NCBI GenBank assembly: GCA_022482735.1
Contig: JAKVOO010000001.1
Location: 838,837-902,836 of the forward strand
Reading direction: 5' to 3'
Length of the DNA: 64,000 bases
Source of the DNA: Bacilli bacterium
GTDB lineage: Bacteria > Bacillota_I > Bacilli_A > RFN20 > CAG-826
Shown: one piece after another, positions 1-64,000 of the stretch
How positions within the stretch are numbered: the stretch's first letter is position 1
How the letters are laid out: every line of letters begins with the position of its first letter
Translations under genes and position numbers: made by a program
Notes under the pieces: generated by a model
The model's input: only the letters and a program-made list of their open reading frames with translations
Database searches by the model: none
What the model was told of the DNA's origin: nothing

Positions 1-687
1 GGTTATGCGGGAGTTTAGTGTCAGTGTGAGATAATAGTAAGATCCTTCCACTCCTTGGGCATTTTCTAAATAGAAATGAATGTCCTGAAGTTCCTCCGAC
101 TCGCCAACCTCATATTTGAGAGTATAAACGCCTTCTTCTTGGGTGCGTTCAGTTACCTCAACTTCTGAAGTGGTTTCATAATAGGCTGTCCCCGGATTAG
201 CAATAGCTTCTTCGACTGATCCTTCGTGAATAATGTTTGCCGGGAGGACGGAAACAAAGTAGAACACTAGGTCCGAAGCATGCCCATCAGAAGGGCTAAT
301 CGTAACAAAGAATGCTCCTAAATTTGAGTAATCACTCGCAATCGTGACACTTCCTTCATCGGTGACAGTGGCCCGATTATTGTTGACTGCAAATGAAACC
401 TCTTTAATACTTGCATTTGCTGGTAAGTAGCCAATCGTAAAGTCGAAACTAACTCCCGCCTCTAAATATACGGGGCTAGCCTCATTTTCCGAAAGATCGA
501 CTGTACTCGTAGCAGAAATAGAAATCAAGTCAACTGGGACTGGAGTCTCAGAAGAACTCGAAGTTTGTGAAGATGGGGTTGAATCTGAGATTGATTCAGA
601 CGAACTCTCAGAACTCGTAGTATTATTGCCCCCACATCCCACTAAAACTAGAGCGGCTAAAAGCGATAAAAGTTTAAAGTTTTTCAT
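1..687 (-). CDS. Surface lipoprotein, 5' part only (C-terminus lies off the window). It has a lipobox signal peptide, a Ser/Thr-rich linker and a bacterial Ig-like (Big_2-type) domain.
   Basis: ATG at 687..685 preceded by AGGAG. N-terminus reads MKNFKLLSLLAALVLVGCGG. The downstream segment '...YLPANASIKEVSFAVNN..ATVTDEGSVTIAS' is typical of Big_2. Absent from the ORF track because it is truncated at the window edge. Confidence 0.6.
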   Translation of the reverse strand, partial: MKNFKLLSLLAALVLVGCGGNNTTSSESSSESISDSTPSSQTSSSSETPVPVDLISISATSTVDLSENEASPVYLEAGVSFDFTIGYLPANASIKEVSFAVNNNRATVTDEGSVTIASDYSNLGAFFVTISPSDGHASDLVFYFVSVLPANIIHEGSVEEAIANPGTAYYETTSEVEVTERTQEEGVYTLKYEVGESEELQDIHFYLENAQGVEGSYYYLTLTLNSRIT

Positions 688-733
688 GGAATCTCCTTTC
701 ATTAAACCTTTTTTCAACAAAGCCTCGACGGTT

Positions 734-2468
734 TTATCGCGGTCCTCCTTTCGCGATAGACGAATTAACTTTTCTGACTTTATTAGGTTTGATCTTATAC
801 TTACGATCAAACGTTAATAACCCATTTATTTCTTGCTGCACATCGGTTAATTGTGTGTAGCAAAACCCCGCTAAACTAGAAGACTCTTTGACGGCATTTA
901 TAATTCTTGTGTATTCTTCCAAGAGTTCGTTACTGTTTTTAACAGATGTATAACCCCAACCAGAATTTGAGTTATAGGCGATACCCCCAAATTCGCTAAG
1001 AATTATGGGTTGTCCATTATATGCATATCCATCGGCATATATTTTTTTCTTGGCGGGAGTGGAAGCAATCAATTTTTCGGCTGATGAAATATCGCTAGAA
1101 AATTTCTTTTGCTTTTCTTCATCATTTTTTTGACCATGATTATAATTATGAATGCAACATAAATCACCGATGGTTTGTTCCCAACCATCATTGGAAACTA
1201 CCAGTCGAGTGGCATCCATTTTCTTAATAATATTTACGATATCAACCGAAAACTGCTGTTGAGATTTGTCATGAGAAATATCCGGAACTCCCCATGACTC
1301 ATTTAATGGAACCCAAGCGATAATTGATGGATGATTATAATCACGAGCAATGATTCGTTTCCAATCGTTAATTTGGCTTTTTACTAATTCATCATTAAAT
1401 TCATAGCCACTGGCGTCCTCTCCCCATACGATGTAGCCTAATTTGTCGGCATAATATAGGAACCATTCATCGGCGACCTTTTGGTGAAGGCGGGCACCGT
1501 TAAATCCCATTGCCTTGGTCATCAAAATATCCATTTTTAATCGTTTATAGGAAGGAGCCGTCAAAAGTGACTTCGGATAGTATCCCTGATCAAGCACCAT
1601 TTTTAAAAAGTAGGGTTCATTATTCAATAAAATTTTTCCCCGCTTTGGCTTCAACTTTTCGCATTCCAAAGTAAGATTTAACTTTATCTAGTCCATACTG
1701 AAAAATAATTGAAAACAAGAAAGGATTCTCAGGTGTCCAAGATTTTCTTTTCCTTGCACTCACGTCTTTAAAAACACTTATCGTCAAGTTAATTTCCTGA
1801 TTGGTGGCTATTCCCCTGATTGTCTCGCCGGCAACTTTTATCGTATATGATTGTCCCGGCTTGTTGACAAAGAGGTCAACGCTTACCTTCCCCTCATCAT
1901 AAAGAGGAGTAATCTTTGCTTGGGTTATATGGTAAGCAGGCAAGTATTCCACCCAAACACTGCCCCAAATACCCGTGGTCCGATTGTACCAAATGATTTC
2001 CGGCTTTTCTTTCCAGTACTGTTTTCCTCGTGGTTGACTTTTATTTTCCATTTTATCTTCGACATAAACAGAAATAACATCGTTTTTATAGGTTAATTTA
2101 TCGCTGATATCAATCGAAACCGGGGTTTGACCACCGATATTTTCAGCAATAAGTTCGCCATTTAAGTAATACTTTGAACTGTAGTCGACCGCCTGGAAGT
2201 GAAGAATAACTACCGGGTTACTTTTATCACGTTTTAGATTAAGCTCGCGATAATACCAAACGTGGTCATGATGTTCTTGCCTATTAATGCCGCTTAATTG
2301 GGTTTCAAAAGTGTAAGGAACATTAATTAGAAGCGGATACTTGTCTTTATTTAAATACCATTGCTCCTTGACTCCGATATTGTCGTCATCAAAAGCAAAA
2401 TGCCAAGTTCCATTAAGTGAAACCCATTTTTGTCGTAAGAATGAAGGCCGTGGAAAACGATTTAGCAT
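734..2468 (-). CDS. GH2-family glycoside hydrolase (beta-galactosidase/beta-glucuronidase-like). One frameshift splits it into ORFs 1620..2468 (N-terminal half) and 734..1669 (C-terminal half).
   Basis: The N-terminal half has the GH2 sugar-binding pattern (WYYRE, HFQAVDYSSKYYLNGE, GGQTPV). The C-terminal half has a TIM barrel with 'PLNESWG' (acid/base) and 'LSEFGG' (nucleophile). The two halves are colinear with the intact paralog 14837..16582. The overlap is near a tttttcccc run at ~1635. Confidence 0.8.
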
Positions 2469-2470
2469 AA

Positions 2471-3352
2471 TTATTTAATTCCTGTTCTAGCTACACCATC
2501 GATTATCTTTGATTGAACAAAAAGGAATACGATCAATATAGGAATAATCGATAAGACCGTAGCAGCAATTACAAATCCATAGTCATAGTTGTTTGAGCCC
2601 TGCATTGTGGCAAGACCCGTCTGTAGCAAATAAAAGTCGGTTTCACCAAAGATCGTGCCAATAATTGTTGGCCACATATAGTCATTCCAACTACCGATAA
2701 AGGCAAATAGGGCAGCGACAAGAATCGCACTTCTTCCTAGAGGAAAAATGATTTTAAATAGTATCTTAAAATCACTTGCGCCATCGATTCGCGCTTGCTC
2801 AATTAATTCGTAAGGTATTGAGAGGAAAAATTGGCGCACGATAAATAGGCCAAATGTTCCGCCTAATCCTGGAAGAATAAAATTAAGGAAGACAAGAAAG
2901 TAGTTTTGACCGGTATCGCTATATTGTGGAATCCAACCAAACTGATTGATCATTTGAAACAACGGTATTAAATTAATAATTCCCGGTATGACCATCGTAA
3001 TAAGAATTAAGCTAAAGACTACATTTCTTCCCTTCCACTTCAAAACACCAAATACATATCCGGCAAAAAATACAATAACGCTATATAAAGTAGTAAAAAT
3101 AGTTGATACCATCAATGAATTGCCTAACCACCGAAAAATGGGATAAGTATCCATATCTTGAAATAGCCGTATATAATTATCCAAGGTTGGATGATAGGGA
3201 ATTATTGATAAAACATGATTAGCAATATCGCTTGGGGATTTAAACGAGGTTCCAAACATCCACAGCAAAGGCATAATCCAAATTGCGGAAAGAACCAGCA
3301 AAATCCAAAATGAGACCCGTTTTCTGATTTTTTTATTTTTTGTAAGTCCCAT
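2471..3352 (-). CDS. Carbohydrate ABC transporter permease (CUT1 family, MalG-like).
   Basis: Six TM segments and the EAA-loop region 'IEQARIDGASDFKILFKII'. Confidence 0.85.
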   Translation of the reverse strand: MGLTKNKKIRKRVSFWILLVLSAIWIMPLLWMFGTSFKSPSDIANHVLSIIPYHPTLDNYIRLFQDMDTYPIFRWLGNSLMVSTIFTTLYSVIVFFAGYVFGVLKWKGRNVVFSLILITMVIPGIINLIPLFQMINQFGWIPQYSDTGQNYFLVFLNFILPGLGGTFGLFIVRQFFLSIPYELIEQARIDGASDFKILFKIIFPLGRSAILVAALFAFIGSWNDYMWPTIIGTIFGETDFYLLQTGLATMQGSNNYDYGFVIAATVLSIIPILIVFLFVQSKIIDGVARTGIK

Positions 3353-4276
3353 TTATTTTTCCGCCTTTCGTTGGTAAATGAACTGCGCGACGCTGACTAG
3401 CAAAATCAAAAAGCCAAAAATGATGGCTGCGCTGGCAGCAAGACCGCCCTTTGTCGTATCAAAAACTAAGTTATAAATCCACATCGTCGCGGAAGTGGTT
3501 GATTTTTCTGGACCGCCCTCGGTCAGTAAAGCCGATTGACCATAAAGATTAAATGATGAAATCACTGAGGTAAAAAGAGCTAAGAATAACTGATTTCTAA
3601 TTCCTGGCAGAGCAACATGAATAATGCTATCGAAGTAGCCACAGCCATCAATTGATGCTGCATCATAAAGTTGCTTATCGACGTCTTTTAAACCGGCAGA
3701 GAAAATAACGACATTAGTTCCTATAGTCCACCAAATAGTGGTAACAAGAATGGCTATCCAAGAGAAAGGTTGTTGATTCAACCATGAAACTGAATCCAGT
3801 CCAAATAAGTTCAAAATTCCATTTACAAATCCATTGTTGGAATCAAACTGCCAACGAAATATAAGGCAAACAACGGTTACTGACAAAACAGTAGGTAAGA
3901 AAAATATTGCTCTAAATACCTTGTAAAATTTCGGTTCATTATCCAATAAAATGGCGATAAATAAAGGAATGATAATGAGAAGAGGGACACTTATAACAAC
4001 GAATAATAGCGTATTCTTAATTGAATTAAGAAAGTCCAAACTTCTTTGTGAGCCAGAGAAAAGTAATGTCCAGTAATTGGAATTAGTTCCAAACCCCAAG
4101 AAAACACGACTTCCTGGATCAAAGTAATCCCATTTAAAGAAACTAATAAATATTCCGTAAAAGAAAGGGACGATGAAGAAAATAATGAAAGCCAAGAGGT
4201 AGGGAGAAAGCAATAGCCCTACGGTTCCATATTTCTTAATGTTTTTCTTTATTTTGCTTTTAGCTAAAGCGGTCAT
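3353..4276 (-). CDS. Carbohydrate ABC transporter permease (MalF-like).
   Basis: Multi-TM protein with the EAA motif 'YDAASIDGCGYFDSIIHVALPGI'. Its stop abuts the downstream permease. Confidence 0.85.
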   Translation of the reverse strand: MTALAKSKIKKNIKKYGTVGLLLSPYLLAFIIFFIVPFFYGIFISFFKWDYFDPGSRVFLGFGTNSNYWTLLFSGSQRSLDFLNSIKNTLLFVVISVPLLIIIPLFIAILLDNEPKFYKVFRAIFFLPTVLSVTVVCLIFRWQFDSNNGFVNGILNLFGLDSVSWLNQQPFSWIAILVTTIWWTIGTNVVIFSAGLKDVDKQLYDAASIDGCGYFDSIIHVALPGIRNQLFLALFTSVISSFNLYGQSALLTEGGPEKSTTSATMWIYNLVFDTTKGGLAASAAIIFGFLILLVSVAQFIYQRKAEK

Positions 4277-4287
4277 TGAATTTGTTC

Positions 4288-5592
4288 CTATTCGTTAGCT
4301 CGAGCTTCTGCAACCAGTTCAAGTCCTTCTTCATATGCTTCTTGAAGGAGAGAAGGACCATTATAATCAGAACGACTTAAAGCCGTAGTTAGTCGAGAAA
4401 ATACCGGCGAATAGGCCTCATAATAATATGGAGATGGAGCATTTAATGTAAAACTTTCCACATTGCCATAATGCGCATGATAAGGCAGAGCGGCATATTC
4501 TGGCGTTGCTCGCGCTATGTTACTAGCGGGTACGTGGCCACCTTTTTCTGCCCATAAAGAAGCGTGCTCTGTCATGTATTTAATGAAAGTCAAAGCGGCT
4601 TTTTGTTTTGCGGCATTGCCTCGTCCATTAGGTAAAATGAACGAATGCGAACGGCTAGCAATTTTGTCAGAAACAGCGGTTGGAGTGTCAACAAACATAT
4701 TAGATAGCGAGGCCACTCCAAAATTAACTCCGGAGTCCACCACCGAATTAAGCATCCAATCGCCATTTATATGAAACATTGCTTTTCCTTGATTAAATGT
4801 CATTAAGTCAGAATCAACACTGACATTTAAAGGTGAGAGATGGTATTGATGAATTAAATCCGTCACCGATTTTAACGCCGCCGCTCCCGCTGCCGTGTTA
4901 TAAGCCGGATTGCCTTCGGCATCAACTTCGGTACCACCATTTTGGTATAAAGCGGTTGTGTAAATGTATTCGCTTGGCCAAGCAGTTGATAATGGCAGTC
5001 CCCACCCACCGCTAGGAGTATTGGGCATAGAACTAGCAGCCGCAATTAATTCCGCCCGATTGGTTGGAACATTGCCACTATAATATTGATTAAGCAAATC
5101 TTTATTGTAATAAAGAACAATCGTATGAATGTCTAGCGGAACCGCATAGAGTTGATCGTTGTACTTCATGGCATCAAAGACATCAGGCAGATAATCTTCA
5201 CGCTTAATATCAATTCCGTTATCGACAATCAAATCATCAAGCGGAGTCAAATAATCTTTAACCGCAAAATTTGGAATTTTATAGGAGTGGATTAAGGCTA
5301 CATCAAAGGCCCGTTTCATCGGAATCGACAACGAAAGTGCTTGATAGTACTCTGTTTCTGGAGTAAAAGTCTCGGTGACCTTAATTTGCCCAGCATAAGC
5401 CGCATTAAAATCAGACACCAACTGACGCATTGCAACTCCGTCGGCACCAGTAATTGGATTTCCGTAGGTGATTAATACTTCTCCTTGCGAAGTTGAATCT
5501 CCACCACTACTTCCGTCCGTCGAAGATTTTGCCGTGGTCCCGCAAGACGACAGCACCAGTAGCAAAGAGGCAAAAATAAGTTGTTTTTTCAT
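4288..5592 (-). CDS. Extracellular solute-binding lipoprotein of a sugar ABC transporter.
   Basis: N-terminus MKKQLIFASLLLVLSSCG with a lipobox. Length and composition fit SBP family 1. Confidence 0.8.
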   Translation of the reverse strand: MKKQLIFASLLLVLSSCGTTAKSSTDGSSGGDSTSQGEVLITYGNPITGADGVAMRQLVSDFNAAYAGQIKVTETFTPETEYYQALSLSIPMKRAFDVALIHSYKIPNFAVKDYLTPLDDLIVDNGIDIKREDYLPDVFDAMKYNDQLYAVPLDIHTIVLYYNKDLLNQYYSGNVPTNRAELIAAASSMPNTPSGGWGLPLSTAWPSEYIYTTALYQNGGTEVDAEGNPAYNTAAGAAALKSVTDLIHQYHLSPLNVSVDSDLMTFNQGKAMFHINGDWMLNSVVDSGVNFGVASLSNMFVDTPTAVSDKIASRSHSFILPNGRGNAAKQKAALTFIKYMTEHASLWAEKGGHVPASNIARATPEYAALPYHAHYGNVESFTLNAPSPYYYEAYSPVFSRLTTALSRSDYNGPSLLQEAYEEGLELVAEARANE

Positions 5593-5601
5593 GATTTTCT
5601 C

Positions 5602-6725
5602 CTATAGATTTATAATTGGATAGCGAGCATTTTCGCTCGTTCCATAATCTTTCGTATGTGGCCATCCTTCGGTCCATATAAGCTTCTCGATTAAAAGTGA
5701 TCGGCGATTAGTTGTCCCTTCTTTGGCATCTTTAGTCGTGTCATATCCGTGATAGACAAGATAATAATCGCCGGCATCATCCTCAATCATCGCATTATGA
5801 CCGACGCCAACAAAACGCTCATTAGCGGTGACCACTAAGGTTCCCTTATTTTGTTGCATCGCCATATCATTGCCATTTTGATCTAAGTATGGTCCGCCAA
5901 TTGATTCCGACCTCGCGACTACTACTTTGTAGGTGGAACTAAAGCCGGCGCAGCAACTGCCAGTTGATAAGAATAGGATAATAGTAGCTATTAACTTTTC
6001 TTAGGTATGCCCCCTCGTAGTTTCCTAAATTGAAACTACTAGTCGTCCCCTGCTAAAAGTATTTTGTGGCTACTTTGATACTCAACACCATTTAATAGCC
6101 CAAGGCCATCACTCGTTAATTCGACAAGATAAATGCCGACAAATGATCCCCAAGCCATGTAGACATGACCATCATCCACAAAGACACTTGGATCAATCGA
6201 ATTAGCAACACCAATTTCACTACTGAGAAATAATTTTCCTTGATCAGTAAATGGTCCTAAGGGACTATCGGATGTGGCAACGCCAATACCGGGATCGGCG
6301 TCTCCCCAAGTGGAAAGAGAGTAGTATAAGAGGTATTTATCGCCAATTTTGACAATATCAGGGGCCCAAATGCCAGCCCCCATAGTTCCCCAAGAAGGGG
6401 TATCTTTTGCTTTTGGAAAAGCCGAATTACGAAACTCCCAATGAACGAGATCGACACTCGACAGAACGGGTACATACTTCAATCCGTAATCAGTCCCCCA
6501 TCTTGCGGTATCGGATGTTCCATAGGCATAAAACACTCCATCTTCTCCCCGAATAATTGATGGATCAGCTAAAACTGGTTCCCAAACGGGATTGTTATAT
6601 TCCGTTGGTTGTTCTTGACTTGATAAAGAAGAATACTCTGATGAAGTTGACGACACGTTACTACCTCCGCATCCCGTGAGTAGACAAGTAACAAGCAATG
6701 CTGAGAGAAACTTTTTCATAATCAA
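5602..6725 (-). CDS. GH43-family lipoprotein (arabinofuranosidase/xylosidase-like). Two same-direction frameshifts near 6045 and 5980 interrupt it; the track shows it as ORFs 6039..6725 and 5602..5865.
   Basis: Lipobox LLTGCGG. GH43 blade motifs ADPSIIR, GIWAPDIVKIGDKYLLYYS, GIGVATSDSPLGPF. Hand translation of the gap region in shifted frames recovers 'NYEGAYLRKVNSYYY' and then 'LFLSTGSCCAGFSSTYKVVVARSESIGGPYLD', continuing into WTEGWP. Confidence 0.8.
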
Positions 6726-8731
6726 TCCTTGGTAATAACTAATGAATCAACTGTTATTAATCCACTGGCCTTTCCGATCAGCAGGGCTATTTTTCCTCGA
6801 GAATAATTTTCTTCGGGAGTAAATGTCAGTGTGAAATCTTGATATTCACTAGTTAATGTCACGGCTTTTTTAGCAATATTAACGTCTCCATTATTGTTAG
6901 TTACTTCCATATCAATGCTGGTTGTACCCGAATTAACTTTAGCTCTTAAAGTGAGCGTATAGGTGATTCCTGAAGAGAAAATTTTTCCATCTTGCGCTAA
7001 TTGAGCATGCCAGGATTGACTTCCAGGAGTGACGACATTTAATGTGACCTCTTGGGAAGAGAGGTTTGTCCCGAATTCAACTAACGCCCCATTGCTCGCT
7101 TCCTTAATAAAGCCATAACTACCATACTTAAAATCCGAATTGACAATTTGCCAGTCTTCATAACTTCGAGGATCAACTTGCGTGGCTTCACCAGCAGTTA
7201 TCTGTTGATTTTCAAATTTATCAATGGTAACCACATTACTGCCCTGACCACCGAGAAGAATTGAATATTTAGCGTTAAAACTAATCGTGGCCCTAAACTC
7301 AACCGTAAATGTTTGAAATTCAGTGGTTAGATTTAAGGTTTCTGCTACTACCCGAGCAAAGGAGTTACTTGGATTAGAAACTTCAATAACGACCGTCCGC
7401 GCTACATCGGCTTTAGCTATCAAGGTAATACGATAGATTTGACCCGAAGTTATGCTTACGTTCTGTTGCCATAGCTGAATATGCCAACCATCGCTCGATC
7501 CCGAAACAATCTCAATCGTCGCCTTAGAATCACCGGATGAGAAATTAGCATTTCCATTTCCATTAGTTTGATTTACGTCTTTAGTCCAGCCCTGGAATCC
7601 ATTGTCAAAATCAGCATTAATCAAATTGTATGGATGATCTTTGGCAATGACAAATCCGACTCTTCGATTGACAAACCCAAAGTTTCCTTCGCTATCAGAA
7701 ACACGGTAAGAGATCATCATCCCAGTTTGAGCGTTGACATTATTTGGGACTTCTCCGACGATTGTCATACTGGAAGTGATATCCTGGCCTAAGTAATCTT
7801 TGGCCGTGACTTGTGGAAGCGCATCAAATTGGTCTTTAGTCGATACAGTTACTGGTCCGGCATTTTGAAAAGTCGGGGCCTTGTCTATAGGTGCTAAATT
7901 GACCTCTCGCACTTTGATGTTATCAATCGTGCAGTCAATCGGGTTAGCGCTAGTAGCTGTGTCATCGATCGAAAGATTGTAGCCAAGATAAATAACGGCT
8001 TTAACTAGCGAAATATCCGCAGAAATTGAAGCGATAACCGAATAAGTTTGATATTCACTAGTTAGAGTGAGGGCTTGATATCCGCTTACGAGCATAGCGT
8101 AATTGTTGGATACATTTTCAAATCCCGCGGAAATGGCCCGGCCCGACGAAGATTTGGCTTGAAAGGTCATCTCGTATGATTTTCCCGCCTCAAATGAAAT
8201 TCCTGATTGATACAATTGTATCGCCCAAGCTTCAGTTCCAGGATCAGTGACCGCAATGTAAGCCGCACTATTCTTAATTGAAAAAGTGCCGTTGCCTCCT
8301 GGTTTATCAAAGGTCCAGTAAGTTTTGCCGCTAGAAAAATTACCATTATAAACATTAACGCCCCGAATAACTTGAATTGATCTAGTCACGGTTGAAGTTG
8401 TTTGAACTGAGTTTGTAGCTGAATAAGTAATCGTATATCCTGCTTCAAAATCGGAACTAAAATAATCATCATCTTCAATTGTTACTTCCAACTCGCCATC
8501 TATTCCGTCATAGGCGTGAACACCTTCTAAAAGGTCAAACGCATCGCCTAAAGGAGCGACAGTATCTTCAACTCCTTCCCACGTAATCCCATGCACGGGA
8601 ATAGTCGTACTAATTGATGAAGAATCTAATGAACCACTTGATGAGGGTTCAAGGGAGGACGAATTACCTGAACTGCAGGCAAATAGCATAGAAGAGCATA
8701 CAATCGATAGTAATATTTTGCTTATTTTCAT
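6722..8731 (-). CDS. Surface lipoprotein with three CBM4/9-type carbohydrate-binding modules and an Ig-like (DUF5011-type) domain. A putative xylan-binding protein.
   Basis: Lipobox MLFACSSG. Three ~130-aa repeats, each starting 'N.DF..G..GW...' and ending in a long beta-sandwich. An 'HAYDGIDGELEVT' Ig-like segment. Start overlaps the GH43 gene (ATGA). Confidence 0.7.
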   Translation of the reverse strand: MKISKILLSIVCSSMLFACSSGNSSSLEPSSSGSLDSSSISTTIPVHGITWEGVEDTVAPLGDAFDLLEGVHAYDGIDGELEVTIEDDDYFSSDFEAGYTITYSATNSVQTTSTVTRSIQVIRGVNVYNGNFSSGKTYWTFDKPGGNGTFSIKNSAAYIAVTDPGTEAWAIQLYQSGISFEAGKSYEMTFQAKSSSGRAISAGFENVSNNYAMLVSGYQALTLTSEYQTYSVIASISADISLVKAVIYLGYNLSIDDTATSANPIDCTIDNIKVREVNLAPIDKAPTFQNAGPVTVSTKDQFDALPQVTAKDYLGQDITSSMTIVGEVPNNVNAQTGMMISYRVSDSEGNFGFVNRRVGFVIAKDHPYNLINADFDNGFQGWTKDVNQTNGNGNANFSSGDSKATIEIVSGSSDGWHIQLWQQNVSITSGQIYRITLIAKADVARTVVIEVSNPSNSFARVVAETLNLTTEFQTFTVEFRATISFNAKYSILLGGQGSNVVTIDKFENQQITAGEATQVDPRSYEDWQIVNSDFKYGSYGFIKEASNGALVEFGTNLSSQEVTLNVVTPGSQSWHAQLAQDGKIFSSGITYTLTLRAKVNSGTTSIDMEVTNNNGDVNIAKKAVTLTSEYQDFTLTFTPEENYSRGKIALLIGKASGLITVDSLVITKD

Positions 8732-8750
8732 AGTTTCCTCCTATAAGCAT

Positions 8751-9719
8751 TTATTGTTCCCGAACAAAGAGTGAAACATCTAAAACTTTACGGGTTAGAT
8801 TTTCTTTAGTTCCACCGACAATCATTCGGTTAAGGCTTTCGACACTTTCATAGGCTATTTCAGTTGTCTTATGGTTAACGCTTGTAATATTTGGAAGGTA
8901 GGTCAAAAATTTCTTGATATTATCGAATCCAACCATCTGAATGCCTTTTATCTTGTCTTTTACATTCTGAATTTGTGAAAGGATGGAGTAACAAATGTCA
9001 TCATTGAAACAAACAATGCCTGTATTTTCGTCCAGCATCGAGCGGATTTCGCTGATGTTTTCATTATCAATAACGTCCGCATAGTAAAACTGAGGAACGA
9101 TTTTGGCATTCTTTAATCCATCTTTTAGTCCTTCATAACGACGAATCGAACATTCAATTTCTTTCGGGCCAACATAAATCACTTTTTGCGATTTGTTCTC
9201 CAAAAGATAATCGGCGACTAACTTTCCGCCTTTATAATCATCAGTACAAACATAACTGATAACATTGCTATCGCTTTTTCGACCAATTAATAAGACTGGA
9301 AGTGATGTTTGTTCAATAATTTCAAGGGCCTCTTCCGAAGGCTCAAGAAATGTCAGCACACCTTCAATTCGCTGTTGAATAATGCTCCGAAGAAGCGGGG
9401 GGCTAAGACGCGATGTCGGAGAGGGAATGATTAAGGCATCGTAACCAAAAGTCCGAAGTTTGCTAATCAGTTTATGGGCAGTTAAAGAAAAGTATGGGTT
9501 GCGCATATTATCGTATACTAGAGCTACGACGTGCGTGCGACCGTTTTTTAAAGAAACGGCATTCTTATTGGGAATGTATCCCAATTCCTTTGCCTTGTCC
9601 TTAACTTTTGTCTTTAGCGATTCGCTGATATCCGGGAGATCTCTTAAAGCATGGGAAACCGTGTTTTTCGATACTCCTAGAGCGTCAGCTAAATCCTGCA
9701 TGGAAATAAGGTTTTTCAT
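8751..9719 (-). CDS. LacI-family transcriptional regulator.
   Basis: N-terminal HTH 'MQDLADALGVSKNTVSHALRD' followed by a periplasmic-binding-fold domain. Confidence 0.9.
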   Translation of the reverse strand: MKNLISMQDLADALGVSKNTVSHALRDLPDISESLKTKVKDKAKELGYIPNKNAVSLKNGRTHVVALVYDNMRNPYFSLTAHKLISKLRTFGYDALIIPSPTSRLSPPLLRSIIQQRIEGVLTFLEPSEEALEIIEQTSLPVLLIGRKSDSNVISYVCTDDYKGGKLVADYLLENKSQKVIYVGPKEIECSIRRYEGLKDGLKNAKIVPQFYYADVIDNENISEIRSMLDENTGIVCFNDDICYSILSQIQNVKDKIKGIQMVGFDNIKKFLTYLPNITSVNHKTTEIAYESVESLNRMIVGGTKENLTRKVLDVSLFVREQ

Positions 9720-9734
9720 AAGTTCATTTTTATA

Positions 9735-9756
9735 TTACATTACCGATAATGTAATG
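9735..9756. promoter_or_regulatory. Palindromic candidate operator in the LacI leader (TTACATTACCGATAATGTAATG; core ACATTA-CCGA-TAATGT).
   Basis: Inverted repeat with 6-bp arms, 16 to 37 bp upstream of the lacI-family gene start. Confidence 0.35.
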
Positions 9757-9998
9757 TCAATAATAAATAATAAAGGGCTTACATAAGGCCAAAGGTAAAA
9801 AACTACTTTTGTTAATCGTGAAGCCTAAAAACGAACAATTGTTAAACTCTTTATTATCAATAGTATTAACAATAATTAATCAATAGTACTTTTTTTAGAA
9901 AAGAAGCCAAAAAATATAGCGACAAGTTTGTTGCCAAAAAAATATTTTTGCTATTAATTATTAAATTTTTATATATGTGTAAATGAATAGAAAATCAA

Positions 9999-10661
9999 TC
10001 AACGAGTAGTAAACATCGATGCTAGTTTAAAGGCCGGCATTGTTTGTAGATATACTCGGCCCGGGCCTCTAAGAATAGTATTGAATATTCCTTCACCGCC
10101 AAGAAGTACATTTTTAACTCCTCCAACTGTTCGAATATCCATCTGCACTGTGGCATCCATTCCCGCGACATATCCCGTACTTACAATCAATTCCTCACCT
10201 ATTTCAAGATCTTTAATTACTACTGATCCATCAATCTCTAAAAAGGCGGTACCCTCCCCAGTCAACCTTTGCATAATAAAACCTTCGCCGCCAAAAACTC
10301 CGGCTCCTAGTTTTTTTCTAAAGAAAGTAGAAAGTTCTACGCCCATTTCAGCACAAAGAAAAGCTCGCTTTTGGGCGATAAATGGTTTATCAAAAGTAAT
10401 ATCAATGGGAATTATGGAGCCGGGCATACAGGACGCTAAACTGATTGTCCCCGGAGTGTTTTGTGCAGTATAGTAATTGAGGAAAAGACTCTCTCCAGAA
10501 AGTATTCTCCCAAATACCTTGCCCACATCTCCTCCTCGCGTTTCCATCTTCATATTAGGACTCATCCAAGCCATTCCACCGGCTTCGGTAATAATCGTTT
10601 CGTTTGCTTCAAGTTCGATATTAACTACTGGTAATTGTCCGCCATCAATTTGATACTTCAT
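9999..10661 (-). CDS. AIM24/DUF124 (TIGR00266) family protein.
   Basis: Family-typical pattern: MKYQIDGG..P.V.IEL..GE.I..EAGGM.WM, LSGESLF, GEGFIMQRLTGEG.AFL, GGEGIFNT.L.GPG.V.LQTMP. Confidence 0.8.
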   Translation of the reverse strand: MKYQIDGGQLPVVNIELEANETIITEAGGMAWMSPNMKMETRGGDVGKVFGRILSGESLFLNYYTAQNTPGTISLASCMPGSIIPIDITFDKPFIAQKRAFLCAEMGVELSTFFRKKLGAGVFGGEGFIMQRLTGEGTAFLEIDGSVVIKDLEIGEELIVSTGYVAGMDATVQMDIRTVGGVKNVLLGGEGIFNTILRGPGRVYLQTMPAFKLASMFTTR

Positions 10662-10968
10662 ATTTTGCTCATTTCTTTTTTGCTACTATTTTTTAATAGT
10701 CGATATTTATATAATACTCATTTTATGTTTATTATCTAAATAGTTTCCATATTAAAAAGAATGAAGTTACTCCAATTGCTTGGCCTTTTTATTTTTAAAG
10801 TGCGCTATTGCTTCTTATGATAAAAACGATATTAGGAACTAATATACTAATAATATAGATAACTATTATGCCTATGGCATATATTGCTTCGGAACTTATG
10901 TTGTTGCTCCCCATAGATCATGTTTAATTTAAAAACCAAGTTTTTTTTAGTTTAAACTGAAGTAATTA

Positions 10969-12147
10969 CTAAGCCGATTTTTCCTTGCCTATCCTTTTTC
11001 GACGACCAACGAGAAAACAAATTATAATAATCACTACAACGGCAGCAATTAAAGCAAGAATGTTGTTGGCTAAAATGGCAAGGATATCAAATACAATTGT
11101 AAGAATAAGTGAACCGATTAAAGTTATCAAGAAAATAACTCCTCGCGTTAATTCTCTTATGATGGGCAATATTGAGCCTATGACTTCTATAGGTGCAAGA
11201 ATCATTGATATTGCCAAAAAGAAGAGAGCAAGATATACAATACGCATGATCCATAGAAAAGTTTGGTGTTCGGTATTTAGTTGCTTCACGGCTTCAGCAA
11301 GGGTGCTTACTCCCGCAAAAAAACGTATATAAGATGAGTGTCTTGTCCCGAAAATAGTGACTTTTTTAGCATCGGCCTTAACTAGAGAATTATTCTCTAA
11401 CTTTCCTATCGCCACTCCTTCTTGTCCGCTCATGGCGGCTGTAACTTTTACCCTCTTACTTCCAAGAATTGTTTCTTCGGGAGAAGCATCAATATAAAGC
11501 GCGTCTTGAAAAACTCCTTGGTAAGTGTCCGCGTATAATGTGGCATCGATAGGCTGAACACCAAGACCTAGCATACTTATATCTGTATGGGAAATGGCCA
11601 ATCCATTTATTACGGCGCCTTCGGCACTGAGAGATGCGCTATGAGCATCAATATACAATTGCCAAGAAATCTGGTTGTCATCCACCGAAAATCCACTTGG
11701 CGCACTGCGGATTTCATCGCCCGGATCTCCCACTTTGACAAAGTTTGTCCAAGCTTTTGCCACCGTGTAATAATAAGAAGTTGTCTGACCGCCGCCAATA
11801 AGATCATCCTTTTTTATTTCGTGATGCGTATATACCCATGCGTAGACCTCAACATTAGCATGTAAAGTAAGAAAATCCCCACCATCCACATACTCATTAA
11901 TGAGCGGTTGGCCAGTTGAATTTAATTCCCCTTGTGTATAAACTAAAGCGCCTTCAGGCGAAGTGGCTGAATATTCTATCGCTTTCTTAGCGCTATTAGC
12001 TTGATTGGGTGTCCCCTCTATATGAAAAGGGAGAAATATTCCAATGATGAGTAGAAGAATCCCAATGAATACTGCGCCAATAGAATGGAGGAATCTTTGA
12101 AAAACATTTTCTCTTTTAACTGACATTTTTTTCTTTCCTTTCTTCAA
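10969..12147 (-). CDS. Membrane protein with one N-terminal TM, a ~260-aa extracytoplasmic domain and three C-terminal TMs. The topology resembles TMEM43/DUF1625.
   Basis: Hydrophobic segments at residues ~22-41 and three after residue ~300. No recognisable catalytic motifs. Confidence 0.4.
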   Translation of the reverse strand: MKKGKKKMSVKRENVFQRFLHSIGAVFIGILLLIIGIFLPFHIEGTPNQANSAKKAIEYSATSPEGALVYTQGELNSTGQPLINEYVDGGDFLTLHANVEVYAWVYTHHEIKKDDLIGGGQTTSYYYTVAKAWTNFVKVGDPGDEIRSAPSGFSVDDNQISWQLYIDAHSASLSAEGAVINGLAISHTDISMLGLGVQPIDATLYADTYQGVFQDALYIDASPEETILGSKRVKVTAAMSGQEGVAIGKLENNSLVKADAKKVTIFGTRHSSYIRFFAGVSTLAEAVKQLNTEHQTFLWIMRIVYLALFFLAISMILAPIEVIGSILPIIRELTRGVIFLITLIGSLILTIVFDILAILANNILALIAAVVVIIIICFLVGRRKRIGKEKSA

Positions 12148-12276
12148 AAAGCCTAATTTGACTTTTTACTTATTTAAAAAACAAAGTCAATTTTGATTTA
12201 ATCAACCTTTGACGATTTTTAAAATATATATGTAATGAGTTATTTATTTTTAGTAATTAAATTAAATACAAAAGCG

Positions 12277-12346
12277 CAAAAAAAATGCAAGTCGCTTAAC
12301 CAAGTAAAAGTTAATTCGAACTTGCATTATTTTTTATAGAAAAACT
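12277..12346. terminator. Rho-independent terminator downstream of the lipoprotein gene 12362..14760. The hairpin is flanked by T/A runs on both strands.
   Basis: AATGCAAGTCG ... CGAACTTGCATT stem followed by TTTTTTAT; the reverse complement is followed by TTTTTTTTGCGC. Confidence 0.55.
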
Positions 12347-12361
12347 ATAACTAATATATGA

Positions 12362-14760
12362 TTAGGCAACAACTATATTGGTGAAAGCAACTTTTCTTGT
12401 CTGAGCTCTTAAACCATAGTATGTTCCTAGGAGCGGAGCGCTATCGGTAAAATCAATCAAAGCGACTTCATTAATACTAACTTGAATTCGCCCAGCGTTT
12501 ATTGCAATACTGACTGCGCTATTTTGCGTCAAGTAATCTCCCGCTGGCGCGGAAGCAAGAGTTGTCCACCCATTGTCAACTTTTGCCAATACTGCATCGT
12601 TATTTACGCTAATAAAGAAGAAATAGTATGAGGCATCTTCCCAAGTGACATTTGGATTATTGAGAGCAAAAATGACTCCATTATCTCCGTGAACGTCTTT
12701 TTCTTCCATCGAATAAGCAAAACTATTTGTCACTCCCGGTGTTTTAAAGACCGCCAAATTATCATTGGTCACCGTTTCGTAACCATTGGCGATTTCCTTT
12801 GTCCAGCCGTGATTATTGGTATAAGCTTCAGGGATTGGTTGATTACCTAACCCATTGGTTACGATACCGGCACTAGAATAGACGACATCCGGATTTTGAG
12901 CTCTTAAGCCCACTCGACTTCCGCTCAAAGGAGCACTATCGGTATATTCGATGACTTTTACTCCATCTACATAACACTCGATAAGTCCGTCTTCATGTAA
13001 TTCGGCCTTTAATTCGTAAGTATCCAGAGGGTCAAATCTCGTTTCCAAAATTGGCGAATAGGATAAGGTCGTCCAAACGGATGGCATCGTTTTGTCTACC
13101 TTGGCTAATAGTAATGTCGCATTGACATTCAGAAAGAAGAAATAATAAGAAACTCCGTCTTCGGTTTCCCAAAACGAACTATTGTCCCCAGTTGAAACTG
13201 CAAAGACGATACCCGAATCATTTTTGACTTGGGGAGTAATGTTTGCCTTATAGGCATTCCCAACAGTTATCGCATCCGTTTTAGCTAAAACTAGTGAACC
13301 GCCCGATTTAGAAGTAATATTTTCCGTCGTTTCATCAAAAGCTCCTGCGTAAAGATCGTAGTTAACGAGAGTATATTCTGGCCGTGGAGTAATTTCAGAC
13401 GAAACGGAAATATCCTTATATACTGTGTTGGCTTTTTGCGCCCGGAATCCATAGGATGTTCCGGTTAATGGGGAAGCATCTTGATAAGAAATCCTTTCAA
13501 ATCCATTGCAATAAACAATAATGGTTCCATCTTCTGACCACTCAACTTTTAAATCGTAATTCTTATTCATTGAAGCGTAGTCTGGCATTGATAACGACTT
13601 AAGTTCATTCCAGGCTCCATTACTTACCTTAGCTAGATAAATTCCTCCCCAAGCGGTTTTAAATGCAAAGTAATAACTAGCATCCGCCTCCCAGAAAAAT
13701 TTATTTTGATAAGATTGATCAAGTCCGAAAATAATGCCCGTATCTCCTTCATCTCCATTTTCAACAATGGTTGTTTCCATTGTGCCATGCGCCCAAGTAT
13801 CATTGCGGACTACCGCAAGAGAATCGTTGATAGTACTGACTAAATTATCGTTATCATCAAGAGCAAATTTCCCATTAGCAACGTTATATCCAGCGAATAA
13901 TGGATCAGTTTTAACATCCTCTTCTACTTGGGGACCATCAAAAATTGTTCCTTCACCGCTAGTGCGATATCCTACACTAGTGCCACTTAAAATTACCTCA
14001 TCATGATAACGAATATATTGCTTATCATTGACAAAACAATTAATGTTACCATCTTCAATCGATACTGCCAAAGAAACAGTATTACCATTGGTGTAGTTTT
14101 CAAGTGGTACCACATTGCCTAACTGGTTCCAAACCGACTCTCCATCGGCCGTTATTTTCGATAAATAAGCGTTATTATCTACATTAATAAAGAAGAAGTA
14201 ATACGCCGTTCCGCTCTCGCTTTCCCAAAAGTGATCACTGGTATGTGAAAGACCAAAAATAATTCCGGAATCACTAGTGCCTACACTATTTTTCGCCATA
14301 TCAACACTGTAGGTTCCTGTAGTAAAAGACATATCTTTAATTGAAACTAAACTATTGCTTTCACTCGATACAAGCGAACCATCTTCATACCGAAAACCAC
14401 CTTGATAAACATCATATCCTGCCAACTTATAAATAGCATGAACAACGATATCCTGCTCACCTAATGTATAGTCTTCCCAACTGCCAACATATCCGGTTTT
14501 AGTTGGGACGTCCGGTTCGACAATTGATGTATCGCCAATTGTGAAGGTGACTGTTTCTACCACTTCTCCATCTGCTAAAAAAGTAACTGTTTTCGTCAGT
14601 AAAACGGAAGAAGAATCTTCTACGGAAGAACTAGTATTTTCACTGGTAGGAACCTCTGTGGTACCACTCGTAGAACTACTAATTGAAGAAGAAATTTCGC
14701 CATTACAACTAGCAAGTAGTAACAGCGCTGTTATTGAAAGCGTCAATAAACCTTTTTTCA
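12362..14760 (-). CDS. Large surface lipoprotein with four tandem ~115-aa LamG/DUF1080-like beta-jellyroll repeats ('..IFGL...FWE...SYYFFFINV..A.L.KV.....W..L' ... 'G.R..G..F'). Probable start at 14760 (MKKGLLTLSITALLLLASCNG); the ORF track extends to 14794.
   Basis: Lipobox LLASC with a GGAAAGGA RBS before the ATG at 14760. Four internal repeats share the SYYFF(F/A)(I/L/K)N motif and a G.R(A/T)..G..(F/Y) C-terminal motif. Confidence 0.7.
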
Positions 14761-14836
14761 TATTGTTTTCCTTTCCGATATTTGGTTTATGCAATAATAA
14801 ATCCCTTTTTATTGTTATTTTTCCAATGTTATCCTC

Positions 14837-16582
14837 CTAATGTTTTTCCATAATTTTTTTGATAGTTGAAATATCAACTTTGACCTTGCGATCAATCGTA
14901 ACCAATCCATTTTTTTCCTGTTCAACATCACTAAATTGGGTGTAGCAGAAACCGGATAAATAAGGCAAATCATAAATAACCTCAATCAACTGCCGGTAGC
15001 GAGTGTAAAACTCTTCAATGCCATCGGTGGCGCCGCCATATCCCCATCCATCCGCGGTATCCTTTTTCAAGGCAGCTCCGCCAAATTCTGAAAAAATAAA
15101 TGGCTGTCCTTCATACTTGTATCCATCTGCCAATAAATTGCGCATCGACAATGAGGATGTTTTTCCGCTCATAACTAAATTAATATCCTTATAAAAACTC
15201 AAAAGTTTATCCGCCGATTGTTCATAATTATGAATAGTAAGAATATCGCTTTTTGTATGTTCCCAACCGTCGTTGCTTATTGCCGGTCGATAAGGATCAA
15301 ACGCTTTGGTTAATAAGTAAAGTGCATCTACAAAACTCTGTTCTAATCGATTTTCACTGATTTCTCGTATCCCCCATGATTCATTGAATAATACCCAAAC
15401 AAATATGGAGGGATGATTATAGTATTGATGGAGTATTTCCATCCATTCCTTAAGAACATTGCGATTGGCTTCAAGATTGAAAATATGGGGGGATGGCATC
15501 TCGCACCATACAATAAGTCCCAATTCATCACATAAAGCAAGAAATCTCTCATCAATGATTGTTTGATGAATTCGAATACCGTTGAATCCCAACTCCTTCA
15601 ATAAAAGAATATCTTTTCGAGCGCTCTCTAAGTCAGGCAAAGTCATATTGCTTAGTGGCCAATAAGCCTGGTATAAGCAGAGTTTAGAATAAAAGCTAAA
15701 GCCGTTGAGCAACAATTGTCCCTGATGAGCTCGATACTCTCTAAATCCAAAATATGAATCTACTTTGTCTTCTACTATTTGATCTTCACTAAGTGTCAAT
15801 TTGACATCATAAATCTTCGGCCTATCTGGATGCCAAAATTCATTTTGAAAAGAAAGATAAGGGCTTGCCAGTTCGATAACAATTTTCCCCGATGGATATG
15901 CTAAGGAAGTTATAACCCTGTTGGTGGCTATTCCCTCAAATGATATCTCACTACTCAAAGTAAGACCCGGATGAAAGTTATCAATAACATATTCAATTTC
16001 AACATTCATCTGCTCAACACGGGGGGTAACTTTTATTTCCCTAATCCGGGTGAAATTAATTCTTTCTAACCATACTGACTTCCAAATACCGCTGGCTTCC
16101 TTATACCAGCAACCAAAATTATCATTCATCCACTTTTGTTTGCCTCGGGGCTGAGCGACATTATAAGAGTCAAATGTCCGAACTACCAATTTGTTAACTC
16201 CCACTACCATCGCCTGATTAAGACATAGAGAAAAACGCGCATATGCCCCTTCATGACTGCCGATAAATTGGCCATTTAGATAGACGTCTGCCCGGTAATC
16301 AACCCCTTCAAAATTAATCATTACATCGTGTAGAAAATCATCTTTACTAATCGTGATTTCGCGCTGATACCATAAAACATCAACGCGTTTCTTTTGATTA
16401 ATTCCACTGAGCGGGGTGGAATAAACAAAGGGCACCTTTATGGTTTGACTTGCGTTAAAACCACGATAATAGCCTTCCTTTAAGCCTATATTTCCCTCAT
16501 CGAAAATAAATTCCCATTCTCCATCCAAAAGTTCGAAATTTTCACGTCTTAGTTGCGGGCGTGGATAACTGCTATTAATCAT
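14837..16582 (-). CDS. GH2-family glycoside hydrolase, intact 581-aa paralog of 734..2468.
   Basis: N-terminal segment 'WYQREI...FEGVDYRADVYLNGQFIGSHEGAYARF' matches the beta-glucuronidase sugar-binding domain. Acid/base 'VLFNESWG'. Nucleophile 'IFSEFGG'. Confidence 0.85.
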   Translation of the reverse strand: MINSSYPRPQLRRENFELLDGEWEFIFDEGNIGLKEGYYRGFNASQTIKVPFVYSTPLSGINQKKRVDVLWYQREITISKDDFLHDVMINFEGVDYRADVYLNGQFIGSHEGAYARFSLCLNQAMVVGVNKLVVRTFDSYNVAQPRGKQKWMNDNFGCWYKEASGIWKSVWLERINFTRIREIKVTPRVEQMNVEIEYVIDNFHPGLTLSSEISFEGIATNRVITSLAYPSGKIVIELASPYLSFQNEFWHPDRPKIYDVKLTLSEDQIVEDKVDSYFGFREYRAHQGQLLLNGFSFYSKLCLYQAYWPLSNMTLPDLESARKDILLLKELGFNGIRIHQTIIDERFLALCDELGLIVWCEMPSPHIFNLEANRNVLKEWMEILHQYYNHPSIFVWVLFNESWGIREISENRLEQSFVDALYLLTKAFDPYRPAISNDGWEHTKSDILTIHNYEQSADKLLSFYKDINLVMSGKTSSLSMRNLLADGYKYEGQPFIFSEFGGAALKKDTADGWGYGGATDGIEEFYTRYRQLIEVIYDLPYLSGFCYTQFSDVEQEKNGLVTIDRKVKVDISTIKKIMEKH

Positions 16583-16585
16583 AAT

Positions 16586-19050
16586 TTATTTAACTCCTGT
16601 AATTTTTAAATCCTTATAGTATGATTCGGCCGATATCGAATATAATCCAACCATACCATGGGTAAAAGGATCGGGATCGGTATATTCAAAAGCATATTCA
16701 CCATCAAAGTAAACTTTAATATTGTTGCCTTTGCATATCGCTCGCATTTCGTGATAAACATTAAGTGTAAAGTCGCCCGTTAGCGAGGCAACGGTCATTC
16801 CGTTATAATTCATCCGCTCCATCACTAGTTGCATGTTATTAAAGGTGACAAGATATCCCTCGGCACATTCGTTAACTTGCCCACTCATAATGGAAGGATT
16901 GAGTGTGCGCAACATAATTCCCGCCGATGCTCCATTGCTTGAATCCATCGTTATTTTAACTTTGACACTTACTTCATAATCGGTCATTCCTTCACTACCG
17001 AAAAGAAGCATATTATTACTTCCCGCTTTTGAGTAATGGGCCTGTTCCTGCTCATCAATTTTCCATAACGTCATATATTTAGAACCCTGACTCACATAGT
17101 CCGACAAGTCGTTTTCAAAATTGGGAGAAAATTCACTATCGACAAAGGTATTGTAATAAAGACTTTCATACTTACCTGATACCAATTCGAATTTGATTGT
17201 ATGCAATCCCTTAGTTAAAGGAAGCTCCAAAAGAAGGTTTTTAATATAGGTTAAATTTTCTTCATAACTGCCATAGTTGTTTGCAAAATTCGCTCCTGGA
17301 AGTTCAACTAGATATGGTAAATTGTTATCAATTTGAATAGTTATTTTGCTTCCAATCGAAGCCATTGAATAAGTGTTCTCGATACCATAGAATCCATCTT
17401 CAAGAACATCGATAGGGAAAACGATTTTATCTTTACTCTTGCTGAGACGAACTCCATTAGCTTCGGAATATATTAGACGATCATCATTAATATCGTGGTC
17501 TAGTGTATATTGACTATCAATTGTAGAAATGTCCTTTAAGTAATCAGTTGCAAACCAGTCACTTCCAACAATTTTCGCATCATCGCTCTGACTTGAGTCA
17601 AATGCCGCATTGGCAAATGTTGTGGTTCCAATTGATGATTGTTCCATTCCACCGTAACCGATCTTTCCTTTTAAGATTGTTTCAGAAATGGTGCTGTCAA
17701 TTTTTGTTAGATTATCGAATGCCACTTTAAGTCGTTGATTACCATAGCTTAAACGAAGTGTGTGCAGTTGCGTAAAATCAAATTCTCCAATTAAACTTCC
17801 TTGGGCTACAAGGACTTGATTGTAGTAAACGTTGATGCTTTTCCCATCAATTGTTGCGTAGCCACTATTAGTACCATCCACTCCAAAAAGGAATTTGCTA
17901 CTGCCATCCGACTTTATATCTTTAAAGTTATATTCGACCGAAAAGGTATCCGCCGTTGCTAATGATGAATAATAACTTCCGTTACTTTCTTCAAGCGAAC
18001 CTTCCTTTTCTCCCAAACTAGTATTATCTGAAAGAACGTAAAATTCCGGCATCATTGGAACCATCGCTCCTTGATAAGTCGGGCCTAAAACATTCATTCT
18101 CGTTCCCGAAAAAGTTAAACGGTTGATATTGAATGATCGAACTGGACCCGAAGCTGAATCCAAATTGTGGTATGCAATATAATAACTATCCAAATTGGGC
18201 CCCAGTACTGTTGAAGAATGACCTAGCCCGTTCTGCTCGCCCATACTGGATAGCAATAATGAATTATTGCTTGGATATTCAAATCCAGTCCGGGGAGAGG
18301 AGGAAAAGGAATAATCAACTCGGTATCCGCGCGACTTAACATGATTTCCCGTATAGGTAAGGAAATAATTATCATCATGTTTTATCATGTATGGGCCTTC
18401 TGTCCATTTTACTAACGGAGAATAGAGTTCTTCACCACTAGTGTTATCAATTTCGGTTGGAGAATTCATCTCATAGGAAGTTATCGCCCCATCGCCAGCC
18501 GCCATAAAATACATTTTTTCATCATCATCAATAAATACACTGCCATCAATTGAAAGACCAATGTTAGAAGTAACAGCCCTAAACTCACCAAATGGTTGGC
18601 GATCAACCGACTTAAAGATGTAATGCCCTTTACCATCCGGAGAAGAGTACATATAAAAGTCACCATTCCAATAAATAACTTCAGGAGCGTAAGCAGTATG
18701 AAGACCTGTTGTTGATCCATCAGCTTGGGTAAGAGGATACTCACCTAAATAACTATAGTGAATAAGATCATGTGACTTCCACACCCGATAGCCATATTCA
18801 AAATTTTTGGTGGAAGCATATAAATAGTACTCACCGTTAAATCGCATGACATAAGGATCGCCGATTCCATAATTACTCCATTGGTCGGGAATATTTCCTC
18901 ACCAAATATGTTGTCATATCGATCGCGCTCTTGTAGCTGATAATTTACTTCTGAGAAACCTTTTAAATTTTTCATATCATCTTTCCCTCCACATGAACTG
19001 AGCATCAACACAATCGGAAGGACCGTTAATAGAATTTTTGTTTTTTTCAT
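16586..19050 (-). CDS. GH43-family multidomain lipoprotein with a C-terminal LamG/DUF1080-like repeat. One frameshift near 18890..18900 separates the signal-peptide ORF 18745..19050 from the body 16586..18847.
   Basis: MKKTKILLTVLPIVLMLSSCGG then 'NIFGEE'. Shifting frame gives 'NIPDQWSNYGIGDPYVMRFNGEYYLYAS' (classic GH43 N-terminus). WTEGPYM acid. C-terminal domain '...GMVGLYSISAESYYKDLKI'. Confidence 0.8.
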
Positions 19051-21855
19051 ATGGCAACTCCTTTAGCAATTTGGCTATAAATTGTTCCTTGCCCATTAGC
19101 ACGAATGCCGTAACTTTCGCCCGTCAAGCGATTTAAATCCTTATAGGAAATTAACTTATTATCATTTAAATACCCATCGATGGTCTTCCCATTCCAAACA
19201 ACTTTTAGACTGTATTGATTGGCTAATTGATAGGCGGAAATACTAATCTTAGTTAATTCAGAATAAGTGCCATCAACAATTTTGCTTAAGACAAGATCGC
19301 CATTAATCGATATAAAATAGAAATAATACGATACGCCGCTTTCCCAAAAGTAGGTTTGATTATTAGTGGAAAGACCAAATATGAGCCCATTGTCACTAAA
19401 AGATGTTGCTTGAAGATTAACTGCGATAAAACTTCCATCATTAATGAAAGTGTCGCTGTTATTTACAAGAATGGAATAAGCAGAAGAGGCAACATAACTA
19501 TTATCATTTTTAGTGAAATCACCACTTGCGATATCGTAGCCAACGATTGTGTCATCAATTGGGGGAAGTGATAGTTGATCGCGAATTAAATCTCTTATTA
19601 GCTTATAGGCCCCGCGATTAAGATGCAGTCCATCGGCAAAATAACCATTAATATATTGATTTTCGCTATCTAAGAATAAATTTGCCGTATCGATAAACTT
19701 GATGTTGGCACTGGCTGTTGCTAGTGATGATAAATAACTATCAATTTCATCGATGCTCGTTTTATATTGATCACGCATTGGACACTTGTGGATTCCGATG
19801 ATGACAACAACCAAGTCGGGCATTTGCTCTTGAATTTGATTTATGAATAGACTGTAATTATTCTTAATTACTTGGGCGCTGGCTCCCATTGGCAAATCAT
19901 TAGTTCCCATATCAATAAATAGCGTTGAAGGATTGTATGTTTTTATAATTTCAAGCATCGATAACCAGTAGGTGGTTGTCGTTCCTCCAACTCCTAGATT
20001 TGTAACGCTGCCGACGCCATTAAGATCAATGCTGGCATTTGCCCATAGTTCCATAATTGAATCCCCAACAATCAAAGCATCTGTTTGATCATTAGTAAGG
20101 TTGGAGTTGCTATTTAAGGAGCTAAAAATTGTTCCTTTAAAAAGAGACTTAATTCCAAATTGATTACCACTAAGCGGATTCTCATCACGGAATAAAATCA
20201 GTAATTTGTTTTCAAAATAGCCTTTTATGAGGCCCTCCTCAAAAGAGACCTTTAAGTTGTATTGGCCTATTAACGCTATAACCCGCGGTTAAAAGACGAG
20301 TGGAGAGATTAGTGATGGTTCCATTTTCTACTCGATCAAGAACTAGCTCGTGACCGGTATTGATCATTAATTGATAATAACTGGCATTATTCTCATAGAA
20401 AGAATCGCTATTTGACGCTAATCCAAAGACGAGCCCGTACTGATTGAGTCGAAGGGCAACCGCATCGATACTTAAGGTGCCTCTATCTAAAGTAGCATCA
20501 CTTTTTATCATCAGTGATGATTGCGCTGTAGCGACATAGCCACCATCGTTTTTATATCCACCGCTAACCGTATTAAAACCGGAAATAGCTTCGCCTGGTT
20601 CATCGTTCGTATCAACAATTGTTGATTCACTGGTAACAAGAGGACTAAAAGTGACTCCTTCTGCTCCTGCTCGTAATCCAATTCGTGTCCCTGTAAGAAA
20701 TGAACTGTCCGTATAAGTAATATAGACCGTGTCGTCTATCAGCCCATATATCGTATTGCCTACTACAACCACCCTCAAATTAATCGTTTTATTGGTCGTA
20801 AAACTGGCGACATTAGATGAAACTTGTATCGTATTCCACGTTCCATTTACCACCTTACCCAGAAAGGCATTACTGTCGCGATTGATAAAGAAGAAATAAT
20901 ACGATGCTCCGCTTTCCCAAAACAATGCATCCGTAGCTGATAGGCCAAATACAATGCCATTATCGGAGAAACTGGGTGTATTCATCGTTGCTGTAATGGT
21001 TCCTTGATTGAAACCAACCTCTGATAAAGTCATCAATGAATTTGCACTACTCGATGTATAGTTTCCATCATTGTTTTTAATAAAAGTTCCACTATTGATC
21101 ATATAATTATCTATCTCCTCGGTTTGGACTCCCGTTTGATTAATTGCCACATATGTATTAGGAATTTGCGGATCAGGCGTCCACCCAAACCAATCTGATG
21201 TCGTCAAATTGGTCGTCTTATTCCGACAACCAAAAGCAATGCCAACGGTCGAGGCTTGGTCAAAGCCAAACGTTTCATAAGGTAAAAATAATTCTACCGA
21301 CCAAGAGATATCATCGTCGGCATCATTATTGAGAGTGCCATCAATGCTGACCGCATAATCAACAACCCCACTCCAAGGTCCCCACCATTTGCCCCCGCCA
21401 ACTTGAAGCATGGCGTACCCTTCCGGATTAATTAAGAACTCATAATCATCAGTTTGCGGACCATTGCCTCCATCATGTTTTGTATCAATATAAAATTCGA
21501 CATTGTCGCTATTAATAACAAATTCTGAATCAGAGTAATTTGTTGAAGCGCTGATAAATTGATCTAATAATGTAAAACCGACGGTCAATCCTTTTTCGCC
21601 CCAAAATATTTTAGAAGAAACACGGTTGTTTTCTCCAAAATGACAATTAAAAATATCGGGATCGCTCCATTCTTCCTCATCAAGAACACCATCGATTTTT
21701 AAATCGCTAGCTACCATATTTCCTGGATACGTAAAGTCGCTATTGCCTGAAGACTTATCATTTTGACTTGCATAATCGCTCGGGTTAATTCCACATGAAC
21801 TTAATGCCAATAGTCCCCCGGCTAATAAAATTACCCAATTAAAGTGTTTTTTCAT
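19047..21855 (-). CDS. Multidomain surface lipoprotein: CBM9-like domain, two LamG/DUF1080-like repeats, an SGNH/GDSL esterase domain (putative acetyl-xylan/carbohydrate esterase) and a third LamG-like repeat. A 1-nt frameshift at ~20245..20252 splits it into ORFs 20239..21855 and 19047..20075.
   Basis: Lipobox LALSSCG. 'IDGVLDEEEWSD...DNVEFYIDTKHDG...DDYEFLI' is CBM9-like. Reading across the frameshift, repeat 2 continues in-register ('...RPIQLK|VSFEEGLIKGYFENKLLILFRDENPLSGNQFGIKSLFKGTIF'). The SGNH frame has no stop back to 20289. SGNH blocks: GDS (IVGDSIME), GTND, DGLHLN. Confidence 0.75.
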
Positions 21856-21869
21856 TTTCAGCGCTCCTT

Positions 21870-22772
21870 TTAATTGTCTTTTGAACTTGAAAGCATAAAA
21901 GTATTCACAAAATATTTTTGAAACACAACATAAATTGCAATCGTGGGAATACTCGATAAAACCGAGCCCGCCATAATCGTCGGAAGATTCTTCAAGGTTC
22001 CACTTCCGGTTTGATTATCCAAATACTTAATCATTACTTGAATAGTTTTATTGTTTAGAGTTTGAAGGTAAATGTCGGGTCCAAAGACATCATTCCAAAT
22101 TCCCAAGAACCAAAATATTACTTGAGCGGCAATAGCTGGACGAACTAAGGGTAGGAATATATTCCAATACAAACGGAAAAATCCACATCCATCCACCTCC
22201 GCCGCTTCGTAGACACTATCTGGAATACTTAAAGCATATTGGCGAAGAAAGAACATCATCGAAACATTGCCGAAAAGTCCCGGTAAAATTAATGGATATA
22301 AAGTGTCGACCAATCCTAGATGAGAAAAAGCACTAAATTGAGGGGTCAAAACTGTAATATAGGGAACCATCATTGTCGTAAGTACCATATAAAATAGGAA
22401 GTTTTTACCTCTAAAACGAAGTCGAGCAAAAGCAAAGGCTGCCATTGTTGTCGACAATGTTCCAAACGATATTACAAAGGCCTCGATAATTAGGGTGTTA
22501 ATGAAACCTCGGGCCAAAGGAATTATCGTAAAAATATCAACATAATTACTGAGGGTAAATTCTTTGGGAAATAGATAGAAGGCTAAGTTGTTTACTACTT
22601 CATTTCCTGACTTAAATGACATTGAAAGCATATATAAGTAAGGAAATAGCATTAAGAAAGCAACAAATAAAATAATGAACAGAACGATAACTTTAATCGT
22701 ATAAAAGGAGGCACTATAATGTTTTTTATTTGTTTTTGGCGCTATATTTTTAGCAATATTAACTGAGTTCAT
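21870..22772 (-). CDS. Carbohydrate ABC transporter permease (MalG-like).
   Basis: Multi-TM protein with the EAA region 'YEAAEVDGCGFFRLYWNIFLPL'. Confidence 0.85.
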   Translation of the reverse strand: MNSVNIAKNIAPKTNKKHYSASFYTIKVIVLFIILFVAFLMLFPYLYMLSMSFKSGNEVVNNLAFYLFPKEFTLSNYVDIFTIIPLARGFINTLIIEAFVISFGTLSTTMAAFAFARLRFRGKNFLFYMVLTTMMVPYITVLTPQFSAFSHLGLVDTLYPLILPGLFGNVSMMFFLRQYALSIPDSVYEAAEVDGCGFFRLYWNIFLPLVRPAIAAQVIFWFLGIWNDVFGPDIYLQTLNNKTIQVMIKYLDNQTGSGTLKNLPTIMAGSVLSSIPTIAIYVVFQKYFVNTFMLSSSKDN

Positions 22773-23719
22773 TACGCGCGGGCTCCTTTTTTTAATTTCC
22801 GAGAACTAAAATTTTTCCGCCCACTTCCCACGTGGAGAAACTTAAATAAGAACAATGTCACAATTAGTAACCCAACAAAAACAAAGAGACTGCCCGCGCT
22901 AACTAATCCATAATTACCCTTTTTCATCTCATTCCATAGATAATAGACGATAGTATTGGCACTAGAAGAACTAACAATTATATAGTTATCAGCAAAGGCT
23001 AATATTCCCCCGATTACCGAAGTAATAAGGACATAAAAAGTTGTTTGTTTTACTAATGGGATAGTTATTTTAAAAGTTTTATAAAATAGATTAGCTCCTT
23101 CAATATCGGCGGCCTCATATAATTCATGAGGTATATTCTGCATGGAGGCAAAATAGAGCAACAAGGTGCCGCCTATTCCTCCCCATACGCCTTTGATTAT
23201 AAGAGTTATCTTTACAATTCGAGGATCACTAAGCCAGAGAATATGCGTATTAAATATTTGATTAATTGCTCCGTAATCGGCATTAAATAACCATTTCCAA
23301 ACTAATCCAACGGCGATTGCCGAGCTGACTGCTGGAAGATAATAAATAATTAGATAAGGTTTCTTAATCTTGCAATACTTGGAATTGATTAAAGTGGCTA
23401 ATACGAATGATAAGACCATTCCCACTGGGATTCCCATCATTAAATATAGGGTGTTAGTAATTGATTTAATAAAATTGGGATCGGCAAACAACTCTTGAAA
23501 ATTGCCCCAGCCAATATAATTGCCCGCCCCAGGATTGTAATTGAAATCGGTCAATTCATGGAAAGAGGCAAATATAGAATAAAGAAGAGGAATGAAGGTA
23601 AACAAAAGAAAGCCGATCACCACTGGAGCTACAAATAAGTAGCCCGCCATTTGCTCCTTAAATCGTCGATTGCTAACTTTGATTTTTAAACGGTTAAGTA
23701 TATTCATCATTATTACCAA
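22772..23719 (-). CDS. Carbohydrate ABC transporter permease (MalF-like).
   Basis: Multi-TM protein with 'YEAADIEGANLFYKTFKITIPL'. Confidence 0.85.
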   Translation of the reverse strand: MVIMMNILNRLKIKVSNRRFKEQMAGYLFVAPVVIGFLLFTFIPLLYSIFASFHELTDFNYNPGAGNYIGWGNFQELFADPNFIKSITNTLYLMMGIPVGMVLSFVLATLINSKYCKIKKPYLIIYYLPAVSSAIAVGLVWKWLFNADYGAINQIFNTHILWLSDPRIVKITLIIKGVWGGIGGTLLLYFASMQNIPHELYEAADIEGANLFYKTFKITIPLVKQTTFYVLITSVIGGILAFADNYIIVSSSSANTIVYYLWNEMKKGNYGLVSAGSLFVFVGLLIVTLFLFKFLHVGSGRKNFSSRKLKKGARA

Positions 23720-25236
23720 GCATATTTGGAAGTCGTTTTATCTAAAATCGTTTGACACCGGTCTTCTAAGCCTGATAGAAATTCACTATTAATTCGACTA
23801 TTAGTATTCCAATCCCAAACATTGAGATGACCTCCGTATGAAGAAGTTAACGACCAAACTCGAAACAGTTTATAGTTATCATCGGATGATTCCCACATTT
23901 CATCATACCAATCTGCGTTATAGGTGTAGGCTTGAGGCCGCCTTTCACTATTGGCCATCATATCAAGATATACTTGGCGATTTAACGGGCGATTATAACC
24001 CATAGTTGCATTTTTAGGGTCATTAATCGTTGCCTCCATAAATTCGCCATTAGCCATATCAATTAGATTCGGCACCGCTTGTCCTAATTGATAATTTATT
24101 TTTTGCGCCACCGGTGAAGCGGTTAAAAATTCGGCCAATTTATACGCGCCTTCTGGATCTTTACTACCTTTATAACAGGAAATACCCACTGATCCCAAAA
24201 AGGATTTTGATGATGCTCCACTGCGATATCCATCCTGCCAATTATCAAGATTGCCAGTGGCATTGGGAACTGGTGTATATAGAATATCCCAATCAAAATT
24301 GCACTCCCATAGTTCTGGTGTGTCCCAAGCTCCAACGAAAGCGGCTCCTGCTAAACCACTGGAAAAGCGTTGTAAGCCCGCTTGTGAGGCTTGACCTTCC
24401 GCCGTTGTCATTACTTGGTACTTGTTGGATAAGTCAGCAACAAATTGAAGTGATTCGGCAAAGTTATTATTATCAATGGTAACTGTTTTATTGCTAGCGT
24501 CTAAAAAGCGTTGTCCCATTGAAGCCATGGCGCTTTCTAATGGATAATGAGTAATACCTACAATAGAATTAGAGTCACTTAACGACCCTTCCTTTATGTC
24601 TTGGCAGAAAGCAACAAATTGTGCCCAAGTCATCGCCACTTTATCATTTAAAGTTTTCGTGGAAGGATTATATCCATATTGACCACTAACATCACTGATA
24701 ATTGTGACCCCTTTGCTTTGAACAAGCGTTTTGTTATAAGCCAAAACATTAGGTCCTAAATCCTTTGGCAAAGCATAGATATCCCCCGTTCCTAATCTTT
24801 TACTTGCCGTGTCATATCGATAGGCATCAATTCCTTCATTCCAAATATTGTCAATTGACATCGCACTTGATTGTTCAATATATGGGGTTAAATCCATCAT
24901 AATATCCGATGAGTTGATCCATTGAACAAAGTTGATATCCGGCATATAGAAGACATCCGGCATATTACGGGTGTTGTTCTTATAACTGCCTAAGGTCGTT
25001 ATGTAATTATCGGAAGTAACAGAAGAATATACGACATCATATTGAGGATATTCCTTAGTAAATTCCGCGATCATTGTTTTAAAAATTTGTTGCTCGGCAA
25101 CTGACCCCCAGCCAAAAAACTTCAGTACTGATTTTTTGTCACCGCTCGAATCAGAAGTTCCTCCGCAAGCTGAAAGTACTAAGGATAAAAACATTGTCGC
25201 CATAAATGAAAGGCTGATTTTTTTAGTTTTGCGCAT
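23713..25236 (-). CDS. Extracellular solute-binding lipoprotein (sugar ABC transporter).
   Basis: MRKTKKISLSFMATMFLSLVLSACGG lipobox. About 500 aa, SBP family 1 size. Confidence 0.8.
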   Translation of the reverse strand: MRKTKKISLSFMATMFLSLVLSACGGTSDSSGDKKSVLKFFGWGSVAEQQIFKTMIAEFTKEYPQYDVVYSSVTSDNYITTLGSYKNNTRNMPDVFYMPDINFVQWINSSDIMMDLTPYIEQSSAMSIDNIWNEGIDAYRYDTASKRLGTGDIYALPKDLGPNVLAYNKTLVQSKGVTIISDVSGQYGYNPSTKTLNDKVAMTWAQFVAFCQDIKEGSLSDSNSIVGITHYPLESAMASMGQRFLDASNKTVTIDNNNFAESLQFVADLSNKYQVMTTAEGQASQAGLQRFSSGLAGAAFVGAWDTPELWECNFDWDILYTPVPNATGNLDNWQDGYRSGASSKSFLGSVGISCYKGSKDPEGAYKLAEFLTASPVAQKINYQLGQAVPNLIDMANGEFMEATINDPKNATMGYNRPLNRQVYLDMMANSERRPQAYTYNADWYDEMWESSDDNYKLFRVWSLTSSYGGHLNVWDWNTNSRINSEFLSGLEDRCQTILDKTTSKYAW

Positions 25237-25265
25237 ATAAACACCTCTTGCACCCTAATAGTAAT

Positions 25266-25283
25266 GTGGTAATCGCTTACATT
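25266..25283. promoter_or_regulatory. cre-like / LacI-type operator candidate (reverse strand ATGTAAGCGATTACCACA) upstream of ABC operon 2.
   Basis: Matches the cre consensus TGWAANCGNTNWCA at 13 of 14 positions. Lies 30 to 47 bp upstream of the SBP start (25236). Confidence 0.4.
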
Positions 25284-25394
25284 CAACGTCAAATTTTCAA
25301 TTTTTACAAATTAACGTTATTAATTCGAAAATATTCGAAATTCGCTTGCAACCCGAACCAAGTAGTGATTAACTGAAATTAAAAGAGGGATTAT

Positions 25395-26326
25395 ATGCGG
25401 AAATTAACTTTAAATCTAAATGACGACAATATCTTAGAAAAGATTGGCGATTCGTTCTCCTCACCCATTCGGCGTAAGATTTTACGTTTGGTGGCCAATA
25501 AATCCTATTCTATATATGAGATTGCTCAAGAATTGAATTTATCAATGTCAACGACCTCCTTTCATATTAAGATTTTAAAGGAAGCGAAAACTTATTAAAG
25601 CTATACCTTCCCCCTCCAAAAAAGGAAATGAGAAAAATGTCTCAATTGAGTGTGAATCAATGACCATATTTGTTAATGGTGATTCGGAAATAAGTAATTT
25701 AAGAAAGATAGTCACTATTCCCCTTGGCTCTTTTATCGATTACTGACATTACTCCCCCCTGTGTAATTTGCACTAAAGAAATGGCTCTTCAACCTATTGA
25801 TGATCGCAATGTTTTTTTGTCACCCTCCCGTATTCAGGCCCAATTAATATCTTTTTATAAAGGGCATATTACTTTTCCTATTCCCCTTGATAAAGAAGAA
25901 GGAACCCAATTGGAATCGATAACTATTTTCATGGAACTTTGCTCTGAATGTCCCAACTACAACAATAGTTGGAAAAGTGATATTACTTTTTGGATTAATG
26001 GTCAAGAAATTGCCACCTACCTTTCACTAGGAGATTACGGCGATCGCCGTGGTGCTTACACTCCTTCGTGGTGGCCATCTAGTTCAACTCAATATGGCAT
26101 GCCCGTCAACCTCCGTATTGATATGGATGGCACTTATATAAATGGTGCCAAAGCTAGTTCGATAACCATTAATAGCCTTGGAATAAGAAACAATGAAGTT
26201 CTCCATTTTACTCTGGGAGTGAAGGATGATGCAAAATACGTTGGAGGCATTAACCTTTTCGGAAGAAATTTTGGGGATATAAATGAAGATATTACCGTGC
26301 AAATTGCCTTTGAAAGAAAAAAATAA
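25395..26326 (+). pseudogene. ArsR-type wHTH regulator with a ~200-aa C-terminal domain of unknown function, paralog of 42920..43853. Disrupted by at least 2 frameshifts into ORFs 25395..25598 and 25724..26326, with an out-of-frame homologous segment between them.
   Basis: HTH 'SSPIRRKILRLVANKSYSIYEIAQELNLSMSTTSFHIKIL'. The C-terminal domain shares 'ELCSE.PN.N.WKSDITFW.N..E..TY.SLGDYGDR.G..TP..WPS..QYG' and '..F..G.KDDAKYVGGINLFG.NFGD' with the paralog. The gap segment 'IVTIPLGSFIDY' aligns to 'LVEVPIGSYSAF' in a different frame. Confidence 0.65.
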
Positions 26327-26397
26327 TGAGCGATTTTCTATCAATGGCTAGCCCAAAGCACTCAATTCTTGCCTATTGATAGTAATTAGAAAATAAA

Positions 26398-26437
26398 AAT
26401 AGCTTGCCTAATAAAAGGTGCAAGCTATTTTTTTGTT
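26398..26437. terminator. Rho-independent terminator. It is flanked by T/A runs on both strands; on the minus strand it would terminate the feo operon.
   Basis: ATAGCTTGC-CTAATAAAAGGT-GCAAGCTAT stem-loop followed by TTTTTTTG on the plus strand, and preceded by a run of A. Confidence 0.65.
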
Positions 26438-26471
26438 ACATAATAATTAAAACACAATAACGTTTTGCTGT

Positions 26472-26648
26472 TTATTTGTTGCCTTTATATTTCTTTCGAT
26501 ACATCTTCACTAATCCGCCACCCTTGCTCGCACACGATGCGCACTCACCCGTAGGAAGATGGTGAACTTTTTTATAAATGTAACGGGCGATTAAGGCTAG
26601 AAGAAAAAGGGCCGTTAGAACGATAACAATAATTTCAATTGGTTGCAT
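26472..26648 (-). CDS. FeoB-associated Cys-rich small membrane protein (FeoC-like accessory). Start taken at the internal Met (MQPIEIIV...).
   Basis: One TM segment (IIVIVLTALFLLALIA) followed by a GECASCASKGG Cys motif. Sits 5 nt downstream of the feoB stop, the typical Firmicutes arrangement. Confidence 0.6.
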   Translation of the reverse strand: MQPIEIIVIVLTALFLLALIARYIYKKVHHLPTGECASCASKGGGLVKMYRKKYKGNK

Positions 26649-26652
26649 ATTA

Positions 26653-28911
26653 TTAAATACCTTCCTTAAATATTCTTTGATCTCGAGCACGATTAACATA
26701 ATGAATTATGATGATTGCCATAATAAAGGCCGCAAGGAAGATAAATGATGTCCACCACCAAGTCCCAATGAGATATACCATACTTCCAACCAAGAAGGAG
26801 GCAATAAGCCAGAAAGCAATTGTCGATATAAACTTTCCTTTTGGTAGTTCAGCTTTGGCTGTAGCAACTGCCGCAAAACAAGGAACCGTTGTCATATTAA
26901 AAGCAACAAATGCTAGTAATCCGGGAACGGTAATATTTGTCGCCTGGGCCATAACCATTACCGCTTGAATCCCCTCTTCATCGCCAGCAAAACCGGCGAC
27001 AAGGCTAGCAGCCAAAGTTCCAAAAGTAGCGATTACGTTTTCCTTAGCAATTAATCCGGTAATTGCTCCGACAACGAAGACCCATCCAAACTCTCCTAAT
27101 TGAGAGCCAAAACCCATCGGCGTAAAAATTGGAGCAAGAAATTTTCCAAAATTGGCGAGAATGGAAGCTCCCATTTCTTCATCACTTAAAAATTGAAAAC
27201 TAAATGAGAAATGCGAAATAAACCAAATAAGAATGGTCGAAGCAAGAATAATGGTAAATGCCTTTTTTACAAAGTGCTTGGTTTTATCCCATAAATGAAC
27301 CATAAGCGATTTAAATTGAGGGATGTGGTAGGCAGGAAGTTCCATAATAAATGGTGGAACTTCACCACGCATTGTCGTATTTCGCATAAATATAATTGCA
27401 ACAATGGCACTAACCATTCCTAACAGATACATACCAAGAGTTATAAATTCCGCATTGCCAATACCAAACATTTGCACAATTCCGCCGCTTATTGCCGTTA
27501 AAATCGGCAATTTGGCTCCGCAACTAAAGAAAGGAATAACTCTGATCGTCGCCGTTCTTTCATTGTCATCGGCTAATGTACGCGTATTGATCATAGCCGG
27601 AACTGAGCAGCCAAAGCCCATAATCATCGGCATAAAAGCGCGCCCAGATAGACCAAACTTACGGAATATACGATCAAGAATAAATGCCACTCGAGCCATA
27701 TAGCCGCTATCTTCTAGAATGGAAAAGAAAAGGAATAAGAATAAAATCTGTGGTAAGAAAGATAAAACCGCAAATAGTCCTCCAAGAACTCCATCGACTA
27801 AAAACCCACTGACCCATTGAGGAGAACTTGCTAAGGCCGTTCCGGCAATCTCGGATAACCATCCAGTTACATTATCAAGAAAATTGAAAAGAATAACTCC
27901 TGGTGAGTTTATTCCTCCATTGGCAAACAATCCTTCAAATATCGTTCCCGGGAAGGATACAAGTCCGTCAGGACCCAATAAGTGCATCGCATTGAGATAG
28001 AATAAATCTTCCGCAAAGGTCAAATGAAATATAAGAAAAAGAATAAATATAAAAATCGGTATTCCCAGCCATCTATTTGTTAGTATTCGATCTGCTCGGT
28101 CAGACGGAGTTCCTTTTTTGCTTTTATGATCTTGGCTATGAGTCTTTACTTGTGCAAAATGATGAGAAATATATTTATAGCGCGCATCCGCAATTACCGC
28201 TTCAAAGTCATTGCCAAACACTTCATCCCTAAAGCCATCTTTATACTCCTCAACCATCGAAACAAGATTAGGATGATCCTTAGTTTCTAACTCATCTAAT
28301 TCAGCCAATTTAATCGCATGGAATAAAGCGTTAGGAACATTTAGACCGCGGAAAGCAATTTCACAATCACTTATAAGGTGTCTTAAAGAATTGTTTTCAA
28401 GAACCGTCGTTGCTTTTCTTTTTGATAGCGATGCCTCATATGCCACTTTCATCAGATGCTCAATATTGTCTTCACGCAAGGCACTAATTGGAACAACGGG
28501 CACTCCAAGTTTCGATGACAATTCCTTTACATCAATTTTTTCTCCCCGTTTATTAACCACGTCAATCATATTAAGAGCAATCACTAACGGAGTATCAATT
28601 TCCATCAATTGCGTAGAAAGGTATAAGTTTCGTTCTAAGTTTGTAGCATCGACAATATTGATAATACAATCGGGTTTTTCATTGAGAATATAGTTTCGAG
28701 AAATAACTTCTTCCGGAGTATAAGGTGAAAGCGAATAAATACCTGGAAGATCAACAATCGAAATTGGTTCAACTCCCTTGCGGTATGTTCCCTCGCGCTT
28801 ATCAACTGTGACTCCCGGCCAATTACCCACATGAGCGGTTGAACCCGTTAAAAGATTAAATAATGTTGTCTTACCTGAATTAGGATTTCCTGCTAACGCA
28901 AAATGTTTCAT
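26653..28911 (-). CDS. feoB: Ferrous iron transporter FeoB.
   Basis: N-terminal G-domain 'LAGNPNSGKTTLFNLLTG' followed by a large polytopic membrane domain. 752 aa. Confidence 0.95.
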   Translation of the reverse strand: MKHFALAGNPNSGKTTLFNLLTGSTAHVGNWPGVTVDKREGTYRKGVEPISIVDLPGIYSLSPYTPEEVISRNYILNEKPDCIINIVDATNLERNLYLSTQLMEIDTPLVIALNMIDVVNKRGEKIDVKELSSKLGVPVVPISALREDNIEHLMKVAYEASLSKRKATTVLENNSLRHLISDCEIAFRGLNVPNALFHAIKLAELDELETKDHPNLVSMVEEYKDGFRDEVFGNDFEAVIADARYKYISHHFAQVKTHSQDHKSKKGTPSDRADRILTNRWLGIPIFIFILFLIFHLTFAEDLFYLNAMHLLGPDGLVSFPGTIFEGLFANGGINSPGVILFNFLDNVTGWLSEIAGTALASSPQWVSGFLVDGVLGGLFAVLSFLPQILFLFLFFSILEDSGYMARVAFILDRIFRKFGLSGRAFMPMIMGFGCSVPAMINTRTLADDNERTATIRVIPFFSCGAKLPILTAISGGIVQMFGIGNAEFITLGMYLLGMVSAIVAIIFMRNTTMRGEVPPFIMELPAYHIPQFKSLMVHLWDKTKHFVKKAFTIILASTILIWFISHFSFSFQFLSDEEMGASILANFGKFLAPIFTPMGFGSQLGEFGWVFVVGAITGLIAKENVIATFGTLAASLVAGFAGDEEGIQAVMVMAQATNITVPGLLAFVAFNMTTVPCFAAVATAKAELPKGKFISTIAFWLIASFLVGSMVYLIGTWWWTSFIFLAAFIMAIIIIHYVNRARDQRIFKEGI

Positions 28912-29153
28912 AATGACTCCTCAATTTCGACAAAAACGTTTTTAGCTTCCGTTTTCCGCAAAGATAGCTCATATCCGCGAAGCGTTATTTCAATTGGGTC
29001 ACCTAAAGGGGCTTGTTTCTTTATCAAAACATTAGCTCCAGGAGTAACTCCCATGTCGAATAATCTTCGGCGAATTTTACCTTCGCCTTCTACTCTTTTT
29101 ATTAGTCCACTTGAACCAATCTTCATCTTGTCTAATTGCACTAATGTGGTCAT
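28908..29153 (-). CDS. feoA: FeoA-domain protein.
   Basis: 81-aa SH3-like FeoA with 'LKRVEGEGKIRRRLFDMGVTPGANV'. Its TGA stop overlaps the feoB ATG. Confidence 0.85.
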   Translation of the reverse strand: MTTLVQLDKMKIGSSGLIKRVEGEGKIRRRLFDMGVTPGANVLIKKQAPLGDPIEITLRGYELSLRKTEAKNVFVEIEESL

Positions 29154-29155
29154 GT

Positions 29156-29377
29156 TTAAGCCTCCTGGTTAACCAAAATTCGTGTTGCTATACCTTCGTC
29201 AATCCCCAAACGTCCCTCTTTAATCTGACAGATAACGCTTTTCCCTGAGCGACTTAAAATTACGATCTCTGAGTTAATCGTAATGCCAAGACTTTCAAGG
29301 TGCTTCTTTATTTTTCCATCCGCCAAAATCTTGAACACTTTCAATTTTTGATTAAGCGGAGCAATCACCAATGGCAT
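29156..29377 (-). CDS. feoA: Second FeoA-domain protein.
   Basis: 73-aa FeoA-like 'KILADGKIKKHLESLGITINSEIVIL'. AAGGAGG RBS. Confidence 0.8.
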   Translation of the reverse strand: MPLVIAPLNQKLKVFKILADGKIKKHLESLGITINSEIVILSRSGKSVICQIKEGRLGIDEGIATRILVNQEA

Positions 29378-29390
29378 ACCATGCCTCCTT

Positions 29391-29408
29391 AGTTAGTTCT
29401 AACTAACT
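29391..29408. promoter_or_regulatory. DtxR/IdeR iron-box-like palindrome AGTTAGTTCTAACTAACT immediately upstream of the feoA RBS.
   Basis: Perfect 8-bp arms AGTTAGTT/AACTAACT with a CT centre. The (TTAG)2-N2-(CTAA)2 architecture resembles the 19-bp iron box TTAGGTTAGCCTAACCTAA. Confidence 0.5.
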
Positions 29409-29445
29409 CAATCTTAAAAATAAATCAGGACTCGACCTGATAGTA

Positions 29446-29463
29446 AGTTAGCCTTTGCTAACT
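29446..29463. promoter_or_regulatory. Second related palindrome AGTTAGCCTTTGCTAACT in the feoA-dtxR intergenic region.
   Basis: Perfect 7-bp arms AGTTAGC/GCTAACT with a 4-nt spacer. Shares the outer AGTTAG/CTAACT with the site at 29391. Confidence 0.45.
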
Positions 29464-29579
29464 CGCTCACTATTATAGTGGTTTCGCTTTTGTTATGTCA
29501 ACCTAAAATATAAAATAAAACCTATTATTTGAAACCCCTATAGGAAAATGCTAACATTACAATTAAATGAGGTGCCCAA

Positions 29580-29963
29580 ATGAATTCTAAGAAATCGCGT
29601 GAAGACTATCTTGAACGGATTTTAATGCTCCAAGAAGAACACGGGAGTGTCCGTTCGGTTGATATTGCTAACGCAATGAGTTTTTCTAAAGCAAGCGTCA
29701 GTATTGCATTAAAAAAGTTAAGGGAAGAAAAATTGGTTAATTTTGCTGATGATGGCACCGTCCACTTAACCACTGCTGGTTATTTAACCGCGACTACAAT
29801 TTATGAACGGCATAAAGTTATATCGGCTTCACTCATGGCGCTAGGAGTTGATGAAAAAACCGCTTTAGAGGATGCCTGTCTTATTGAACATGATATAAGT
29901 CCTAAAACCTTTGAAGTTTTAAAAGAGCATTACCTAAAATACCGCGATAAAATTAATAAATAA
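29580..29963 (+). CDS. DtxR/MntR-family metal-dependent transcriptional regulator, divergent from the feo operon.
   Basis: 'REDYLERILMLQEEHGSVRSVDIANAMSFSKASVSIALKKLREEKLV' is a DtxR-type HTH; a metal-binding/dimerisation helix region follows. 127 aa. Confidence 0.85.
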   Translation: MNSKKSREDYLERILMLQEEHGSVRSVDIANAMSFSKASVSIALKKLREEKLVNFADDGTVHLTTAGYLTATTIYERHKVISASLMALGVDEKTALEDACLIEHDISPKTFEVLKEHYLKYRDKINK

Positions 29964-29998
29964 AAGAGAATGGTGGCAAGCCATTCTCTTTTTTTATC
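29964..29998. terminator. Rho-independent terminator shared by the convergent genes at 29580..29963 and 30012..31732; T/A runs flank it on both strands.
   Basis: AGAGAATGG-TGGCAAG-CCATTCTCT stem-loop followed by TTTTTTTAT and preceded by AAAAG. Confidence 0.75.
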
Positions 29999-30011
29999 TT
30001 AATATATCTAT

Positions 30012-31732
30012 TTAATCAACAATAATTTGAATTGGACATCCACGCCAATATGAGCCGCTGGACTTGAGTTGCAAATTTTGAACACCAACGATTATTGAAA
30101 CTTGCTGTCCAATATATGGTTCAAGCCAACTGAAATCATTAGCATTGTTTTGCGAATAAAGAGGAAGTCCAACCGATGAATCATCAAGCCCAAAAAAAGT
30201 GTATGAACCATATTGTCCCGATGATTTATAAACCGTGCAAGTTACAAGGTACATATTACCCGTAAGATTAGTACTCGGGCGGGTGGAAACAATTGCCTCA
30301 ATAGAATTAGTGCTATAGGCTGTAGAAGGAATAGCAAAGACATTACGATCAATGCTTAAAACCTCCGCCTCGGATAATTGAAAGTCGCCATCATACTCTT
30401 CGGCAGCGGCATTAGTGGCATCTTTAACATAGTGAGTAACTGTCGCCTGAATAACAACCTTATTTCCTTCTTCTAAGTCGATAAGGTTACCTTGAGTTGA
30501 GGTTCCATTATAGACAAACATAGACCCCGATTCGTCAGCGATAAAGAATCCTTGCTTAACCATTGAACTCTTGTAAGTTAATTTTGCGACTACGCCCTCA
30601 ACAGTAACAATTGTTCCGTCGCTTTCTTGTTTGGCCTCCGCTAGAGAAATAGTATCGATATCTGGTTTAGCAATAATAGTGAAATCCTTTGTTTTGGAAA
30701 CGGAAATTCCATTATAAGTCGCTTCCGCCACTAGCGAAACTTCGCCCAATATTTGTGACTTAATTGAAATATAATTGTTAGTCTCATCCGTTGTAATCGT
30801 GATTTGACTGGAAGAGGAAGTGTAAGCTATGGTAAGCCCCGCTACTTTCTCATCATTTTTAGCCATAGTTATAACCGTATCAACATTATAAGAATTTGCG
30901 ATTGGAAGCAATGCCCGATAAGCGCCTCCAGTGGCCACTTCTTCATCCGATATGGTTGTTTCACCCAAAATATTAATTGGACAAATCCGCCAAAGATTTT
31001 GTGATGGCTTGCCGATGCTGACAACAAATTCAATATCAACTAGTTTGCCATTCCATTCATTTGTCCAGGCGTAGTCCTTACCATTTGATTGAGTGTAAGC
31101 TAATAGTGTATCAGTAAGATTTGTATCTTCAATTTCGTAATTCACATAGCTAACATTGTCATAGACATGATAGTAAGCCTTAGTTCGATATATTTTGCCA
31201 GTAATATCTTCCGTCAATGGTATGGCATTTATATCCGCAACACTAAGGTTTGAAATAACTTCATTAGGAATTTCATTGTCGGTCTTATTGTCATTGCCAA
31301 CAATGACTGGTGAAGTTAATTGCACCATTCCCTTATAGTTAATAGCCGTGGCACTTCCAACATCATTTTGCGGAATATAATAGGCCTTAGTGCCTTGGAC
31401 CGTAACTTTATTTCCCGGCTGAACACTCTTTGCAACATCTTCGCCATAGATATATATACTGTCCGTCTGATCTGCTAACCAAAAGCCAGTTATATATGGG
31501 GTCGATTGCCCAGTATAATTATAAGCAACAACCACCCCAGTGACAGTAAAACTTTCGTTTACTTCTCCACTACGGGCGGCGGCAATCGAAACACTTGTTT
31601 CCTCGGAAGTCGTAACTTCCGATGTGTTTAATGATTCCAAACTGGATGATTCTGACGAAGTCATATCCCGACATGAGGCAGTGTAAATAAAGCAACAATA
31701 ACTAGAATAAGTGGAAATCTTTTGCGATTCAT
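30012..31732 (-). CDS. Surface lipoprotein with two OB-fold (tRNA_anti/YhcR-like) domains plus additional beta domains; function unknown. A 1-nt frameshift near ~31665 lies between the signal peptide and the body.
   Basis: ATG at 31732 gives MNRKRFPLILVIVALFTLPHVGI*. The body frame reads ...ASCRDMTSSESSS, so restoring one base gives the lipobox LASC. The repeats 'TVTGVVVAYNYTGQSTPYITGFWLADQTDSIYIYGE' and 'VTVEGVVAKLTYKSSMVKQGFFIADESGSMFVYNG' are OB-fold-like. Confidence 0.55.
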
Positions 31733-31879
31733 TTTTTTCTCCTATTTTAACTTTCTTCTTTTTTTGAACATCTTTTCCATCATAAAAAGTAGAACGCCAA
31801 AACATTCATCGCTTACCCATCACTCAAATAAAAAATTCACACTCCTTCCAAAGTAAACAAAAGAATGCTTTTTTGGGGG

Positions 31880-31898
31880 AGTTAGTGAATTACTAACT
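31880..31898. promoter_or_regulatory. Palindrome AGTTAGTGAATTACTAACT upstream of lipoprotein gene 30012..31732, related to the feo operator candidates.
   Basis: Perfect 7-bp arms AGTTAGT/ACTAACT with a 5-nt spacer, about 150 bp upstream of the ATG at 31732. Confidence 0.4.
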
Positions 31899-31963
31899 AC
31901 CGATAGTATAGCAAAGGGGAAAATATTTTATAATACTTTTATGTAAATTTTTTGAAAACTTTA

Positions 31964-32659
31964 TCAATCGCTATTGATTTCCATCGGGCCACCATGATAG
32001 CAAATAATTTTATTTGGATTCAGGCGCAATATCCGATCAAATGATTTTTTTGCGGTCACCGAGTCTAAGGTATATATTGGGTTGGCCACTTCAAGACGGC
32101 CATCTTCAATTACCATTGCATCTCCAGCCACGACAACATTGAATTTTTCCAAAAAAAGAGAGATATGCCCAGGCATATGTCCCGGAGTGGAAATAACTTT
32201 AACTCCACCAACCCAAGGCAAAATATCACCATCACGCACTGTGATATCTACCGCAACCGGTTCCACACTGCGAAGAATATTTATAAAGTGAATTCCATTA
32301 GTTCTTTGAATACCATTTAGTTTAGGCTGTAATTTTTCCGCTTGCTCGAGACGCAGTGATTTCTTTTTTCCAGATATATATGGTTCTTCAATTTCACTGG
32401 CCACCACTTTAATGTTAGGGTGACTTTTCTTAAAATCGGATAGACACCCCATATGGTCGTGATCATGATGAGTTATTAAAATATGCGTTAAATCAGCAGC
32501 AGTATAGCCTTGTGCGCGAAGGGCTTTTTCGATGAGGGGAAAGAATCCAACATATCCGCAATCAATAAGCACTAAATTATGTTCATCAGATAAAAGCGTA
32601 GGATAAATAGCATTATTACCATTATTAAAACTAATGTTTAAAGCGATTACTTTGTCCAT
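31964..32659 (-). CDS. MBL-fold metallo-hydrolase.
   Basis: HxHxDH motif 'THHDHDHMG' with downstream His/Asp ligands. 231 aa. Confidence 0.85.
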   Translation of the reverse strand: MDKVIALNISFNNGNNAIYPTLLSDEHNLVLIDCGYVGFFPLIEKALRAQGYTAADLTHILITHHDHDHMGCLSDFKKSHPNIKVVASEIEEPYISGKKKSLRLEQAEKLQPKLNGIQRTNGIHFINILRSVEPVAVDITVRDGDILPWVGGVKVISTPGHMPGHISLFLEKFNVVVAGDAMVIEDGRLEVANPIYTLDSVTAKKSFDRILRLNPNKIICYHGGPMEINSD

Positions 32660-32802
32660 ATGTTTCCTCTATATGTATATATTATATTAAAAATCATAAA
32701 TATTAACAAAAGATAAACACAGTAAATATTAGTTTCGAAATCTTCGTTAACAAAAGTGTCATTTTTTAGATTAAAAGGTTTTTAAGCACTGACTTATCAA
32801 GT

Positions 32803-34290
32803 TTACTTAGATTCTTTTAGAACAAGAACGTTGATTGACTGGCCTTTTAAGGTAATTTTTTTCTCATCATTAATCGGTTCATCTATGGGTAATATTTGAT
32901 TGGGATAATCAAATGTGTTTTTAGCATGCAGTTGGCCACTTATTGAAATGTGTTTTCTAACAATTCCTAAATTACCATTTAAAATAACGTTAAGTTCACT
33001 ATCTTCAGGTGACTTATTTAAAATAAAAACACGATACTCATTTTCGTTCTTAACAACTGCACAATGAAGACTCTTAATGATTCCATAATGTGTATTGATT
33101 GTTTCAGAATCTACTATCGGCTTGATAGCAACTCCTTCAGAAAAAATTCTTGCAAGTTGAAATGGATAGTATATTGTTTGCTTAACCATTCTACCATTGT
33201 TTTCAGTCATAATTGGAGCAATAACGTTTACTAGTTGAGCTAAACAGCTTATTTTCACTTTGTCGCAATTATTAATAATAGAAATAATCAGTCCGAAAAA
33301 AGTTAGCGCATCTTCAAAGTCAAAGGTATTTTCTACTCTGCGGGGTCCTACTGTCCATTCATCTTCGTAATTGTTGTTGTAGACTTTCTCTTCCTTAATC
33401 GGTTTTTGATGCCATATATTCCATTCATCTAAAGAAAGAAAAACGTCATGTTTGCTTCTTTTCAATGCTTTGACGTATTTAATAACTGAAAAAGCTTCGT
33501 CAATATATTTTTCTAAATCAATATGTGATGACAAGTAATCAGCTGTTGAAAAATCTTTTTCTAATGAATAATAACGATGAATTGATAAAAAATTAACATC
33601 ATCATAAAGATGTTCAAGAATAACTCGGTCCCAAACTGGGTATGTCGGCTGCCAAGGTCCGGATGATCCTGAAGCGATAAGCGAAATTTTGGGATCAATC
33701 CATCTCATGACTTTAGCTGCTTCGTGTGCCTTACGACCATATTCATCCGCCGTAAGGGAATTGATTTGCCAAGATCCGTCCATTTCATTTCCTAAACACC
33801 AATATTTAATATTAAATGGGGATAAGTCACCATTTTTAATTCTTAAATTACTATACTCACTGCCACTGTTTATATTGCAATATTCCACCAACTCGCCGGC
33901 CTCTTTGGGTGTTCCAGTACCCATATTTACTGCCATCATTACATCAAAATTGGCTAGTTTGGAGTAATGCATAAATTCGTGAAGCCCAATTTCATTGGGC
34001 TCTATTTGTCTCCATGCCAAATCCAATTTTGGCTTACGTTTAGTGCCAATTCCGTCCTTCCAATTATATCCGGAGACAAAATTTCCGCCTGGATAACGTA
34101 CTAGTGGGAGGTTAAGTTCTTTTATACTAGCTAATACATCTGTGCGAAATCCCTCTTTAGTGATTTCTGAATGAGTTGGTTCATAAATGCCATGATAAAC
34201 ACTACGCCCCATATGCTCAATAAATGAAGAAAAAAGCAGTGGGGATATTTCAGAAATAATGTAGTCTTGATCTATTTTAATAGTGGCCAT
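32803..34290 (-). CDS. GH51 alpha-L-arabinofuranosidase (intracellular).
   Basis: N-terminus 'MATIKIDQDYIISEISPLLFSSFIEHMGRSVYHGIYEP' with 'YPGGNFVSGYNWKDGIG' and 'WCLGNEMDG' (catalytic Glu). 495 aa, no signal peptide. Confidence 0.9.
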   Translation of the reverse strand: MATIKIDQDYIISEISPLLFSSFIEHMGRSVYHGIYEPTHSEITKEGFRTDVLASIKELNLPLVRYPGGNFVSGYNWKDGIGTKRKPKLDLAWRQIEPNEIGLHEFMHYSKLANFDVMMAVNMGTGTPKEAGELVEYCNINSGSEYSNLRIKNGDLSPFNIKYWCLGNEMDGSWQINSLTADEYGRKAHEAAKVMRWIDPKISLIASGSSGPWQPTYPVWDRVILEHLYDDVNFLSIHRYYSLEKDFSTADYLSSHIDLEKYIDEAFSVIKYVKALKRSKHDVFLSLDEWNIWHQKPIKEEKVYNNNYEDEWTVGPRRVENTFDFEDALTFFGLIISIINNCDKVKISCLAQLVNVIAPIMTENNGRMVKQTIYYPFQLARIFSEGVAIKPIVDSETINTHYGIIKSLHCAVVKNENEYRVFILNKSPEDSELNVILNGNLGIVRKHISISGQLHAKNTFDYPNQILPIDEPINDEKKITLKGQSINVLVLKESK

Positions 34291-34360
34291 AAATGTTTTC
34301 CTTATAAATGTTCGATAAAACTTCCAGCAAAAAAGTTATTGCTGGAAGTTTTTTTAATGT

Positions 34361-36094
34361 TTAGGCAATGTAGAATAGTGGTCTTGACATGTTGAAACTA
34401 CCAGCATAAGTTCCATCGGGTATGGTTGTAGTAGAACAAATATAAAGTTCAATTTTAGCAATATCTTGGGTAACTTTTTGAGTAAAAACGTAAGTGTTTG
34501 ATTCTTCAACCTCAAAACTTCTAGAATAGATTTCGGTTTCTGATGCGTTTTTAAGTTTAATAAAAATATAGATGGTACTCGCCCCAGTATTTTTAAACCG
34601 CATAGCCATCAAATTGGCAGAATCCAAGCTATGATAGACTGTGGTTTTAATATTTTGCCAACTTCCTTTCGTTGCATTAGTATAACTCACCCCTACTGAT
34701 TGATTGGCTAAACTAGTAAGTGTATAGGTGGTATTCCCTGACCAAGTGGGTGCGTTTGTTAGGTTAATGAACCGCGGGTTGGTGACTATAAATGATCCAC
34801 TGGATGCTTCAGTAGGAATAGAACTGCTATATGAAGCAATATATAGTTCAATTTTGGTAACTGCACTAGTAACTAACTTTCGGAAGCTATAAGTTTCATT
34901 GGGATTAAAACTAATTGTCGACCAAGAAAATTGCTCATTACCGGATTGATCAGCTTTCAGTCTACTAAGAACTACTTGGACGTAAACGGGTGTAATGCCG
35001 GTATTTACAAAATCAAGTGCTACCGCATTGGATGTATTAATATCTTGAGTTGTTGCAAGATAAAGATTTTTCCATGATGAAGCGCCAATACTAGAGTAAG
35101 AAACGCTCATACGCCCAAAGTCAACTGCTGAATGAACATAATCGCTAGAACCGCTCCACGGTTTAGCTAAATCGACAAATTTCGGACTTGAAACAATAAA
35201 ACTTCCACTAGTGGCTTCATCCGGAACAGCCGAGCCATATGAGGCGATATAAAGTTCAATTTCTGTTACTTCTACGCTTAAAGCTTTTCGATAGTTATAG
35301 CTCTGTTCTGGTGCAAAATGAATTTCTTCCCATGAGAACTGATTGTTTGAGCCGTCTTTAAGAACAATTTGGACATATGCCGCATTGTTGCCTGTATTCG
35401 TAAAATCAAGCGCCAATCCACTTTCACTTGATATATCGTGAGAAACTGAAGTAAATAATCGACTATACGAGGTTTTTACAACTCCCGAATAGGTTACTTG
35501 CGTATTTCCATAGTCTAAATTGCTTGTTTCATAAATTGATGTTCCCTGCCAAGAATAATATACTGGCGCGCTGGGTTCACTGCATTCATGAATAATGGCG
35601 ACATTATTTAATTCTGAATCTTCTAATGCTTCAATTTCAAAATAACGGCTGTCACTTTCAAAATTAGTTATACCATCTACAACGACGGGAGTTACTTTTA
35701 AATTATCGTAATCATACCCCTCTTTAAGAAGCAGACTTCCAGAAGCGGCAATGGATATTGACTTAATGCCACCAATTGGTGAATCAATAGCATTGCGTAA
35801 CGTCCCGGAAGTTTTTAATTCGATATGCCCTAATGATGATTCAATGGCATTATCATATTCCATAATTACTGGATTACTCAAATAGGTTAATACCTCATAT
35901 GAATTGGAAGATGGGGTATTAGTTAGGCCTAAGGCTTGATTATTATGATCAAGTGTAATTCGATAATCCGTATAGCCAGAGTCAGCTTTTAAAAGAATAT
36001 TTGATGTATTATTCACTAGTGGCCACACAATAACCGAAACAGCTAAAGCAACACTTATAAAAAGATAGCGATAAAGTGACTTAATTTTTTTCAT
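34361..36094 (-). CDS. Secreted/anchored protein with three tandem ~125-aa beta-repeat modules of unknown family (putative glycan-binding).
   Basis: N-terminal signal-anchor. Three repeats with the recurring landmarks 'W.GS..Y', 'NTG....YVQ(I/V)VL', 'FSW..I.F....(S/T)Y..RK', 'IELYI(A/C)S' and 'SGSF'. Confidence 0.6.
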   Translation of the reverse strand: MKKIKSLYRYLFISVALAVSVIVWPLVNNTSNILLKADSGYTDYRITLDHNNQALGLTNTPSSNSYEVLTYLSNPVIMEYDNAIESSLGHIELKTSGTLRNAIDSPIGGIKSISIAASGSLLLKEGYDYDNLKVTPVVVDGITNFESDSRYFEIEALEDSELNNVAIIHECSEPSAPVYYSWQGTSIYETSNLDYGNTQVTYSGVVKTSYSRLFTSVSHDISSESGLALDFTNTGNNAAYVQIVLKDGSNNQFSWEEIHFAPEQSYNYRKALSVEVTEIELYIASYGSAVPDEATSGSFIVSSPKFVDLAKPWSGSSDYVHSAVDFGRMSVSYSSIGASSWKNLYLATTQDINTSNAVALDFVNTGITPVYVQVVLSRLKADQSGNEQFSWSTISFNPNETYSFRKLVTSAVTKIELYIASYSSSIPTEASSGSFIVTNPRFINLTNAPTWSGNTTYTLTSLANQSVGVSYTNATKGSWQNIKTTVYHSLDSANLMAMRFKNTGASTIYIFIKLKNASETEIYSRSFEVEESNTYVFTQKVTQDIAKIELYICSTTTIPDGTYAGSFNMSRPLFYIA

Positions 36095-36163
36095 AATTTA
36101 ATCCTTTCTTTTTGATATTTAAATTAATTTATTAAAATATAGAACATAAAAACAATAATCTTC

Positions 36164-38425
36164 TTATTCGGTTAAGTTTGAAAAAACGGGTTCAGTTAGT
36201 TCAAGTGATCCTGATGTCATTTCACCTCCTTCACCATTATAATTTTCAGCATTTGTCCAGATCATGATAGTTGAAACTTGACGTAATGTTGTAAATACTA
36301 TTTCTTTGGATTCGGAAACTCCCAGGAAAAAAGACGCATAAGTAATCTCCCCTTCTGCATCATATGCCTTAATGTAATAAAAGTTATCTTGACTACTTTT
36401 ATTTGTCAGGGAAAAAGAAATTGTGTTAAAAAGAGAAAAATCATAGTTGATGTCAGCGGATATATTTTGATTCCAGTCGCCGTTAGCAATTGAAGAATAA
36501 TTAAATGTCGTGAAATCTTGGGAAACAATTTGTGAATAACTACTGGTCGCTTTCCATGAACTTACCACATTGGCAAAAAGAGGATTACTCATAATAAAAC
36601 TTCCCGCATATGTTCCAGATGGAATTGACGATGTTGAACATATATAAAGTTCTATTTTCGTAATTTGGCGATCAACAATTTTAAAGTAATCATATGATTC
36701 GCCTTCCGACATTGAAAACTGGTTCCAAGCAAACTGACCACCACTTGCCGTCAACACAACTTGAATATAAACTGTTGAATCACTATTGTTAGCAAAAGAC
36801 ATCTCAACCGAATTTGTCTCTGGATACTGATGAATAACGTTAGCATATATATTGGACCAACTTGCAGACGTTATTTCACTATAATCGACCTTGACGGTTC
36901 CGTTTTGAAGATCGATTACTTGATATTTACTACTCCCATTCCAAGTTGGAGCAGGGGTCTCATTGGAGAAAATTGGGTTAGTTATTCTAAATGATCCAGC
37001 CGTCAAATCATTCGCTTCCCCAACATAAGAATGCGCATTAACAAAAACAACCATTTTAGCAATTGCTTCGTTTAAAACAAGTTTAATTACTTTCGAGGCG
37101 TTGGCATCAAGAGAGAAACCACTGGCTGCAACCTCACCTCCAGATTGATTTTGAGCTTTTACATAAAAGGAAGTACTTATATCGCCTAAATTTTCAATTG
37201 TAACTGAAACGACAATATAGTCTGGATAATTATTTCCGACAATTGCACTGATGTTTTGATCCCAGTTTCCATTGGACAAATCGGAAAAAGTAAATATTGA
37301 TTCTCCTGTTAATTTCTCATTGATAAATTTTCCTGTTCCGCTCCACATTGAGAGTGTGCCTGGATCTACATGCTTTAATTCATAACTTGAAATTTTAAAG
37401 GTCCCAGAATAAGTTCCGGCGGGAATACTATTAGTTGAAGAAACAAAAATAACAATTCTTCTAATAGCTTCACTCAAAGGAATAGATACTGCTTTTGTTT
37501 CATAAGCGTTAAGAATGATATTATCCCAAGTTAAACTGCTGCTATCATCACTGTTGCTACTTGCTACTGTTTTTATACTCAAATAGACTATCGTTGCGCC
37601 TGTATTTTCAAACATGAAAGCAACTGTATTTTGTGTTGGAAAATCCATACTTTCAATTGAAGTTGAAACATATTGCCATGAGCCTTTCGCCACCCCGGTA
37701 AAAGAAACGTTTGTTTCGTTTCCTAAAGAGGTAACCATCATTGCGCCACTACCAGACCATGGTGACGCAGATACAAGTTGCGAATCATCTGGCTTTGTGC
37801 TTGAAAACCAAGTTTCATGTATTGTTATAACTCCGCTATTAAGCGCGCCTTTTAGTCCTGGCTCTGCGATAAATTCAATTGAATCAACCGCATCAAGCAT
37901 CCATGCTCGCTCAGGATTGATATCATAGGAATAAGTATTAATTCCATTTTCAAGAGAAATAATCCGATCTGGACCAATAATAAGGTTAGAGGCAGTTTCA
38001 TCCATTATTCTAAGCAAAACTGTTTTGCCAACTTCGCCCGATAAAGTAATGTTTAAATACCGAAAACTTGTCGACATATTTTGTATTTCTGCAACAAGCG
38101 GGCAATATCCATCTAGTGAACCCGATTTCACATAACGAACCGCTGTAGAACCATCATTTTCTACAGTGACTTCCGTATATACAGTTTCGGATTCCGCCTG
38201 CCATTTAGCAAAATAAAAATCGCCAGTTCCTTCGTATATATTGGTAATTGGATTGCCAATTAGCGATGAGGTATCTGAACCGATTGAAGTCACTATCTCC
38301 GATGATGTTACTGTGTTTGAATTATCAGTAGATAATAATGATGAACTATTCGAAACATTACTACAGGCGACCAACAGTACCGAGAAAAGACCTAATATTG
38401 AGCTTGCAATCCGACTTTTCTTCAT
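36164..38425 (-). CDS. Large surface lipoprotein built from about six copies of the same ~125-aa beta-repeat module as 34361..36094.
   Basis: Lipobox LLVACSN. Repeats contain the 'IELYICSTSSIPSGTYAGSFIMSNPLF' and 'NTG..IVYLSIK' type motifs shared with the neighbouring gene. Confidence 0.6.
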   Translation of the reverse strand: MKKSRIASSILGLFSVLLVACSNVSNSSSLLSTDNSNTVTSSEIVTSIGSDTSSLIGNPITNIYEGTGDFYFAKWQAESETVYTEVTVENDGSTAVRYVKSGSLDGYCPLVAEIQNMSTSFRYLNITLSGEVGKTVLLRIMDETASNLIIGPDRIISLENGINTYSYDINPERAWMLDAVDSIEFIAEPGLKGALNSGVITIHETWFSSTKPDDSQLVSASPWSGSGAMMVTSLGNETNVSFTGVAKGSWQYVSTSIESMDFPTQNTVAFMFENTGATIVYLSIKTVASSNSDDSSSLTWDNIILNAYETKAVSIPLSEAIRRIVIFVSSTNSIPAGTYSGTFKISSYELKHVDPGTLSMWSGTGKFINEKLTGESIFTFSDLSNGNWDQNISAIVGNNYPDYIVVSVTIENLGDISTSFYVKAQNQSGGEVAASGFSLDANASKVIKLVLNEAIAKMVVFVNAHSYVGEANDLTAGSFRITNPIFSNETPAPTWNGSSKYQVIDLQNGTVKVDYSEITSASWSNIYANVIHQYPETNSVEMSFANNSDSTVYIQVVLTASGGQFAWNQFSMSEGESYDYFKIVDRQITKIELYICSTSSIPSGTYAGSFIMSNPLFANVVSSWKATSSYSQIVSQDFTTFNYSSIANGDWNQNISADINYDFSLFNTISFSLTNKSSQDNFYYIKAYDAEGEITYASFFLGVSESKEIVFTTLRQVSTIMIWTNAENYNGEGGEMTSGSLELTEPVFSNLTE

Positions 38426-38511
38426 ATGTAATACTTTCCTCCTTGTTTATTAAAAGTTTCTGACTGAAAACCAGAAATAGAAATTTGTTTTAAACCTTTG
38501 CAACATCGCAT

Positions 38512-39672
38512 TTATTCACCATACTTATCTAAATCTATAAAAGACCAAAATGCTTGCTTCGGCTCATGAAATTCATCAAATAATAAAGGCCAATTTTTTC
38601 TTCCGGAAACAGGATTGTTGTCAAGCCACGTAATGTCATCGGCAACCCCCCACATCGTTACCCCAGTTACTTTTCCATATGCGTCATTTTCTGGATGGGA
38701 GTATTTGCGAGCAATACCCATTATTTGACCATACATTGAAGCCTGTATTTTTGATAGTGATTCCGGAATTTCATCATAGGTAATTGGATATGTTGAGTAA
38801 GGATATATGGAAACATCCAATTCCGTTATTTGAACGTCTAATCCCCGCTCGACAATTGAACGGATGGTATTCTCAAATTCATCAATATTAAATGATCCTA
38901 AATAGTAATGAGCTTGAAGCCCAACTCCTTCAATTGGTGTTCCGTCTAAAGCAAATTGGTCAAGCATTTTTAATAAGGCCTCGCGCTTATTAGGGTAGTT
39001 GAGACCATAATCGTTGTAGAATAACTTAAAATTATAATTATTTTCTTGACGAACCCGATAGGCTTCTTTAAATGCCGATTCTATATAGTCAATTCCACAA
39101 ATAGCAAATAAATCTCCACCCGTTGCATCATTAGTCTCATCTCCTGTCCGATAAAAATCGCCACTTTCAACTTGCGCCAATGAAGGATAGTCACGCAAGG
39201 CTTCGTTTACAACATCCCAAACATAAACATCATCTTTAAAATGGTTTATTACGCCTTCAACATGATTTTCAATCCGAGAAATAAGCTTTTCTTTAGATGG
39301 ATTATCCGATAAAACATAACGCGGCAAAGATTTATACCAAACCAAAGTATGACCACGTACCCCTTTGCCATTTTCTTTTGCATACTCAACCATCGGATCT
39401 GAAGAAGAAAAATCAAACTGTCCCTCTAACGGCTCAGTAATCGACCACTTTGCCTCATATTCTTGCGTAATGCTATTAAAATTCGGTAGCAAATCCTCAT
39501 AAAGAGAAATTTTATTTTCCGTCAAAGCCGCGCCAATAGGAAAGTAATTAGCATAGACATCTTTTAACAAAGGTACAGTTACTTCAGAACTAGATGATCC
39601 GTTGTTTGGGGTTGAACATGCCGTTAAAAGACAAAGTCCAAACATCATAAGAAAATTAAGATTTTTTTTCAT
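38512..39672 (-). CDS. GH10 endo-1,4-beta-xylanase lipoprotein.
   Basis: Lipobox LLTACST. GH10 motifs 'VRGHTLVW', 'WDVVNEA' (acid/base) and 'ITELDVS' (nucleophile). Confidence 0.9.
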   Translation of the reverse strand: MKKNLNFLMMFGLCLLTACSTPNNGSSSSEVTVPLLKDVYANYFPIGAALTENKISLYEDLLPNFNSITQEYEAKWSITEPLEGQFDFSSSDPMVEYAKENGKGVRGHTLVWYKSLPRYVLSDNPSKEKLISRIENHVEGVINHFKDDVYVWDVVNEALRDYPSLAQVESGDFYRTGDETNDATGGDLFAICGIDYIESAFKEAYRVRQENNYNFKLFYNDYGLNYPNKREALLKMLDQFALDGTPIEGVGLQAHYYLGSFNIDEFENTIRSIVERGLDVQITELDVSIYPYSTYPITYDEIPESLSKIQASMYGQIMGIARKYSHPENDAYGKVTGVTMWGVADDITWLDNNPVSGRKNWPLLFDEFHEPKQAFWSFIDLDKYGE

Positions 39673-39675
39673 TTA

Positions 39676-40527
39676 TTACTCCTTTGATCCACCAACTGAG
39701 ACGCCGCCCACAATGTATCGTGATAAAAGAAGATAGACGACAATAAGTGGAATTACCGTTAGAAATAAACCATTATATATTGCTCCAATATCGGTCGCAT
39801 ACATGTTTGTTTTCAACATATTTACTACAAGAGGCATAGTATAAAGTTTTTCATCGCTGATTAAAATTGTTGGCATTAAGTAATTATTCCATGTGGCAAT
39901 AAATGTTCCTATCGCAATAGTAGCCAACGCTGGGATAGAAGTTGGAATGATTATGCGATTAAATATATTCCACTCACTTGACCCATCTATTCTTGCCGCT
40001 TCAATCATTTCAATATTTAAATTGGCTTTAAAATATTGAAAAAGAAAGAATACGTGCCCGGCACTGGCAATTGATGGAAGAATTAATGGTAAATAGCTAT
40101 CAATCCATCCCAATTGAAGCATAAACTGATAAAAACCAATGATTCCCAACTGTCCAGGAATCATAATAATGAATAAAACAAACGAATACATAAGTTTGTT
40201 GCCTTTAAAGTTATACACCTTGAATCCATAGGCGGTAAGAGCGGAAAAATATACCGAAAGAAAAGTACTTGATACGGATACGATAAGACTATTTAGCATC
40301 GCTCTCCAAATATTTAAGCCATGGCTGACAAGAGAATTAAAGTTTTTAAAGAAATAGTTCGACGGCAAAAACGAAACGAAGTTTTGCAATTCTAGGGTTG
40401 ATCTTGTCGCATTGACAAACAGCATATAGAATGGGAAAAGAGTCAATAGCAAATAAAATATTAATATGCCATATAATAGTGCCCGAATAAATTTGTCAAA
40501 AACTTCGCGAGTTAATGTTTTATGCAT
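39676..40527 (-). CDS. Carbohydrate ABC transporter permease (MalG-like).
   Basis: Multi-TM protein with the EAA region 'IEAARIDGSSEWNIFNRIIIP'. Confidence 0.85.
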   Translation of the reverse strand: MHKTLTREVFDKFIRALLYGILIFYLLLTLFPFYMLFVNATRSTLELQNFVSFLPSNYFFKNFNSLVSHGLNIWRAMLNSLIVSVSSTFLSVYFSALTAYGFKVYNFKGNKLMYSFVLFIIMIPGQLGIIGFYQFMLQLGWIDSYLPLILPSIASAGHVFFLFQYFKANLNIEMIEAARIDGSSEWNIFNRIIIPTSIPALATIAIGTFIATWNNYLMPTILISDEKLYTMPLVVNMLKTNMYATDIGAIYNGLFLTVIPLIVVYLLLSRYIVGGVSVGGSKE

Positions 40528-41445
40528 TTTTGTTTCCTCGCTCCTTGGTTATTCTAAAAACCAAAACACTTAAGATAACGGCAACTATTGTTAATATGAC
40601 TGAGCCAGGCTGAAGCTCCGCCAAAATTGTTATCACCGGTAAAACCTAGCTTATAAATAAATATAGCAATTGTTGTTGTTGCTTTTTGTGGTCCACCATT
40701 TGCGAAGCAAAAATGGGATATCGAAAACCTGAAGCCCTCCCACCATGCTAGTAACAAAGGTATATATTAAAACTGGCTTTATTATTGGAATCGTTATATG
40801 AAAGAAACTAGTAAATGGACCCGCTCCATCAATTAAAGCCGCTTCATAAATTGAGTCATTTACTCCAAGCATAGCTGCCATTATGACAATCATTTGAGGG
40901 CCTGTCCAAATTAGAAACTGAATGAAACATACAATTAGTCGCGTCCCCCATTCATCAAGTAAAAATTGGTAATCATCCGCAATCCATCCAAATTGATGGG
41001 CAATCATTGTTATCGTTCCTGAAGGGTGCGCGAACATTGAAGCAAACAAAGAGGCAATAGAAGCTGCCGTAATAATGTGAGGCATATAATATACGGTCTT
41101 AAAAATTGATTTTCCCTTTATCTTTAAACGCTTATTGGAGAAAATCCAAGCAAATGATAGCGCTAGGGTAAATTGAGGAACAAAATTTATAATCCAGATT
41201 ACAACGGTGTTTCCTAGCGAATACCAAAAATCACTATTTGTTGCCAGCCACTGATAGTTAGAAATGCCAACCATGTTGAATGTTGAGTTAAGCCCTCTTA
41301 AATCAGTAAAACTCAAAAATATTGTATAAAGAATTGGGTAGAGTCCAAATATCAAGTAAGCTATAAAAAAGGGCGCAACAAAGTAATAGCCATAACGGCT
41401 GTAATTAATTCTTTTTTTACTACTTCTACCAGTTGTCATTTTCAT
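40498..41445 (-). CDS. Carbohydrate ABC transporter permease (MalF-like). Two frameshifts in its 3' end (~40735 and ~40600) split it into ORFs 40651..41445 and 40554..40757, plus an untracked terminal frame.
   Basis: The main body has EAA 'YEAALIDGAGPFTSFFHITIP'. The shifted frame gives 'FANGGP...YKLGFTGDNNFGGASA'. The third frame gives '...VILTIVAVILSVLVFRITKERGNKNA*', ending at the ATG of the next permease. Confidence 0.7.
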
Positions 41446-42743
41446 TAGTTTATCTCGATATTGGGGTAAGTATTTCTTACGGTATTTTTAAATTGTGCCC
41501 AAGTCTTATCCAGTGTTTCGTAGCCACTATGACGAGTGGCATATGCAACAGCGCATTCTGAGAAAATTGCGCCGATTGATCCATCATATATGGAAACATT
41601 TTTCCCTGTAATTGACTCGGTTATTTCTTCAAATAATGGATAAGGATTTTGTCCCTGAAGAAAAGAGTTAGAAAAATCATTTTCAACTGCTTCTACAGTT
41701 AGTTTGTTCCCCGAGAAATCAGATTTATCCAATGCCCAGGCCTGAAGATAATCTTGATCGAAAGCCCGATAGTTCAAAAAGTCTTTTACAGCATTGGAAA
41801 CGGTCGTTCCTTTAATCCCAGCAAACCATGTCCCTCCATCAAAATATGGAGCTGGTCCTTGAATAAATCCCCAATCGTTTTCTGAAGTTTGATCACCTAA
41901 AGTTGCATTGGCCTCAAGATGATAATGAAGACCCCATGCCGCTAAAAAATAGCCAAATACATCGTTGCCTGATATGTCGCTAAACCATCCGCCACCTGGA
42001 TAGTATTCAACAGTTTCATTACTATACTTTTCGTCTTGCATCGTCCTCGTTAAATCTAAATAAGTGTTCCATTGTGGGTCTATTACTAGTTTTCCATCTT
42101 CCACCCAGCGTTGTTCACGTGTTCGATTAAACACTTTTTGGGCGGCATTAACATTAGAAACAATTTTCTTATCATTAGCTTTTAATTCAGCCGCTACATT
42201 TAAGAAATCATTCCAATTCGACAATTTTGTTTGAACGAAATCAGGAGAATCATCGCCCCATAATTGATCTGCAAAACTCCGTCGATAAAAGAATCCTCCC
42301 GGTGAAGCTTGATTGGATATAGCATATAGATTGCCATCATCTGCCGTGCCAACTTCATTTGTATATTCAAATAATTCTTGGTTGGCTCTTTCGGATAACC
42401 CTAGTTCGGTCAAATTAAGCAGTCTTCCACTTTCGACATATTTTCGAACGAAACTAATTTCCAGGGCAACCACATCAGGTAGGTTTTTACCAGTTCTAAG
42501 TGCCCCATCCAATTGCGTTTGATATGCATCTAATGGTTTAGTTACAATTGTTATCTTCTTTTCGGGGAAAGCCACTGAATAGTACTTTTCAATTGATTCT
42601 TTGGTTTCACTACTATATGTCCAAACAACCATAGCGCGGTTTTCATCTTCTCCCGATGAAAGATTTACATTTGTTCCGCCACATGATGCAAGAAGAAAAA
42701 GAAAGGCAAAATCAGTAAAAATCAAATTCTTAATTTTTTTCAT
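41445..42743 (-). CDS. Extracellular solute-binding lipoprotein (sugar ABC transporter).
   Basis: MKKIKNLIFTDFAFLFLLASCGG lipobox. 432 aa. Confidence 0.8.
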   Translation of the reverse strand: MKKIKNLIFTDFAFLFLLASCGGTNVNLSSGEDENRAMVVWTYSSETKESIEKYYSVAFPEKKITIVTKPLDAYQTQLDGALRTGKNLPDVVALEISFVRKYVESGRLLNLTELGLSERANQELFEYTNEVGTADDGNLYAISNQASPGGFFYRRSFADQLWGDDSPDFVQTKLSNWNDFLNVAAELKANDKKIVSNVNAAQKVFNRTREQRWVEDGKLVIDPQWNTYLDLTRTMQDEKYSNETVEYYPGGGWFSDISGNDVFGYFLAAWGLHYHLEANATLGDQTSENDWGFIQGPAPYFDGGTWFAGIKGTTVSNAVKDFLNYRAFDQDYLQAWALDKSDFSGNKLTVEAVENDFSNSFLQGQNPYPLFEEITESITGKNVSIYDGSIGAIFSECAVAYATRHSGYETLDKTWAQFKNTVRNTYPNIEIN

Positions 42744-42919
42744 ATAAATGTTCCTTTGAGTAATTTTTCAACTATGTAACCGCTTCTTCAATAAAATGTT
42801 ACGCTGACCACTTAAAGCAAGTCAAGTAATATTTATTAAATGATGAATTTTTTATTAACATTCATATTTTGTTGAATTTTAACTTGATTGTTTCTATCCT
42901 TTGTGTAAAATAATGGTAT

Positions 42920-43853
42920 ATGGCAAAATCAGTAACTTACACGCTGGAAAATGAAGAACAAATCGAGAAGATAGCTAGTGCTTTATCTTCCCCTTTAAGA
43001 CGACAAATAATTCGCCTTTCAACCGAATCGGGTTATTCTATTAAGGAACTAGCCGCGATTCTTAATCTTCCTTTATCTACTATTTCTACCCAAGTTAAAA
43101 AACTTAGTGAGGCCGGTTTAGTAACCGTTGCTAAGAATCCGGGAATTAAAGGTAACAATAAGGTGGTCTATCAGTTAATATCCAATGTGAACTTTAACTT
43201 GAGTATCTTTCAGAAGACAAAAGCAACGACGCGGTTAGTTGAGGTTCCCATCGGTTCATATTCGGCATTTGAAGTTGAGCCAACCTGTGGCTTGGTTAAC
43301 TCGCAGGGACTTATTCTTGGCTATGATAACCCCCATGCATTCTATTCTCCTGATCGGTTTTCTGCTGAGTTAGTATATTTTTCACGAGGATTTATTGAAT
43401 ATACCATTCCTCTTGATGATGACAGTCGGGGGCGAGTAACAGCCATATCCTGCAGTTTGGAATTATGTTCCGAGGCGCCTATGTCCAATTCCGATTGGAA
43501 AAGCGATATAACTTTTTGGCTTAATCAAAAAGAAGTGGGAACCTATCATTCTCTAGGCGACTATGGTGATCGGATGGGAAAGAATACGCCTGTTTCGTGG
43601 CCTTCCAACGCGTCACAATACGGAATGCTCGGTGAAGATAACCATCAATGAGCATGGTTCCTATATCAACGGTTCACTGGTTTCTAATCTAACCATTGAT
43701 AATCTTCCCTTAACCGACAGCCTTCTTCATTTTCGGATTGGATTTAAAGACGATGCCAAATATGTCGGGGGCGTTAATATCTTCGGTAAAAATTTCGGTG
43801 ATCATTCGCAAAATATTATCTTCCAAGTCACCTATGATGGATGTAAAGAATAA
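42920..43853 (+). CDS. ArsR-type wHTH regulator with a novel C-terminal domain, paralog of 25395..26326. One frameshift splits it into ORFs 42920..43651 and 43563..43853.
   Basis: HTH 'SSPLRRQIIRLSTESGYSIKELAAILNLPLSTISTQVKKLSEAGLV'. The C-terminal domain has 'ELCSEAP.SNSDWKSDITFWLNQKEVGTYHSLGDYGDRMGKNTP' and, after the shift, '..HFRIGFKDDAKYVGGVNIFGKNFGD'. Confidence 0.7.
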
Positions 43854-43867
43854 CCTAGAGGTAATTT

Positions 43868-45254
43868 ATGTTTTCTAAAGATTTTATTTGGGGAGCAGCA
43901 ACATCAGCGGCTCAAATTGAAGGTGCAGAATACGAAGACGGAAAAACGTCATCCATTTGGGATATAGCTTCTAGAATGAATGATGGGCGCTTTTCTCGCT
44001 TTCAAAAAACTCCGCTATCGTCATGCGATCATTACCATCGTTTTATAGAAGATGTTGCCATTATGAAAAAAATAGGATTAAAAGCTTATCGTTTTTCCAT
44101 AAGTTGGACGCGATTGATGAAAGAAGATATGAATACAATCAACCCCAAAGGTCTTCTTTTTTATAATCGGCTAATTGATGCCTTGCTTGAAGCCGGCATT
44201 GAGCCATTTATTACTATTTTCCATTGGGATTATCCACAAAGTCTTCTTGATCAAGGTGGATGGCAAAATGATAAATCTGTGACTTGGTTTGCCGAATACG
44301 CTAAAACAGTTGTCGAGCTTTTTTCCGATAGAGTTAAAAAATTCATAACTATTAACGAACCTGAGTGTTTTGTAAATCTCGGCTATTTAGATAAAAGGCA
44401 CGCCCCTTACTACCAGTTGCCTGAAGATGCTGTCTTCAAAATTGCTCACAATGTTTTAAAAGCTAATGGCTTAGCGACGATTTTAATGCGGCAAGTTGCA
44501 AAACAAAAAATTGAAATTGGACAGGCTTTTGCTTTAACTGGAGCTATTCCATTTTCTGAAGATGATAAAGATATTAATGCGGCAAAACATTGCTTTTTTA
44601 ATCATCCAGATAGTTCTTTTTGGGGTACTTGGTTTCTTGATACCATTATGAATGGGGAATATGACAAAAAGCGTCTGGCAAAAATTTCAATATCACCTGA
44701 TGTTCTAGATAAAGATATGAGAATAATTCACCAGACACCAGATTTTATAGGTTTCAATATGTACTCGGGAACACTGACAAAGCACTTAGGCGAAAATGAT
44801 TATCAACGCATGCCTGATCCCAATTGATTCCGACTATACAATGATGGACATTCCTATTGCCCCTTCTTGCCTATATTGGGCGGCAAGATTTCTATATGAA
44901 AAATATCATCTTCCAATCTACATAATGGAAAATGGCGTCGCAATCACCGATAGTCCCGATGAGAACGGCGACATAGACGATCCAGCACGTATAAATTTCA
45001 TTCGCGAGCACTTGATACACTTAAGTCGTGCATTAAAAGAAAAAATTGATGTTCGCGGTTACTTCTACTGGTCACTTTTAGACAATTATGAATGGGCCCA
45101 TGGCTATAGCAGAAGATTTGGGCTGGTCAGAGTTAACTTTGAAAATTATAAAAGGACTTTAAAAAAATCAGCTTACTGGTATGCTTCATTGATAAAAAGT
45201 AATGGCGAAATTTTAGAAAAGGAAAGGGTCGATAAAAATTATGGAAACTTATAA
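43868..45254 (+). CDS. GH1-family beta-glucosidase/6-phospho-beta-glucosidase. A frameshift near 44796..44827 splits it into two ORFs.
   Basis: N-terminus 'FIWGAATSAAQIEGA'. Acid/base 'FITINEPECF'. The nucleophile 'YIMENGVA' lies in the second ORF. The C-terminus 'WSLLDNYEWAHGYSRRFGLV' is classic GH1. Confidence 0.85.
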
Positions 45255-46505
45255 AACAAGTGTGCTTGTAGTAGGCGGAGGGCCTTCTGGTTTAGCGGCA
45301 GCTGTAAGTTGCTCAAGACTTGGAATAAAAACAACTTTAATTGAGCGCTTTGGTATTGTAGGAGGAAATCTTACTTTAGGACATGTTGCTCCTATTATGG
45401 GGGATGTTAGTCATGGAACAATCGTTGATGAAGTAATTAATTTGCTTAACCTAAAATGGGATGTCGCCCATGATATTGAAAAGACAAAAATTGCTCTTTC
45501 AAATTGGCTGGCTAACGAAAAAGTGGATTTATTTCTTCAAACAGTTGCCATTGGAACAATTATGGAAGGAAATACGATTAAAGGGGTTATTGCAAACAAT
45601 CCCTCCTGGTAACTTTCAAATTGATGCGGACATTATTATCGATGCAACCGGCAATGGTTCAGTTGCCGCTTTTGCTGGAGCTGACTATGAAATCGGTCGT
45701 ACAAAAGGATGGACTTACGCAACCTACAACCATTATGTTTACCATAAGTAATATCAGTCCCCTACAAAAAATTGAATGCCGGCACGAGGAAGATGATACC
45801 ATTCTTCCTGAAGGCAGTTACCTTGGTCTTTGTCGAAAAGCATCACTTACTGGCGAATTGCCAAAGAATGTCAACATCGTTCGTTTGTATCGCTGCGAAA
45901 AGCCAGACGAAAGAGTTGTAAATGCCACACAAGCCAATGGAGTTAATGGCTTAGATGGTCAGCAATTAGCTAAAGCAGAAAATATTTTGCGCCAACAAGA
46001 AGAAATGATTTTTAATTTTTTGAAAAAGCATGTCCCGGGATTTGAAGATTCCCAAATCAAAAAAAGCGCTGATACCGTCGGAGTAAGGGAGACAAGACGA
46101 ATTATTGGAGAATACCAACTTACCGACATTGATTTAATGAATGGGCAAAGATTTAATGATGTTATGGTTCACAAGGCAAATTTCGCCATTGATATCCATA
46201 ATCCATCTGGCCCTGGGCAATCTGAATCTGATGGATGTCCTCGCCACCCTAAACCATATGACATCCCCTATCGCTGCTTTGTCCCTAAAAAAATTGACAA
46301 TCTATTTGTAACAGGACGCTGCATATCCGGAACTCACGAAGCTCACGCTAGTTATCGAGTAATGCGCATATGTATGGCTATGGGGCAGTCAATCGGTACT
46401 GCAGCCGGACTTTGTTTAAAGGAAAAACAAATTCCAAGAACTTTAGATTATAGAAAAGTTCAAGAAGCGTTAATGGCTGTTGGCGTTGATTTATTCAGCG
46501 AATAA
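45241..46505 (+). CDS. FAD-dependent oxidoreductase (FAD_oxidored/PF12831-like). Two frameshifts (~45600 and ~45720) split it into three ORFs.
   Basis: Rossmann motif 'VLVVGGGPSGLAAAV'. The middle ORF has 'IDADIIIDATGNGSVAAFAGADYEIGR'. A long C-terminal domain follows. Confidence 0.75.
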
Positions 46506-46512
46506 TAGATGA

Positions 46513-46546
46513 AATTAAAACCGGAGATTTAACTCCGGTTTTTGTA
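46513..46546. terminator. Rho-independent terminator between convergent genes, with T/A runs on both flanks.
   Basis: AAACCGGAG-ATTTAA-CTCCGGTTT stem-loop followed by TTGT and preceded by AAATTAAA. Confidence 0.7.
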
Positions 46547-46607
46547 ACTTTAATAATAGTAATTCCGCCATCAAATCATGATAAACTAATGCGATTAATA
46601 ATTTTTT

Positions 46608-47597
46608 TTATGCATCGATCACTTTAGCATCCTTAATAAAACGCCTTACTGACTCAATCGCTGAAAGCGCAGACTCTTTACTGCTATAGGTTTCACCAAC
46701 AACCAGCACTTGATTGATTGAAGAATAGAGTTTAAATTGGTACCGATTTTGCTTGTCGCGATTAACCCGGAAAATTCCTTTTTCCATGACGCTATTTTTA
46801 ATCGCCTCAATTCCTTTAAGAACGGTGGCTTTACTGGCATAGATATCGGTAACAAACAACACTTCACCATTAGAGGCTTTTAAAGTGGCTTGATATTTTT
46901 TACCTTCAATAACTTTTATTTCTATCTTGCCATTACTATTTGTTTCAATTGGTTGCACTTCGACAATTTCTTCCCTGACTTCCGCACTAGGAATATCTTC
47001 CAATTGAATAATCTTATCAGTTAAAGCAAATTTCTCCGTAGAAGCTAAAGCCTTTTCTGCGCTGGTTTGCTTATCATAGAATTCACCGGCTAAAATAACC
47101 CGGGCTCCATTGGTGGTATATATTCTAAACTGAGCAAATCCATTTTTGTCTACAACTATAACACCTTTACCAAGGGCTATATTCTTTTTTAAAGTCGCAA
47201 TTCCCGTTTCCGCGCCGTTTCGACTTGTGTAGCCACCGCTTACTAAAAGAATTTCCCCGTTAGAGGCTTTAAGCCGATACTTAAACAAGCCCGCTTCAGG
47301 AAATATTTCATACTTGCCACTATAACGATCATTTGCTTTATCATCTTTAGTCAAGGCTGGTTTCTTGGTTTTAATCGTTTCCACCTTTTGTTCATCTGTC
47401 TTCTTGCTTGCCGCTACTGAAACCGGTTTTTTCTTTTCGACCGCAACCGTTTCCTTCGGCTTAATTGTTTCAACGGCTGGCTCTTCCTTTTTCGTAGCCA
47501 CAACCTTTTCTTCTTTTAAAGCATTGGTTTTTTCCGCTTCCGCCTGCTTTTGAGCTAAAGCTTTTTGTTTTTTCTTTTTACGCCAAAAAAAGCACAT
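46608..47597 (-). CDS. DUF1508 (YegP/UPF0339) repeat protein with four tandem DUF1508 domains after a Lys/Glu-rich low-complexity N-terminal region.
   Basis: The DUF1508 signature 'G(K/R)(Y/F)E(I/F)...G.(F/Y)(R/K)(F/Y)RLKA.NG(E/Q)(I/V)(L/I)..S.GY.S' recurs four times. Start chosen at the ATG at 47597, which has a GGAGGAA RBS. Confidence 0.75.
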   Translation of the reverse strand: MCFFWRKKKKQKALAQKQAEAEKTNALKEEKVVATKKEEPAVETIKPKETVAVEKKKPVSVAASKKTDEQKVETIKTKKPALTKDDKANDRYSGKYEIFPEAGLFKYRLKASNGEILLVSGGYTSRNGAETGIATLKKNIALGKGVIVVDKNGFAQFRIYTTNGARVILAGEFYDKQTSAEKALASTEKFALTDKIIQLEDIPSAEVREEIVEVQPIETNSNGKIEIKVIEGKKYQATLKASNGEVLFVTDIYASKATVLKGIEAIKNSVMEKGIFRVNRDKQNRYQFKLYSSINQVLVVGETYSSKESALSAIESVRRFIKDAKVIDA

Positions 47598-47943
47598 ACA
47601 AAGTTCCTCCACTTAATATATTAATTATAACTTAATATTTTATAAAACTGTTAATAAATGCTTATTAAAATCGTATTTCCTTATTCTATTTATCTTGTCG
47701 ATAAAAGTAACAAATATTTTAATAATTATCTTTTTATAATTACCGATTGCTCTTTGCTGGCTGTAGCAATTTTTAGAAGTAAAAGAATAAATTCACTTAA
47801 AAAATAGCAACTCAAAGTAATGGAATTGCTAGTATTCTATGCTTTATTTAATTATTAATATTGGCGCTACTATCATATTTTTAGCAACAAACATTAAAAA
47901 ACATTTTTTAGTCTTTTATTAGAGTCAAACTTCTGACTTTAAC

Positions 47944-48693
47944 CTAGATAGCTATATTAAGAACAACCGGGCAATGATCCGAGCCTTCAACTTCATCCAA
48001 AATAAGTGCATCGACGATTTTGTCTTTGATTTTTTCTGAAACAACAAAATAATCAATCCGCCAACCAATGCCCTTTTCTCGAGCATGAAAACGATATGAC
48101 CACCAGGAATAACGGATGGTTTCTGGGTATAAAAACCGAAAGGAATCAACAAATCCGCTTTTTAGAAGAAGCGAGAATTTTTCCCTTTCCTCATCGCTGA
48201 ATCCTGGATTAAAATGATTGGCCTTAGGATTTTTTAAATCAATCTCTTGATGGGCAACATTTAAATCACCGCAAAGAATAACCGGTTTAATCCTATCCAA
48301 CTCAATTAAGTATTCACGAAGTTTGTCCTCAAAAGTCATCCGATATGGTAGGCGTCTTAATTCTTCCTGCGAATTGGGAGTATAGGAAGTCATAAGATAA
48401 AAGTCTTCAAATTCAGCAGTTATAATACGCCCCTCGTCATTATACTCACCATGTATTCCGTAAGTGACATTTAAGGGCTTTTTCTTTGTTATAATTGCCG
48501 TTCCTGAATATCCCTTTTTATCGGCCGAATTCATATATAAGTAGTAGCCAGGAAAATCTATTTCTAATTGCTCTGGTTGCATTTTCGTTTCTTGAATGCA
48601 AAATGCATCGGCCTTCTCTTGATTAAAAAATTCAATAAAACCTTTATTTATCGCCGCTCGTAGGCCATTAGTATTCCAAGAAATTAATTTCAT
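47944..48693 (-). CDS. xth: Exodeoxyribonuclease III (AP endonuclease, Xth family).
   Basis: 'MKLISWNTNGLRA' start with 'FCIQETK', 'LCGDLNVAHQEIDL' and 'SDHCPV' motifs. Confidence 0.9.
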   Translation of the reverse strand: MKLISWNTNGLRAAINKGFIEFFNQEKADAFCIQETKMQPEQLEIDFPGYYLYMNSADKKGYSGTAIITKKKPLNVTYGIHGEYNDEGRIITAEFEDFYLMTSYTPNSQEELRRLPYRMTFEDKLREYLIELDRIKPVILCGDLNVAHQEIDLKNPKANHFNPGFSDEEREKFSLLLKSGFVDSFRFLYPETIRYSWWSYRFHAREKGIGWRIDYFVVSEKIKDKIVDALILDEVEGSDHCPVVLNIAI

Positions 48694-48877
48694 AAAATAA
48701 AACCTCGTTTTTATTATAAACAATATCAACCAAAGGATAAACCTTTTAACTTTTTATAAAAATACGCTTGGTTTAAAAAACTAACTATTATTCGGCTATT
48801 TTTTATATATAAAGTGGTCTAAAAATCCACCTTTTGCCTAATTTATTAAATAACACTTTCTAAAGTACACTTAATAA

Positions 48878-50142
48878 TTAATCATAAAATAAACTTGTTA
48901 TCTCTATTGGATAAGGATACCCATATGGTTCTCCCCAAGCAAATATTCTTCCTAAAGATGTCACTGCTATCGAAAAAGATAGTCCAGCAAAAACATCAAT
49001 TATTGTTTCATCCGTATCAATCCAAAAGTCTGAAGTTATATCTATAAAAAATGGATAAGAAGGATCCCCTCCCCACTTTATTTGGCCTTGGCTGTTGTCT
49101 CCCCACCCAATCACATTACCTAAATCAGTTACCATTAGAAAACAACCTGGGCCAGAAGATAAGTTTGTTATCTTCTCATCTATACCAAGATACGTATAGG
49201 AAATTTGTTGCGGTCGTGGGTTTCCATACGTTTGATTATCGGGACTTTCTGGATCCTCATAAAGCACTCGATTTTGAGAAGTTAAGGCCAAAAATTTATC
49301 TCCCCAAATCGAGACCTTATCTATATTTTCTCCCATATTAAGGAAGAAACGATATTCCACGGAGGGACGCCAGACTGTATTATTATAGTCATCGTAATTT
49401 TCTCCCCAAACAAAAATTGAACCCATATCTGTTAAAGGCCAAAGATTGATTGCCCCCGGAAAATATTTTTGTCACCTTTTCATCTTGATTATAAATATCT
49501 AAATCTGAAGTGATATCGGTTGGAACTGGGTAACTATCTATTGCGAGGGGGCCAACTTGCCGGTAGTTATTTCTTCCCCAAGCAAATATTCTTCCAAATG
49601 AGGACAAAGCTAAGGAGTGTTCAAACCCAGCAGAAATCATCACAATAAATTCGTCCTTCGCTTAGTCCAAATTGAAACGTTATGTCTCCCGGATAAGTTC
49701 CATCATAGGAATATCCTAATTGGCCATAAACATTTGAGCCCCAAATAAACACTCTATTATATGATGTTAAGGCAATGGAATGCTCGCCTCCGACAGAAAC
49801 CATCGTAACTACTTCATCTTCTTCATACCCGATTCTATCAGTTATATCAATCGGTATCGAACTATTCATACCAGAGCCATCTCCCAGTTGCCCATAGTTA
49901 TTTTGTCCCCACGCAAAGACTTTTTTATTTGGTGTTAAGGCAATAGAATGTCCATATTTTGCATCCACGAAAAAAGCCGTTTCCTGAGCAAACTCCCAAT
50001 CGCCAAAATTAATGGGGACTACTCCCGCTTCATCCGTTTCGCCAGCGCGGGCAAACGGGCCAAATTCTGCGTGTCCAACTGCTATATTTCCAAAAACGAT
50101 AGTAAAAAAAGCCATTAGAATAGTTTTAGATTGTTTTTTCAT
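48878..50142 (-). CDS. Secreted RCC1-repeat (beta-propeller) protein. Two frameshifts (~49400 and ~49630) split it into three ORFs.
   Basis: Signal peptide MKKQSKTILMAFFTIVFGNIAVGHA. Repeated 'VFAWG.N.YGQLG' and 'GG.HS.AL' units in all three ORFs. Confidence 0.7.
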
Positions 50143-50348
50143 AGTAACCATTTGTTTAACATTAGGAAGTTTATTTTTCAACTATCATGTAATGCAACGA
50201 GGTTTTTTAGTAATTAAATAATTTATTTAACTCTTAATACATTTCTTTTAAAATAAAAAAAATGCCAATGCCTTAACTTTCTTTCTTTTTTTGATATGAT
50301 TGAAGAGGAAATAAATCACTCATATTATTTTCATATTGAGGATCAAGC

Positions 50349-51322
50349 ATGAAAAACTTTGCGGTAGTTGGAACTAATTTTATATCGGATGCCTTTATGA
50401 ATGAAATAGTCCTTCATCCTGATTGCAAGGTTATCGGTGTATTGGCTAGTAGCCTAGAAAAAGCCCGACTTTTTGCTACCCGTTATCAAATAAAGAAAAT
50501 CTACACTTCCATTGAAGAAATAGCTTTTGACCGGAATATAGATGCGGTTTATATTGCCACGCCAAATCAAAATCATTATCCGATGGCTAAAGTGTTAATT
50601 AATGCTCATAAGGCAGTTTTACTTGAAAAGCCTTTTACCATCACTTTAGAGGAAGCAAATGACCTCATTGGCTTAGCGGCGATGAATAACACCCTTATCA
50701 TGGAGAATATGCGCGTCTATTATGACCCAGCTTTTTCGGTTATCCGTGAGCAGATAAAACGAATTGGAAGAATTAAAGTTTTACTTTGCGAATGGAAAAA
50801 CAGTCCTCACGCTACAGTAAATATCTTCATCATGAATACATTTCAACCTTTGATCCTAAAAAAGGCAATGCCGCTATCTTAGACTTAGGAGTTTATTTAA
50901 TCGCTGCCACGATGGAATTATTCTCTAATCCCATCAATATCACCGGCCAATCGTTTTTTCTTGAAAATGGAATGGAAAAAAATGGTTTTATGACAGTAAA
51001 ATTTGAAGATTTTTTGGGTACCCTTTTTTACTCGAAAGTAGTAGATAATACTCAACCTTCCATCATTGAAGGAGAAAAAGGCAATATATATATTACTGAT
51101 ATCGCTAATCCCACTAAAGTGAGCATTAATTGGAATGAAAAAAAAGACGAGGAAATAGTTTTCTATCGTCCGCAAGTTAATTATATGAACTACACGCTTC
51201 CAGTTTTTGTAAAGGCACTAGAAAATAGTGGTGATTTTTCGAGTTCGCTTGTGGAAAAGACATCTTTTTGCATGAGCGTTGTGGATTTTTTAATCAAGCA
51301 CAATGGTATTAAATTCAATTAG
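50349..51322 (+). CDS. Gfo/Idh/MocA-family oxidoreductase, frameshifted near 50790..50880.
   Basis: N-terminal Rossmann 'MKNFAVVGTNFISDAFMNEI' and 'VYIATPNQNHYPMAKVLINAHKAVLLEKPF'. The C-terminal alpha/beta domain is in the second ORF. Confidence 0.7.
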
Positions 51323-51861
51323 TTAAATGTCTTAACCAGTACTAATCCTGTGCTTGGACATTTATTTTCTTCAATAAAGAAATTCTTTAGGTCAAATGCC
51401 AATTTAAAATTTTGTTTATGGTAAATATTAATTGCTTGGACCCAGTTTTCATTAACGATGAGCACCGCCTTCTCTAGTTGATGAAATTTATTTTTGATGT
51501 CGCTTAAAAAATAGTCGAAAAAATAGGTTCCCAACCCTCGGCCCCTAAATTTAGGATTTAGTTCGAATGAAGAAATGTATAGTACCGTTCCCTGCCGGTT
51601 AAAAACATCGGCGATCGAATGATTAATGGCTAAGTGATTATTATCTTTCGTTGGCAAACTCGACCAGATTTCCGAAGTCAAAAATCCAATTACTTGTTTT
51701 TGATATAAGAAAATATAGAAGCCATCTGCAAAATGAGTTATCCGTTCGCGATAAACGTCAATACTTTCCTGCGTCACCAAATTAAAAGACTGGCTTTCAA
51801 TGTCCATAATTATTGGTAAATCGCTTAACTTTGCTTGCCTGACAAGATATTTTTCCATCAT
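51319..51861 (-). CDS. GNAT-family N-acetyltransferase.
   Basis: Acetyl-CoA-binding motif 'NPKFRGRGLGTYFFDYFL'. Confidence 0.8.
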   Translation of the reverse strand: MMEKYLVRQAKLSDLPIIMDIESQSFNLVTQESIDVYRERITHFADGFYIFLYQKQVIGFLTSEIWSSLPTKDNNHLAINHSIADVFNRQGTVLYISSFELNPKFRGRGLGTYFFDYFLSDIKNKFHQLEKAVLIVNENWVQAINIYHKQNFKLAFDLKNFFIEENKCPSTGLVLVKTFN

Positions 51862-51862
51862 A

Positions 51863-52459
51863 TTAAATTAAAGGGACATTGATCTTTTTTAAGATATTAT
51901 CTTCATCATTAAGAACGCTACATCCTTCTTGATCGCGATATTCATGCCATAATTTAGCCAAACGGAAGACATTAACATAGTACTTTTGACAGGGTAACAA
52001 TTCAATTTCTTGCACTCGCGCATTATTTATTAAAAGAAAAAATTGATAAGCAAACAAATCATCGATCATCCAAATTTTTATTATCTTTCTTGATATTAAC
52101 GAATAGATTACCTCAAAAAAGGTCATATAGGCTGCAATCGCAGAAATATCATCTTCGGTAAATGGATTCTTCGTTTTGTCTGTTCGCTCGTACTTCTCCA
52201 TTTTTAAAAACAAGTCGTATGTCAACTTATTTTCTGTGAACTGCTTGTTGAGATTAACGATAAACTCGCCCTCATTAAGGCGCTTATTCTTGTTCATCTG
52301 AAGCCAGATAGCGCAGGCTCCAATAACGGCAGTAATGGTAGTGATCGCCTGGCCAATGAATTCATCGTGGAAAACCATAACCAATGTTCCTGAAGTAATG
52401 GAAGAAAGAATAATCAAACCAACAATAATCGGCGTGACAAAATCCTTGTGTGTGTTCAT
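51863..52459 (-). CDS. Hypothetical membrane protein (two N-terminal TM segments).
   Basis: ORF with hydrophobic N-terminus and no recognisable domain. Separated by 1 bp from the GNAT gene. Confidence 0.4.
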   Translation of the reverse strand: MNTHKDFVTPIIVGLIILSSITSGTLVMVFHDEFIGQAITTITAVIGACAIWLQMNKNKRLNEGEFIVNLNKQFTENKLTYDLFLKMEKYERTDKTKNPFTEDDISAIAAYMTFFEVIYSLISRKIIKIWMIDDLFAYQFFLLINNARVQEIELLPCQKYYVNVFRLAKLWHEYRDQEGCSVLNDEDNILKKINVPLI

Positions 52460-52525
52460 ATATTTTTCCCTATTTTATTTATGATAGCACGAATAAGCTT
52501 TTACATGAATTGAACATTAGCCAGA

Positions 52526-53546
52526 TTATTCGCCTTTCATATCAACGACGTCGTTTACCTTGTTATCAATGATATCAAGACATAGTTTTACTGAATCACC
52601 GATTCGCGCATCAATATCATCAGGTTTGACTCCTAAGAAATCCGCACCTTCTTCCTTGTTAATAAACAAATTGGTGGTTTGCATTTGGGTAAATTTTCTC
52701 ATATTAAGCCCACCTTCAATATTGTGACGAGCGCGCATATGGTCAATTTGACTTCCCTTCATGCGAAATAGAAAATCGGGGATGGTGATAATCTTCCGCT
52801 TAGAGGAATACCCCATATATTTATGGAAGATGGTTAACATTTCTTTCCAAGTCATATTATAGTAACCAAAGGGATAAAGATGCCCACCATTATTCTTTTG
52901 TAAAGCTCCTGCTAGTCCTTCGGCAACCTGATGAACAGTCACCATCGTGGTTCCTCCTCGCGGATAAAAAGTTGCTTTTTTCATGGCTTTAATCATCTCT
53001 ACAAGAAACGTCCACACTGGTTTTCTTCCGGGTTGAGTCCCAAAAATATAGGGTAATTCTAATATAGAGACAGCAAAATTGTCATCGGCAAAAGAAAGCG
53101 CCATTTCCTCTTGATCAATTCGCGAGCGAATGTAAGGGGTGAAACTCGGTCAGTTTCCATTCTGGAAAGCGCCGAGCAAAATAAGCAAAATAGGAGCCGC
53201 AAATAGCTACGTGTTTTACTCCTGCCTCTTTAGCTAGGCGAAGCGAGCGTTCTAAAGCATCTATATTATACTTTTTAAACATTTGATAGACTGGTGGCTT
53301 GCCTTCTACTCGTTCATCAATTCCCGCCGCAAAAACAAAGCCATCCATGCCAACGAATTGATTCCTTAATTCATCGTCACTCATTTCCATATAATTTCCA
53401 TAACTAATTTTCATAGCTTTTGGCAAGGCCACCCCATGTGGAAGCGGAGGCAGTGCCAACGAACTAACTTCATGTCCTTGCTCCAATAAAACGCGGGCCG
53501 TTTCTGAGCCCAATAAACCTGTACCACCGATGATAAACACTTTCAT
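52526..53546 (-). CDS. NAD-dependent epimerase/dehydratase (SDR family), frameshifted near 53104..53115.
   Basis: 'MKVFIIGGTGLLGSETARVLLEQGHEV' Rossmann motif in ORF 53115..53546. Conserved C-terminal half in ORF 52526..53104. Confidence 0.7.
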
Positions 53547-53595
53547 ATTCCTTGCTCCTTTGCTTAATTGATAAGCTTAAAGAAATCTAGATGGC

Positions 53596-55401
53596 CTATT
53601 TCTTACTGTCAAAATGTTTTACAAAATCAATAAAATCAGCAAATTGAAGAGGCTTAGCGTAGTAGTAGCCTTGGACCATTTGACACTGTTTTCCGCGTAG
53701 AAATTCCACCTGTTCAAGGGTCTCAGCTCCTTCGGCAACAAGCTTAAGATTGAAAAGATGGGCCAAAGAAATAATCGCTTCCGCTACTTTTCCGTCATCG
53801 TCCTTTGGATAATCTTTAATAAAACTACGATCGATTTTTAATGTATCAATTGGCATATCACGAATATATCCAAGCGATGAGTATCCCGTGCCAAAATCAT
53901 CCAAGGAAATTGTAACGCCTAATTCTCGGATTTTACTAAGATAAGCAATCATTTGCGCTCGGTCATCAATCAAGATGCTCTCCGTAATTTCTAACTCTAA
54001 CTGTTTGGCATCAATATGCGACTTGCCGAGTACATCAATAAGCGTTTCATATAGACGATTTTGCACGTATTGAGAGGCGGTTGTATTAACCGAAAATTGT
54101 AGATGCCTCTTATTAAAAATACTATTGATAATAACTAGATCACTTACCGCTTTACGGATGACAAAAGCGCCGATATCATTCATTAATCCTAAGCGCTCCG
54201 CTACTGGTATAAAACGCATTGGTGATACTAATCCTAAAGTCGGTGATCTCCAACGTAGCAACCCTTCAGCTCCCACGACTATGTTATTTTGAATGTCGAC
54301 CTTGGGCTGATAAAAAAGTTCAAATTCATTGTTCTTGATGCCGTTAACTAACTGTTCTTTGATTTTTTCGTCTTCAGTTATTTTTTGCGATAACTCTGGA
54401 CGATAGAAGATATAATCACGATTGCTATCTTCATTTATTTTCGTCGCCGCAATTTGGGCACTCGTCAATAAAGTGACAGCATTAGCTCCATCTTCCGGAA
54501 AGCGGCTGATGCCGCATTTAAAAGTAAAAAGAAGACTTTCTTCATTACTAAAGTTAATCTCCCTTTCTTCTAGACGAATAATTTCCTCCACAAAAGCTGT
54601 AATAGCACTTATTTCACTCAAAGGTGAAATAATGACAAGCGCATCATCGCTAATTTGCGCGAATGATTCTGAAGGCATATTCATTTGCGTGGCTAGATGC
54701 TCGATAAAACTGACAATACCTCGATAGTACTTCTCCTGTGACTGCGTAATTTGAAGATAACTATAGTTGCTAACCCGTAAGAAAATAATTGAAAATGGTT
54801 TCTTATCATCAATGAGCGCATTCATCCGCTGAATCATCGCATTTTGATTAAGAAGATTAGTACTTGGTACATAATCTCTTAAAAAAGTTATTTGCTCTTC
54901 GGTTTTACGAACAATAGAAAGATCTTCATGGGTACTAACATAACTAAGCCCAATACCAAACAATCCTCGAATCGCATAAATACTAATACGTTTAGGATAA
55001 AGCGTTCCGTCTTTTCTGCGGTCCCACATCTCGCCCGTCCAAAATCCCTTGTTGTGGATATCATTCCACATGTTGTGATAAAAGGTGGAGTCGTGGCGGC
55101 CACTTGATAAAATACGTGGATTCTTTCTTTTTAATTCCTTAAATGTGTAGCCGGTTAAGTCTTCCATCGCTGGGTTCACATAAAAAATTCGTCGATGTCG
55201 ATTGGTGGCAATCACCCCAATTTTTAACGACGAAACGGTAAACCGAGCTAATTTACGACGATGACTGACGTAGGAGATAATAACCGATAATGCCAATAAA
55301 CCGAGTGCTAAAAATAAGATAACTACAAGTGTTATTAATTCAATGTCATTTAAAGATAAAACTGCGATAAATAGTTTAGTCCCGATAAAGAGTTGTTGCA
55401 T
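53596..55401 (-). CDS. Membrane-anchored PAS / degenerate-GGDEF / EAL protein, a likely c-di-GMP phosphodiesterase.
   Basis: N-terminal TM and a PAS region. EAL motifs 'ELEITESIL', 'DDFGTGYSSLGYI', 'KIDRSF', 'VAEGAET'. No GG(D/E)EF motif in the cyclase-like domain. Confidence 0.8.
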   Translation of the reverse strand: MQQLFIGTKLFIAVLSLNDIELITLVVILFLALGLLALSVIISYVSHRRKLARFTVSSLKIGVIATNRHRRIFYVNPAMEDLTGYTFKELKRKNPRILSSGRHDSTFYHNMWNDIHNKGFWTGEMWDRRKDGTLYPKRISIYAIRGLFGIGLSYVSTHEDLSIVRKTEEQITFLRDYVPSTNLLNQNAMIQRMNALIDDKKPFSIIFLRVSNYSYLQITQSQEKYYRGIVSFIEHLATQMNMPSESFAQISDDALVIISPLSEISAITAFVEEIIRLEEREINFSNEESLLFTFKCGISRFPEDGANAVTLLTSAQIAATKINEDSNRDYIFYRPELSQKITEDEKIKEQLVNGIKNNEFELFYQPKVDIQNNIVVGAEGLLRWRSPTLGLVSPMRFIPVAERLGLMNDIGAFVIRKAVSDLVIINSIFNKRHLQFSVNTTASQYVQNRLYETLIDVLGKSHIDAKQLELEITESILIDDRAQMIAYLSKIRELGVTISLDDFGTGYSSLGYIRDMPIDTLKIDRSFIKDYPKDDDGKVAEAIISLAHLFNLKLVAEGAETLEQVEFLRGKQCQMVQGYYYAKPLQFADFIDFVKHFDSKK

Positions 55402-55886
55402 AAAAGACTCCTTCGTTTATTTGAACGCCCCCAACGCCAAATTGATAAAATTATTTGTTGATATGACTGGTTTCACTCCAAGTTTCATCCTGACAAACAA
55501 TATGATAGCATAAATGACTAAAAGTTAGAAACAGCCGATGAAAACTGATAAATTTTCGTCTTAACAAAAAGGTTGTTTTCGAATAATGACAACCAATAGC
55601 AAATATCCTTCTTTAATGCCATCAGTAAGCTCGTATTTATAAATTATCAAAATATTTTCTAAGAAGTTATTCGCTACCTTATAATATATGAAATTTTTTC
55701 CTAAAATAAAAAGAGAATGCTCTTATTTAATAAATTATGTTTTTACTTAATTTATAAGTTGTTTAGAGCCAATTGCTCGCATTTTTAATCGACAATTATG
55801 TATAATCATCCTAGATGTTTTTTGTTTTAATGCCTTTTGGTCCATTTAATCAAGTTGGTTAGATGAGATACCTTTTGGGGGAACTA

Positions 55887-56786
55887 ATGAAAGAAAAAAT
55901 CGAAGACTATGCCAAAATTTTGGATACAAGTTACGATGGAGTCTATTTCGTTGATAAGGACCGAAAGATTTTATATTGGAATAAAGAGGCGGAAAAAATT
56001 TCCGGTTACGGAGAAAAGGAAGTCGTTAACTACCACTGCTTTGACAATATTTTAAACCATGTTGATGAGGAAGGGGTATGCCTATGTACGACGGCCTGTC
56101 CTTTGTCCAAAACCATGAGTGATGGTATTCGCCGAGAAGCTAAAGTGTATCTTCATCATAAAAAGGGGCATCGCGTCGCAGTCACTATTCGCACAGTTCC
56201 TTTGATTGTAAATGGTGAGATTGTCGGTGCTTTTGAGTTTTTCGTTCATAATAATGATAACCTTCCCATGTCCAAGATTGACGAACTTACTTATTTGGCT
56301 CTGCATGACCAATTGACTGGTATTCCTAATCGACGATATATTGATTCAACTCTCAAGAATTTTATCCGACAATATAACGATCTAAGTCTTTCCTTTTCCG
56401 TTATGATGATCGATATCGATCACTTTAAATTGATTAATGATACTTATGGCCATGATATGGGCGATAAAGTACTAAAAATGGTTGCCACCACGCTTTCGGA
56501 TATATTCACTGAGCCGACCTTTATCGGTCGGTGGGGCGGAGAGGAATTTATGGTCATATCCGCTTGCCATTCTCCCCATGAATTAGAAGAAATTGCCAAT
56601 CATGCTATTACTTTAGTGAATAACTCCAGTTTTGTGGACCATGGCAATAATATATCGGTGACCATTCTCCATTGGGATTACCATTGCCCAAAAAGACGAT
56701 GATGAAGAGGCAATCACTCGACGAGCTGATCAAGGAATGTATGAAATCAAAGCGCAAGGCCGAAATCGGTTTACATTTATAAAATA
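55887..56786 (+). CDS. PAS-GGDEF diguanylate cyclase. A frameshift near ~56670 means the last ~29 aa are read in another frame.
   Basis: 'RWGGEEFMVISA' GGEEF motif. The shifted frame gives the canonical C-terminus 'GITIAQKDDDEEAITRRADQGMYEIKAQGRNRFTFIK*'. Start set at the ATG with a GGGGGA RBS (MKEKIEDY...). Confidence 0.75.
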
Positions 56787-56818
56787 AAGGACACACTAAT
56801 GTGTGCCCTTTTTTATTT
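56786..56818. terminator. Rho-independent terminator between convergent genes, with T/A runs on both flanks.
   Basis: AGGACACAC-TAAT-GTGTGCCCT stem-loop followed by TTTTTTATTTATTAT. Confidence 0.65.
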
Positions 56819-56819
56819 A

Positions 56820-58271
56820 TTATAGGGCTTCGGCTCCAAAGTCCTCAACGAACTTGGCTCTTAATCTCTCTTGCCAATCGCCATTTTCCTCTAAACGTCC
56901 AATAAAGAAACGCATAACTTTTGGCTCTTCAACAAAGTGGAGTCCTCCGATAAGATGACGATTTTCGAAAAGCCAATTTAAGCGATCAGCAATAAAAGTT
57001 ATTTGCGAAAGCGTAAATACTCGTCGGGGGAGCGCAAGACGAACAAGTTCCATGCTGGCGGGATGTTCGCTGCCATCGGCATTTCGTGTTTCTGATATCG
57101 TCCCCCGTTCCATCCCGCGGGCGCCACTGACGATAAATATTGCCGCAGCTAATGCTCCCGCCGGATATTCTTCCGATTTAACGTGAGGAATGAACGCCCG
57201 GGCATTAAGATGCAGTCCTAATCCGCCAAATGGAGTGATAACCGGAATGCCATTTTTTTGGAGCATTTGTCCAAAAGCCGCGATAAACTCTGGACCCTGG
57301 GATATCATGTCGATATCTAGTGTTTCCTCAATGCCTATAGCCAAGGCTTCCATTTCACGAACGGACATACCTCCATAAGTAAGAAAACCTTCAAATAATG
57401 GAATAAGGTTTTTCATCTGATCAAAGAGTTCCTTGTGAGGAGTTACGATACCCCCACCGCGCGCACTACCGAGTTTTCGTCCGGAGAAATAGATGATATC
57501 GGCTGTCTTAGCTATCGCTAAAACAATTTCGTGGATGCTCATATTTTTTGCTTGGGGCTCACGGGTTTTAATAAAGAAAAGATTATCCGATAAAAGGGAA
57601 GCGTCAATTACCAACATGATTTTGTTTTGGCGACAAAACGCACCAACTTCTTCAATATTTTTCAAGGAAACTGGTTGCCCGCCAATGAGGTTTGTTCCCA
57701 TTTCTAATCGCACAAAGGGGATCCTATCTTTACCGACACGATCAATAAGCGCCTTTAATTTTTCGATATCCATATCACCCTTAAATGGATTATCGCTTTC
57801 TGGAATAATCGCTTTGTCAAAAAAACATTCCTCGACGCTTCCTTTGCACTCCATGATATGTGCTTTGGTCGTGGTAAAATGATAGTTCATTGGAACGATA
57901 TCATCGGGTTTGACAAATACTTTAGCCAGTATATGCTCACAAGCCCTTCCCTGATGGGCGGGAAGGAAAAACTTCATACCAAAGAAGTCCTGCAAAGCTT
58001 TCTCCAAACGAAAGAAAGTCTCACTTCCCGCGTAAGAATCATCGGCGATGGACATCGAGGCTATTTGCCGATCACTCATCGCATTAGTTCCGCTGTCGGT
58101 CAACATATCCAGAAAAACATCCCGATTTCTTAAAAGAAAAGTGTTATTCCCGGCTTCCTGAATAGCCTGTAATCGCTCATCAATGGGAAGTAAATTTAAC
58201 TTTTGAACAACTCTGACTTTGTGCATTTCTAATGGAAATGGCTCGGCTTTAAATCTAGCAATGTGGAACAT
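56820..58271 (-). CDS. Beta-eliminating lyase of the tryptophanase/tyrosine phenol-lyase family. It sits behind a Tyr-type T-box leader, so it is possibly a tyrosine phenol-lyase.
   Basis: Colinear with E. coli TnaA: 'NTFLLRNRDVFLDMLTDSGTNAMSDRQ', 'GGQPVSL', 'FIKTREPQ', 'FLTYGGM', 'EPKVMRFFIGRLEE'. 483 aa. TnaA versus TPL cannot be decided from the sequence alone. Confidence 0.85.
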   Translation of the reverse strand: MFHIARFKAEPFPLEMHKVRVVQKLNLLPIDERLQAIQEAGNNTFLLRNRDVFLDMLTDSGTNAMSDRQIASMSIADDSYAGSETFFRLEKALQDFFGMKFFLPAHQGRACEHILAKVFVKPDDIVPMNYHFTTTKAHIMECKGSVEECFFDKAIIPESDNPFKGDMDIEKLKALIDRVGKDRIPFVRLEMGTNLIGGQPVSLKNIEEVGAFCRQNKIMLVIDASLLSDNLFFIKTREPQAKNMSIHEIVLAIAKTADIIYFSGRKLGSARGGGIVTPHKELFDQMKNLIPLFEGFLTYGGMSVREMEALAIGIEETLDIDMISQGPEFIAAFGQMLQKNGIPVITPFGGLGLHLNARAFIPHVKSEEYPAGALAAAIFIVSGARGMERGTISETRNADGSEHPASMELVRLALPRRVFTLSQITFIADRLNWLFENRHLIGGLHFVEEPKVMRFFIGRLEENGDWQERLRAKFVEDFGAEAL

Positions 58272-58289
58272 ATAGTTCTCCTTTCTAAA

Positions 58290-58568
58290 CGGGAGAAAAT
58301 AAAAAACGATTTTCTCCTTGCTTTCACAGGGACGAAAATCGTTCAGATATTCCGCGGTACCACCCTAATTATGGCCATTGCCATCACTTATCGAGTCCAA
58401 CAACTCTAGTCGTTTTAACGGACAACTACCGGGAGTGCCTACTAGTTTCAGCCTCCGACTCCGAAGTGTATATTTTGTTTCGATCTAATTTCCATTTGCA
58501 CCGCGACTGGACTCTCTAAATTTAGATTTGAAACTTTTCTCTTCATCAACGTCTTTTAATATTTGGTT
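58290..58568 (-). ncRNA. T-box riboswitch leader with a complete architecture. The specifier reads as UAC (Tyr) and the antiterminator bulge as UGGU. It is followed by an intrinsic terminator and then the RBS of the lyase gene.
   Basis: Promoter TTGACT (58602..58597), 16-bp spacer, TAGAAT (58580..58575). Stem I has GATGAAGAG and AGAGAG elements. Specifier loop '...AAAAUAUAC-A-CUUCGG' (58470..58468), parallel to the glyQS 'AAGGCA-CUUCG'. F-box CCGTTA (58421..58416). T-box AATTAGGGTGGTACCGCGG (58370..58352). Terminator AACGATTTTCGTCC...GGAGAAAATCGTT + TTTTTTATTTT (58344..58296). Confidence 0.85.
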
Positions 58569-58625
58569 AACTATATTCTATCGGCAGCAGTTAATAAGTC
58601 AATGTTTTTCGTAATAAATTACTTA

Positions 58626-60482
58626 CTATTCACTCATCGCATCAAATTGGCTGTTGTACAAATCGGCGTAAAAACCATTTTTACTTAACAATTCAACATG
58701 GGTGCCGCTTTCGACTACATTTCCATCCTTCAAAACTAATATCAAATCAGCATTTTTAATAGTCGACAAGCGATGGGCAATGACAAAACTCGTCCGCCCA
58801 TGCATAAGTCGATCCATTGCTTTTTGAATAATAATTTCGGTTCTGGTATCAACTGAACTTGTAGCCTCATCTAAGATTAATAAAGGGGCATCAACAATCA
58901 TCGCCCGGGCGATGGTCATCAATTGTTTTTGGCCGGCGGAAAGATTTAATTTATCAGTCAAAATGGTCTCATAACCGTTAGGAAGTGTGCGAATGAAGAA
59001 ATCAATACCCGCAACTTTACAGGCTTCCTTGACCATCTCGTCAGTTACCCCTTTGCGATTATAGGCAATATTTTCCTTAATAGTTCCTTCAAAGAGCCAC
59101 GTGTCCTGAAGAACCATACAGAATTGGTCATGAACATTTTCCCGCGGAACATCCAAAGTGGAAGTCCCATCAATTTTGATTTGGCCATCTTCAACTTCAT
59201 AAAAGCGCATTAGAAGATTGACTAGTGTAGTTTTACCCGCACCGGTCGGACCGACAATCGCTATCTTCTGCCCAGCTTTAGCTTTCATTGAAAAGTCGGG
59301 AATAATAATTTTGTCACTATCATACCCAAATTTGACGTGATTAAATTCAACATCACCCTTTACATATTGCAAGGTTTTTGTTTTATCAAACTCAGCATTT
59401 AACTCTGGCTCATCAAGAAAACTAAACACTCTTTCGGAAGCGGCCGCTCCCGATTGAATACGATTCGCGGCTTGAGCAAATTGCGACATTGGCTGAGTGA
59501 ATAAACGGATATATAGCATGAATGAAGCAATTACTCCAAATTGAATTTTTCCATTGATCGCCAACAGAGCCCCGACTATGGAAACCACAACATAACCAAA
59601 GTTACCGATAAATTGCATAATCGGCATCATTAGTCCAGAGAGAAATTGCGACCTCCAAGCATTGATAAATAAATCATCATTCATGCGATTAAAACTTTTT
59701 AGCGCAGCCTTTTCTCCATTATAGGCCTTGACTATGGTATGCCCGGAGTATACTTCTTCTATATGACCGTTTATCGCTCCAAGTCCGTTTTGCTGATTGA
59801 GAAAGTACTTTTGTGATTTTTTAATGATGATTATCATTAATAAGAAACCGATTAAAGTGGACGCCACCGCCGCAAAAGCCATAATATAATTGGTAAGAAA
59901 CATCATAATAAGTGAACCAAAAAACATGGTTATGGCACTAACCAAGGTCCCTAAACTTTGGTTTAAAGTTTGGGCAATCGTATCCACATCATTGGTTACC
60001 CGACTTAAGACATCTCCGTAAGAATTATTATCAAAATACTTGAGAGGAAGGCGATTAATTTTATGATCAATGTCCCGTCTTAGTTTATAAGAGAGGCGTT
60101 GGGCAATCGTCGCCATAATATAACTTTGAATATAATTGAAAATAAAGCCTAGACCATAGATAACAATAAGAAAGATAGATAGTTTTTTGATTTCGGGTAA
60201 ATTGATGGTTCCGGTGATTCCATTGACAATATAATTGGTGATGTCACCAATTTTTTGGGGACCGATAATATTAAGTATAGTGCCGGCTATAGCTAAGATA
60301 ATGGCAATCGCGCCAAAAATTACAAAACTTTTACCATAGGCAAATAGTTTGCTGACGGAGCCTTTAAAATCTTTAGCCTTTTCTCCAGGAGCAAAACCAC
60401 CATGACCAACCCGTCCTCCCATACCCATCTTCGGATTATTCTTATAAGTGGCACTTACCGCTTTTTCTTTACTATCACTCAT
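58626..60482 (-). CDS. ABC transporter ATP-binding/permease (type I exporter half-transporter; heterodimer partner of 60475..62244).
   Basis: Six-TM domain plus an NBD with Walker A 'GPTGAGKTT', signature 'LSAGQKQL' and Walker B 'ILDEATS'. Confidence 0.9.
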   Translation of the reverse strand: MSDSKEKAVSATYKNNPKMGMGGRVGHGGFAPGEKAKDFKGSVSKLFAYGKSFVIFGAIAIILAIAGTILNIIGPQKIGDITNYIVNGITGTINLPEIKKLSIFLIVIYGLGFIFNYIQSYIMATIAQRLSYKLRRDIDHKINRLPLKYFDNNSYGDVLSRVTNDVDTIAQTLNQSLGTLVSAITMFFGSLIMMFLTNYIMAFAAVASTLIGFLLMIIIIKKSQKYFLNQQNGLGAINGHIEEVYSGHTIVKAYNGEKAALKSFNRMNDDLFINAWRSQFLSGLMMPIMQFIGNFGYVVVSIVGALLAINGKIQFGVIASFMLYIRLFTQPMSQFAQAANRIQSGAAASERVFSFLDEPELNAEFDKTKTLQYVKGDVEFNHVKFGYDSDKIIIPDFSMKAKAGQKIAIVGPTGAGKTTLVNLLMRFYEVEDGQIKIDGTSTLDVPRENVHDQFCMVLQDTWLFEGTIKENIAYNRKGVTDEMVKEACKVAGIDFFIRTLPNGYETILTDKLNLSAGQKQLMTIARAMIVDAPLLILDEATSSVDTRTEIIIQKAMDRLMHGRTSFVIAHRLSTIKNADLILVLKDGNVVESGTHVELLSKNGFYADLYNSQFDAMSE

Positions 60483-62244
60483 GATTTAATTCCTCCTGGG
60501 TAAGCTGAGATAAAGCTATCTCGCGATAGACTTCACAGTTTGTTAGCAAATCTTGGTGCTTTCCATAGCCGACAATCTTGCCCTCATCAAGAACAAGAAT
60601 ATGGTCGGCATCCTTAATGGTTCCAATTCTTTGAGCAACGATAATACTTGTCACTCCTTGCGAATACTTGCGTAACGCCTCGCGCAACAGTTTATCAGTC
60701 TTATAATCCAACGCCGAGAAGGAATCATCAAACACATAGATTTCCGGCTTTTTATAGATGGCACGAGCGATTGAAATACGCTGCTTTTGCCCTCCGCTAA
60801 AATTGGATCCTCCCTGCGCAACTTGTGCTAACTCCTGCTTAGGAAGTTGATGCACAAAATCTTCCGCTTGAGCAATTTTTAATGCTTGAAGGATATCTTC
60901 CTTTTCCTGCTCCGCACTACTATCCGTTTTCGAACCATAGGTAACATTGGAAGCGATGGTTCCGCTGAACAGAATCGCTTTCTGCGATACATAGCCAATT
61001 TTTTGATGAAGGTTTTCCTGCGAATATTCTTTGACGTTAATCCCGTCAATAAGAATCTCTCCTTGCGACACATCATAGAAGCGAGGCAATAGATTAACAA
61101 GAGTACTCTTTCCACTTCCGGTAGCACCGATAATGGCTAAACTTTCTCCTTGATGAAGGGTGAAGCTAATATTTTCCAAAACATTTTCCACGGCATCAGG
61201 GTAGGCAAAGAATACATTGCGAAACTCAACATCACCGCTCGAATCGCTAACTAAATCATTATTTTTGCCATCAATAATCCGCGGTTTGGTATCTAAGACT
61301 GCCATAATCCGTTTGGCCGAAACACTCGCTCGCGGTAGCATAATGAATATCATCGTCAACATCATAAAAGACATAATAACCTGCATAGCGTAAGAGGAGA
61401 AAACTATCATATCGGAAAACACTTGAATACGATTGCTAAAGGAAGCGTTATTAATAAGAATAGCGCCGATCCAATATATGGCCACCGATAAACCAGAAGC
61501 AATGATTGTCATTGTCGGTTGAATGATGGCCATTAACCGGTTGGTAAAAAGATTAGTTTTTGTAAGTTTGATATTGGCACTATCAAATTTATTCTCCTGA
61601 TAGTCTTCAGCATTATAGGCTCTAATCACTCGTAAACCCGATAAATTTTCGCGCGTGACGCGGTTCAAACTATCGGTCAAATTTTGGATAATTTTAAACT
61701 TTGGCACGGCAAAGATAATGATAACGCTAAGCATTGATACAAGAATTACAACTCCAATTGCCGTTGATAGAGTCCATTCCCAACTCTTGTTATATATTTT
61801 GATAATGGCCCATACCGCCATGATTGGCGCACGAACAATAAACTGAAGTCCCATGCCAATAAACATTTGAATTTGTGTAATATCATTAGTGGAGCGAGTG
61901 ATAAGACTGGCCGTTGAGAAATTATTTATTTCTTCCATCGAAAAAGAAATAGTTTTGTTGAACACTTCTTTTCGTAACCGCATTGCCATTGTCGCGGCAA
62001 CAAATGAAGATAAAAACCCAATTGCTACCGCTGCAATCACACTTCCGATTGCACATAAGAGCATGTATCCTCCTTGAATGAGAATATCCTGCATTGCGCT
62101 TCCTTCGGTCTCAACGAGGGTAGTAATTTCCTGCATATACTCTGGTAGTTTTAAATCGAGCCAGACTTGAGCAACAATAAAAACAATACTTATGAGAATG
62201 GCCAACCATTCTTTTATTTTTAAATACTTAAAAATTCTTACCAT
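60475..62244 (-). CDS. ABC transporter ATP-binding/permease (exporter half-transporter).
   Basis: TM domain plus an NBD with 'GATGSGKST', 'FSGGQKQRISIARA' and 'VFDDSFSALD'. Overlaps its partner by 8 nt. Confidence 0.9.
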   Translation of the reverse strand: MVRIFKYLKIKEWLAILISIVFIVAQVWLDLKLPEYMQEITTLVETEGSAMQDILIQGGYMLLCAIGSVIAAVAIGFLSSFVAATMAMRLRKEVFNKTISFSMEEINNFSTASLITRSTNDITQIQMFIGMGLQFIVRAPIMAVWAIIKIYNKSWEWTLSTAIGVVILVSMLSVIIIFAVPKFKIIQNLTDSLNRVTRENLSGLRVIRAYNAEDYQENKFDSANIKLTKTNLFTNRLMAIIQPTMTIIASGLSVAIYWIGAILINNASFSNRIQVFSDMIVFSSYAMQVIMSFMMLTMIFIMLPRASVSAKRIMAVLDTKPRIIDGKNNDLVSDSSGDVEFRNVFFAYPDAVENVLENISFTLHQGESLAIIGATGSGKSTLVNLLPRFYDVSQGEILIDGINVKEYSQENLHQKIGYVSQKAILFSGTIASNVTYGSKTDSSAEQEKEDILQALKIAQAEDFVHQLPKQELAQVAQGGSNFSGGQKQRISIARAIYKKPEIYVFDDSFSALDYKTDKLLREALRKYSQGVTSIIVAQRIGTIKDADHILVLDEGKIVGYGKHQDLLTNCEVYREIALSQLTQEELNHE

Positions 62245-62273
62245 AAAGGTCTCCTATAAATTTCAAAACGACT

Positions 62274-62699
62274 TTATTCCAAATTAGCCTTAATCTTATC
62301 GATAGTAGCGAAGAAACTATTCATTTCTTCATCGCTAATTCCCTTGCGCATACTGCCTTCAATCCCGTGAAGAATCTTTTCAATTAATAGATGCTTATCC
62401 CGTGCCTTCTGTGTGAGGACAATCTGCTTTTGGCGGGCATCATTTTTTGAAGGTATGCGTTCAATCATTCCATTACTCTCCATCAAAGCCAACATTCGAG
62501 AAATAGTTGAACGCCGCATCGAGAATTTTTTTTCAAAATCCCGTTGGTATACTTCTTGGTCATGATTACTTGCAATATAGTGAATAATCAATCCATGAAC
62601 TCCCGTTGTTTTATGAAAGTCTATAGCGGCTTCACTAGCGACTCTCCTTTTAACCAGATTGCCAATATTTCGCATTTCTAATCCAATTGATCGTTCCAT
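62274..62699 (-). CDS. MarR-family transcriptional regulator.
   Basis: wHTH 'RRSTISRMLALMESNGMIERIPS'. 141 aa. First gene of the exporter operon. Confidence 0.85.
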   Translation of the reverse strand: MERSIGLEMRNIGNLVKRRVASEAAIDFHKTTGVHGLIIHYIASNHDQEVYQRDFEKKFSMRRSTISRMLALMESNGMIERIPSKNDARQKQIVLTQKARDKHLLIEKILHGIEGSMRKGISDEEMNSFFATIDKIKANLE

Positions 62700-62717
62700 A
62701 ATTTGCCTCCTAATTTT

Positions 62718-62731
62718 GTTAGCATGCTAAC
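62718..62731. promoter_or_regulatory. Perfect 14-bp palindrome GTTAGCATGCTAAC immediately upstream of the marR-family gene RBS; candidate MarR operator.
   Basis: Self-complementary 14-mer, 19 to 32 bp upstream of the ATG at 62699. Confidence 0.45.
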
Positions 62732-62849
62732 GTTTTATCACTATCGATAATTAATGTCAATTAAAATAAAGCGCTATCTTAATAAATAACAAAAAAGCTC
62801 TTTTATAAAGGATGGCAAAAAACAATTGATAGAGTAAAATAACCCTGTT

Positions 62850-63545
62850 ATGGAAAATGTAATTAATAGTCGCCGGCAAATATCAGAATCATTAATTGTT
62901 GCCGTTTTCTTAACCCTTTCAGGAGGGTTTATGGATGCCTATTCATATCTTGTCCGCGACCATGTCTTTGCCAATGCTCAAACGGGAAATCTTCTTTTGC
63001 TCGGAATTAATTTATCAACTGGAAATTTCTCGGTCGCGACTCATTACTTATTTCCCATACTGGCTTTTGCCCTTGGTATTGCATTGTCTGAGGTAATTCG
63101 CCACTCATTTAAAAATAAGGTCCACTTTCATTGGCGGCAGATGACCCTTTTAATCGAAATTGTGATTCTTATTGGAGTTGCATTTATTCCTAAAAGTGAA
63201 AATTTGATTGCTAATAGTTTGATTTCTTTTGCCTGTGGCGAACAGGTGGAAAGTTTTCGCAAAGTCAATGGAACCGGCATTGCCACCACTATGTGCATCG
63301 GCAATTTACGAAGTGCCACTCAATCTTTTTGCGATTACAGTTTTACCAAAAGCAAAAAATCATTAAACGAGGGCTTTATTTATTTTCTTATTGTTCTTAT
63401 TTTCGTTATTGGAGCAGTCATCGCTTATTACTTTATTCAATGGCTCGATGTAAAAGCTATTATGATAAGTTCTATTCCGTTAATTATTAGTTTTATTCTT
63501 CTTTTTGATTATCGAAAACTCCCCACAAATTCTTCCAAAATATAA
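62850..63545 (+). CDS. YoaK/DUF1275-family membrane protein.
   Basis: Polytopic protein with N-terminus 'LTLSGGFMDAYSYLVRDHVFANAQTGNLLLLG', typical of UPF0700/YoaK. Confidence 0.7.
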   Translation: MENVINSRRQISESLIVAVFLTLSGGFMDAYSYLVRDHVFANAQTGNLLLLGINLSTGNFSVATHYLFPILAFALGIALSEVIRHSFKNKVHFHWRQMTLLIEIVILIGVAFIPKSENLIANSLISFACGEQVESFRKVNGTGIATTMCIGNLRSATQSFCDYSFTKSKKSLNEGFIYFLIVLIFVIGAVIAYYFIQWLDVKAIMISSIPLIISFILLFDYRKLPTNSSKI

Positions 63546-63570
63546 TAAAAGAGCGGCCAGGCCGCTCCTA

Positions 63571-63969
63571 TCACGACAAATTCATTTTAATCATCGGCAT
63601 ATAATCTACCGGACGGAAACCCTTATGCATATAAACTGCTTTTGCCTGCTTATTATCCATATTTACAAGAAGAGAAATTGCTCGATGATGAGGAAATTGT
63701 TTTTCCACAAATTCAATCATTTTACTGGCAATACCCCGCCTTTGATATTCCGGTTTAATATATAGTTCATCAATAGTAATCATCTCTCCTCCCAGCTCAT
63801 TTGAGTAAGAGAAAGTCAAAAGCATATAACTAGCCACCTTACCATTTATTTCGTAGACGTAGCCTTCCAATAACGGATTGCTCGCAATTAATTGAACAAA
63901 TGTCGATTCTAAATGCTTGGGATCCTTTGGCTCGATAAGGGCTTTTGACGTATAAAAACTTTTTGACAT
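63571..63969 (-). CDS. GNAT-family N-acetyltransferase.
   Basis: 'IKPEYQRRGIASKMIEFVEKQ' acetyl-CoA motif. 132 aa. Confidence 0.8.
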   Translation of the reverse strand: MSKSFYTSKALIEPKDPKHLESTFVQLIASNPLLEGYVYEINGKVASYMLLTFSYSNELGGEMITIDELYIKPEYQRRGIASKMIEFVEKQFPHHRAISLLVNMDNKQAKAVYMHKGFRPVDYMPMIKMNLS

Positions 63970-64000
63970 CGCAAAGTAATCATTGCGATCTTTCTTTAAA

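Follow-up and report, generated by a model that had tools for sequence, protein, structure and literature searches.

A predicted polysaccharide-utilisation-like operon with repeated CBM66-like modules in an uncultured Bacilli bacterium

A tightly packed minus-strand operon of seven genes, which runs from 25236 down to 12362 in the window (the whole 64-kb stretch of DNA that was analysed), encodes an ABC sugar importer, an SGNH esterase, a GH43 enzyme, a cytoplasmic GH2 enzyme and a four-module binding protein. It is quite likely that this operon is similar to a polysaccharide-utilisation locus (PUL), in which the lipoproteins D, C and A act on a glycan, the repeats that they carry are CBM66-like binding modules, and the splits found in two of the genes are assembly errors. 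The target would probably be an acetylated glycan decorated with furanose sugars. An earlier note on this DNA had described the repeats and read D as a modular surface esterase; its observation is partly confirmed and its interpretation is supported, as all three of its predictions that could be examined in silico held. The coordinates of all features are given in Table 1. The host is an uncultured, gut-type ‘Bacilli bacterium’ with a small genome; one contig of 1.48 Mb makes up most of its assembly.

Table 1. Genes, domains and the insertion in D, with positions in the window
Feature	Position	Strand	Remarks
Divergent HTH_5 (ArsR-type) regulator	25395..26326, start approximate	+	
ABC sugar-binding lipoprotein (507 aa; lipobox LSAC), first operon gene	23713..25236	-	Pfam SBP_bac_1, E 1.8e-23
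Two ABC permease genes	22772..23719, 21870..22772	-	BPD_transp_1 assigned to identical L001 genes
Gene D, 935-aa lipoprotein	19047..21855	-	split here by one extra base; intact in L001-L006
CBM9-like domain of D (aa 54-226)	21178..21696	-	Pfam CBM9_1, borderline
Repeat D1 (aa 248-408)	20632..21114	-	HMM E 3.7e-71; AF2 pLDDT 94; top fold match BsCBM66
Repeat D2 (aa 424-582)	20109..20586	-	straddles the frameshift; aligns in register with the other repeats
Window-private 1-nt insertion	20268..20268	.	T on + strand, A on coding strand; breaks D in D2
SGNH/GDSL esterase domain of D (aa 591-760)	19575..20084	-	Pfam Lipase_GDSL_2, 3e-17
Repeat D3 (aa 770-931)	19062..19547	-	HMM domain E 2.8e-67
Gene C, 821-aa GH43 lipoprotein (lipobox LSSC)	16586..19050	-	Pfam Glyco_hydro_43, 3.6e-33; split here
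GH43 catalytic domain (aa 65-315)	18107..18859	-	putative Asp65, Asp169, Glu218
GH43 C-terminal DUF1080-type domain	16589..17140	-	PF06439, E 1.6e-10
GH2 (581 aa)	14837..16582	-	Pfam GH2 domains
Gene A, 799-aa non-catalytic lipoprotein (lipobox LASC)	12362..14761	-	
Repeat A1 (aa 113-279)	13925..14425	-	HMM E 1.7e-69
Repeat A2 (aa 289-453)	13403..13897	-	HMM E 5.4e-71
Repeat A3 (aa 465-633)	12863..13369	-	HMM E 1.3e-64
Repeat A4 (aa 643-799)	12365..12835	-	HMM E 2.9e-56

Genes of the operon and their conservation

Lipoprotein D has the domain order CBM9-like, repeat, repeat, SGNH, repeat, as the earlier note had proposed. The isolated N-terminus of D scores 23.6 bits against the CBM9_1 cut-off of 23.4, and the full protein 20.3 bits. 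The SGNH domain keeps all four catalytic blocks, which are the GDS serine Ser599, Gly623/624, Asn652 of GxND and the DxxH pair Asp741/His744. Its closest solved relatives are the SGNH sialate O-acetylesterases and PAF-AH Ib acetylhydrolases (6NJC, a sialate O-acetylesterase, 7PZG and 1FXW), in which blocks I, II, III and V are likewise conserved, but the similarity is weak (E ~5e-8). Unlike the sialate O-acetylesterases, D sits among GH43, GH2 and CBM9 domains and not beside a sialidase, and from this context its substrate is likely to be an acetylated plant or microbial glycan.

The GH43 enzyme (gene C) has as nearest PDB entry 4QQS, an alpha-L-arabinofuranosidase from Halothermothrix orenii (E 7.5e-30). 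The GH2 enzyme, which is predicted to be cytoplasmic because it lacks a signal peptide, has both the NE motif (Glu400) and a putative nucleophile in FSEFGG, and is nearest to 7XYR (GH2_19; E 1.2e-89) and to the beta-D-galactofuranosidase entries 9J6M/9J6N (~1e-53). These relatives belong to GH2 group III, which is the furanosidase group (PMC12243196). Lipoprotein A, which starts at 14761 and not at 14760 as had been noted, is built of a Ser/Thr-rich linker, a weak Flg_new-like domain and four repeats, and no catalytic family was found in it by searches of Pfam and NCBIfam.

The two permease genes overlap or abut their neighbours. The same gene set, composed of the HTH_5 regulator, the binding protein, two permeases, CBM9, GH43, GH2 and a multi-repeat protein, is retained in a Bacilli MAG (L009) and in a Clostridia MAG (L012), with the regulator kept beside the operon in both, and the operon is thus conserved across Firmicutes. 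Among the orthologous loci, the SGNH and CBM9 modules shift between proteins. A GH51-type arabinofuranosidase and a GH10 xylanase are also located nearby.

Gram-positive polysaccharide-utilisation loci in Firmicutes combine multimodular cell-surface CAZymes with CUT1-type ABC importers. The operon described here resembles them in that its binding lipoprotein and its two permeases share a transcription unit with GH and CE enzymes of the cell surface and with an exo-glycosidase of the cytoplasm, and in that regulators (LacI, HTH_5) lie next to it; it differs in that anchoring occurs via a lipobox and not via sortase or S-layer homology domains. The role of the SusE/F-like surface glycan-binding proteins of Bacteroidota would be taken here by a dedicated non-catalytic protein with four CBMs.

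Single-base interruptions of D and GH43

In the window the two parts of D are a protein of 538 aa and an ORF of 342 aa, to which the NCBI annotation assigns 335 aa; the NCBI record lists them as MCH3976785.1 and MCH3976784.1 on a contig of 1,481,977 bp. The earlier note had joined these two ‘genes’ into one 935-aa lipoprotein, and this is borne out by at least six independent assemblies of the same species, as the intact protein, P0001, is uninterrupted on six independent contigs (L001-L006) with 99.7-99.9% nucleotide identity. The extra base at 20268 is absent from 6/6 independent assemblies and its deletion in silico gives an ORF identical to P0001 (935 aa), while the reconstructed D equals P0001 except for four residues read out of frame at the indel. 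A stand-alone 342-aa SGNH protein, the case that would have told against the fusion, is therefore unsupported. The note was also right that repeat D2 runs across the junction, but it had placed the indel at ~20250; as the extra base is at 20268, the junction reads ...YSVNGQYNLKVSFEEG... and not NRPIQLK joined to VSFEEG.

A second frameshift, which had gone unmentioned when the span 16586..19050 was taken as one GH43 gene, is caused by one missing base at 18893 (AAAA to AAA). The addition of one base at this position restores an 821-aa ORF, which differs by 3 aa from the L001 copy, and P0001 adjoins the 821-aa GH43 on the two contigs where the GH43 gene is complete. The HTH_5 regulator, which has 309 aa in other assemblies, is broken by private insertions at 25586 and 25744. 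Altogether, nine window-private 1-nt indels occur in the ~40 kb that were compared (about one per 4.5 kb), which most likely makes them assembly errors, and at every one of these sites 3-6 independent assemblies agree among themselves.

The splits of D and GH43 are thus most likely single-base errors in the deposited ‘Bacilli bacterium’ genome and not biology. It is improbable that the frameshifts are real and belong to a strain that is losing the locus, with D, GH43 and the HTH_5 regulator becoming pseudogenes, although the deposited NCBI assembly contains the indels and has split genes in its annotation, three of the four found in the 22.8 kb around the locus fall in the locus and its regulator, and two of these four are outside homopolymers. 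The other five private 1-nt indels affect unrelated genes 25-35 kb away, which encode an RCC1-repeat protein, an oxidoreductase, an epimerase and a GGDEF protein, the independent assemblies are concordant, and D is otherwise identical to P0001, with no drift that would indicate relaxed selection. The single 1.48-Mb MAG contig also suggests a long-read assembly, for which such indel errors are typical. Programmed ribosomal frameshifting, by which the halves of D (and of GH43) would be joined in translation, has a practically negligible probability. The reading frames of the two halves are open and in register, and the domain is seamless across the junction, but a conserved recoding site would be expected in all these genomes, neither 20268 nor 18893 shows a visible slippery heptamer, and the idea is effectively refuted by the intact orthologues, in which near-identical genomes encode the same protein in one frame.

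The repeated module and its closest relatives

The repeat is a beta-sandwich module of ~165 aa, with seven clearly related copies that share 22-38% identity. Lipoprotein A (12362..14761) holds four of them and lipoprotein D (19047..21855) three, in agreement with the numbers of the earlier note. The unit corresponds to the whole beta-sandwich domain, with ~157-169 aa, and not to the ~110 aa estimated before. The homology of the copies is far beyond chance, as exemplified by D3 and A1, one from each protein (BLASTP E 3e-23, 36% identity). An HMM built from the seven copies was searched against the six-frame translation of the window and detected exactly four domains in 12365..14836, two in 20242..22014, the second of which ends at HMM position 120, and two in 19050..20288, the first of which begins at HMM position 116. 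Two successive frames therefore cover D2, the first with positions 1-120 and the second with 116-178, so the register is correct across the frameshift, with domain E-values from 1e-56 to 1e-71. No further match beyond A, D and the GH43 C-terminus was found in the six frames of the window.

The GH43 C-terminal domain is a distant eighth relative, with 13-19% identity to the other copies, an E-value of 5e-6 with the seven-copy HMM and an hhalign probability of 89.8% (19% identity). The claim of at least eight copies thus holds for seven clear ones, and the GH43 copy is related but has none of the FGL/FWE/SYYFFF landmarks attributed to it. The module is carried by three lipoproteins; the four reported before are ORFs that appear only because D is split.

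The closest solved structure to the module is, by sequence and by predicted fold, CBM66, the fructan-binding module of Bacillus subtilis levanase. BsCBM66 (4AZZ/4B1L/4B1M) is the sole significant match of a 39-sequence profile in the PDB (E 8e-7), and a 7-sequence profile matches it in full length (E 9e-5). The AF2 model of D1 is all-beta (pLDDT 94, pTM 0.91), and its top five Foldseek matches in the PDB are all BsCBM66 (TM 0.72-0.80, rmsd 2.3-2.9). The lectin-type fold that had been predicted agrees with this match to a carbohydrate-binding module. CBM66 modules, found on GH43, GH32 and pectate lyases, bind the terminal fructofuranose of levan, or lyase-treated xanthan (PMC11002231; PMC12678895).

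The module and CBM66, whose founder is BsCBM66 of levanase SacC, are both beta-sandwich modules of ~160 aa appended to carbohydrate-active enzymes, including GH43. They differ in that the module occurs here in tandem arrays of 3-4 copies, which reach 8-12 per protein in relatives, is mostly found with SGNH esterases and not with GH32, and belongs to an operon without a fructan-degrading enzyme. Identity to BsCBM66 is 18%. When the two are aligned with HMMER, BsCBM66 has no counterpart of the near-invariant residues of the subfamily, which are D-x-G in ‘DNG’, W-E in the loop ‘FWE’, the two tyrosines of ‘YY’ and the arginine of ‘G.R’. The ligand specificity of CBM66 therefore cannot be transferred to the module.

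The module falls in the same concanavalin-A-like superfamily as PF06439 (DUF1080 / 3-keto-disaccharide hydrolase) and PF19763 (DUF6250). Of the Pfam models suggested before, PF06439 scores above its cut-off when A and C are searched as whole proteins, whereas Laminin_G_3 does not reach its own on whole proteins; A also passes the DUF6250 cut-off, in a match that spans just the last ~50 positions of that model. PF06439 includes the C-terminal domain of GH43 as a regular member, whereas single repeats of the seven-copy subfamily reach no Pfam gathering score (best E 0.0015-0.029).

Proposed function of the lipoproteins

In the proposed PUL-like mechanism, D, C and A would be lipid-anchored at the cell surface, where the SGNH esterase of D would strip O-acyl, probably acetyl, groups from an extracellular glycan, GH43 would trim its side chains, and A, having no catalytic domain, would keep the glycan at the surface. 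The products would be imported by the binding lipoprotein and the two permeases, and the cytoplasmic GH2 of the furanosidase clade would complete the breakdown. Sequence and modelled fold suggest that the repeats bind glycan, and their multiplicity (four in A, three in D) may provide avidity and reach; D is a predicted deacetylase. The relatives of GH43 and GH2, together with the nearby GH51-type and GH10 enzymes, hint at the substrate. The most likely candidate is a plant glycan that is acetylated and decorated with arabinofuranosyl groups, for example arabinoxylan or arabinan, with a galactofuranose-containing glycan as an alternative.

It is unlikely that the repeats are inert structural spacers, a stalk that lifts the esterase off the membrane with no carbohydrate recognition. 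Spacing had been offered as an alternative by the earlier note itself, the signature residues of the family are unlike those of BsCBM66, beta-sandwich arrays are frequent stalks in surface proteins and A has no catalytic domain, and the partner domains in multi-domain relatives include Flg_new, Big_3 and Cadherin-like. However, D56, W71, E72, Y77, Y78 and R153 are near-invariant across 39 diverse copies, and it is rare for spacers to conserve polar and aromatic residues so strictly; the best relative by structure and sequence is a functional CBM; and the module, present on both flanks of the SGNH domain, is selectively tied to esterases. Among 40 relatives selected for carrying extra non-repeat sequence, 24 have a GDSL/SGNH domain alongside the module, which indicates that an esterase flanked by targeting modules, as proposed for D, is a recurrent architecture.

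A catalytic role, in which the repeats would be DUF1080-type 3-keto-glycoside hydrolases/lyases or GH16-like endoglucanases and A and D multi-enzyme arrays, is very unlikely. It is favoured by the PF06439 matches of A and C (the family is now 3keto-disac_hyd), by the near-invariant Asp and Glu of the repeat and by the enzymes known in the DUF1080 family, which are BT2157, a 3-keto-disaccharide hydrolase (PMC8121099), and a Thermogutta endoglucanase/xanthanase (PMC10881899). These characterised proteins are single-domain enzymes and not arrays, whereas arrays of 4-12 tandem copies in one protein are typically formed by binding modules and not by catalytic domains; the 39-sequence profile matches only CBM66 in the PDB, with no solved DUF1080 protein at E<=1, the DUF1080 structure 4JQT is just 36th by fold, and the oxidoreductase required for the 3-keto pathway is absent from the operon. 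Arrays of up to 8-12 copies and the GDSL/SGNH pairings also favour binding over catalysis. With the repeats taken as binding modules, the locus would be a sugar-harvesting operon of an ordinary kind, in which a single predicted sugar-binding module recurs seven or eight times among the surface proteins.

Gene content of the locus

The genes of the locus all lie on the minus strand and are closely packed in the order binding lipoprotein, permeases, D (the lipoprotein that joins a CBM9-like domain, three repeats and an SGNH esterase), GH43 (protein C), GH2 and A, a non-catalytic lipoprotein with four repeats. Pfam models match GH43 (3.6e-33), GDSL/SGNH (3.1e-17), GH2 domains and SBP_bac_1, and PF06439 (DUF1080, now '3keto-disac_hyd') and DUF6250 match A, C and D; NCBIfam assigns neither A nor C to a family. 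A, C, D and the binding protein are predicted to be bacterial lipoproteins, each having an N-terminal signal peptide which ends in a lipobox of the type L-[AS]-[GAS]-C, read by eye from the translations (A, ...LLLASC19; C, ...LMLSSC20; D, ...LALSSC21). The GH2 enzyme has no signal peptide and is therefore probably cytoplasmic. Regulation may fall to the downstream LacI gene and the divergent HTH_5 gene, and scans for promoters and terminators performed no better than on shuffled sequences. Between the operon and the LacI gene lie the genes of a protein of the AIM24 family (E 2e-69) and of a membrane protein resembling TMEM43. An alternative genetic code (TGA as Trp), which was considered at the outset, is needless, because table 11 yields long ORFs and indels account for the breaks.

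The window also contains an island of ~12 kb, in whose place another assembly of the same species (L015) has ~1.3 kb. It carries a second ABC sugar operon, a GH10 xylanase, an apparently split GH1 and two large proteins that match no Pfam model; an exact look-up of the larger of these gave no match, and the region is a strain-variable island. Past the Feo iron-transport genes lies an ORF of 597 aa that belongs to no Pfam family and is conserved in L001, one of the assemblies which carry gene D whole.

Features of the locus and of its surroundings (window positions, except for the orthologous loci)
Feature	Position	Strand	Remarks
Sugar-binding lipoprotein	23713..25236	-	Pfam SBP_bac_1; lipobox ...LVLSAC
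ABC permeases (two)	22772..23719 and 21870..22772	-	ORF listing
D, as two ORFs	20239..21855 (538 aa) and 19047..20075 (342 aa)	-	ORF listing
D repeats	D1 20632..21114; D2 20109..20586; D3 19062..19547	-	
GH43 (C), as two overlapping ORFs	18745..19050 (101 aa) and 16586..18847 (753 aa)	-	signal peptide on the 101-aa ORF
GH43 middle region	17141..18079		aa 325-637
GH43 C-terminal domain	16589..17140		
GH2	14837..16582	-	Pfam GH2 domains
A	12362..14761	-	799 aa from MKKGLL; ORF listing
A repeats	A1 13925..14425; A2 13403..13897; A3 12863..13369; A4 12365..12835	-	
AIM24-family and TMEM43-like proteins	9999..12147		
LacI regulator	8751..9719		candidate regulator
FeoB	26653..28911		
597-aa ORF	30012..31805		
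GH51-type enzyme	32803..34290		Alpha-L-AF_C
Island	34112..46269		
Large island proteins	34361..36094 and 36164..38425		577 aa and 753 aa
GH10 xylanase	38512..39672		
GH1, apparently split	43868..44827 and 44796..45254		
Orthologous locus, L009	4740..15457		Bacilli MAG
Orthologous locus, L012	9614..22036		human-gut Clostridia MAG

Single-base indels in D and other genes

In the window, D stops in frame 0 at ...RPIQLKGLF* and the domain goes on in frame +1 as VSFEEGLIKGYF..., the repeat HMM matching with its positions 1-120 before the shift and 116-178 after it. With the reconstructed D as query, the search found P0001, a protein of 935 aa which differs from it at residues 530-533 alone (GQYN, not RPIQ). 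Six independent contigs encode P0001 without a break; two derive from JGI metagenomes (one is 1.48 Mb long) and four from Logan assemblies of separate runs, and their DNA is 99.7-99.9% identical to that of the window. Base-by-base comparison places an extra base of the window at 20268, about 18 nt upstream of ~20250, where the earlier note had put the shift. Deletion of 20268 gives an ORF identical to P0001, which, with the six intact contigs, bears out the proposal that the two D 'genes' are one 935-aa protein.

The same note had treated GH43 as one gene over 16586..19050, and as one gene it stands, but a break within it was passed over. The window lacks one base at 18893 (AAAA to AAA), which is present in all six assemblies; with one base added there, the GH43 again has 821 aa and differs from the L001 copy by three substitutions, and an uninterrupted GH43 of 821 aa is found on L001 and L002, the two contigs that contain this gene complete. 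The break parts the ORF with the signal peptide from the catalytic ORF.

Seven more 1-nt indels are private to the window. Those at 25586 and 25744 both break the HTH_5 regulator gene adjoining the operon, and those at 49434, 49654, 50774, 53136 and 56665 fall in genes for an RCC1-repeat protein, a GFO_IDH_MocA oxidoreductase, an epimerase and a GGDEF protein. Since private indels also occur in such unrelated genes, they are not special to the glycan locus, and the seven further cases point to an assembly prone to indel errors. At these sites all 3-6 other assemblies agree among themselves, and the private indel rate is about one per 4.5 kb. Indels at this density in one MAG contig of megabase size would fit a long-read assembly that had not been polished. 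The halves of D are deposited at NCBI ('MAG: Bacilli bacterium') as MCH3976785.1 (538 aa, LKE36_04215) and MCH3976784.1 (335 aa), on a contig of 1,481,977 bp. The single reading frame of the orthologous DNA excludes programmed frameshifting. Real pseudogenisation in this strain, in which the broken genes would have decayed, is the less likely reading and has a small probability; as judged from the sequence comparison, the split of D is most probably an artefact of one assembly.

The repeat module and its similarity to CBM66

The repeat unit is a whole domain of ~165 aa instead of the ~110 aa first estimated, the seven copies in A and D aligning over 157-169 residues with pairwise identities of 22-38%; BLASTP of an A copy against a D copy gives E 3e-23. 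The near-invariant residues are D56, G58, F61, W71, E72, Y77, Y78, W98, G151 and R153 (D1 numbering). An HMM of the seven copies, run on the six-frame translation of the whole 64 kb, recovers them at domain E-values of 1e-56 to 1e-71 and has no further match except the GH43 C-terminus (E 5e-6). Of the eight copies claimed by the earlier note, seven are thus close, but the eighth, this GH43 domain, is a distant relative: its identity to the other copies is 13-19%, and the FGL/FWE/SYYFFF landmarks are absent. Pfam places it in PF06439 as an ordinary member (1.6e-10), and its hhalign probability against the repeat family profile is 89.8%. DNA-level searches find only matches of 26-50 nt (60-89% identity) over conserved motifs, which makes the duplications old rather than recent tandem copies at the DNA level.

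The two Pfam families suggested by that note fare differently. PF06439 (gathering cut-off 26.8 bits) is exceeded by A and C as whole proteins (31.3 and 41.8 bits), but single repeats of the seven-copy subfamily score below every Pfam cut-off, their best PF06439 E-value being 0.029; by profile score, the GH43 C-terminal domain is the only clear member. Membership in Laminin_G_3 (PF13385, cut-off 27.6 bits) is ruled out: none of the seven repeats matches, and the GH43 C-terminus alone reaches 18.6 bits (E 0.0022), under the cut-off.

Against all PDB sequences, the seven-copy profile matches BsCBM66, the CBM66 of Bacillus subtilis levanase SacC (4B1L/4AZZ/4B1M), over its full length at E 9e-5, and a 39-sequence profile, which adds the repeats of homologues, matches its C-terminal half at E 8e-7; neither search gave any other significant match. 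The AlphaFold2 model of D1, built from the 39-sequence alignment, is all-beta (pLDDT 94, pTM 0.91). Its top five Foldseek matches in the PDB are all BsCBM66 (4B1M, 4B1L, 4AZZ), with TM 0.72-0.80, rmsd 2.3-2.9 Å over 161-164 columns and 18% identity, and they are followed by galectins, GH32 C-terminal sandwiches, the DUF1080 structure 4JQT and the galactocerebrosidase lectin domain. The repeat is thus modelled as a beta-sandwich superposable on BsCBM66. Where the subfamily conserves W-E, Y-Y and R, BsCBM66 has a gap, G-Y and N when aligned by HMMER, which suggests a different binding site. Several near-invariant residues are thus without an equivalent in BsCBM66. Fold and, probably, family kinship can be transferred, but not ligand specificity.

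CBM66 modules, found on GH43, GH32 and pectate lyases, bind the terminal fructofuranose of levan and, in Cohnella xanthanase, lyase-treated xanthan (PMC11002231; PMC12678895). Membership of CBM66 in CAZy is defined by significant sequence similarity to a characterised member. The 'DNG...FWE...YYFFFIN...G.R' module may tentatively be taken as a carbohydrate-binding subfamily of its own, as yet uncharacterised, or perhaps as a new CBM family, with a ligand unlike the two of CBM66 (O-acetylated sugars, for instance, or terminal arabino- or galactofuranosides), and as a targeting partner that co-evolved with SGNH glycan esterases and forms avidity arrays on the surface of small-genome Firmicutes; this reading is somewhat short of an even chance. 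That the repeats act as inert spacers is unlikely beside near-invariant residues and a fold shared with a binding module. That they are catalytic domains of the DUF1080 type, as the PF06439 matches of A and C might suggest, is the least probable reading of the repeats.

Conservation, enzymes and the probable substrate

L009 and L012 keep the same gene set, namely HTH_5 regulator, binding protein, two permeases, CBM9 protein, GH43 (~830 aa with a C-terminal PF06439 domain), GH2 (~581 aa) and multi-repeat protein. The CBM9, SGNH and repeat modules sit in different proteins between the orthologous loci, with 2 to 8 repeats per protein: L009 has CBM9 with two repeats in 580 aa and eight repeats in a protein of 1562 aa, and L012 has CBM9 alone (256 aa) and SGNH between 3+3 repeats in a protein of 1315 aa. 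A profile search of 1.84 billion representative proteins found 4,222 clusters (at 50% identity) with E<=1e-3, of which 196 have E<=1e-30. These relatives have up to 8-12 copies per protein, and 24 of 40 relatives chosen for their extra domains carry GDSL/SGNH; the other partners among the 40 are Flg_new, Big_3, Cadherin-like, BNR_2 and further esterases. The esterase flanked by lectin-like modules, as proposed from the sequence, is thus a recurrent and conserved design, given the L012 architecture and these pairings. In a scan of genome contigs the species itself was not represented, and the best relative was 43% identical.

The esterase domain of D is predicted to be an SGNH/GDSL hydrolase, with 64.1 bits against the Lipase_GDSL_2 cut-off of 32.9 and, by motif inspection, blocks I (VGDS599), II (GVGG624), III (GTN652D) and V (D741GLH744). 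Among solved structures it comes closest to sialate O-acetylesterases and PAF acetylhydrolases, with an E-value of only about 5e-8. The CBM9-like domain is borderline, CBM9_1 (cut-off 23.4) giving 23.6 bits on the isolated N-terminal domain and 20.3 bits on the full protein; homologues carry precomputed PF06452 matches. C belongs to GH43, with 115.6 bits against the Glyco_hydro_43 cut-off of 32.2 and motifs for the three catalytic acids (GIGD65P, SID169G, WTE218G; roles by motif position). Its nearest solved relative is 4QQS (E 7.5e-30), an alpha-L-arabinofuranosidase of Halothermothrix orenii (PMC4356313). The middle of GH43 comprises two further beta-rich regions with no significant Pfam match; the equivalent region of the L012 orthologue has a weak CBM_35_2 match (8e-5), so GH43 probably holds additional binding modules. 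The best match of GH2 is 7XYR (GH2_19), which aligns over its full length at E 1.2e-89, followed by the beta-D-galactofuranosidase 9J6M/9J6N at about 1e-53. This similarity and the intact NE acid/base motif (LFNE400SWG) place it in group III (GH2_18/19, furanosidases), as defined in PMC12243196.

The most likely target is an acetylated plant glycan decorated with arabinofuranosyl groups, such as arabinoxylan or arabinan, and a galactofuranose-bearing glycan would be the alternative. The GH10 xylanase also lies near the operon. A GH51-type alpha-L-arabinofuranosidase (Alpha-L-AF_C, E 2e-32), encoded 11 kb upstream of the operon, is consistent with the use of arabinofuranosides by the organism. 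In the proposed mechanism, lipid-anchored D would work at the cell surface and remove acetyl groups from the glycan, with the polymer held by the CBM9-like domain and the three CBM66-like modules; lipid-anchored GH43 would strip side-chain furanosides, and A, which is non-catalytic, would keep the glycan by avidity through its four modules. The ABC system would import the oligosaccharides and the cytoplasmic GH2 would finish their hydrolysis.

The observation in the earlier note is essentially right, and sequence and structure prediction, as far as they reach, support its interpretation. The locus is a typical multimodular glycan-utilisation operon, and current understanding is not overturned by these findings. 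Through single-base indels, at least two CAZyme genes, besides several other genes, stand split in the public annotation of the MAG, and the 935-aa esterase and the 821-aa GH43 should count as intact when the glycan-degrading capacity of the organism is catalogued. The fixed gene set, with modules shuffled among orthologous proteins, is a neat case of domain-level rearrangement. The sole modestly new element is the sizeable CBM66-like subfamily, which has no characterised member and is found preferentially on SGNH esterases. Knowledge of its ligand would widen the specificity map of CBM66/DUF1080 and aid substrate prediction for many loci of gut and rumen Firmicutes.

Follow-up and report, generated by a model that had tools for sequence, protein, structure and literature searches.

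Here we describe two paralogous regulators, g1 and g2, that pair an ArsR-type winged helix with a C-terminal domain of about 210 amino acids predicted to be a beta-sandwich. They are encoded in a 64,000-nucleotide stretch of a Bacilli bacterium contig, which we call the window. Because they belong to a family whose second half is predicted to resemble carbohydrate-binding modules (CBMs) and whose genes lie beside sugar-uptake operons, g1 and g2 probably switch their operons in response to imported sugars. We judge it reasonably likely that both are local regulators of the divergent glycan operons, acting as palindrome-binding dimers that would respond to sugar through the beta-sandwich.

Two paralogous regulators beside glycan operons

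An earlier note on this DNA had described two regulator genes, each divergent from a sugar-binding-protein gene, and this arrangement holds; both regulator genes are on the forward strand at the positions given (Table 1). The proteins encoded opposite g1 and g2, SBP1 (23713-25236) and SBP2 (41445-42743), both match Pfam SBP_bac_1. Once three single-base insertions were taken out, g1 and g2 aligned across 308 aa with 41% identity and 64% similarity (E 2e-90). The match is much stronger than chance would allow, and the two are paralogs, as had been claimed. Repaired g1 aligns without gaps to the intact database protein P0050 at 95% identity, and repaired g2 is 100% identical to the intact protein P0001. 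The conserved blocks that the note had quoted occur in both copies (ELCSE(C/A)P, WKSDITFW(I/L)N, SLGDYGDR(R/M)G..TP, QYG, and KDDAKYVGG(I/V)N(L/I)FG.NFGD), and most invariant columns of a 61-sequence family alignment fall inside them.

The proposed pairing with xylan-utilization operons is supported by the gene content. Operon 2, with GH10 and a GH51 arabinofuranosidase, is of the xylan type and looks like an arabinoxylan-oligosaccharide locus, and operon 1 has GH43, GH2, and a GDSL esterase. The third operon was said to use LacI instead, and a LacI-type gene (8751-9716) is indeed found near a binding-protein/permease cluster (4288-5592 and downstream). Among the genes that are unbroken in the window are SBP1, both permeases of operon 1, and the Feo genes.

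Table 1 Features of the g1 and g2 loci, in window coordinates
Feature	Position	Strand	Description
Operon 1	12362..25236	-	Divergent from g1; binding protein, two permeases, GDSL esterase (split), GH43 with LamG-like domain, GH2, 809-aa protein with DUF6250
cre-like site (catabolite control)	25267..25281	-	TGTAAGCGATTACCA; leader or promoter of operon 1; direct reading
Candidate g1 operator	25322..25341	.	20-bp palindrome AATTCGAAAATATTCGAAAT; recurs upstream of related regulator genes
Putative g1 promoter	25346..25374	+	-35 TTGCAA (25346-25351), 17-nt spacer, -10 TTAACT (25369-25374); direct reading
g1 regulator gene	25395..26326	+	309 aa after repair; broken by insertions near 25586 and 25743
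g1 ArsR-type winged helix-turn-helix	25452..25600	+	Residues ~20-69; Pfam HTH_5 E 1.7e-11, residues 23-68
g1 C-terminal beta-sandwich domain	25700..26323	+	~210 aa; no family assignment; homologous to the modelled g2 domain
Operon 2	32803..42743	-	Divergent from g2; binding protein, permease (frameshifted), second permease, GH10, 752-aa unknown, 576-aa unknown, GH51 arabinofuranosidase
Candidate diverged g2 operator	42859..42878	.	CATTCATATTTTGTTGAATT (ATTCA-N8-TGAAT); part of an inverted repeat; 5 nt upstream of the -35 box
Putative g2 promoter	42884..42911	+	TTGATT, 16-nt spacer, TAAAAT; promoter scan, consensus match only
g2 regulator gene	42920..43853	+	310 aa after repair; broken by a G insertion at 43631

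In the window, g1 falls into three frames because of two inserted bases, a G near 25586 and a C near 25743, that its 85% identical relative L005 does not have. The g2 gene has one break, caused by an inserted G at 43631 that is missing from contigs L001 and L002 (98.6% identical). The 67-aa and 181-aa fragments of g1 correspond to GenBank MCH3976789.1 and MCH3976790.1; for g2, the 243-aa fragment is MCH3976805.1 and the 73-aa fragment is MCH3976806.1 except for an alternative start codon. The earlier observation that both copies are frameshifted is correct for this sequence, with three insertions, but these most likely arose in assembly and do not reflect the biology. An alternative genetic code with TGA read as Trp was ruled out as the cause of the breaks, because the frame changes come from single bases inserted relative to these relatives.

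The N-terminal DNA-binding domain

Both proteins score above the Pfam cut-off of 22 bits for HTH_5 (44.2 bits for g1 and 30.9 for g2) and above the cut-off for HTH_20 (35.4 and 33.6 bits), which agrees with the ArsR-type winged helix recognized earlier. The recognition helix is STTSFHIKILKEAK in g1 and STISTQVKKLSEA in g2, the latter unlike that of g1. In the predicted model, the winged helix superposes on those of CzrA, SmtB, SrnR, and CadC with an rmsd of 1.0-1.8 Å over ~75 residues and a probability of 1.00. These ArsR/SmtB metalloregulators (CzrA, SmtB, CadC, ArsR) share the HTH_5-type winged helix with g1 and g2, but they are only ~100-120 aa long and have metal sites in helix 3 or helix 5, a motif that g1 and g2 lack. 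Conversely, g1 and g2 contain the additional 210-aa domain, and their genes are in sugar loci.

For the first ~95-100 residues, the best structural match is PH1932 (1uly; E 4.7e-6, 29% identity), and Phr (2p4w) was also found. Like g1 and g2, these archaeal ArsR-like proteins consist of a helix-turn-helix followed by a second domain. However, with a total length of ~190-200 aa they have only short C-terminal parts, which do not align with the g1/g2 beta-sandwich, and they have no link to sugar use.

The overall logic is that of the sugar-responsive one-component regulators TrmB, LacI/CcpA, GntR-AraR, and ROK-XylR, which likewise combine a DNA-binding and a sensor domain, are encoded beside the sugar operon they control, and use a palindromic operator, although their sensor folds differ from the C-terminal domain described here. 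The TrmB helix-turn-helix model of Pfam gave a match in g2 only, below cut-off (E 0.013, 15.7 versus 25.6 bits), and the TrmB C-terminal sugar-binding domain had no Pfam match in either protein.

The C-terminal domain

The C-terminal domain had been noted as unlike any recognizable sensor, and database comparison bears this out. When both repaired proteins were scanned, the C-terminal ~210 aa had no Pfam or NCBIfam match, sequence and profile searches returned nothing relevant among PDB sequences, and CBM_6, CBM_35, and similar Pfam models gave no match up to an E of 1. AlphaFold predicted full-length g2 with a pLDDT of 91, and the g2 C-terminal domain alone as an all-beta sandwich (pLDDT 90.5, pTM 0.88). 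The best PDB fold match of this domain is CBM36 (7ay3; E 1.3e-4, TM 0.58 on the target). Other weak neighbors are CBM6E, the CBM35 region of CITase, the carbohydrate-binding domain of BcsB, malectin, and a legume lectin; the nearest solved folds of CBM type are 7ay3, 1w0n, 8j3y, 3wnk, and 2w3j. These matches are weak, with a query-normalized TM of at most 0.42, ~10% identity, and an E of ~1e-4, and the beta-sandwich is a common fold with many functions unrelated to sugars. No characterized non-sensory family was matched, and the fold neighbors are all carbohydrate-binding modules and lectins.

These solved CBM36, CBM6, and CBM35 folds are all beta jelly-rolls. The domain resembles them weakly (query-normalized TM 0.37, ~10% identity) and has ~80 more residues. 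CBMs are as a rule attached to secreted enzymes, but this domain is cytoplasmic and joined to a DNA-binding one. Polar and aromatic residues (E181, E185, W193, D196, D214, R218, W227, Q233, N286, and D294) hardly vary between clades whose neighboring enzymes differ. Such near-invariance would be unexpected for a pocket of varied specificity; a conserved interface and a common ligand would explain it equally well. No clear specificity patch emerged when the C-terminal domain was searched for clade-specific positions.

The family and its genomic context

The family comprises 1177 clusters at 50% identity and is almost entirely restricted to Bacillota among the genomes sampled. All full-length proteins in the top 150 matches are ~300-360 aa long, with the domain at roughly residues 100-310. 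Co-occurrence with carbohydrate loci is extensive: a binding protein, permease, or GH2 gene lies among the three genes on either side at 63 of 78 loci, with all three absent at the other 15. A sugar ABC or GH2 gene is directly adjacent at 44 of the 78, and a sugar ABC binding protein or permease is found within 5 kb at 56. By Pfam, the nearest neighbors include 27 binding proteins, 18 GH2, 6 GH43, and 2 GH127. Gene order at these loci is clade-specific.

One member has been noticed before, so the family is not wholly unseen. ArbA of Caldicellulosiruptor (Athe_1102 / Csac_1556) was predicted to be an ArsR-family regulator of the arabinofuranosidase gene abfA (Rodionov et al. 2021, PMC8579813). 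It was predicted as a repressor with sites over promoter elements or 5' UTRs, is known from comparative genomics only, and its C-terminal domain was not described there. Our literature search found no experimental work on any family member; apart from the 2021 prediction, it yielded only an annotation made in passing in Lactobacillus rossiae. We recovered an ArbA-like protein of 304 aa from metagenomes (L089) using the arbA ribosome-binding-site/start-codon pattern; the pattern of the arbA upstream site gave no match in the metagenome scan, and the alignment text in the source supplement is inconsistent. The recovered protein shares 35% identity with g2 across 303 aa (E 1e-63), shows all family blocks, and has a GH51-like gene divergent from it, just as arbA and abfA are divergent. 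Judged by sequence, ArbA belongs to the g1/g2 family.

ArbA, g1, and g2 share the same architecture, and each is divergent from a hemicellulose gene. ArbA differs in lacking the C183/C186 cysteines and in having a lone GH51 gene as its neighbor rather than an ABC operon. Its predicted operator, TTATTTTA-N8-TAAAATAA, covers the promoter spacer and -10 and is distinct in both sequence and position from the TTCGAA-type site described below. The ArbA-type operator does not occur in the window, which contains TTCGAA-N4-TTCGAA instead. Operators differ between clades.

Candidate operators and promoters

The candidate g1 operator is the only perfect TTCGAA-N4-TTCGAA in the window, where matches with two mismatches are at chance level. 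With at most one mismatch there are 12 matches in 1.18 Mb of sequence, and nine of these precede a family regulator gene by 160 nt or less. The dyad was found in 7 upstream regions versus 0.0 in shuffles. Each locus has a single site; a weight-matrix scan near the target operons detected no further sites of the TTCGAA type. The operator was found for only ~12 of 83 family members, and its presence tracks the type of recognition helix, the g1 type being common to members with the TTCGAA operator. The intergenic region is ~97% conserved, compared with ~85% for the coding sequence. We also considered a weaker second operator at 25291-25312 but do not claim it, as only ~11 of 20 positions match by eye.

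The putative g1 promoter begins 4 nt past the operator. It was not reported by the promoter scan and was inferred by reading. Comparable layouts, with near-consensus TTGACA-17-TATAAT promoters, are present at L010, L011, and L013, and similar ones at L009 and L014. The cre-like site, read against the cre consensus, is conserved in L005. For g2, the candidate operator is placed relative to its promoter as the g1 operator is; it comes from one locus, the weight matrix lends it no support, and it is a weak candidate.

Alternative explanations

The frameshifts could mark g1 and g2 as genuine pseudogenes that are being lost together with further genes of their sugar loci, in which case nothing would be regulated in this organism. 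Three single-base insertions outside long homopolymers break the two genes, and the same loci contain further broken genes (GDSL esterase, permease, GH1, and FAD oxidoreductase). We nevertheless consider decay improbable, given that intact copies encoding identical or nearly identical proteins exist in several independent assemblies (P0001, P0270, P0271, P0273, P0278, P0283, P0284, P0290, and P0292), and a sister contig of 1.478 Mb has g1 intact and g2 broken elsewhere (144 + 176 aa). The g2 substitutions are all synonymous (13 of 13 against L001), and the pattern of breaks is consistent with errors in long-contig assemblies. The frameshifts are probably assembly errors rather than biology. 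Still less plausible is that these proteins are metal or redox sensors of the ArsR/SmtB kind, acting via conserved cysteines (C123 and a CxxC, C183/C186, in g1). The DNA-binding domain is of the ArsR type, every sequence of the 61-sequence alignment has C123 and C183, and ELCSECP occurs in most members. However, with 42.1 bits for g1 and 39.8 for g2, both fall short of the cut-off of 55 for the NCBIfam metalloregulator model NF033788, and neither has a cysteine in the DNA-binding domain (residues 20-95, read directly), including the canonical CVC position in helix 3. In addition, position 186 is Ala in g2, the ArbA-like protein has Ser at 183 and Ala at 186, and the neighboring genes are related to sugars rather than metals. 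Taken together, we regard metal or redox sensing as highly improbable.

The function of the beta-sandwich itself can be read in another way. It may serve only in oligomerization or scaffolding, as in PH1932 and Phr, with the regulator responding to something other than a sugar bound there, for example a general metabolic signal or a partner protein, which could be part of a transporter. PH1932 and Phr, to which the N-terminus is structurally closest, do bear C-terminal extensions, which mediate dimerization; the conserved surface residues are almost alike in all clades, whichever enzyme adjoins, and no specificity-determining patch was seen. Yet ~210 residues is large for a dimerization module, the fold neighbors are overwhelmingly carbohydrate-binding modules and lectins, and the family is tightly and specifically tied to glycan loci, so a purely structural role seems unlikely. 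The sign of regulation may also be the opposite of repression. As activators, g1 and g2 would recruit RNA polymerase in the presence of sugar from a site upstream of the -35 box. In g1, g2, L009, L014, L015, and L019, the promoter of the regulator gene itself has a -35-like hexamer 4-5 nt downstream of the operator, whose center is thus near -50. At L010, L011, and L013, a related but more degenerate element takes that position. We find activation somewhat unlikely even so, since ArsR-family proteins are mostly repressors. The ArbA sites over promoter elements or 5' UTRs were read as repression (PMC8579813), and by direct reading operon 1 could have a minus-strand promoter (TTGCAA-17-TCGAAT) whose spacer and -10 the g1 site could overlap.

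Proposed mechanism and implications

Our preferred reading remains that of sugar-responsive local regulators. In this model, g1 and g2 would be one-component regulators in which the ArsR-type winged helix is joined to the cytoplasmic beta-sandwich, loosely CBM6/35/36-like. The g1 protein would control the locus of the binding protein, two permeases, GDSL esterase, GH43, and GH2, and g2 that of the binding protein, two permeases, GH10, and GH51. Each regulator, presumably as a dimer, would bind a palindrome of ~20 bp between its own gene and the divergent operon. The palindrome bound by g1 would be AATTCGAAAATATTCGAAAT (25322-25341), ending 4 nt upstream of the -35 box of the g1 promoter. In g2, the changed recognition helix and the diverged palindrome at the equivalent position may keep the paralogs from cross-talk. 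A sugar or oligosaccharide supplied by the adjacent transporter or hydrolases would bind the beta-sandwich and alter DNA affinity, with repression lifted by sugar as the most likely mode. Of this picture, the analysis shows the paralogy, the architecture with its predicted fold class, the size of the family, its linkage to glycan loci, and the recurrence of the operator, and it infers the dimer binding, the effector, and the sign of regulation.

A broader proposal is more tentative, though we consider it quite possible. The C-terminal domain may be a cytoplasmic, CBM-related sensor of imported hemicellulose fragments that, together with the ArsR winged helix, defines a major class of glycan-locus regulators. 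This class would number more than 1000 clusters at 50% identity, mostly in Bacillota of gut and plant-biomass habitats, with one clade sharing a common 20-bp operator and paralogs of the same genome insulated by matched changes in helix and operator.

Sugar-operon control in Bacillota is known mostly from the LacI, GntR, AraC, ROK, and DeoR families and from two-component systems. The present family adjoins ABC transporters and GH2, GH43, GH51, GH127, and GH10 genes in gut and biomass-degrading bacteria, and it has neither a domain model nor a structure. If the beta-sandwich does not bind sugars, its tight linkage to glycan loci would still need explaining. If it does, it would represent a rare reuse of a module typical of secreted enzymes as an intracellular transcriptional sensor. 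Sugar binding would also allow better regulon prediction for fiber use in gut Clostridia and Bacilli, and it could provide compact sugar-responsive switches whose operator is already defined.

The regulator genes and their broken reading frames

The gene layout of the window places each of the two regulator genes, g1 and g2, divergent from a solute-binding-protein gene, as the earlier note had read it, and both genes are frame-broken in the window sequence. Alignment of g1 to L005, an 85%-identical syntenic relative, traced its breaks to one surplus G near 25586 and one surplus C near 25743, and alignment of g2 to the 98.6%-identical contigs L001 and L002 traced its break to one surplus G at 43631. 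Repaired g1 encodes 309 amino acids, with gap-free 95% identity to the intact database protein P0050, and repaired g2 encodes 310 amino acids, with 100% identity to intact P0001. The two repaired proteins share 41% identity over 308 residues (E 2e-90) and contain all of the conserved blocks quoted earlier, inside which most invariant columns of a 61-sequence family alignment also fall.

The window-encoded fragments match GenBank proteins from a 1.48-Mb contig of a "Bacilli bacterium" metagenome-assembled genome. For g1, the 67-aa fragment is identical to MCH3976789.1 and the 181-aa fragment to MCH3976790.1; for g2, the 243-aa fragment is identical to MCH3976805.1, and the 73-aa 3' fragment is MCH3976806.1 except for an alternative start codon. 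Another fragment on this contig, the 186-aa MCH3976425.1 (LKE36_02290), belongs to the 90%-identity cluster of g2; together with its distant locus tag, this suggests a further g2-like copy elsewhere in the source genome, outside the window.

In favour of real pseudogenes, further genes of the same sugar loci are broken as well (the GDSL esterase, one permease, GH1, and the FAD oxidoreductase). However, several independent assemblies contain unbroken 309-aa and 310-aa copies, and in a sister 1.478-Mb contig g1 is intact and g2 is broken elsewhere (144 + 176 aa). In addition, g2 differs from L001 by 13 substitutions, all of them synonymous, as the two encode identical proteins. Pseudogenization in this genome is therefore distinctly unlikely, and the frameshifts are most likely errors of the long-contig assemblies. 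In the cases examined among the broken sugar-locus genes, the inserted bases lie outside long homopolymers. Genes unbroken in the window include FeoA/FeoB, a DtxR-like gene, the operon 1 binding-protein gene, and the operon 1 permeases.

Features of the regulator loci, in window positions
Feature	Positions	Strand	Remarks
g1	25395-26326	+	One protein split over three frames (ORF listing, three-frame translation)
g2	42920-43853	+	One protein split over two frames (ORF listing, three-frame translation)
Operon 1, facing g1	12362-25236	-	Binding protein, two permeases, GDSL esterase, GH43, GH2
Operon 2, facing g2	32803-42743	-	Binding protein, two permeases, GH10, two unknowns, GH51 arabinofuranosidase
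GDSL esterase	19047-21855		Frame-broken; L005 counterpart intact, 935 aa
ABC permease	40651-41445		Frame-broken
GH1	43868-45254		Frame-broken
FAD-dependent oxidoreductase	45241-46505		Frame-broken
809-aa protein	12362-14794		Weak DUF6250 and LamG-like matches only; repeats like those of the GDSL protein
596-aa protein	30012-31805		No Pfam or NCBIfam match
576-aa protein	34361-36094		No Pfam or NCBIfam match
752-aa protein	36164-38425		No Pfam or NCBIfam match
334-aa protein	46608-47612	-	Three DUF1508 repeats; right edge of island; conserved in L005
Candidate g1 operator	25322-25341		AATTCGAAAATATTCGAAAT; palindrome in g1 intergenic region
Candidate g2 operator	42859-42878		CATTCATATTTTGTTGAATT; position equivalent to g1 site; just upstream of TTGATT-16-TAAAAT

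Domain structure

The N-terminus is the ArsR-type winged helix recognized earlier, with HTH_5 and HTH_20 scores above their cut-offs, and a Foldseek search of the PDB matched this part to PH1932, Phr, CzrA, and SmtB. Residues ~100-310 have no match in Pfam or NCBIfam, nor among PDB chains by sequence or profile, in agreement with their placement outside known families. AlphaFold2, run with the family alignment, gave a pLDDT of 91 for the whole protein, and 90.5 with a pTM of 0.88 for this domain alone, which is all-beta in the model. Its Foldseek matches in the PDB are weak (E about 1e-4, query TM ≤0.42) and comprise CBM36, CBM6E, the CBM35 region of cycloisomaltooligosaccharide glucanotransferase, the BcsB carbohydrate-binding domain, Cry toxin domain III, malectin, and legume lectin. 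Based on the all-beta model and these matches, the domain is predicted to adopt a beta-sandwich fold of jelly-roll type, broadly like CBMs and lectins; it has large insertions and lacks a closely related solved structure.

In most family members, an invariant Cys123 is accompanied by a CxxC in the ELCSECP block (g1 residues 123, 183, and 186; ~25760 and ~25945-25955). One of these cysteines is lost in g2 (ELCSEAP) and two in an ArbA-like protein (EISSEAP). Should they form a metal or disulfide site, the family can do without it.

Family distribution and genomic context

A profile of the C-terminal domain matched 1177 clusters at 50% identity, 801 of them at E ≤1e-10. The winged helix plus C-terminal domain architecture is fixed, since in every full-length protein among the best 150 matches the domain spans about residues 100-310 of ~300-360 amino acids. 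Scanning one genome per species yielded at least 597 loci. Of these, 80 were retained, with Clostridia, Lachnospiraceae, Christensenellaceae, Paenibacillus, and Bacilli genomes among them, and all 80 are labelled Bacillota except a Sphaerochaeta MAG, a record titled Parasutterella excrementihominis, and an unclassified 'bacterium' isolate. In public databases the members carry unspecific names ("ArsR family transcriptional regulator", "helix-turn-helix domain-containing protein").

The proposed link to carbohydrate loci holds clearly across the 78 loci in which a regulator ORF could be called. In 63 of these, a binding protein, permease, or GH2 is encoded no more than three genes away on one side or the other, and in 44 one of them is directly adjacent; in 56, an ABC binding protein or permease of the sugar type lies within 5 kb. 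By Pfam, the nearest neighbours include 27 SBP, 18 GH2, 6 GH43, and 2 GH127 genes, plus CBM-bearing enzymes. Gene arrangement is clade-specific, for example same-strand regulator-SBP-permease-permease, divergent SBP-permease-permease, or divergent GH2.

The large proteins in or beside the window's sugar operons may be uncharacterised glycan-active enzymes. A block of ~13.8 kb (32712-46503), containing operon 2, g2, GH1, and the FAD oxidoreductase, is absent from L005, where the flanking genes are ~330 bp apart (window 29524-32711 corresponds to L005 12170-15360, and 46504-47710 to 15687-16905). It looks like an accessory island, gained or lost.

One family member had been noted before. ArbA (Athe_1102) of Caldicellulosiruptor is an ArsR-family regulator predicted by comparative genomics, encoded divergently from the arabinofuranosidase gene abfA and described as the first carbohydrate-linked ArsR-family factor and a likely repressor (Rodionov et al. 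2021, PMC8579813). With the arbA start-region pattern given in the supplement of that paper, we recovered a metagenome contig, L089, on which a gene for a GH51-like arabinofuranosidase of 505 aa and a gene for a 304-aa protein are divergent. Because this protein is homologous to g2 (35% identity over 303 aa, E 1e-63) and carries all family blocks, g1 and g2 are, on sequence grounds, assigned to the ArbA family. The family had this one prior computational mention (PMC8579813). Full-text literature searches, which covered journals outside subscription, yielded this single relevant paper and no experiments on any family member.

Candidate operators

The core TTCGAA-N4-TTCGAA, allowing one mismatch, occurs 12 times in 1.18 Mb (the window plus the loci), and nine of these sites precede a regulator gene of the family by ≤160 nt. 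The dyad TTCGA-N6-TCGAA was found in 7 upstream regions, versus 0.0 in shuffles. There is one TTCGAA-type site per locus, with a single perfect copy in the window, and 4-5 nt separate the site from a -35-like hexamer downstream of it. Relatives' loci L010, L011, and L013 share this layout with near-consensus TTGACA-17-TATAAT promoters, and L009 and L014 are similar. Members with this site have the recognition helix ST.SFH.K.L in common, whereas that of g2 is STISTQVKKL, which suggests, from one locus, that recognition helix and operator diverged in step between g1 and g2. The predicted ArbA operator differs from both the g1 palindrome and the g2 candidate.

Between the window and L005, identity is ~97% in the g1 intergenic region, versus ~85% for coding DNA, and the whole 158-bp divergent region (25237-25394) appears to be under constraint, beyond the 20-bp palindrome. 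Within it, TGTAAGCGATTACCA (25267-25281, - strand) resembles a cre element for catabolite control. This stretch, which L005 also conserves, sits between candidate -35 (TTGAAT) and -10 (TACTAT) elements of the operon 1 promoter, suggesting that operon 1 may be under CcpA control besides the local regulator.

Proposed mechanism

With moderate confidence, we propose that g1 and g2 act locally as one-component regulators: a dimer would bind the palindrome, a putative sugar held by the beta-sandwich would be the signal, and regulation would probably be by repression. Within this model, activation is the somewhat unlikely variant, and the operator position fits it also. The fold is compatible with sugar binding, not proof of it, and a purely scaffolding or oligomerising beta-sandwich is, in our view, improbable. 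Polar and aromatic loop residues of the domain are conserved across all clades, which could reflect a common ligand or interface instead of a variable pocket. Metal or redox sensing is very improbable; scores against the NCBIfam metalloregulator model fall short of the cut-off and the DNA-binding part has no cysteines, so the N-terminal domain is not a canonical metal sensor.

The finding is real, and the earlier interpretation stands in part, for the architecture, the absent domain assignment, and the glycan-locus linkage, with the frameshifts probably artefacts. These regulators fit the familiar design of one-component sugar regulators, with an uncharacterised putative sensor domain.

Follow-up and report, generated by a model that had tools for sequence, protein, structure and literature searches.

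The question raised by this locus is what two neighboring hypothetical proteins, built largely from one repeated module, contribute between a GH51 arabinofuranosidase gene and a GH10 xylanase gene. The stretch analyzed, here called the window, is 64,000 nucleotides of a Bacilli bacterium contig. Its features near the pair are collected in Table 1.

Gene order and transcription unit

The open reading frames at 34361-36094 (577 aa, here A577) and 36164-38425 (753 aa, here B753) were recovered as neighbors on the minus strand exactly as initially annotated, and both are preceded by strong Shine-Dalgarno (SD) sequences. ORF coordinates and Pfam matches bore out their placement between GH51 and GH10. 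A577 corresponds to NCBI entry MCH3976799.1 ("hypothetical protein LKE36_04285") and B753 to MCH3976800.1 ("hypothetical protein LKE36_04290"; exact match, NCBI MAG). The initial annotation read the region as a xylan operon in the order SBP-permease-permease-GH10-pair-GH51, where SBP is the substrate-binding protein, and that order held through the pair but not for GH51, which adjoins module genes in this lineage only and is separated from A577 by a strong terminator-like hairpin (-20.4 kcal/mol, z = -5.7, 0/200 shuffles). The core transcription unit probably ends at this hairpin.

Elsewhere in the window, a 753-aa and a 581-aa ORF at 14.8-18.8 kb were considered as module paralogues and rejected, as they are GH43 and GH2. 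Outside A577 and B753, the window has no match to the module HMM. A second ABC sugar locus in the window encodes a standalone lipoprotein with three CBM_4_9 domains (PF02018, 1e-28), and the organism thus uses free-standing CBM proteins.

Table 1. Features at and around the gene pair (coordinates within the window)
Feature	Coordinates	Strand	Remarks
GH51 alpha-L-arabinofuranosidase	32803..34290	(-)	Alpha-L-AF_C 2e-32; no signal peptide
Terminator-like hairpin	34317..34352	(-)	14-bp stem then UUUUAU; 9 nt past A577 stop
A577 gene	34361..36094	(-)	N-terminal signal/anchor, N-domain, 3 modules; SD AAAGAAAGGA
A577 module 3	34370..34756	(-)	residues 447-575
A577 module 2	34769..35170	(-)	residues 309-442; AlphaFold-modelled module, pLDDT 96.4
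A577 module 1	35177..35566	(-)	residues 177-306
A577 N-terminal region	35585..35983	(-)	residues ~38-170, ~135 aa; not a module
A577 hydrophobic signal/anchor	36014..36094	(-)	residues 1-27; no lipobox cysteine
B753 gene	36164..38425	(-)	lipoprotein, Ser/Thr-rich linker and 5 tandem modules; SD AAGGAGG
B753 module 4	36182..36565	(-)	residues 621-748
B753 module 3	36575..36952	(-)	residues 492-617; closest to A577 modules, 43-45% identity
B753 module 2	36968..37354	(-)	residues 358-486
B753 module 1	37373..37768	(-)	residues 220-351
B753 module 0	37808..38254	(-)	residues 58-206; divergent; GDFYFAKWQAE ... AEPG ... ITIHETWF
B753 Ser/Thr/Asn-rich linker	38255..38362	(-)	residues 22-57; low complexity; no module HMM match
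B753 signal peptide	38363..38425	(-)	lipobox L-L-V-A-C (Cys21), read from translation
GH10 endoxylanase lipoprotein	38512..39672	(-)	PF00331 5e-76; lipobox LLTAC; single catalytic domain, no CBM
ABC permease 2	39676..40527	(-)	BPD_transp_1-type in orthologous loci
ABC permease 1	40651..41445	(-)	C-terminally truncated: 264 aa vs 307 aa in sister contigs
Sugar ABC substrate-binding lipoprotein (SBP)	41445..42743	(-)	
HTH_5/HTH_20 regulator	42920..43651	(+)	divergently transcribed; 243 aa vs 310 aa in orthologous loci

Module architecture and predicted fold

The repeated module is about 130 aa long. With A577 residues 300-432 as seed, phmmer matched other copies at E = 2e-30, 2e-17, 2e-21, and 2e-12, and two weaker repeats (1.6e-4 and 0.02) were both confirmed by an iterated HMM. 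The repeat structure is far above chance, and the motifs listed initially (W-S-G..Y, N-T-G, F-S-W, I-E-L-Y-I, and S-G-S-F) are present in the module alignments. Copy numbers of 3 and about 6 had been proposed, the first of which is correct for A577, but B753 contains five modules, four clear and one divergent. The divergent module 0 was recognized only by a homologue-enriched HMM (i-E 1e-6) and is conserved in the orthologues P0003, P0004, and P0008, as judged from invariant columns of the orthologue alignment.

The lipobox of B753 agrees with its initial description as a lipoprotein. The N terminus of A577 had been called a signal anchor, which is possible, but a cleavable signal peptide is the other option. 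Because A577 has neither a lipobox cysteine nor a C-terminal anchor, we infer rather than observe that it is a surface protein. The two proteins are also not both almost wholly modular, as had been claimed, since the N-terminal ~135 aa of A577 fall outside the repeats. That region was considered as a cryptic module and rejected by hhalign against the module profile (probability 0.1%), and it has no Pfam match at E<=10. We conclude that A577 is a duplicate of the B753 module-3 type that is confined to this lineage and differs in its N-terminal domain.

Searches with the whole proteins gave no match in Pfam (E<=1), NCBIfam, or PDB sequences, and single modules likewise gave nothing usable in these libraries, in Pfam even at E<=10. 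PF02018 (CBM_4_9) and the other Pfam CBM models matched neither the proteins nor single modules, and the CBM_4_9 result is meaningful because PF02018 was readily found in another protein of the window (1e-28). A module profile run against all PDB sequences gave a marginal co-linear match to CBM11 (E = 1e-3, 22 bits, ~100 positions); no module reached the threshold of the CBM_11 Pfam model, such that the sequence link consists of this marginal profile match. CARDB, ASH/HYDIN, DUF1573, and PLipase_C_C gave sub-threshold partial HMM matches (~50 of 130 residues) at the N-T-G hairpin. An Ig-like/ASH assignment from HYDIN and CARDB was rejected, as the matches are partial, confined to the hairpin, and individually non-significant (i-E 0.3-0.5 for HYDIN or designed Ig). 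We conclude from these searches that the module family is rare and is unannotated in the libraries searched (Pfam, NCBIfam, and PDB; the comparison with CAZy CBM families covered those with a Pfam model or a structure). The literature searched described neither the module nor any free-standing lipoprotein of Firmicutes that binds xylan, an absence that is no proof of novelty.

The single-repeat AlphaFold prediction proposed in the initial annotation was confident. AlphaFold2 was run on A577 module 2 with 55 family modules, and the model (pLDDT 96.4, pTM 0.89) is a beta-jelly-roll superimposable on CtCBM11. Foldseek independently ranked CBM4, CBM11, CBM22, CBM6-xylopentaose, and SGBP-B highest, with 6-15% identity and TM 0.5-0.6, such that the likeness is at fold level only. 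The model resembles CBM jelly-rolls of ~130 aa and not 7-strand Ig domains. Thus, the earlier statement that the module belongs to no CBM, Ig, or lectin family stands at the sequence level but not at the fold level. We conclude that each module is, as modelled, a beta-jelly-roll of the CBM4/CBM11/CBM22 type.

Family distribution and conserved position after GH10

The family was revealed by exhaustive profile search. A word-indexed homologue search yielded the query itself, near-identical fragments, and two weak matches, and nothing more; a genome contig scan with B753 alone returned nothing, and one with the orthologue alignment returned a single Paenibacillus genome. Lipoboxes are present in 66 of 90 full-length family proteins. 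N-terminal extensions of >200 aa occur in 53 family proteins. In 49 of these, 2-9 modules follow a GH16 domain (best E 4.5e-75), and other extended members carry BNR_2 plus SGNH, or GDPD. The modules of the GH16 fusions lie C-terminal (distal) to the catalytic domain rather than separating it from the lipid anchor. One GH16-type gene adjoins a GH3 gene, at least one GH16 lipoprotein with the module comes from an Erysipelotrichaceae MAG, and one module protein (P0085) lies in a GH144-like, non-GH10 locus. The ligand may differ between subfamilies, the GH16 fusions pointing to beta-glucan. Paenibacillus paeoniae is the source of one further family protein, P0006.

The order SBP-permease-permease-GH10-module protein is kept in about nine independent loci, GH10 being the conserved upstream partner. 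Module-only proteins directly downstream of GH10 include P0003, P0004, P0008 (Paenibacillus sp. GCM10027626), P0113, P0050, and P0070, and the metagenome loci L016/L018 and L019 likewise place the module protein directly 3' of GH10, after SBP-permease-permease. Orthologues occur in a human gut metagenome. The module gene directly succeeds GH10 in every GH10-type locus, with gaps of only 13-90 nt, and the loci belong to diverse Firmicutes and span 36-57% GC. Several also contain genes for xylose isomerase, xylulokinase, GH43, GH2, or SGNH esterase. All GH10s examined in these loci are single-domain lipoproteins without a CBM. No SusC/D-type gene was seen in the module loci, all of which use an SBP and two ABC permeases. 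We conclude from gene order that one type of GH10 xylan locus, from Paenibacillus to uncultured small-genome Bacilli and a gut-metagenome contig, conserves a gene for a separate lipid-anchored multi-module protein, a putative binder.

Proposed role and alternatives

With somewhat better than even confidence, we consider B753 and A577 to be non-catalytic proteins that are tethered to the membrane and bind glycans as part of a Gram-positive xylan-utilization locus. B753 would be lipid anchored via Cys21, its ~35-residue Ser/Thr-rich linker spacing the five modules from the membrane. The five-module string would grip xylan or arabinoxylan chains multivalently and keep them beside the GH10 lipoprotein of the locus, itself devoid of a CBM. 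Released xylo-oligosaccharides would pass to the SBP for import by the two-permease ABC transporter, and cytoplasmic GH51 and other enzymes would debranch and degrade them. A577 might add binding capacity or a second specificity. Glycan capture had been suggested initially, with the proteins as Gram-positive counterparts of SusE/F-like binding proteins; three independent computational lines, the CBM-type fold, the GH16 fusions, and the conserved gene order, support this putative role.

Compared with SusE/SusF-like SGBP-B of Bacteroidota PULs (BtSGBP-B 7kwb/7kwc), the proteins share non-catalytic tandem CBM-like beta-sandwich domains and, in B753 and the lipobox-bearing majority of relatives although not in A577, an N-terminal lipoprotein signal. 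They have no sequence homology (5-15% identity in structural alignments), however, and here the anchor is in the cytoplasmic rather than the outer membrane, the transporter partner is an ABC importer with SBP rather than SusC/D, no susC/susD pair adjoins, and the repeats are uniform, all belonging to one family. A577 and B753 are analogues, not homologues, of SusE/F. CBM11 of Clostridium thermocellum Lic26A-Cel5E (PDB 1v0a, 2lro, 6r31) is only 13-15% identical to the module, which differs in its own motifs (WSG..Y, SW.N, N-T-G, D/N-S, SGSF) and in its occurrence in long tandem arrays and standalone lipoproteins of xylan loci. The type-B xylan- and glucan-binding modules of CBM4, CBM22, and CBM6 (1gui, 4xun, 2w5f, 1uxx) have no sequence-level relationship to it, and the modules here sit on a separate lipoprotein and not on the GH10 polypeptide. 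Standalone non-catalytic Gram-positive binders, secreted or on the surface and dedicated to the polysaccharide that the cell degrades, exist in Ruminococcus bromii (Sas20/Sas6) and Caldicellulosiruptor (tapirins), but with other folds, anchoring (dockerin or other), and substrates (starch, cellulose), and they are not known as conserved members of ABC-type xylan loci.

An architecture identical to that of the 49 GH16 relatives, a catalytic domain and then several beta-sandwich modules of ~130-150 aa, is found in the GH16-(CBM4)x4 beta-glucanases of Firmicutes (Blautia producta BpGH16MLG, C. thermocellum Lic16A; PMC10318527). In contrast, the present modules do not belong to CBM4 by sequence, the proteins that carry them are lipoproteins, and A577 and B753 have no catalytic domain. 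With GH10 (and GH51), an SBP, two permeases, and an HTH_5 regulator, the locus qualifies as a Gram-positive PUL (gpPUL) under the definition in PMC13543919. Descriptions of such PULs comprise enzymes, transporter, and regulator, and give the SGBP role to enzyme-attached CBMs (PMC10318527; PMC13543919). A more tentative possibility is that the module defines a new CBM family and the first conserved, dedicated standalone surface glycan-binding component of ABC-type gpPULs, in a membrane-tethered capture-cleave-import complex with the CBM-less GH10 lipoprotein and the SBP that would be the monoderm equivalent of the Bacteroidota utilisome. If true, this would contradict current descriptions, in which gpPULs are stated to have no SGBPs. 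Confirmed binding would define a new CBM family among what the named database entries examined here call "hypothetical protein," improve annotation of gut and digester metagenomes, and provide a compact model of the way in which polymeric xylan is held at the membrane of monoderm or wall-reduced bacteria. As the modules are small, cysteine-poor, and confidently predicted, they should be easy to express and test.

Several points tell against glycan binding: the structural likeness does not go beyond the fold, beta-sandwiches also serve as spacers and in protein-protein binding, Ig-like families give partial sub-threshold matches, the ligand may vary among subfamilies, the locus shows the disrupted genes described below, and strict GH10 adjacency would be explained equally well by a protein that partners the enzyme. 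The module protein could bind the GH10 lipoprotein, and perhaps the SBP, instead of glycan, organizing a surface enzyme-transporter complex or modulating the xylanase. The unbroken succession after GH10 and the common use of beta-sandwich modules in protein-protein contacts favor such a partner, but we think it unlikely: a GH10-specific interface is hard to reconcile with fusions to GH16, BNR_2/SGNH, and GDPD and with the non-GH10 locus, and the nearest structures are glycan-binding modules. Partner and glycan-binding roles are, moreover, not mutually exclusive. It is quite improbable that the modules are ligand-free Ig-like beads that merely give length, for instance across the cell wall. High and variable copy number (2-9), the Ser/Thr-rich linker, and the partial CARDB/ASH/HYDIN-type matches near the hairpin would suit a stalk, but module-only proteins have no tip cargo to display, the modules of the GH16 fusions lie distal to the catalytic domain and away from the anchor, the Ig-type matches and the model do not bear out an Ig domain, and aromatics are conserved family-wide in or beside loops (position 30 is W/Y in 99%; position 78 is W).

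It is very unlikely, in our estimate, that the pair are decayed or dispensable genes no longer functional in this organism. In sister contigs L001/L002, B753 is split into 5 ORFs by 9 frameshifts and an IS element lies in the SBP gene; in the window itself, permease, regulator, GH1, and other genes are truncated, permease 1 by 1-nt insertions at ~40704 and ~40607. The frameshifts, IS element, and truncated permease and regulator mean that the locus may be dispensable or decaying in the species. However, nearly all indels are 1-nt changes in homopolymers, a pattern typical of long-read errors, B753 is intact (753 aa) in at least 10 independent assemblies and A577 (577 aa) in many (e.g., L015), and orthologues in distant genomes are intact. 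Least probable of all is a general adhesin or surface coat that attaches to host mucus, other cells, or particles and has no link to xylan metabolism. Repetitive surface beta-sandwich proteins, the human gut orthologues, and a small genome (1.48-Mb contig), suggestive of a host- or community-dependent organism, are compatible with adhesion, but the conserved place in xylan loci across that GC range and the glycoside hydrolase fusions tie the family to polysaccharide breakdown.

Gene organization and module architecture

Both open reading frames of the initial annotation were found at the positions it gave, each preceded by a good Shine-Dalgarno sequence; A577 encodes the 577-aa module protein and B753 the neighboring 753-aa lipoprotein. 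In the direction of transcription, the genes run from a sugar ABC substrate-binding lipoprotein (SBP) through two ABC permeases, GH10, and B753 to A577. A hairpin with a 14-bp stem followed by UUUUAU begins 9 nt past the A577 stop codon, and none of 200 shuffled sequences was equally stable (-20.4 kcal/mol; z = -5.7). Therefore, the core transcription unit probably ends after A577, and expression of the GH51 gene would be by read-through or independent.

Features of the window and their coordinates
Feature	Position	Strand	Details
Sugar SBP	4288-5592		
CBM_4_9 lipoprotein	6722-8731	-	669 aa
Second hemicellulose locus	12362-25236	-	
200-aa ORF	25724-26326	+	
597-aa ORF	30012-31805	-	two genes downstream of GH51
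GH51 arabinofuranosidase	32803-34290	-	Alpha-L-AF_C, 2e-32; downstream of A577
A577	34361-36094	-	MCH3976799.1 (LKE36_04285); annotated "hypothetical protein"
B753	36164-38425	-	MCH3976800.1 (LKE36_04290); annotated "hypothetical protein"
GH10 lipoprotein	38512-39672	-	PF00331, 5e-76
Permease-1 frameshift	40607-40704		vs sister contigs; 264 aa vs 307
SBP lipoprotein	41445-42743	-	
HTH_5-type regulator	42920-43651	+	divergently transcribed
HTH_5 regulator frameshift	43630		vs sister contigs; 243 aa vs 310
GH1	43868-45254		split, 319 + 152 aa
FAD oxidoreductase	45241-46505		split, 123 + 294 aa
T-box leader	58325-58558	-	RF00230, 98 bits

A phmmer search seeded with one module recovered other copies (E = 2e-30, 2e-17, 2e-21, and 2e-12), and two weaker copies (E = 1.6e-4 and 0.02) were confirmed on iteration. 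A577 opens with a hydrophobic stretch, a signal or anchor lacking a lipobox cysteine, and continues with a nonmodule region of ~135 aa and three modules. The ~135-aa region had no Pfam match and was ruled out as a module (hhalign probability, 0.1%). In B753, the lipobox (LLVAC) precedes a linker of ~35 residues rich in Ser, Thr, and Asn. A divergent module (residues 58-206), detected solely by a homologue-enriched HMM, comes next, and then four clear modules, of which residues 492-617 are nearest to the A577 modules (43-45% identity). The sequence motifs first used to describe the module were recognizable in the alignments, and the proposed count of three held for A577, whereas B753 has five modules and not ~6. 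The module HMM had no match in the window outside A577 and B753.

Extent and predicted fold of the module family

The seven window modules were combined into a profile, and an exhaustive search of 1.84 billion representative proteins with it returned 104 at E ≤ 1e-3, 36 at ≤ 1e-10, and 7 at ≤ 1e-30. Among the few named members, those of Paenibacillus sp. GCM10027626 and P. paeoniae are called "hypothetical protein," and that of an Erysipelotrichaceae MAG is called "glycosyl hydrolase family protein." An iterated HMM applied to the 104 hits and two previously recovered fragments (106 proteins) delimited 355 modules at 1 to 9 per protein. A lipoprotein signal was present at the N terminus of 66 of the 90 full-length sequences. 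We conclude that the module family is real but rare.

Searches of Pfam and NCBIfam and a phmmer search of all PDB sequences gave no match for whole proteins or single modules. AlphaFold2 prediction of one module (A577 module 2, residues 309-442), also suggested initially, was mediocre with the seven window modules only (pLDDT 70.5) and gave a confident ~10-strand beta-sandwich with 55 diverse family modules (pLDDT 96.4; pTM 0.89). Foldseek matched the model to CBM4, CBM11, CBM22, CBM6 with xylopentaose, and SGBP-B, a surface glycan-binding protein (E, 2e-4 to 1e-3; TM, 0.5-0.6). When the 55-module profile was compared to PDB sequences, a marginal co-linear match to CBM11 was obtained (E = 1e-3; ~100 positions). 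HYDIN/ASH and designed Ig domains scored above CBM11 in the same search, but the matches were partial (~50 positions), individually nonsignificant (i-E, 0.3-0.5), and centered on the "tvtltNtG..v.v.v" hairpin, and an Ig-like or ASH identity was rejected on those grounds. Subthreshold CARDB, DUF1573, and PLipase_C_C matches in homologues traced to the same N-T-G hairpin. We conclude that the predicted fold of the module is a jelly-roll of the CBM4/11/22 type and that a very remote relationship to CBM11 is possible. The original statement that the module could not be assigned to any CBM, Ig, or lectin family stands at the level of sequence and does not extend to the fold. We also conclude from the sequence searches that the module lies outside every family in Pfam, NCBIfam, and PDB sequences, and it may still belong to an existing CBM family that has neither a structure nor a Pfam model; what emerges is a family that is unannotated in these libraries and has a predicted fold of known CBM type. 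Aromatic residues are found family-wide at position 2 (W/F), Y8, Y22, and W78, numbered from A577 residue 312, and position 30 (W/Y), predicted to lie in a loop, is 99% aromatic across the family. We regard positions 2, 8, 22, 30, and 78 as candidates only.

Genomic context and proposed role

The closest relatives of B753 have no catalytic domain, and in every readable contig their gene lies directly downstream of GH10, which itself follows SBP-permease-permease. This order was found for family proteins P0003 (three contigs), P0004, P0008 (Paenibacillus sp. GCM10027626), P0011/P0113, P0050, and P0070, for metagenome loci L016/L018 and L019, and for L015, a second assembly of the window's species. 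Additional genes vary by locus (GH2 and an SGNH esterase; xylose isomerase, xylulokinase, and GH43; or GH43, LacI, and GH1), and GC content ranges from 36% to 57%. An orthologue at L017 lies on a contig labeled human gut metagenome, which is without upstream flank. All GH10 proteins examined in module loci were single-domain lipoproteins without a CBM. Neither a second A577-like gene nor a GH51 gene was present in the other loci, and both are specific to the window's lineage. The proposed xylan-locus position is upheld for the upstream SBP-permease-permease-GH10 genes, whereas GH51, although downstream here, is a lineage-specific neighbor. We conclude that the standalone arrangement of the modules is unusual and that Bacillota xylan loci with GH10 have conserved it.

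Modules are also found on catalytic proteins. Fifty-eight family proteins have >200 residues before the first module, and a GH16 catalytic domain, followed by 2 to 9 modules, was detected in 49 of the 53 scanned against Pfam (best E, 4.5e-75). The GH16 consensus among family proteins, EIDIEFLGKDTTKVQFNYF, is one that we take to resemble Bacillus-type lichenases. Other partners among the 53 were BNR_2 plus an SGNH esterase in one protein and GDPD in another, and one GH16-type family gene adjoins a GH3 gene. The GH16 members resemble BpGH16MLG of Blautia producta and Lic16A of C. thermocellum, in which the catalytic domain precedes several CBM4 modules (PMC10318527), in that several beta-sandwich modules follow the catalytic domain, but unlike those enzymes, their modules have no CBM4 sequence match. 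The weakest member examined, P0085 (988 aa; 6 modules), is encoded at L013 (JGI 3300064362; 10001-12967) beside a gene of the glycoamylase family (PF10091), with LacI, permeases, and a pair of SBPs, one of them 970 aa long. The location of P0085 in a different glycan locus suggests recruitment of the module family to other glycan loci.

Both binding and its ligand are inferred from features that agree with one another: a CBM-type fold, attachment of the module to glycoside hydrolases in the manner of a CBM, lipid anchoring, and strict pairing with a GH10 lipoprotein that has no CBM of its own. B753 and, by descent, A577 are most likely free-standing, membrane-tethered, multivalent xylan-binding proteins. 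As such, they would keep the xylan polymer close to the xylanase and the SBP. The strict GH10 adjacency would also fit a scaffold or partner of GH10, which we consider unlikely. That the modules are pure spacers is slightly less probable again, as the module-only proteins carry nothing for display and the modules are distal to GH16 in the fusions. The xylan-binding role proposed here matches that of SusE/F-type surface glycan-binding proteins (SGBPs) of Bacteroidota, as the initial annotation had envisaged, but the likeness is functional and does not reflect homology, given that the sequences are unrelated and the loci have no SusC/D pair. Gram-positive polysaccharide-utilization loci (gpPULs) were described in a 2023 paper on Blautia as being without SGBPs, with CBMs on enzymes taking over (PMC10318527), and the gpPUL definition of a 2026 transporter review contains no such standalone binding component (PMC13543919). 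Therefore, a conserved standalone binder in gpPULs, if true, would be a modest but real addition.

Locus integrity and other features of the window

Two metagenome assemblies of the window's species supplied sister contigs L001 and L002, which share 99.1% identity with the window. In both, an IS element of 1.3 kb (rve transposase; ~9-bp overlap) interrupts the SBP gene at the equivalent of window position ~42350, and B753 carries nine shared 1-nt indels, mostly at short homopolymer runs (equivalent to 36605-37853). Substitutions in B753 are not raised, and the indels are concentrated in that one gene. The window itself has frameshifted or split genes and, in the second hemicellulose locus, a shortened GH43 (753 aa versus 820-821 aa in other assemblies). 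Since B753 is intact (753 aa) in at least 10 other assemblies, long-read errors are the simplest explanation for the B753 indels and the window truncations. Strain-specific decay of the locus is possible, and the frameshifts in permease-1, the HTH_5 regulator, GH1, and the FAD oxidoreductase could be either long-read MAG assembly errors or gene decay.

Elsewhere in the window, a lipoprotein with a Bact_surface_Ig-like domain and three CBM_4_9 modules, without a catalytic domain, adjoins another sugar SBP and permeases. Free-standing CBM proteins are thus in use in this organism. The lipoprotein is the second free-standing multi-CBM surface protein of the genome but, unlike B753 and A577, is built from modules of a known CBM family. 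The second hemicellulose locus encodes an SBP (507 aa), two permeases, an SGNH esterase, GH2, GH43 with a 3-keto-disaccharide-hydrolase-like domain, an 810-aa LamG/DUF6250-like protein, and a 538-aa protein with no Pfam match. Beside it, a 200-aa ORF resembles the C-terminal half of the HTH_5 regulator (shared motif, SDITFW.N..E..TY.SLGDYGDR), suggesting either a paralogue of that regulator or a truncated one. The 597-aa ORF has a Ser/Thr-rich N-terminal region and weak, subthreshold OB-fold hints only (tRNA_anti_2 and MCM_OB), and it may be another surface protein. No tRNA genes were found in the 64-kb window, and the T-box leader fits a Bacillota origin.

Follow-up and report, generated by a model that had tools for sequence, protein, structure and literature searches.

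The 64-kb stretch of Bacilli DNA analysed here, which we call the window, carries on its minus strand a gene for a 483-residue PLP-dependent beta-eliminating lyase resembling tyrosine phenol-lyase (TPL), with a T-box leader directly upstream and an intrinsic terminator just past the stop codon (Table 1). The lyase transcript is monocistronic. Genes annotated in the window code for glycoside hydrolases, sugar ABC transporters and GGDEF/EAL proteins, and no aromatic amino-acid genes are found among them.

Table 1. Features of the lyase locus, in window coordinates
Feature	Position	Strand	Details
Promoter, sigma-70/sigma-A type (predicted)	58575..58602	-	-35 TTGACT 58602-58597; 16-nt spacer; -10 TAGAAT 58580-58575
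T-box leader RNA, RF00230	58325..58558	-	Complete model; Rfam match
Stem I with distal loop and specifier loop	58459..58552	-	Rfam alignment
GA/K-turn region UGAUGA	58548-58543	-	Rfam alignment
Stem I base helix	58544-58541 with 58466-58463	-	GAAG pairs with CUUC; Rfam alignment and covariation
AG bulge AGAGA	58517-58513	-	Rfam alignment
Specifier codon UAC (Tyr)	58468..58470	-	Followed by A at 58467 and closing helix CUUC 58466-58463
F-box CCGUUA, Stem IIA/B region	58416..58421	-	Rfam alignment; kept among aligned leaders
T-box sequence AAUUAGGGUGGUACCGCGG	58370-58352	-	5' side of antiterminator
Antiterminator helix	58367-58327	-	7-nt bulge UGGUACC; UGGU 58362-58359 complementary to tRNA 3' end ACCA
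Intrinsic terminator	58296..58344	-	Hairpin 58344-58304, U-tract 58303-58296
Ribosome-binding site AAAGGAGAA	58276..58284	-	Ends 4 nt before ATG; GGAG aligned in other leaders
CDS, 483 aa, PLP-dependent beta-eliminating lyase, TPL-like	56820..58271	-	ATG at 58271; third TPL/TnaA subfamily
Intrinsic terminator of lyase transcript	56786..56811	-	11-bp stem, U-rich tail, 9 nt past stop

The T-box leader and its specifier

The sole Rfam match in the window is to the T-box family RF00230; it covers the full model (1-219) and scores 98 bits against a gathering score of 93 (E 2.5e-20), orthologous leaders scoring 89.8-139.7 bits. An initial annotation had described a complete T-box leader of 350 nt. 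The elements it listed, namely the promoter, Stem I, the GA and AGAGA motifs, the F-box, the T-box sequence and the UGGU bulge, are all present, but the length needs correction, the transcribed part being about 300 nt within an intergenic gap of 354 nt. The promoter is predicted from a consensus match alone (10 of 12 positions), and L042 and L049, two close leaders, keep it in the same position. Our regular expression for the T-box sequence covers the variant GGUGGUAAC(A/G)CG.

The terminator folds at -18.1 kcal/mol (z -5.45), a stability reached by none of 200 shuffled sequences, and the antiterminator is weaker at -9.6 kcal/mol. Bases 58337-58327 are shared between the 5' arm of the terminator and the antiterminator's 3' arm; the two folds are therefore mutually exclusive, as had been proposed, and each of them is competent. 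The leader is thereby confirmed as a genuine transcription-attenuation T-box riboswitch.

Identification of the cognate tRNA depends on the register in which the specifier is read. The covariance-model alignment places UAC at the specifier, in agreement with the initial reading of a tyrosine codon, and UAC is invariant in all 26 full-length orthologous leaders, though the flanking bases vary and mean column identity across the alignment is only 37%. In each of the 26 a single base separates the codon from the covarying helix of Stem I, which is the specifier position by the convention of TBDB (PMC7778990). Among 24 leaders the two Stem I base helices are 95-98% paired, with compensatory changes at all six pairs; the share of paired cells is 85.8% and drops to about 50% on shifting the register by one position, and the covariation score of 0.433 (0.250 in shuffles) is reached by none of 500 shuffles. 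The sequence GGUGGUA.C.CG is invariant in these 24, and 19 covarying pairs are found among six leaders. Because the flanking helix covaries, the register of the UAC specifier is fixed. One could argue instead that the leader responds to some tRNA that is not tRNA-Tyr, the specifier being read, for example, one base further on as ACN (Thr), since this +1 register yields a threonine codon (ACA, ACG or ACC) in every leader. The U of UAC would then lie outside the codon and yet be invariant, while the third position would vary over three isoacceptor classes; moreover, UAC is the preferred Tyr specifier and the downstream enzyme has Tyr-specific residues. With UAC at the standard position in 26 of 26 leaders, we reject the Thr reading as extremely improbable.

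No tRNA genes were found in the 64-kb window, but in a related genome (L042), whose lyase is 80% identical and is preceded by the same T-box, tRNA-Tyr(GUA) ends in A73-CCA. The initial annotation had also used the UGGU bulge to argue for tRNA-Tyr, with its A73 discriminator, over tRNA-Trp, with G73. The bulge is present; the argument is weak, as A73 is the commonest discriminator and a G73 wobble is possible. That the T-box is specific for tRNA-Tyr(GUA) is nevertheless well supported.

Subfamily and active-site residues of the lyase

The lyase is 40% identical to TPL over its full length and 32% identical to tryptophanase (TnaA). It falls below the cutoff of the TPL equivalog TIGR02618 (436.4 against 720.7 bits) and of the tryptophanase equivalogs TIGR02617 (306 against 825.8) and NF053783 (380 against 750). 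The one cutoff it exceeds among these models is that of NF009709 (565.4 against 285 bits), the PRK13238 'tryptophanase' subfamily, which operates at the broad TPL/TnaA level; this match explains why relatives are annotated 'tryptophanase', but the model does not define a substrate. Other relatives are annotated by their sources as 'tyrosine phenol-lyase'.

To place the enzyme by residue signature we compared 88 clade members, using the numbering of Citrobacter freundii TPL. T124 and R381 occur in all 88 and F448 in 87 of 87; in the window lyase these are the residues (T, R and F) that align with the D, I and H typical of TnaA (D137, I396 and H463 in E. coli). The earlier view that this is no tryptophanase is in keeping with this TPL-type signature, which supports removing that name from the gene. 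Taking leader and enzyme together, the locus has neither a non-Tyr specifier nor an incompetent antiterminator, nor a TnaA signature combined with UGG. Y71, K257, D214, R100, N185 and R404, which we take to be the PLP-binding and catalytic core of TPL (K257 carrying the Schiff base), are likewise kept in 88 of 88 members, M379 is conserved in 87-88 of 88, and F449 is also conserved. Alignment shows that the lyase keeps what should be the full TPL machinery for making and breaking the C-C bond, together with the predicted phenol-binding residues.

Around this core the clade departs from both characterised enzymes. R217, H343, K256 and E69 are conserved in all TPLs and TnaAs examined, and N262 in all TPLs examined; the clade has L217, L343, R256 and R/K262 in 88 of 88 members and D69 in 87 of 88, and M288F is clade-wide relative to TPL. 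The window lyase conforms throughout (L217, L343, R256, R262, D69, F288). E69 and N262 are presumably residues of the monovalent-cation site of TPL. Every clade member has leucine where TPL and TnaA invariably have R217 and H343, so the chemistry may differ from that of TPL; a literature search on the role of Arg217 in TPL returned nothing.

An AF2 model of the lyase (pTM 0.81) has the architecture of TPL, a fold type I PLP enzyme, with an extra C-terminal helix of 22 residues. The top Foldseek matches in the PDB are TPLs (TM 0.85-0.87 by query, 0.89-0.93 by target), as are the best PDB matches by sequence. The clade and TPL are as far apart as TPL and TnaA are. On these sequence comparisons, the lyase clade is a compact, uncharacterised and previously unrecognised third TPL/TnaA subfamily, neither TnaA nor canonical TPL. 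The initial suggestion of a tyrosine phenol-lyase holds for the specificity residues but not for subfamily membership, given the equivalog score, the missing R217 and H343 and the separate position of the clade.

Distribution of the pairing and tyrosine content of the lyase

The same T-box lies upstream of lyase orthologs in 28 loci, 27 of which are contexts distinct from the window. It is found in L001, L042/43, L044-47, L049/50 and L051/52, and in 22 of 80 metagenomic loci. Locus GC content ranges from 0.30 to 0.64, and on the protein tree the T-box-bearing members are dispersed. None of the canonical TPL, TnaA or distant-homolog loci (L005-L041, several Firmicutes included) has a T-box. About two-thirds of clade members also lack one, including those of Lysinibacillus, the only hosts in culture; regulation by tyrosine is thus not universal in the clade. 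Neither Rfam at E <= 0.1 nor an nhmmer profile found a hidden T-box in Lysinibacillus (L002/L003), L004 or L053; upstream of the Lysinibacillus lyase lies a terminator followed by an ordinary promoter. Clade members are also present on human-gut contigs (L115, L129).

No conserved operon partner pointing to phenol or aromatic metabolism emerged when 108 flanking ORFs were surveyed with Pfam or when 327 were clustered all-vs-all. The recurrent neighbours are DUF554, in only six loci, and DAHP synthase, in two; in at least one locus, L051, shikimate-pathway genes lie near the lyase. A literature search on T-boxes with TPL or tryptophanase did not find the pairing, which may be mentioned in Vitreschak et al. 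2008 or in RegPrecise or TBDB entries; neither Wels 2008 (PMC2494555) nor the TBDB paper (PMC7778990) mentions such a gene.

The lyase is itself poor in tyrosine, with five residues in 483 (1.04%) against a median of 4.5% for the ORFs of the window, and all five occupy clade-conserved positions. Mean tyrosine content is 2.8% in the clade, 4.8% in TPL and 4.0% in TnaA. Within the clade, T-box-bearing members have a median of 12 tyrosines compared with 15 in the others (MWU p = 3e-6, a statistic that ignores kinship).

Proposed function and relation to known systems

What might a TPL-like enzyme do under the control of a switch that responds to tyrosine shortage? The TPL reaction is reversible, and industry uses the enzyme to produce tyrosine and L-DOPA from phenols. 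The enzyme can also form tyrosine from serine and phenol; synthesis from pyruvate and NH4+ requires high concentrations of phenol and ammonium. By attenuation, the strong terminator would form in the default state. As uncharged tRNA-Tyr builds up, its anticodon would pair with the Stem I specifier UAC and its free ACCA 3' end with the UGGU bulge, stabilising the weaker antiterminator and allowing the lyase gene to be transcribed. Because the enzyme would be made only when tyrosine is limiting, its role is most likely tyrosine supply. It could achieve this by running TPL chemistry in the synthetic direction (phenol + pyruvate + NH4+ to tyrosine), with phenol + serine as a more favourable variant. 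Tyr T-boxes do control genes that supply tyrosine, including that for phenylalanine-4-hydroxylase in the B. cereus group (PMC2494555).

The recurrence of the T-box and lyase pairing, in at least 27 independent contexts, suggests that the enzyme serves to supply tyrosine, with phenol as the probable source, and not to break it down. The synthetic direction, already suggested in the initial annotation and inferred from regulatory logic, gains strength because the T-box is conserved across lineages and absent from canonical TPL and TnaA loci, and because the protein is depleted in tyrosine. We lean modestly towards a T-box-gated, TPL-like lyase that would supply tyrosine by salvaging phenol, that is, a 'tyrosine synthase'. 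Against this reading stand the leucines at 217 and 343, the failure to find among the flanking ORFs a conserved neighbour tied to aromatic metabolism, the many clade members that carry no T-box, the shikimate-pathway genes of L051 and, for the pyruvate route, the demand for much phenol and ammonium. A broader proposal, which we put forward tentatively, is that the third subfamily as a whole may be a dedicated phenol-dependent tyrosine synthase, using environmental phenol with serine, or with pyruvate and ammonium, and switched on by uncharged tRNA-Tyr, in which the L217/L343 periphery and a cation site apparently filled by D69, R256 and R/K262 tune the enzyme for synthesis.

Several other readings have to be weighed against phenol salvage. 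Loss of R217 and H343 may have changed specificity, such that the clade carries out another PLP reaction with tyrosine or a tyrosine-sparing compound as product, for example beta-replacement on O-acyl- or O-phospho-serine or cysteine, or release of tyrosine from a beta-substituted conjugate. The clade-wide changes R217L, H343L, K256R, N262R/K and E69D, the extra C-terminal helix, the failed TPL equivalog cutoff and a distance from TPL equal to that between TPL and TnaA are all in line with such a shift. On the other hand, Y71, K257, R381, T124, F448 and R404, presumably the residues needed for C-C cleavage or formation by TPL, are all retained, and the predicted fold nearly coincides with that of TPL (TM 0.87/0.92). 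We regard a different reaction as unlikely, and it overlaps in part with tyrosine synthesis, the joining of serine and phenol being itself a beta-replacement.

A T-box reports uncharged tRNA whatever the cause, and one such cause could be competition at TyrRS from an analogue or antimetabolite of tyrosine (m-tyrosine, 3-substituted tyrosines, L-DOPA or an azatyrosine-like compound), in which case the induced lyase would detoxify the inhibitor by beta-elimination. TPL accepts many ring-substituted tyrosines, and the clade keeps T124 and R381, which bind the phenol hydroxyl, while M288F, R217L and H343L reshape the surroundings of the active site. Such a role is distinctly unlikely, however: no conserved resistance or export genes are linked to the lyase, its strong depletion in tyrosine fits true scarcity of the amino acid, and no member of a T-box regulon is known to have this role (PMC2494555). 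Finally, the enzyme might be an ordinary catabolic TPL, converting tyrosine to phenol, pyruvate and NH3, with the T-box either serving another purpose, such as carbon and nitrogen scavenging in general starvation, or surviving as a relic. Its closest characterised relatives are indeed catabolic TPLs, whose specificity residues it shares and whose name, or that of tryptophanase, its relatives carry. Yet to induce the destruction of tyrosine when tRNA-Tyr is uncharged would be self-defeating, conservation of the T-box with covariation at 28 loci is not that of a relic, no canonical TPL or TnaA gene examined has a T-box, and the lyase avoids tyrosine; we consider a catabolic role very unlikely.

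The assignment matters beyond this locus, in that thousands of metagenomic clade genes are labelled 'tryptophanase' or 'tyrosine phenol-lyase' and are neither by residue signature, while the regulatory evidence suggests that their products may run in the physiological direction opposite to their labels. If phenol salvage is correct, the lyase gene would be an addition to the Tyr T-box regulon, and the clade would provide an unrecognised one-enzyme route of tyrosine salvage, the tyrosine counterpart of TrpB-type indole salvage. In habitats rich in phenol (digesters, the guts of termites and humans), anaerobes would then consume phenol by means of genes now counted as producers of phenol or indole. 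Estimates of microbial phenol and indole (phenyl sulfate, indoxyl sulfate) from gene counts would in that event be biased, with consequences for gut and uremic-toxin research. Occurring naturally without R217 and H343, and with a cation site that appears remodelled, the clade also offers a TPL-family scaffold in which the roles of those residues could be tested, and is a candidate catalyst for synthesis of tyrosine or L-DOPA-type compounds. More generally, a T-box specifier can assign function where homology alone misnames an enzyme subfamily.

Among known systems, the leader is comparable to that of B. subtilis tyrS, the founding T-box, with which it shares the RF00230 family, the UAC specifier, the predicted pairing of UGGU with A73-CCA and the logic of attenuation. 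It differs in controlling a lyase gene rather than a tyrosyl-tRNA synthetase, and in a slightly shortened distal loop of Stem I, its RF00230 score being barely above gathering. The enzyme shares its fold (Foldseek TM 0.87/0.92) and catalytic residues with TPL (EC 4.1.99.2; TIGR02618) of Citrobacter freundii and Erwinia herbicola, from which it is set apart by its low tyrosine content, the extra C-terminal helix and its control by a T-box, hence by starvation; enterobacterial tpl is induced via TyrR when tyrosine is present. With TnaA (TIGR02617, NF053783) it has superfamily and fold in common, but has neither the Trp-specific residues nor a tnaC-type leader. If the proposed role is right, there is also a functional analogy, and only that, with TrpB, a PLP enzyme that joins an aromatic ring (indole, as against phenol for the lyase) to a serine-derived aminoacrylate to give an aromatic amino acid whose availability in turn sets its expression; in many Firmicutes, T-boxes govern the trp operons. 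TrpB is of fold type II and the lyase of fold type I, and use of serine by the clade is only proposed. [quoted passage not shown] There the enzyme is a pterin-dependent hydroxylase acting on phenylalanine, and here a PLP lyase with phenol as its proposed substrate and a presumed tyrosine-forming role, but in both cases a Tyr T-box would turn on a single enzyme that forms tyrosine, by a non-canonical route, from an aromatic compound already at hand.

Anatomy of the T-box leader and register of its specifier

The whole 64-kb window contains a single Rfam 15 match, a T-box (RF00230) directly upstream of the 483-aa lyase gene annotated "tryptophanase". The complete leader claimed in the initial annotation is borne out by a minus-strand reading with all canonical elements present, although the 350 nt given for its length must be revised to a transcribed leader of about 300 nt in an intergenic gap of 354 nt. 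The claimed mutually exclusive terminator is likewise confirmed by folding, which shows that it shares bases with the 3' arm of the antiterminator; as the former is strong and the latter weak, the switch is by default OFF. The RNA belongs to the transcriptional class of T-boxes, with specificity for tRNA-Tyr, and there is very little doubt that it functions as a tyrosine switch; the lyase gene, a monocistronic unit, should therefore be expressed when tRNA-Tyr is uncharged.

Features of the window and DUF554 genes at homologous loci (L-numbers) from other genomes or contigs
Feature	Position	Strand	Evidence
T-box leader RF00230	58325..58558	-	Rfam 15: model 1-219, 98 bits (gathering score 93), E 2.5e-20
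Sigma-70-type promoter TTGACT-16-TAGAAT	58602..58575	-	sequence reading
Stem I: GA motif, base helix, distal loop	GAAG 58544-58541 x CUUC 58466-58463 (base helix)	-	sequence and Rfam alignment
AG bulge AGAGA in Stem I	58517-58513	-	sequence and Rfam alignment
Specifier UAC	58470-58468	-	specifier loop ends ...AAAAUA-UAC-A; A abuts closing helix
F-box CCGUUA	58421-58416	-	sequence and Rfam alignment
T-box sequence AAUUAGGGUGGUACCGCGG	58370-58352	-	sequence and Rfam alignment
Antiterminator	58367-58327	-	folded alone: 7-nt bulge UGGUACC, weak, -9.6 kcal/mol
Terminator hairpin and U-tract	58344-58304 (hairpin)	-	fold -18.1 kcal/mol, z = -5.45, 0/200 shuffles equally stable
RBS AAAGGAGAA, then ATG	58271 (ATG)	-	sequence reading
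Lyase ORF, 483 aa	ends 56820	-	ORF reading
Terminator of lyase transcript	56811..56786	-	sequence reading
Split-looking gene (GH2)	737-2468	-
Split-looking gene	43868-45251	+
Split-looking gene	45241-46502	+
DUF554 ORF, L094	1917-2738
DUF554 ORF, L057	696-1388
DUF554 ORF, L086	4577-5272
DUF554 ORF, L056	2858-3559
DUF554 ORF, L122	1675-2349
DUF554 ORF, L131	2161-2850

The tyrosine specifier proposed initially holds across relatives: in every one of the 26 full-length leaders a single base separates UAC from the Stem I closing helix 3' to it. Among 24 aligned leaders the intervening base varies (A in 18, G in 3, C in 3), as do the preceding bases (AUA, GAA, AAA, AAU, AGU), and mean column identity is just 37%, yet U-A-C is invariant. 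Pairing in the two helices on either side of the specifier loop is 95-98%, and each of their six pairs shows compensatory changes; overall, 85.8% of cells are paired against some 50% after a one-column shift of the partners, and the covariation score of 0.433 (0.250 in shuffles) was reached in none of 500 shuffles. The register is thus fixed by structure. The codon position in these leaders is that of the TBDB convention, and C-ending specifiers are preferred in two-codon families (PMC7778990). A +1 register, reading ACN (Thr), is formally possible; we rejected it because it does not explain why the U is invariant and requires three different Thr isoacceptors, and we give a mis-read specifier next to no credence.

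There are no tRNA genes within the window. The related genome L042, with the same T-box and a lyase 80% identical, encodes a tRNA-Tyr(GUA) whose 3' end (...CUCC-A-CCA) fits both the UAC specifier and the UGGU bulge. The initial argument from the discriminator base is a weak one, since the A73 with which UGGU pairs is the commonest discriminator.

Leader architecture varies among relatives. One leader (L102, 1115-1451) lacks the Stem II and IIA/B region, giving a short glyQS-like architecture; four (L083, L090, L092, L094) have an additional hairpin inside Stem I, another (L077, 2440-3000) carries some 100 nt of GC-rich sequence inserted after Stem I, and a subgroup of the Tyr T-boxes carries the T-box sequence variant GGUGGUAAC(A/G)CG. 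Two loci (L110, ~1060-1275; L119, ~2770-2990) have about 120 nt more between T-box terminator and start codon, including a GC-rich hairpin whose structure is conserved (CCCGCGGCGGCGGG, CCCACCCGUGGUGGG). In the same interval of L134, a tRNA-like Rfam match (2778-2850, 54 bits), at which ARAGORN called no tRNA, may be a degenerate tRNA or a tRNA-like element.

Family placement and residue signature of the lyase

The lyase matches Beta_elim_lyase in Pfam and NF009709, the broad 'tryptophanase' subfamily model of NCBIfam (565 bits), and fails the equivalog models of both tyrosine phenol-lyase (TPL; TIGR02618, 436 vs 720.7) and tryptophanase (TnaA; 380 vs 750 and 306 vs 825.8). Its closest solved relatives are TPLs (373 bits; TnaAs ~245-299 bits), and its AlphaFold model (pTM 0.81) superposes best on TPL structures (TM 0.87/0.92). 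It is 40% identical to Citrobacter freundii TPL and 32% to Escherichia coli TnaA, which are 43% identical to one another. In a neighbour-joining tree the 88 members of its clade form a long-branch sister group of canonical TPL, and clustering at 50% identity reduces them to essentially one representative cluster.

Residues of the clade (C. freundii TPL numbering)
Position	Clade	TPL	TnaA
F36, Y71, R100, F123, N185, D214, K257, R404 (catalytic/PLP core)	kept	same	same
124, 379, 381, 448 (specificity)	T, M, R, F	T, M, R, F	D, V, I, H
217	L 88/88	R	R
343	L 88/88	H	H
256	R 88/88	K	K
262	R/K 88/88	N	N in most loci; P in E. coli
69	D 87/88	E	E
288	F 88/88	M	F

In TPL, the Schiff base is made by K257 and Y71 acts as general acid; the phenol OH is bound by R381 together with T124 and the carboxylate by R404, F448 adds to substrate strain, R217 is near PLP O3', and the monovalent-cation site consists of E69, G52 and N262'. 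PDB entry titles confirm just that Y71F, D214A, M379A and F448A/H have been studied. Judged from its sequences, the clade represents a third subfamily, which is TPL-like and keeps an intact phenol/tyrosine pocket; its active-site periphery is remodelled, and possibly its cation site also. A clade-specific C-terminal tail of 22 residues is modelled as a helix (466-478; block pLDDT 93 and 92 over 461-480, AlphaFold). The gene product is thus neither tryptophanase nor canonical TPL: the warning against naming it tryptophanase by homology was justified, given T/R/F in place of D/I/H, and the suggested TPL reading is supported with one refinement, the subfamily being TPL-like but distinct from TPL proper.

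Other family members (P0121-P0125, P0127, P0130 and others) are proteins of ~850-930 aa with two tandem TPL/TnaA-like domains, a duplication in which each domain is ~33-37% identical to the query.

Distribution and genomic context of the pairing

Ortholog loci were drawn from GTDB genomes, contigs of the closest database homologs and 80 metagenomic loci found with a clade-alignment search. A T-box lies directly upstream of the ortholog in L089 (Rfam 139.7 bits), L001 (126.8), L051 (116.1), L044 and L046 (108.3), L058 (107.4), L134 (101.5), L049 (99.4) and L042 (89.8). Of the 80 metagenomic loci, 22 proved to carry it in a uniform nhmmer-plus-motif census, on top of the window and another five contexts. 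Canonical TPL, TnaA and more distant homologs at loci L005-L041, among them Firmicutes such as Saccharofermentanales, Eubacteriales, Halobacteroidaceae, Peptoniphilus, Anaerococcus and Lachnospiraceae, have no T-box within 6 kb. About two-thirds of clade members also have none; part of these presumably belong to phyla not using T-boxes, though Lysinibacillus and L053/L056 lack one despite being close to T-box-bearing relatives.

The GC content of clade loci (0.27-0.71) suggests that the clade is phylogenetically widespread or has been transferred horizontally. One protein (P0003) from an NCBI 'Bacteroidia bacterium' MAG is 80% identical to the Bacilli-type protein of the window, a label that could reflect mis-binning or recent transfer; another locus (L004) comes from a 'Rikenellaceae' MAG. 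Contig and sample names point to anaerobic digesters and sludge, fermenters, and the guts of termite, hare, toad and human as habitats, where phenolics and ammonium are plausibly abundant.

The lyase has no conserved partner gene besides that for a DUF554 membrane protein, its sole recurrent neighbour, present in six unrelated loci and once (L094) beginning with zero gap after the lyase in the same T-box-controlled transcript. This protein could be a transporter tied to the pathway; nothing on DUF554 function was found in the literature searched. In the T-box-bearing L051 (1-2582), chorismate synthase, a shikimate dehydrogenase/kinase fusion and type II dehydroquinase are encoded 3-6 kb upstream of the lyase, so the shikimate pathway is at least partly present in this host.

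In the window, a marR-like gene and two ABC exporter genes (58629-62699, minus strand) stop 24 nt before the -35 element of the T-box promoter; the interval shows no detectable terminator, so the T-box terminator would also gate read-through from that operon. Immediately downstream of the lyase (53599-56702) are two genes for cyclic-di-GMP turnover proteins with no evident link to it: a PAS-GGDEF gene, which converges on it from the plus strand, and a PAS-EAL gene. Elsewhere, several genes look split by frameshifts: a GH2 glycosidase is spread over two overlapping ORFs (737-1669 and 1623-2468), a GH1 ORF matches just positions 5-304 of a 453-position profile, with an overlapping ORF after it, and an FAD_oxidored ORF is limited to profile positions 167-416, with a short ORF before it. 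They are either pseudogenes or the result of assembly indel errors.

Candidate roles and comparison with known tyrosine T-boxes

Known Tyr T-box targets have Tyr-supplying functions: tyrS, an NhaC-family transporter, the tyrosine biosynthesis operon of the B. cereus group and phenylalanine-4-hydroxylase, an alternative Tyr-forming enzyme (PMC2494555). Because these T-boxes serve tyrosine supply and the phenol/tyrosine pocket is intact, tyrosine formation is the parsimonious role. By this analogy, uncharged tRNA-Tyr would turn the lyase gene on and tyrosine would be formed from phenol, a role to which we would give an even chance; the physiological direction of the new subfamily is probably the reverse one. 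TPL works in both directions, also makes tyrosine from serine and phenol, and is used industrially for the synthesis of tyrosine and L-DOPA.

The composition of the protein offers an independent starvation signature, avoidance of the cognate amino acid being expected of a protein needed when that amino acid is scarce. Only five of 483 residues are Tyr (1.04%, against a median of 4.5% for 52 window ORFs), the lowest share among window ORFs >150 aa; each of the five positions is conserved in 82% or more of clade members, and nine of 22 TPL Tyr positions are Phe in the lyase. Mean Tyr content is 2.8% in the clade, 4.8% in TPL, 4.0% in TnaA and 3.4% in flanking proteins, and T-box-bearing members have a median of 12 Tyr against 15 in others (Mann-Whitney p = 3e-6, not phylogenetically corrected).

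Three other roles deserve weighing. The substitutions R217L and H343L may change the chemistry, and a different Tyr-yielding PLP reaction, partially overlapping with supply from phenol, is an outside but real prospect. Detoxification of a Tyr antimetabolite, which the TPL-type pocket might accommodate, we think improbable beside the Tyr-supplying functions of known targets. Slightly more doubtful still is an ordinary catabolic TPL: its core and specificity residues are all present, but its regulation would be paradoxical. Tyrosine supply from phenol remains the reading we prefer.

In the literature searched we found no description of a TPL/TnaA-family gene in a Tyr T-box regulon, nor of a third subfamily with the L217/L343/R256/R262/D69 signature, though earlier database records of either are possible. 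The RNA and enzyme families are known; their regulatory pairing and the enzyme subfamily appear to be new. Within the T-box family the window RNA itself is unremarkable; the leaders nearest to it in logic are those of B. subtilis tyrS and of pah in the B. cereus group.
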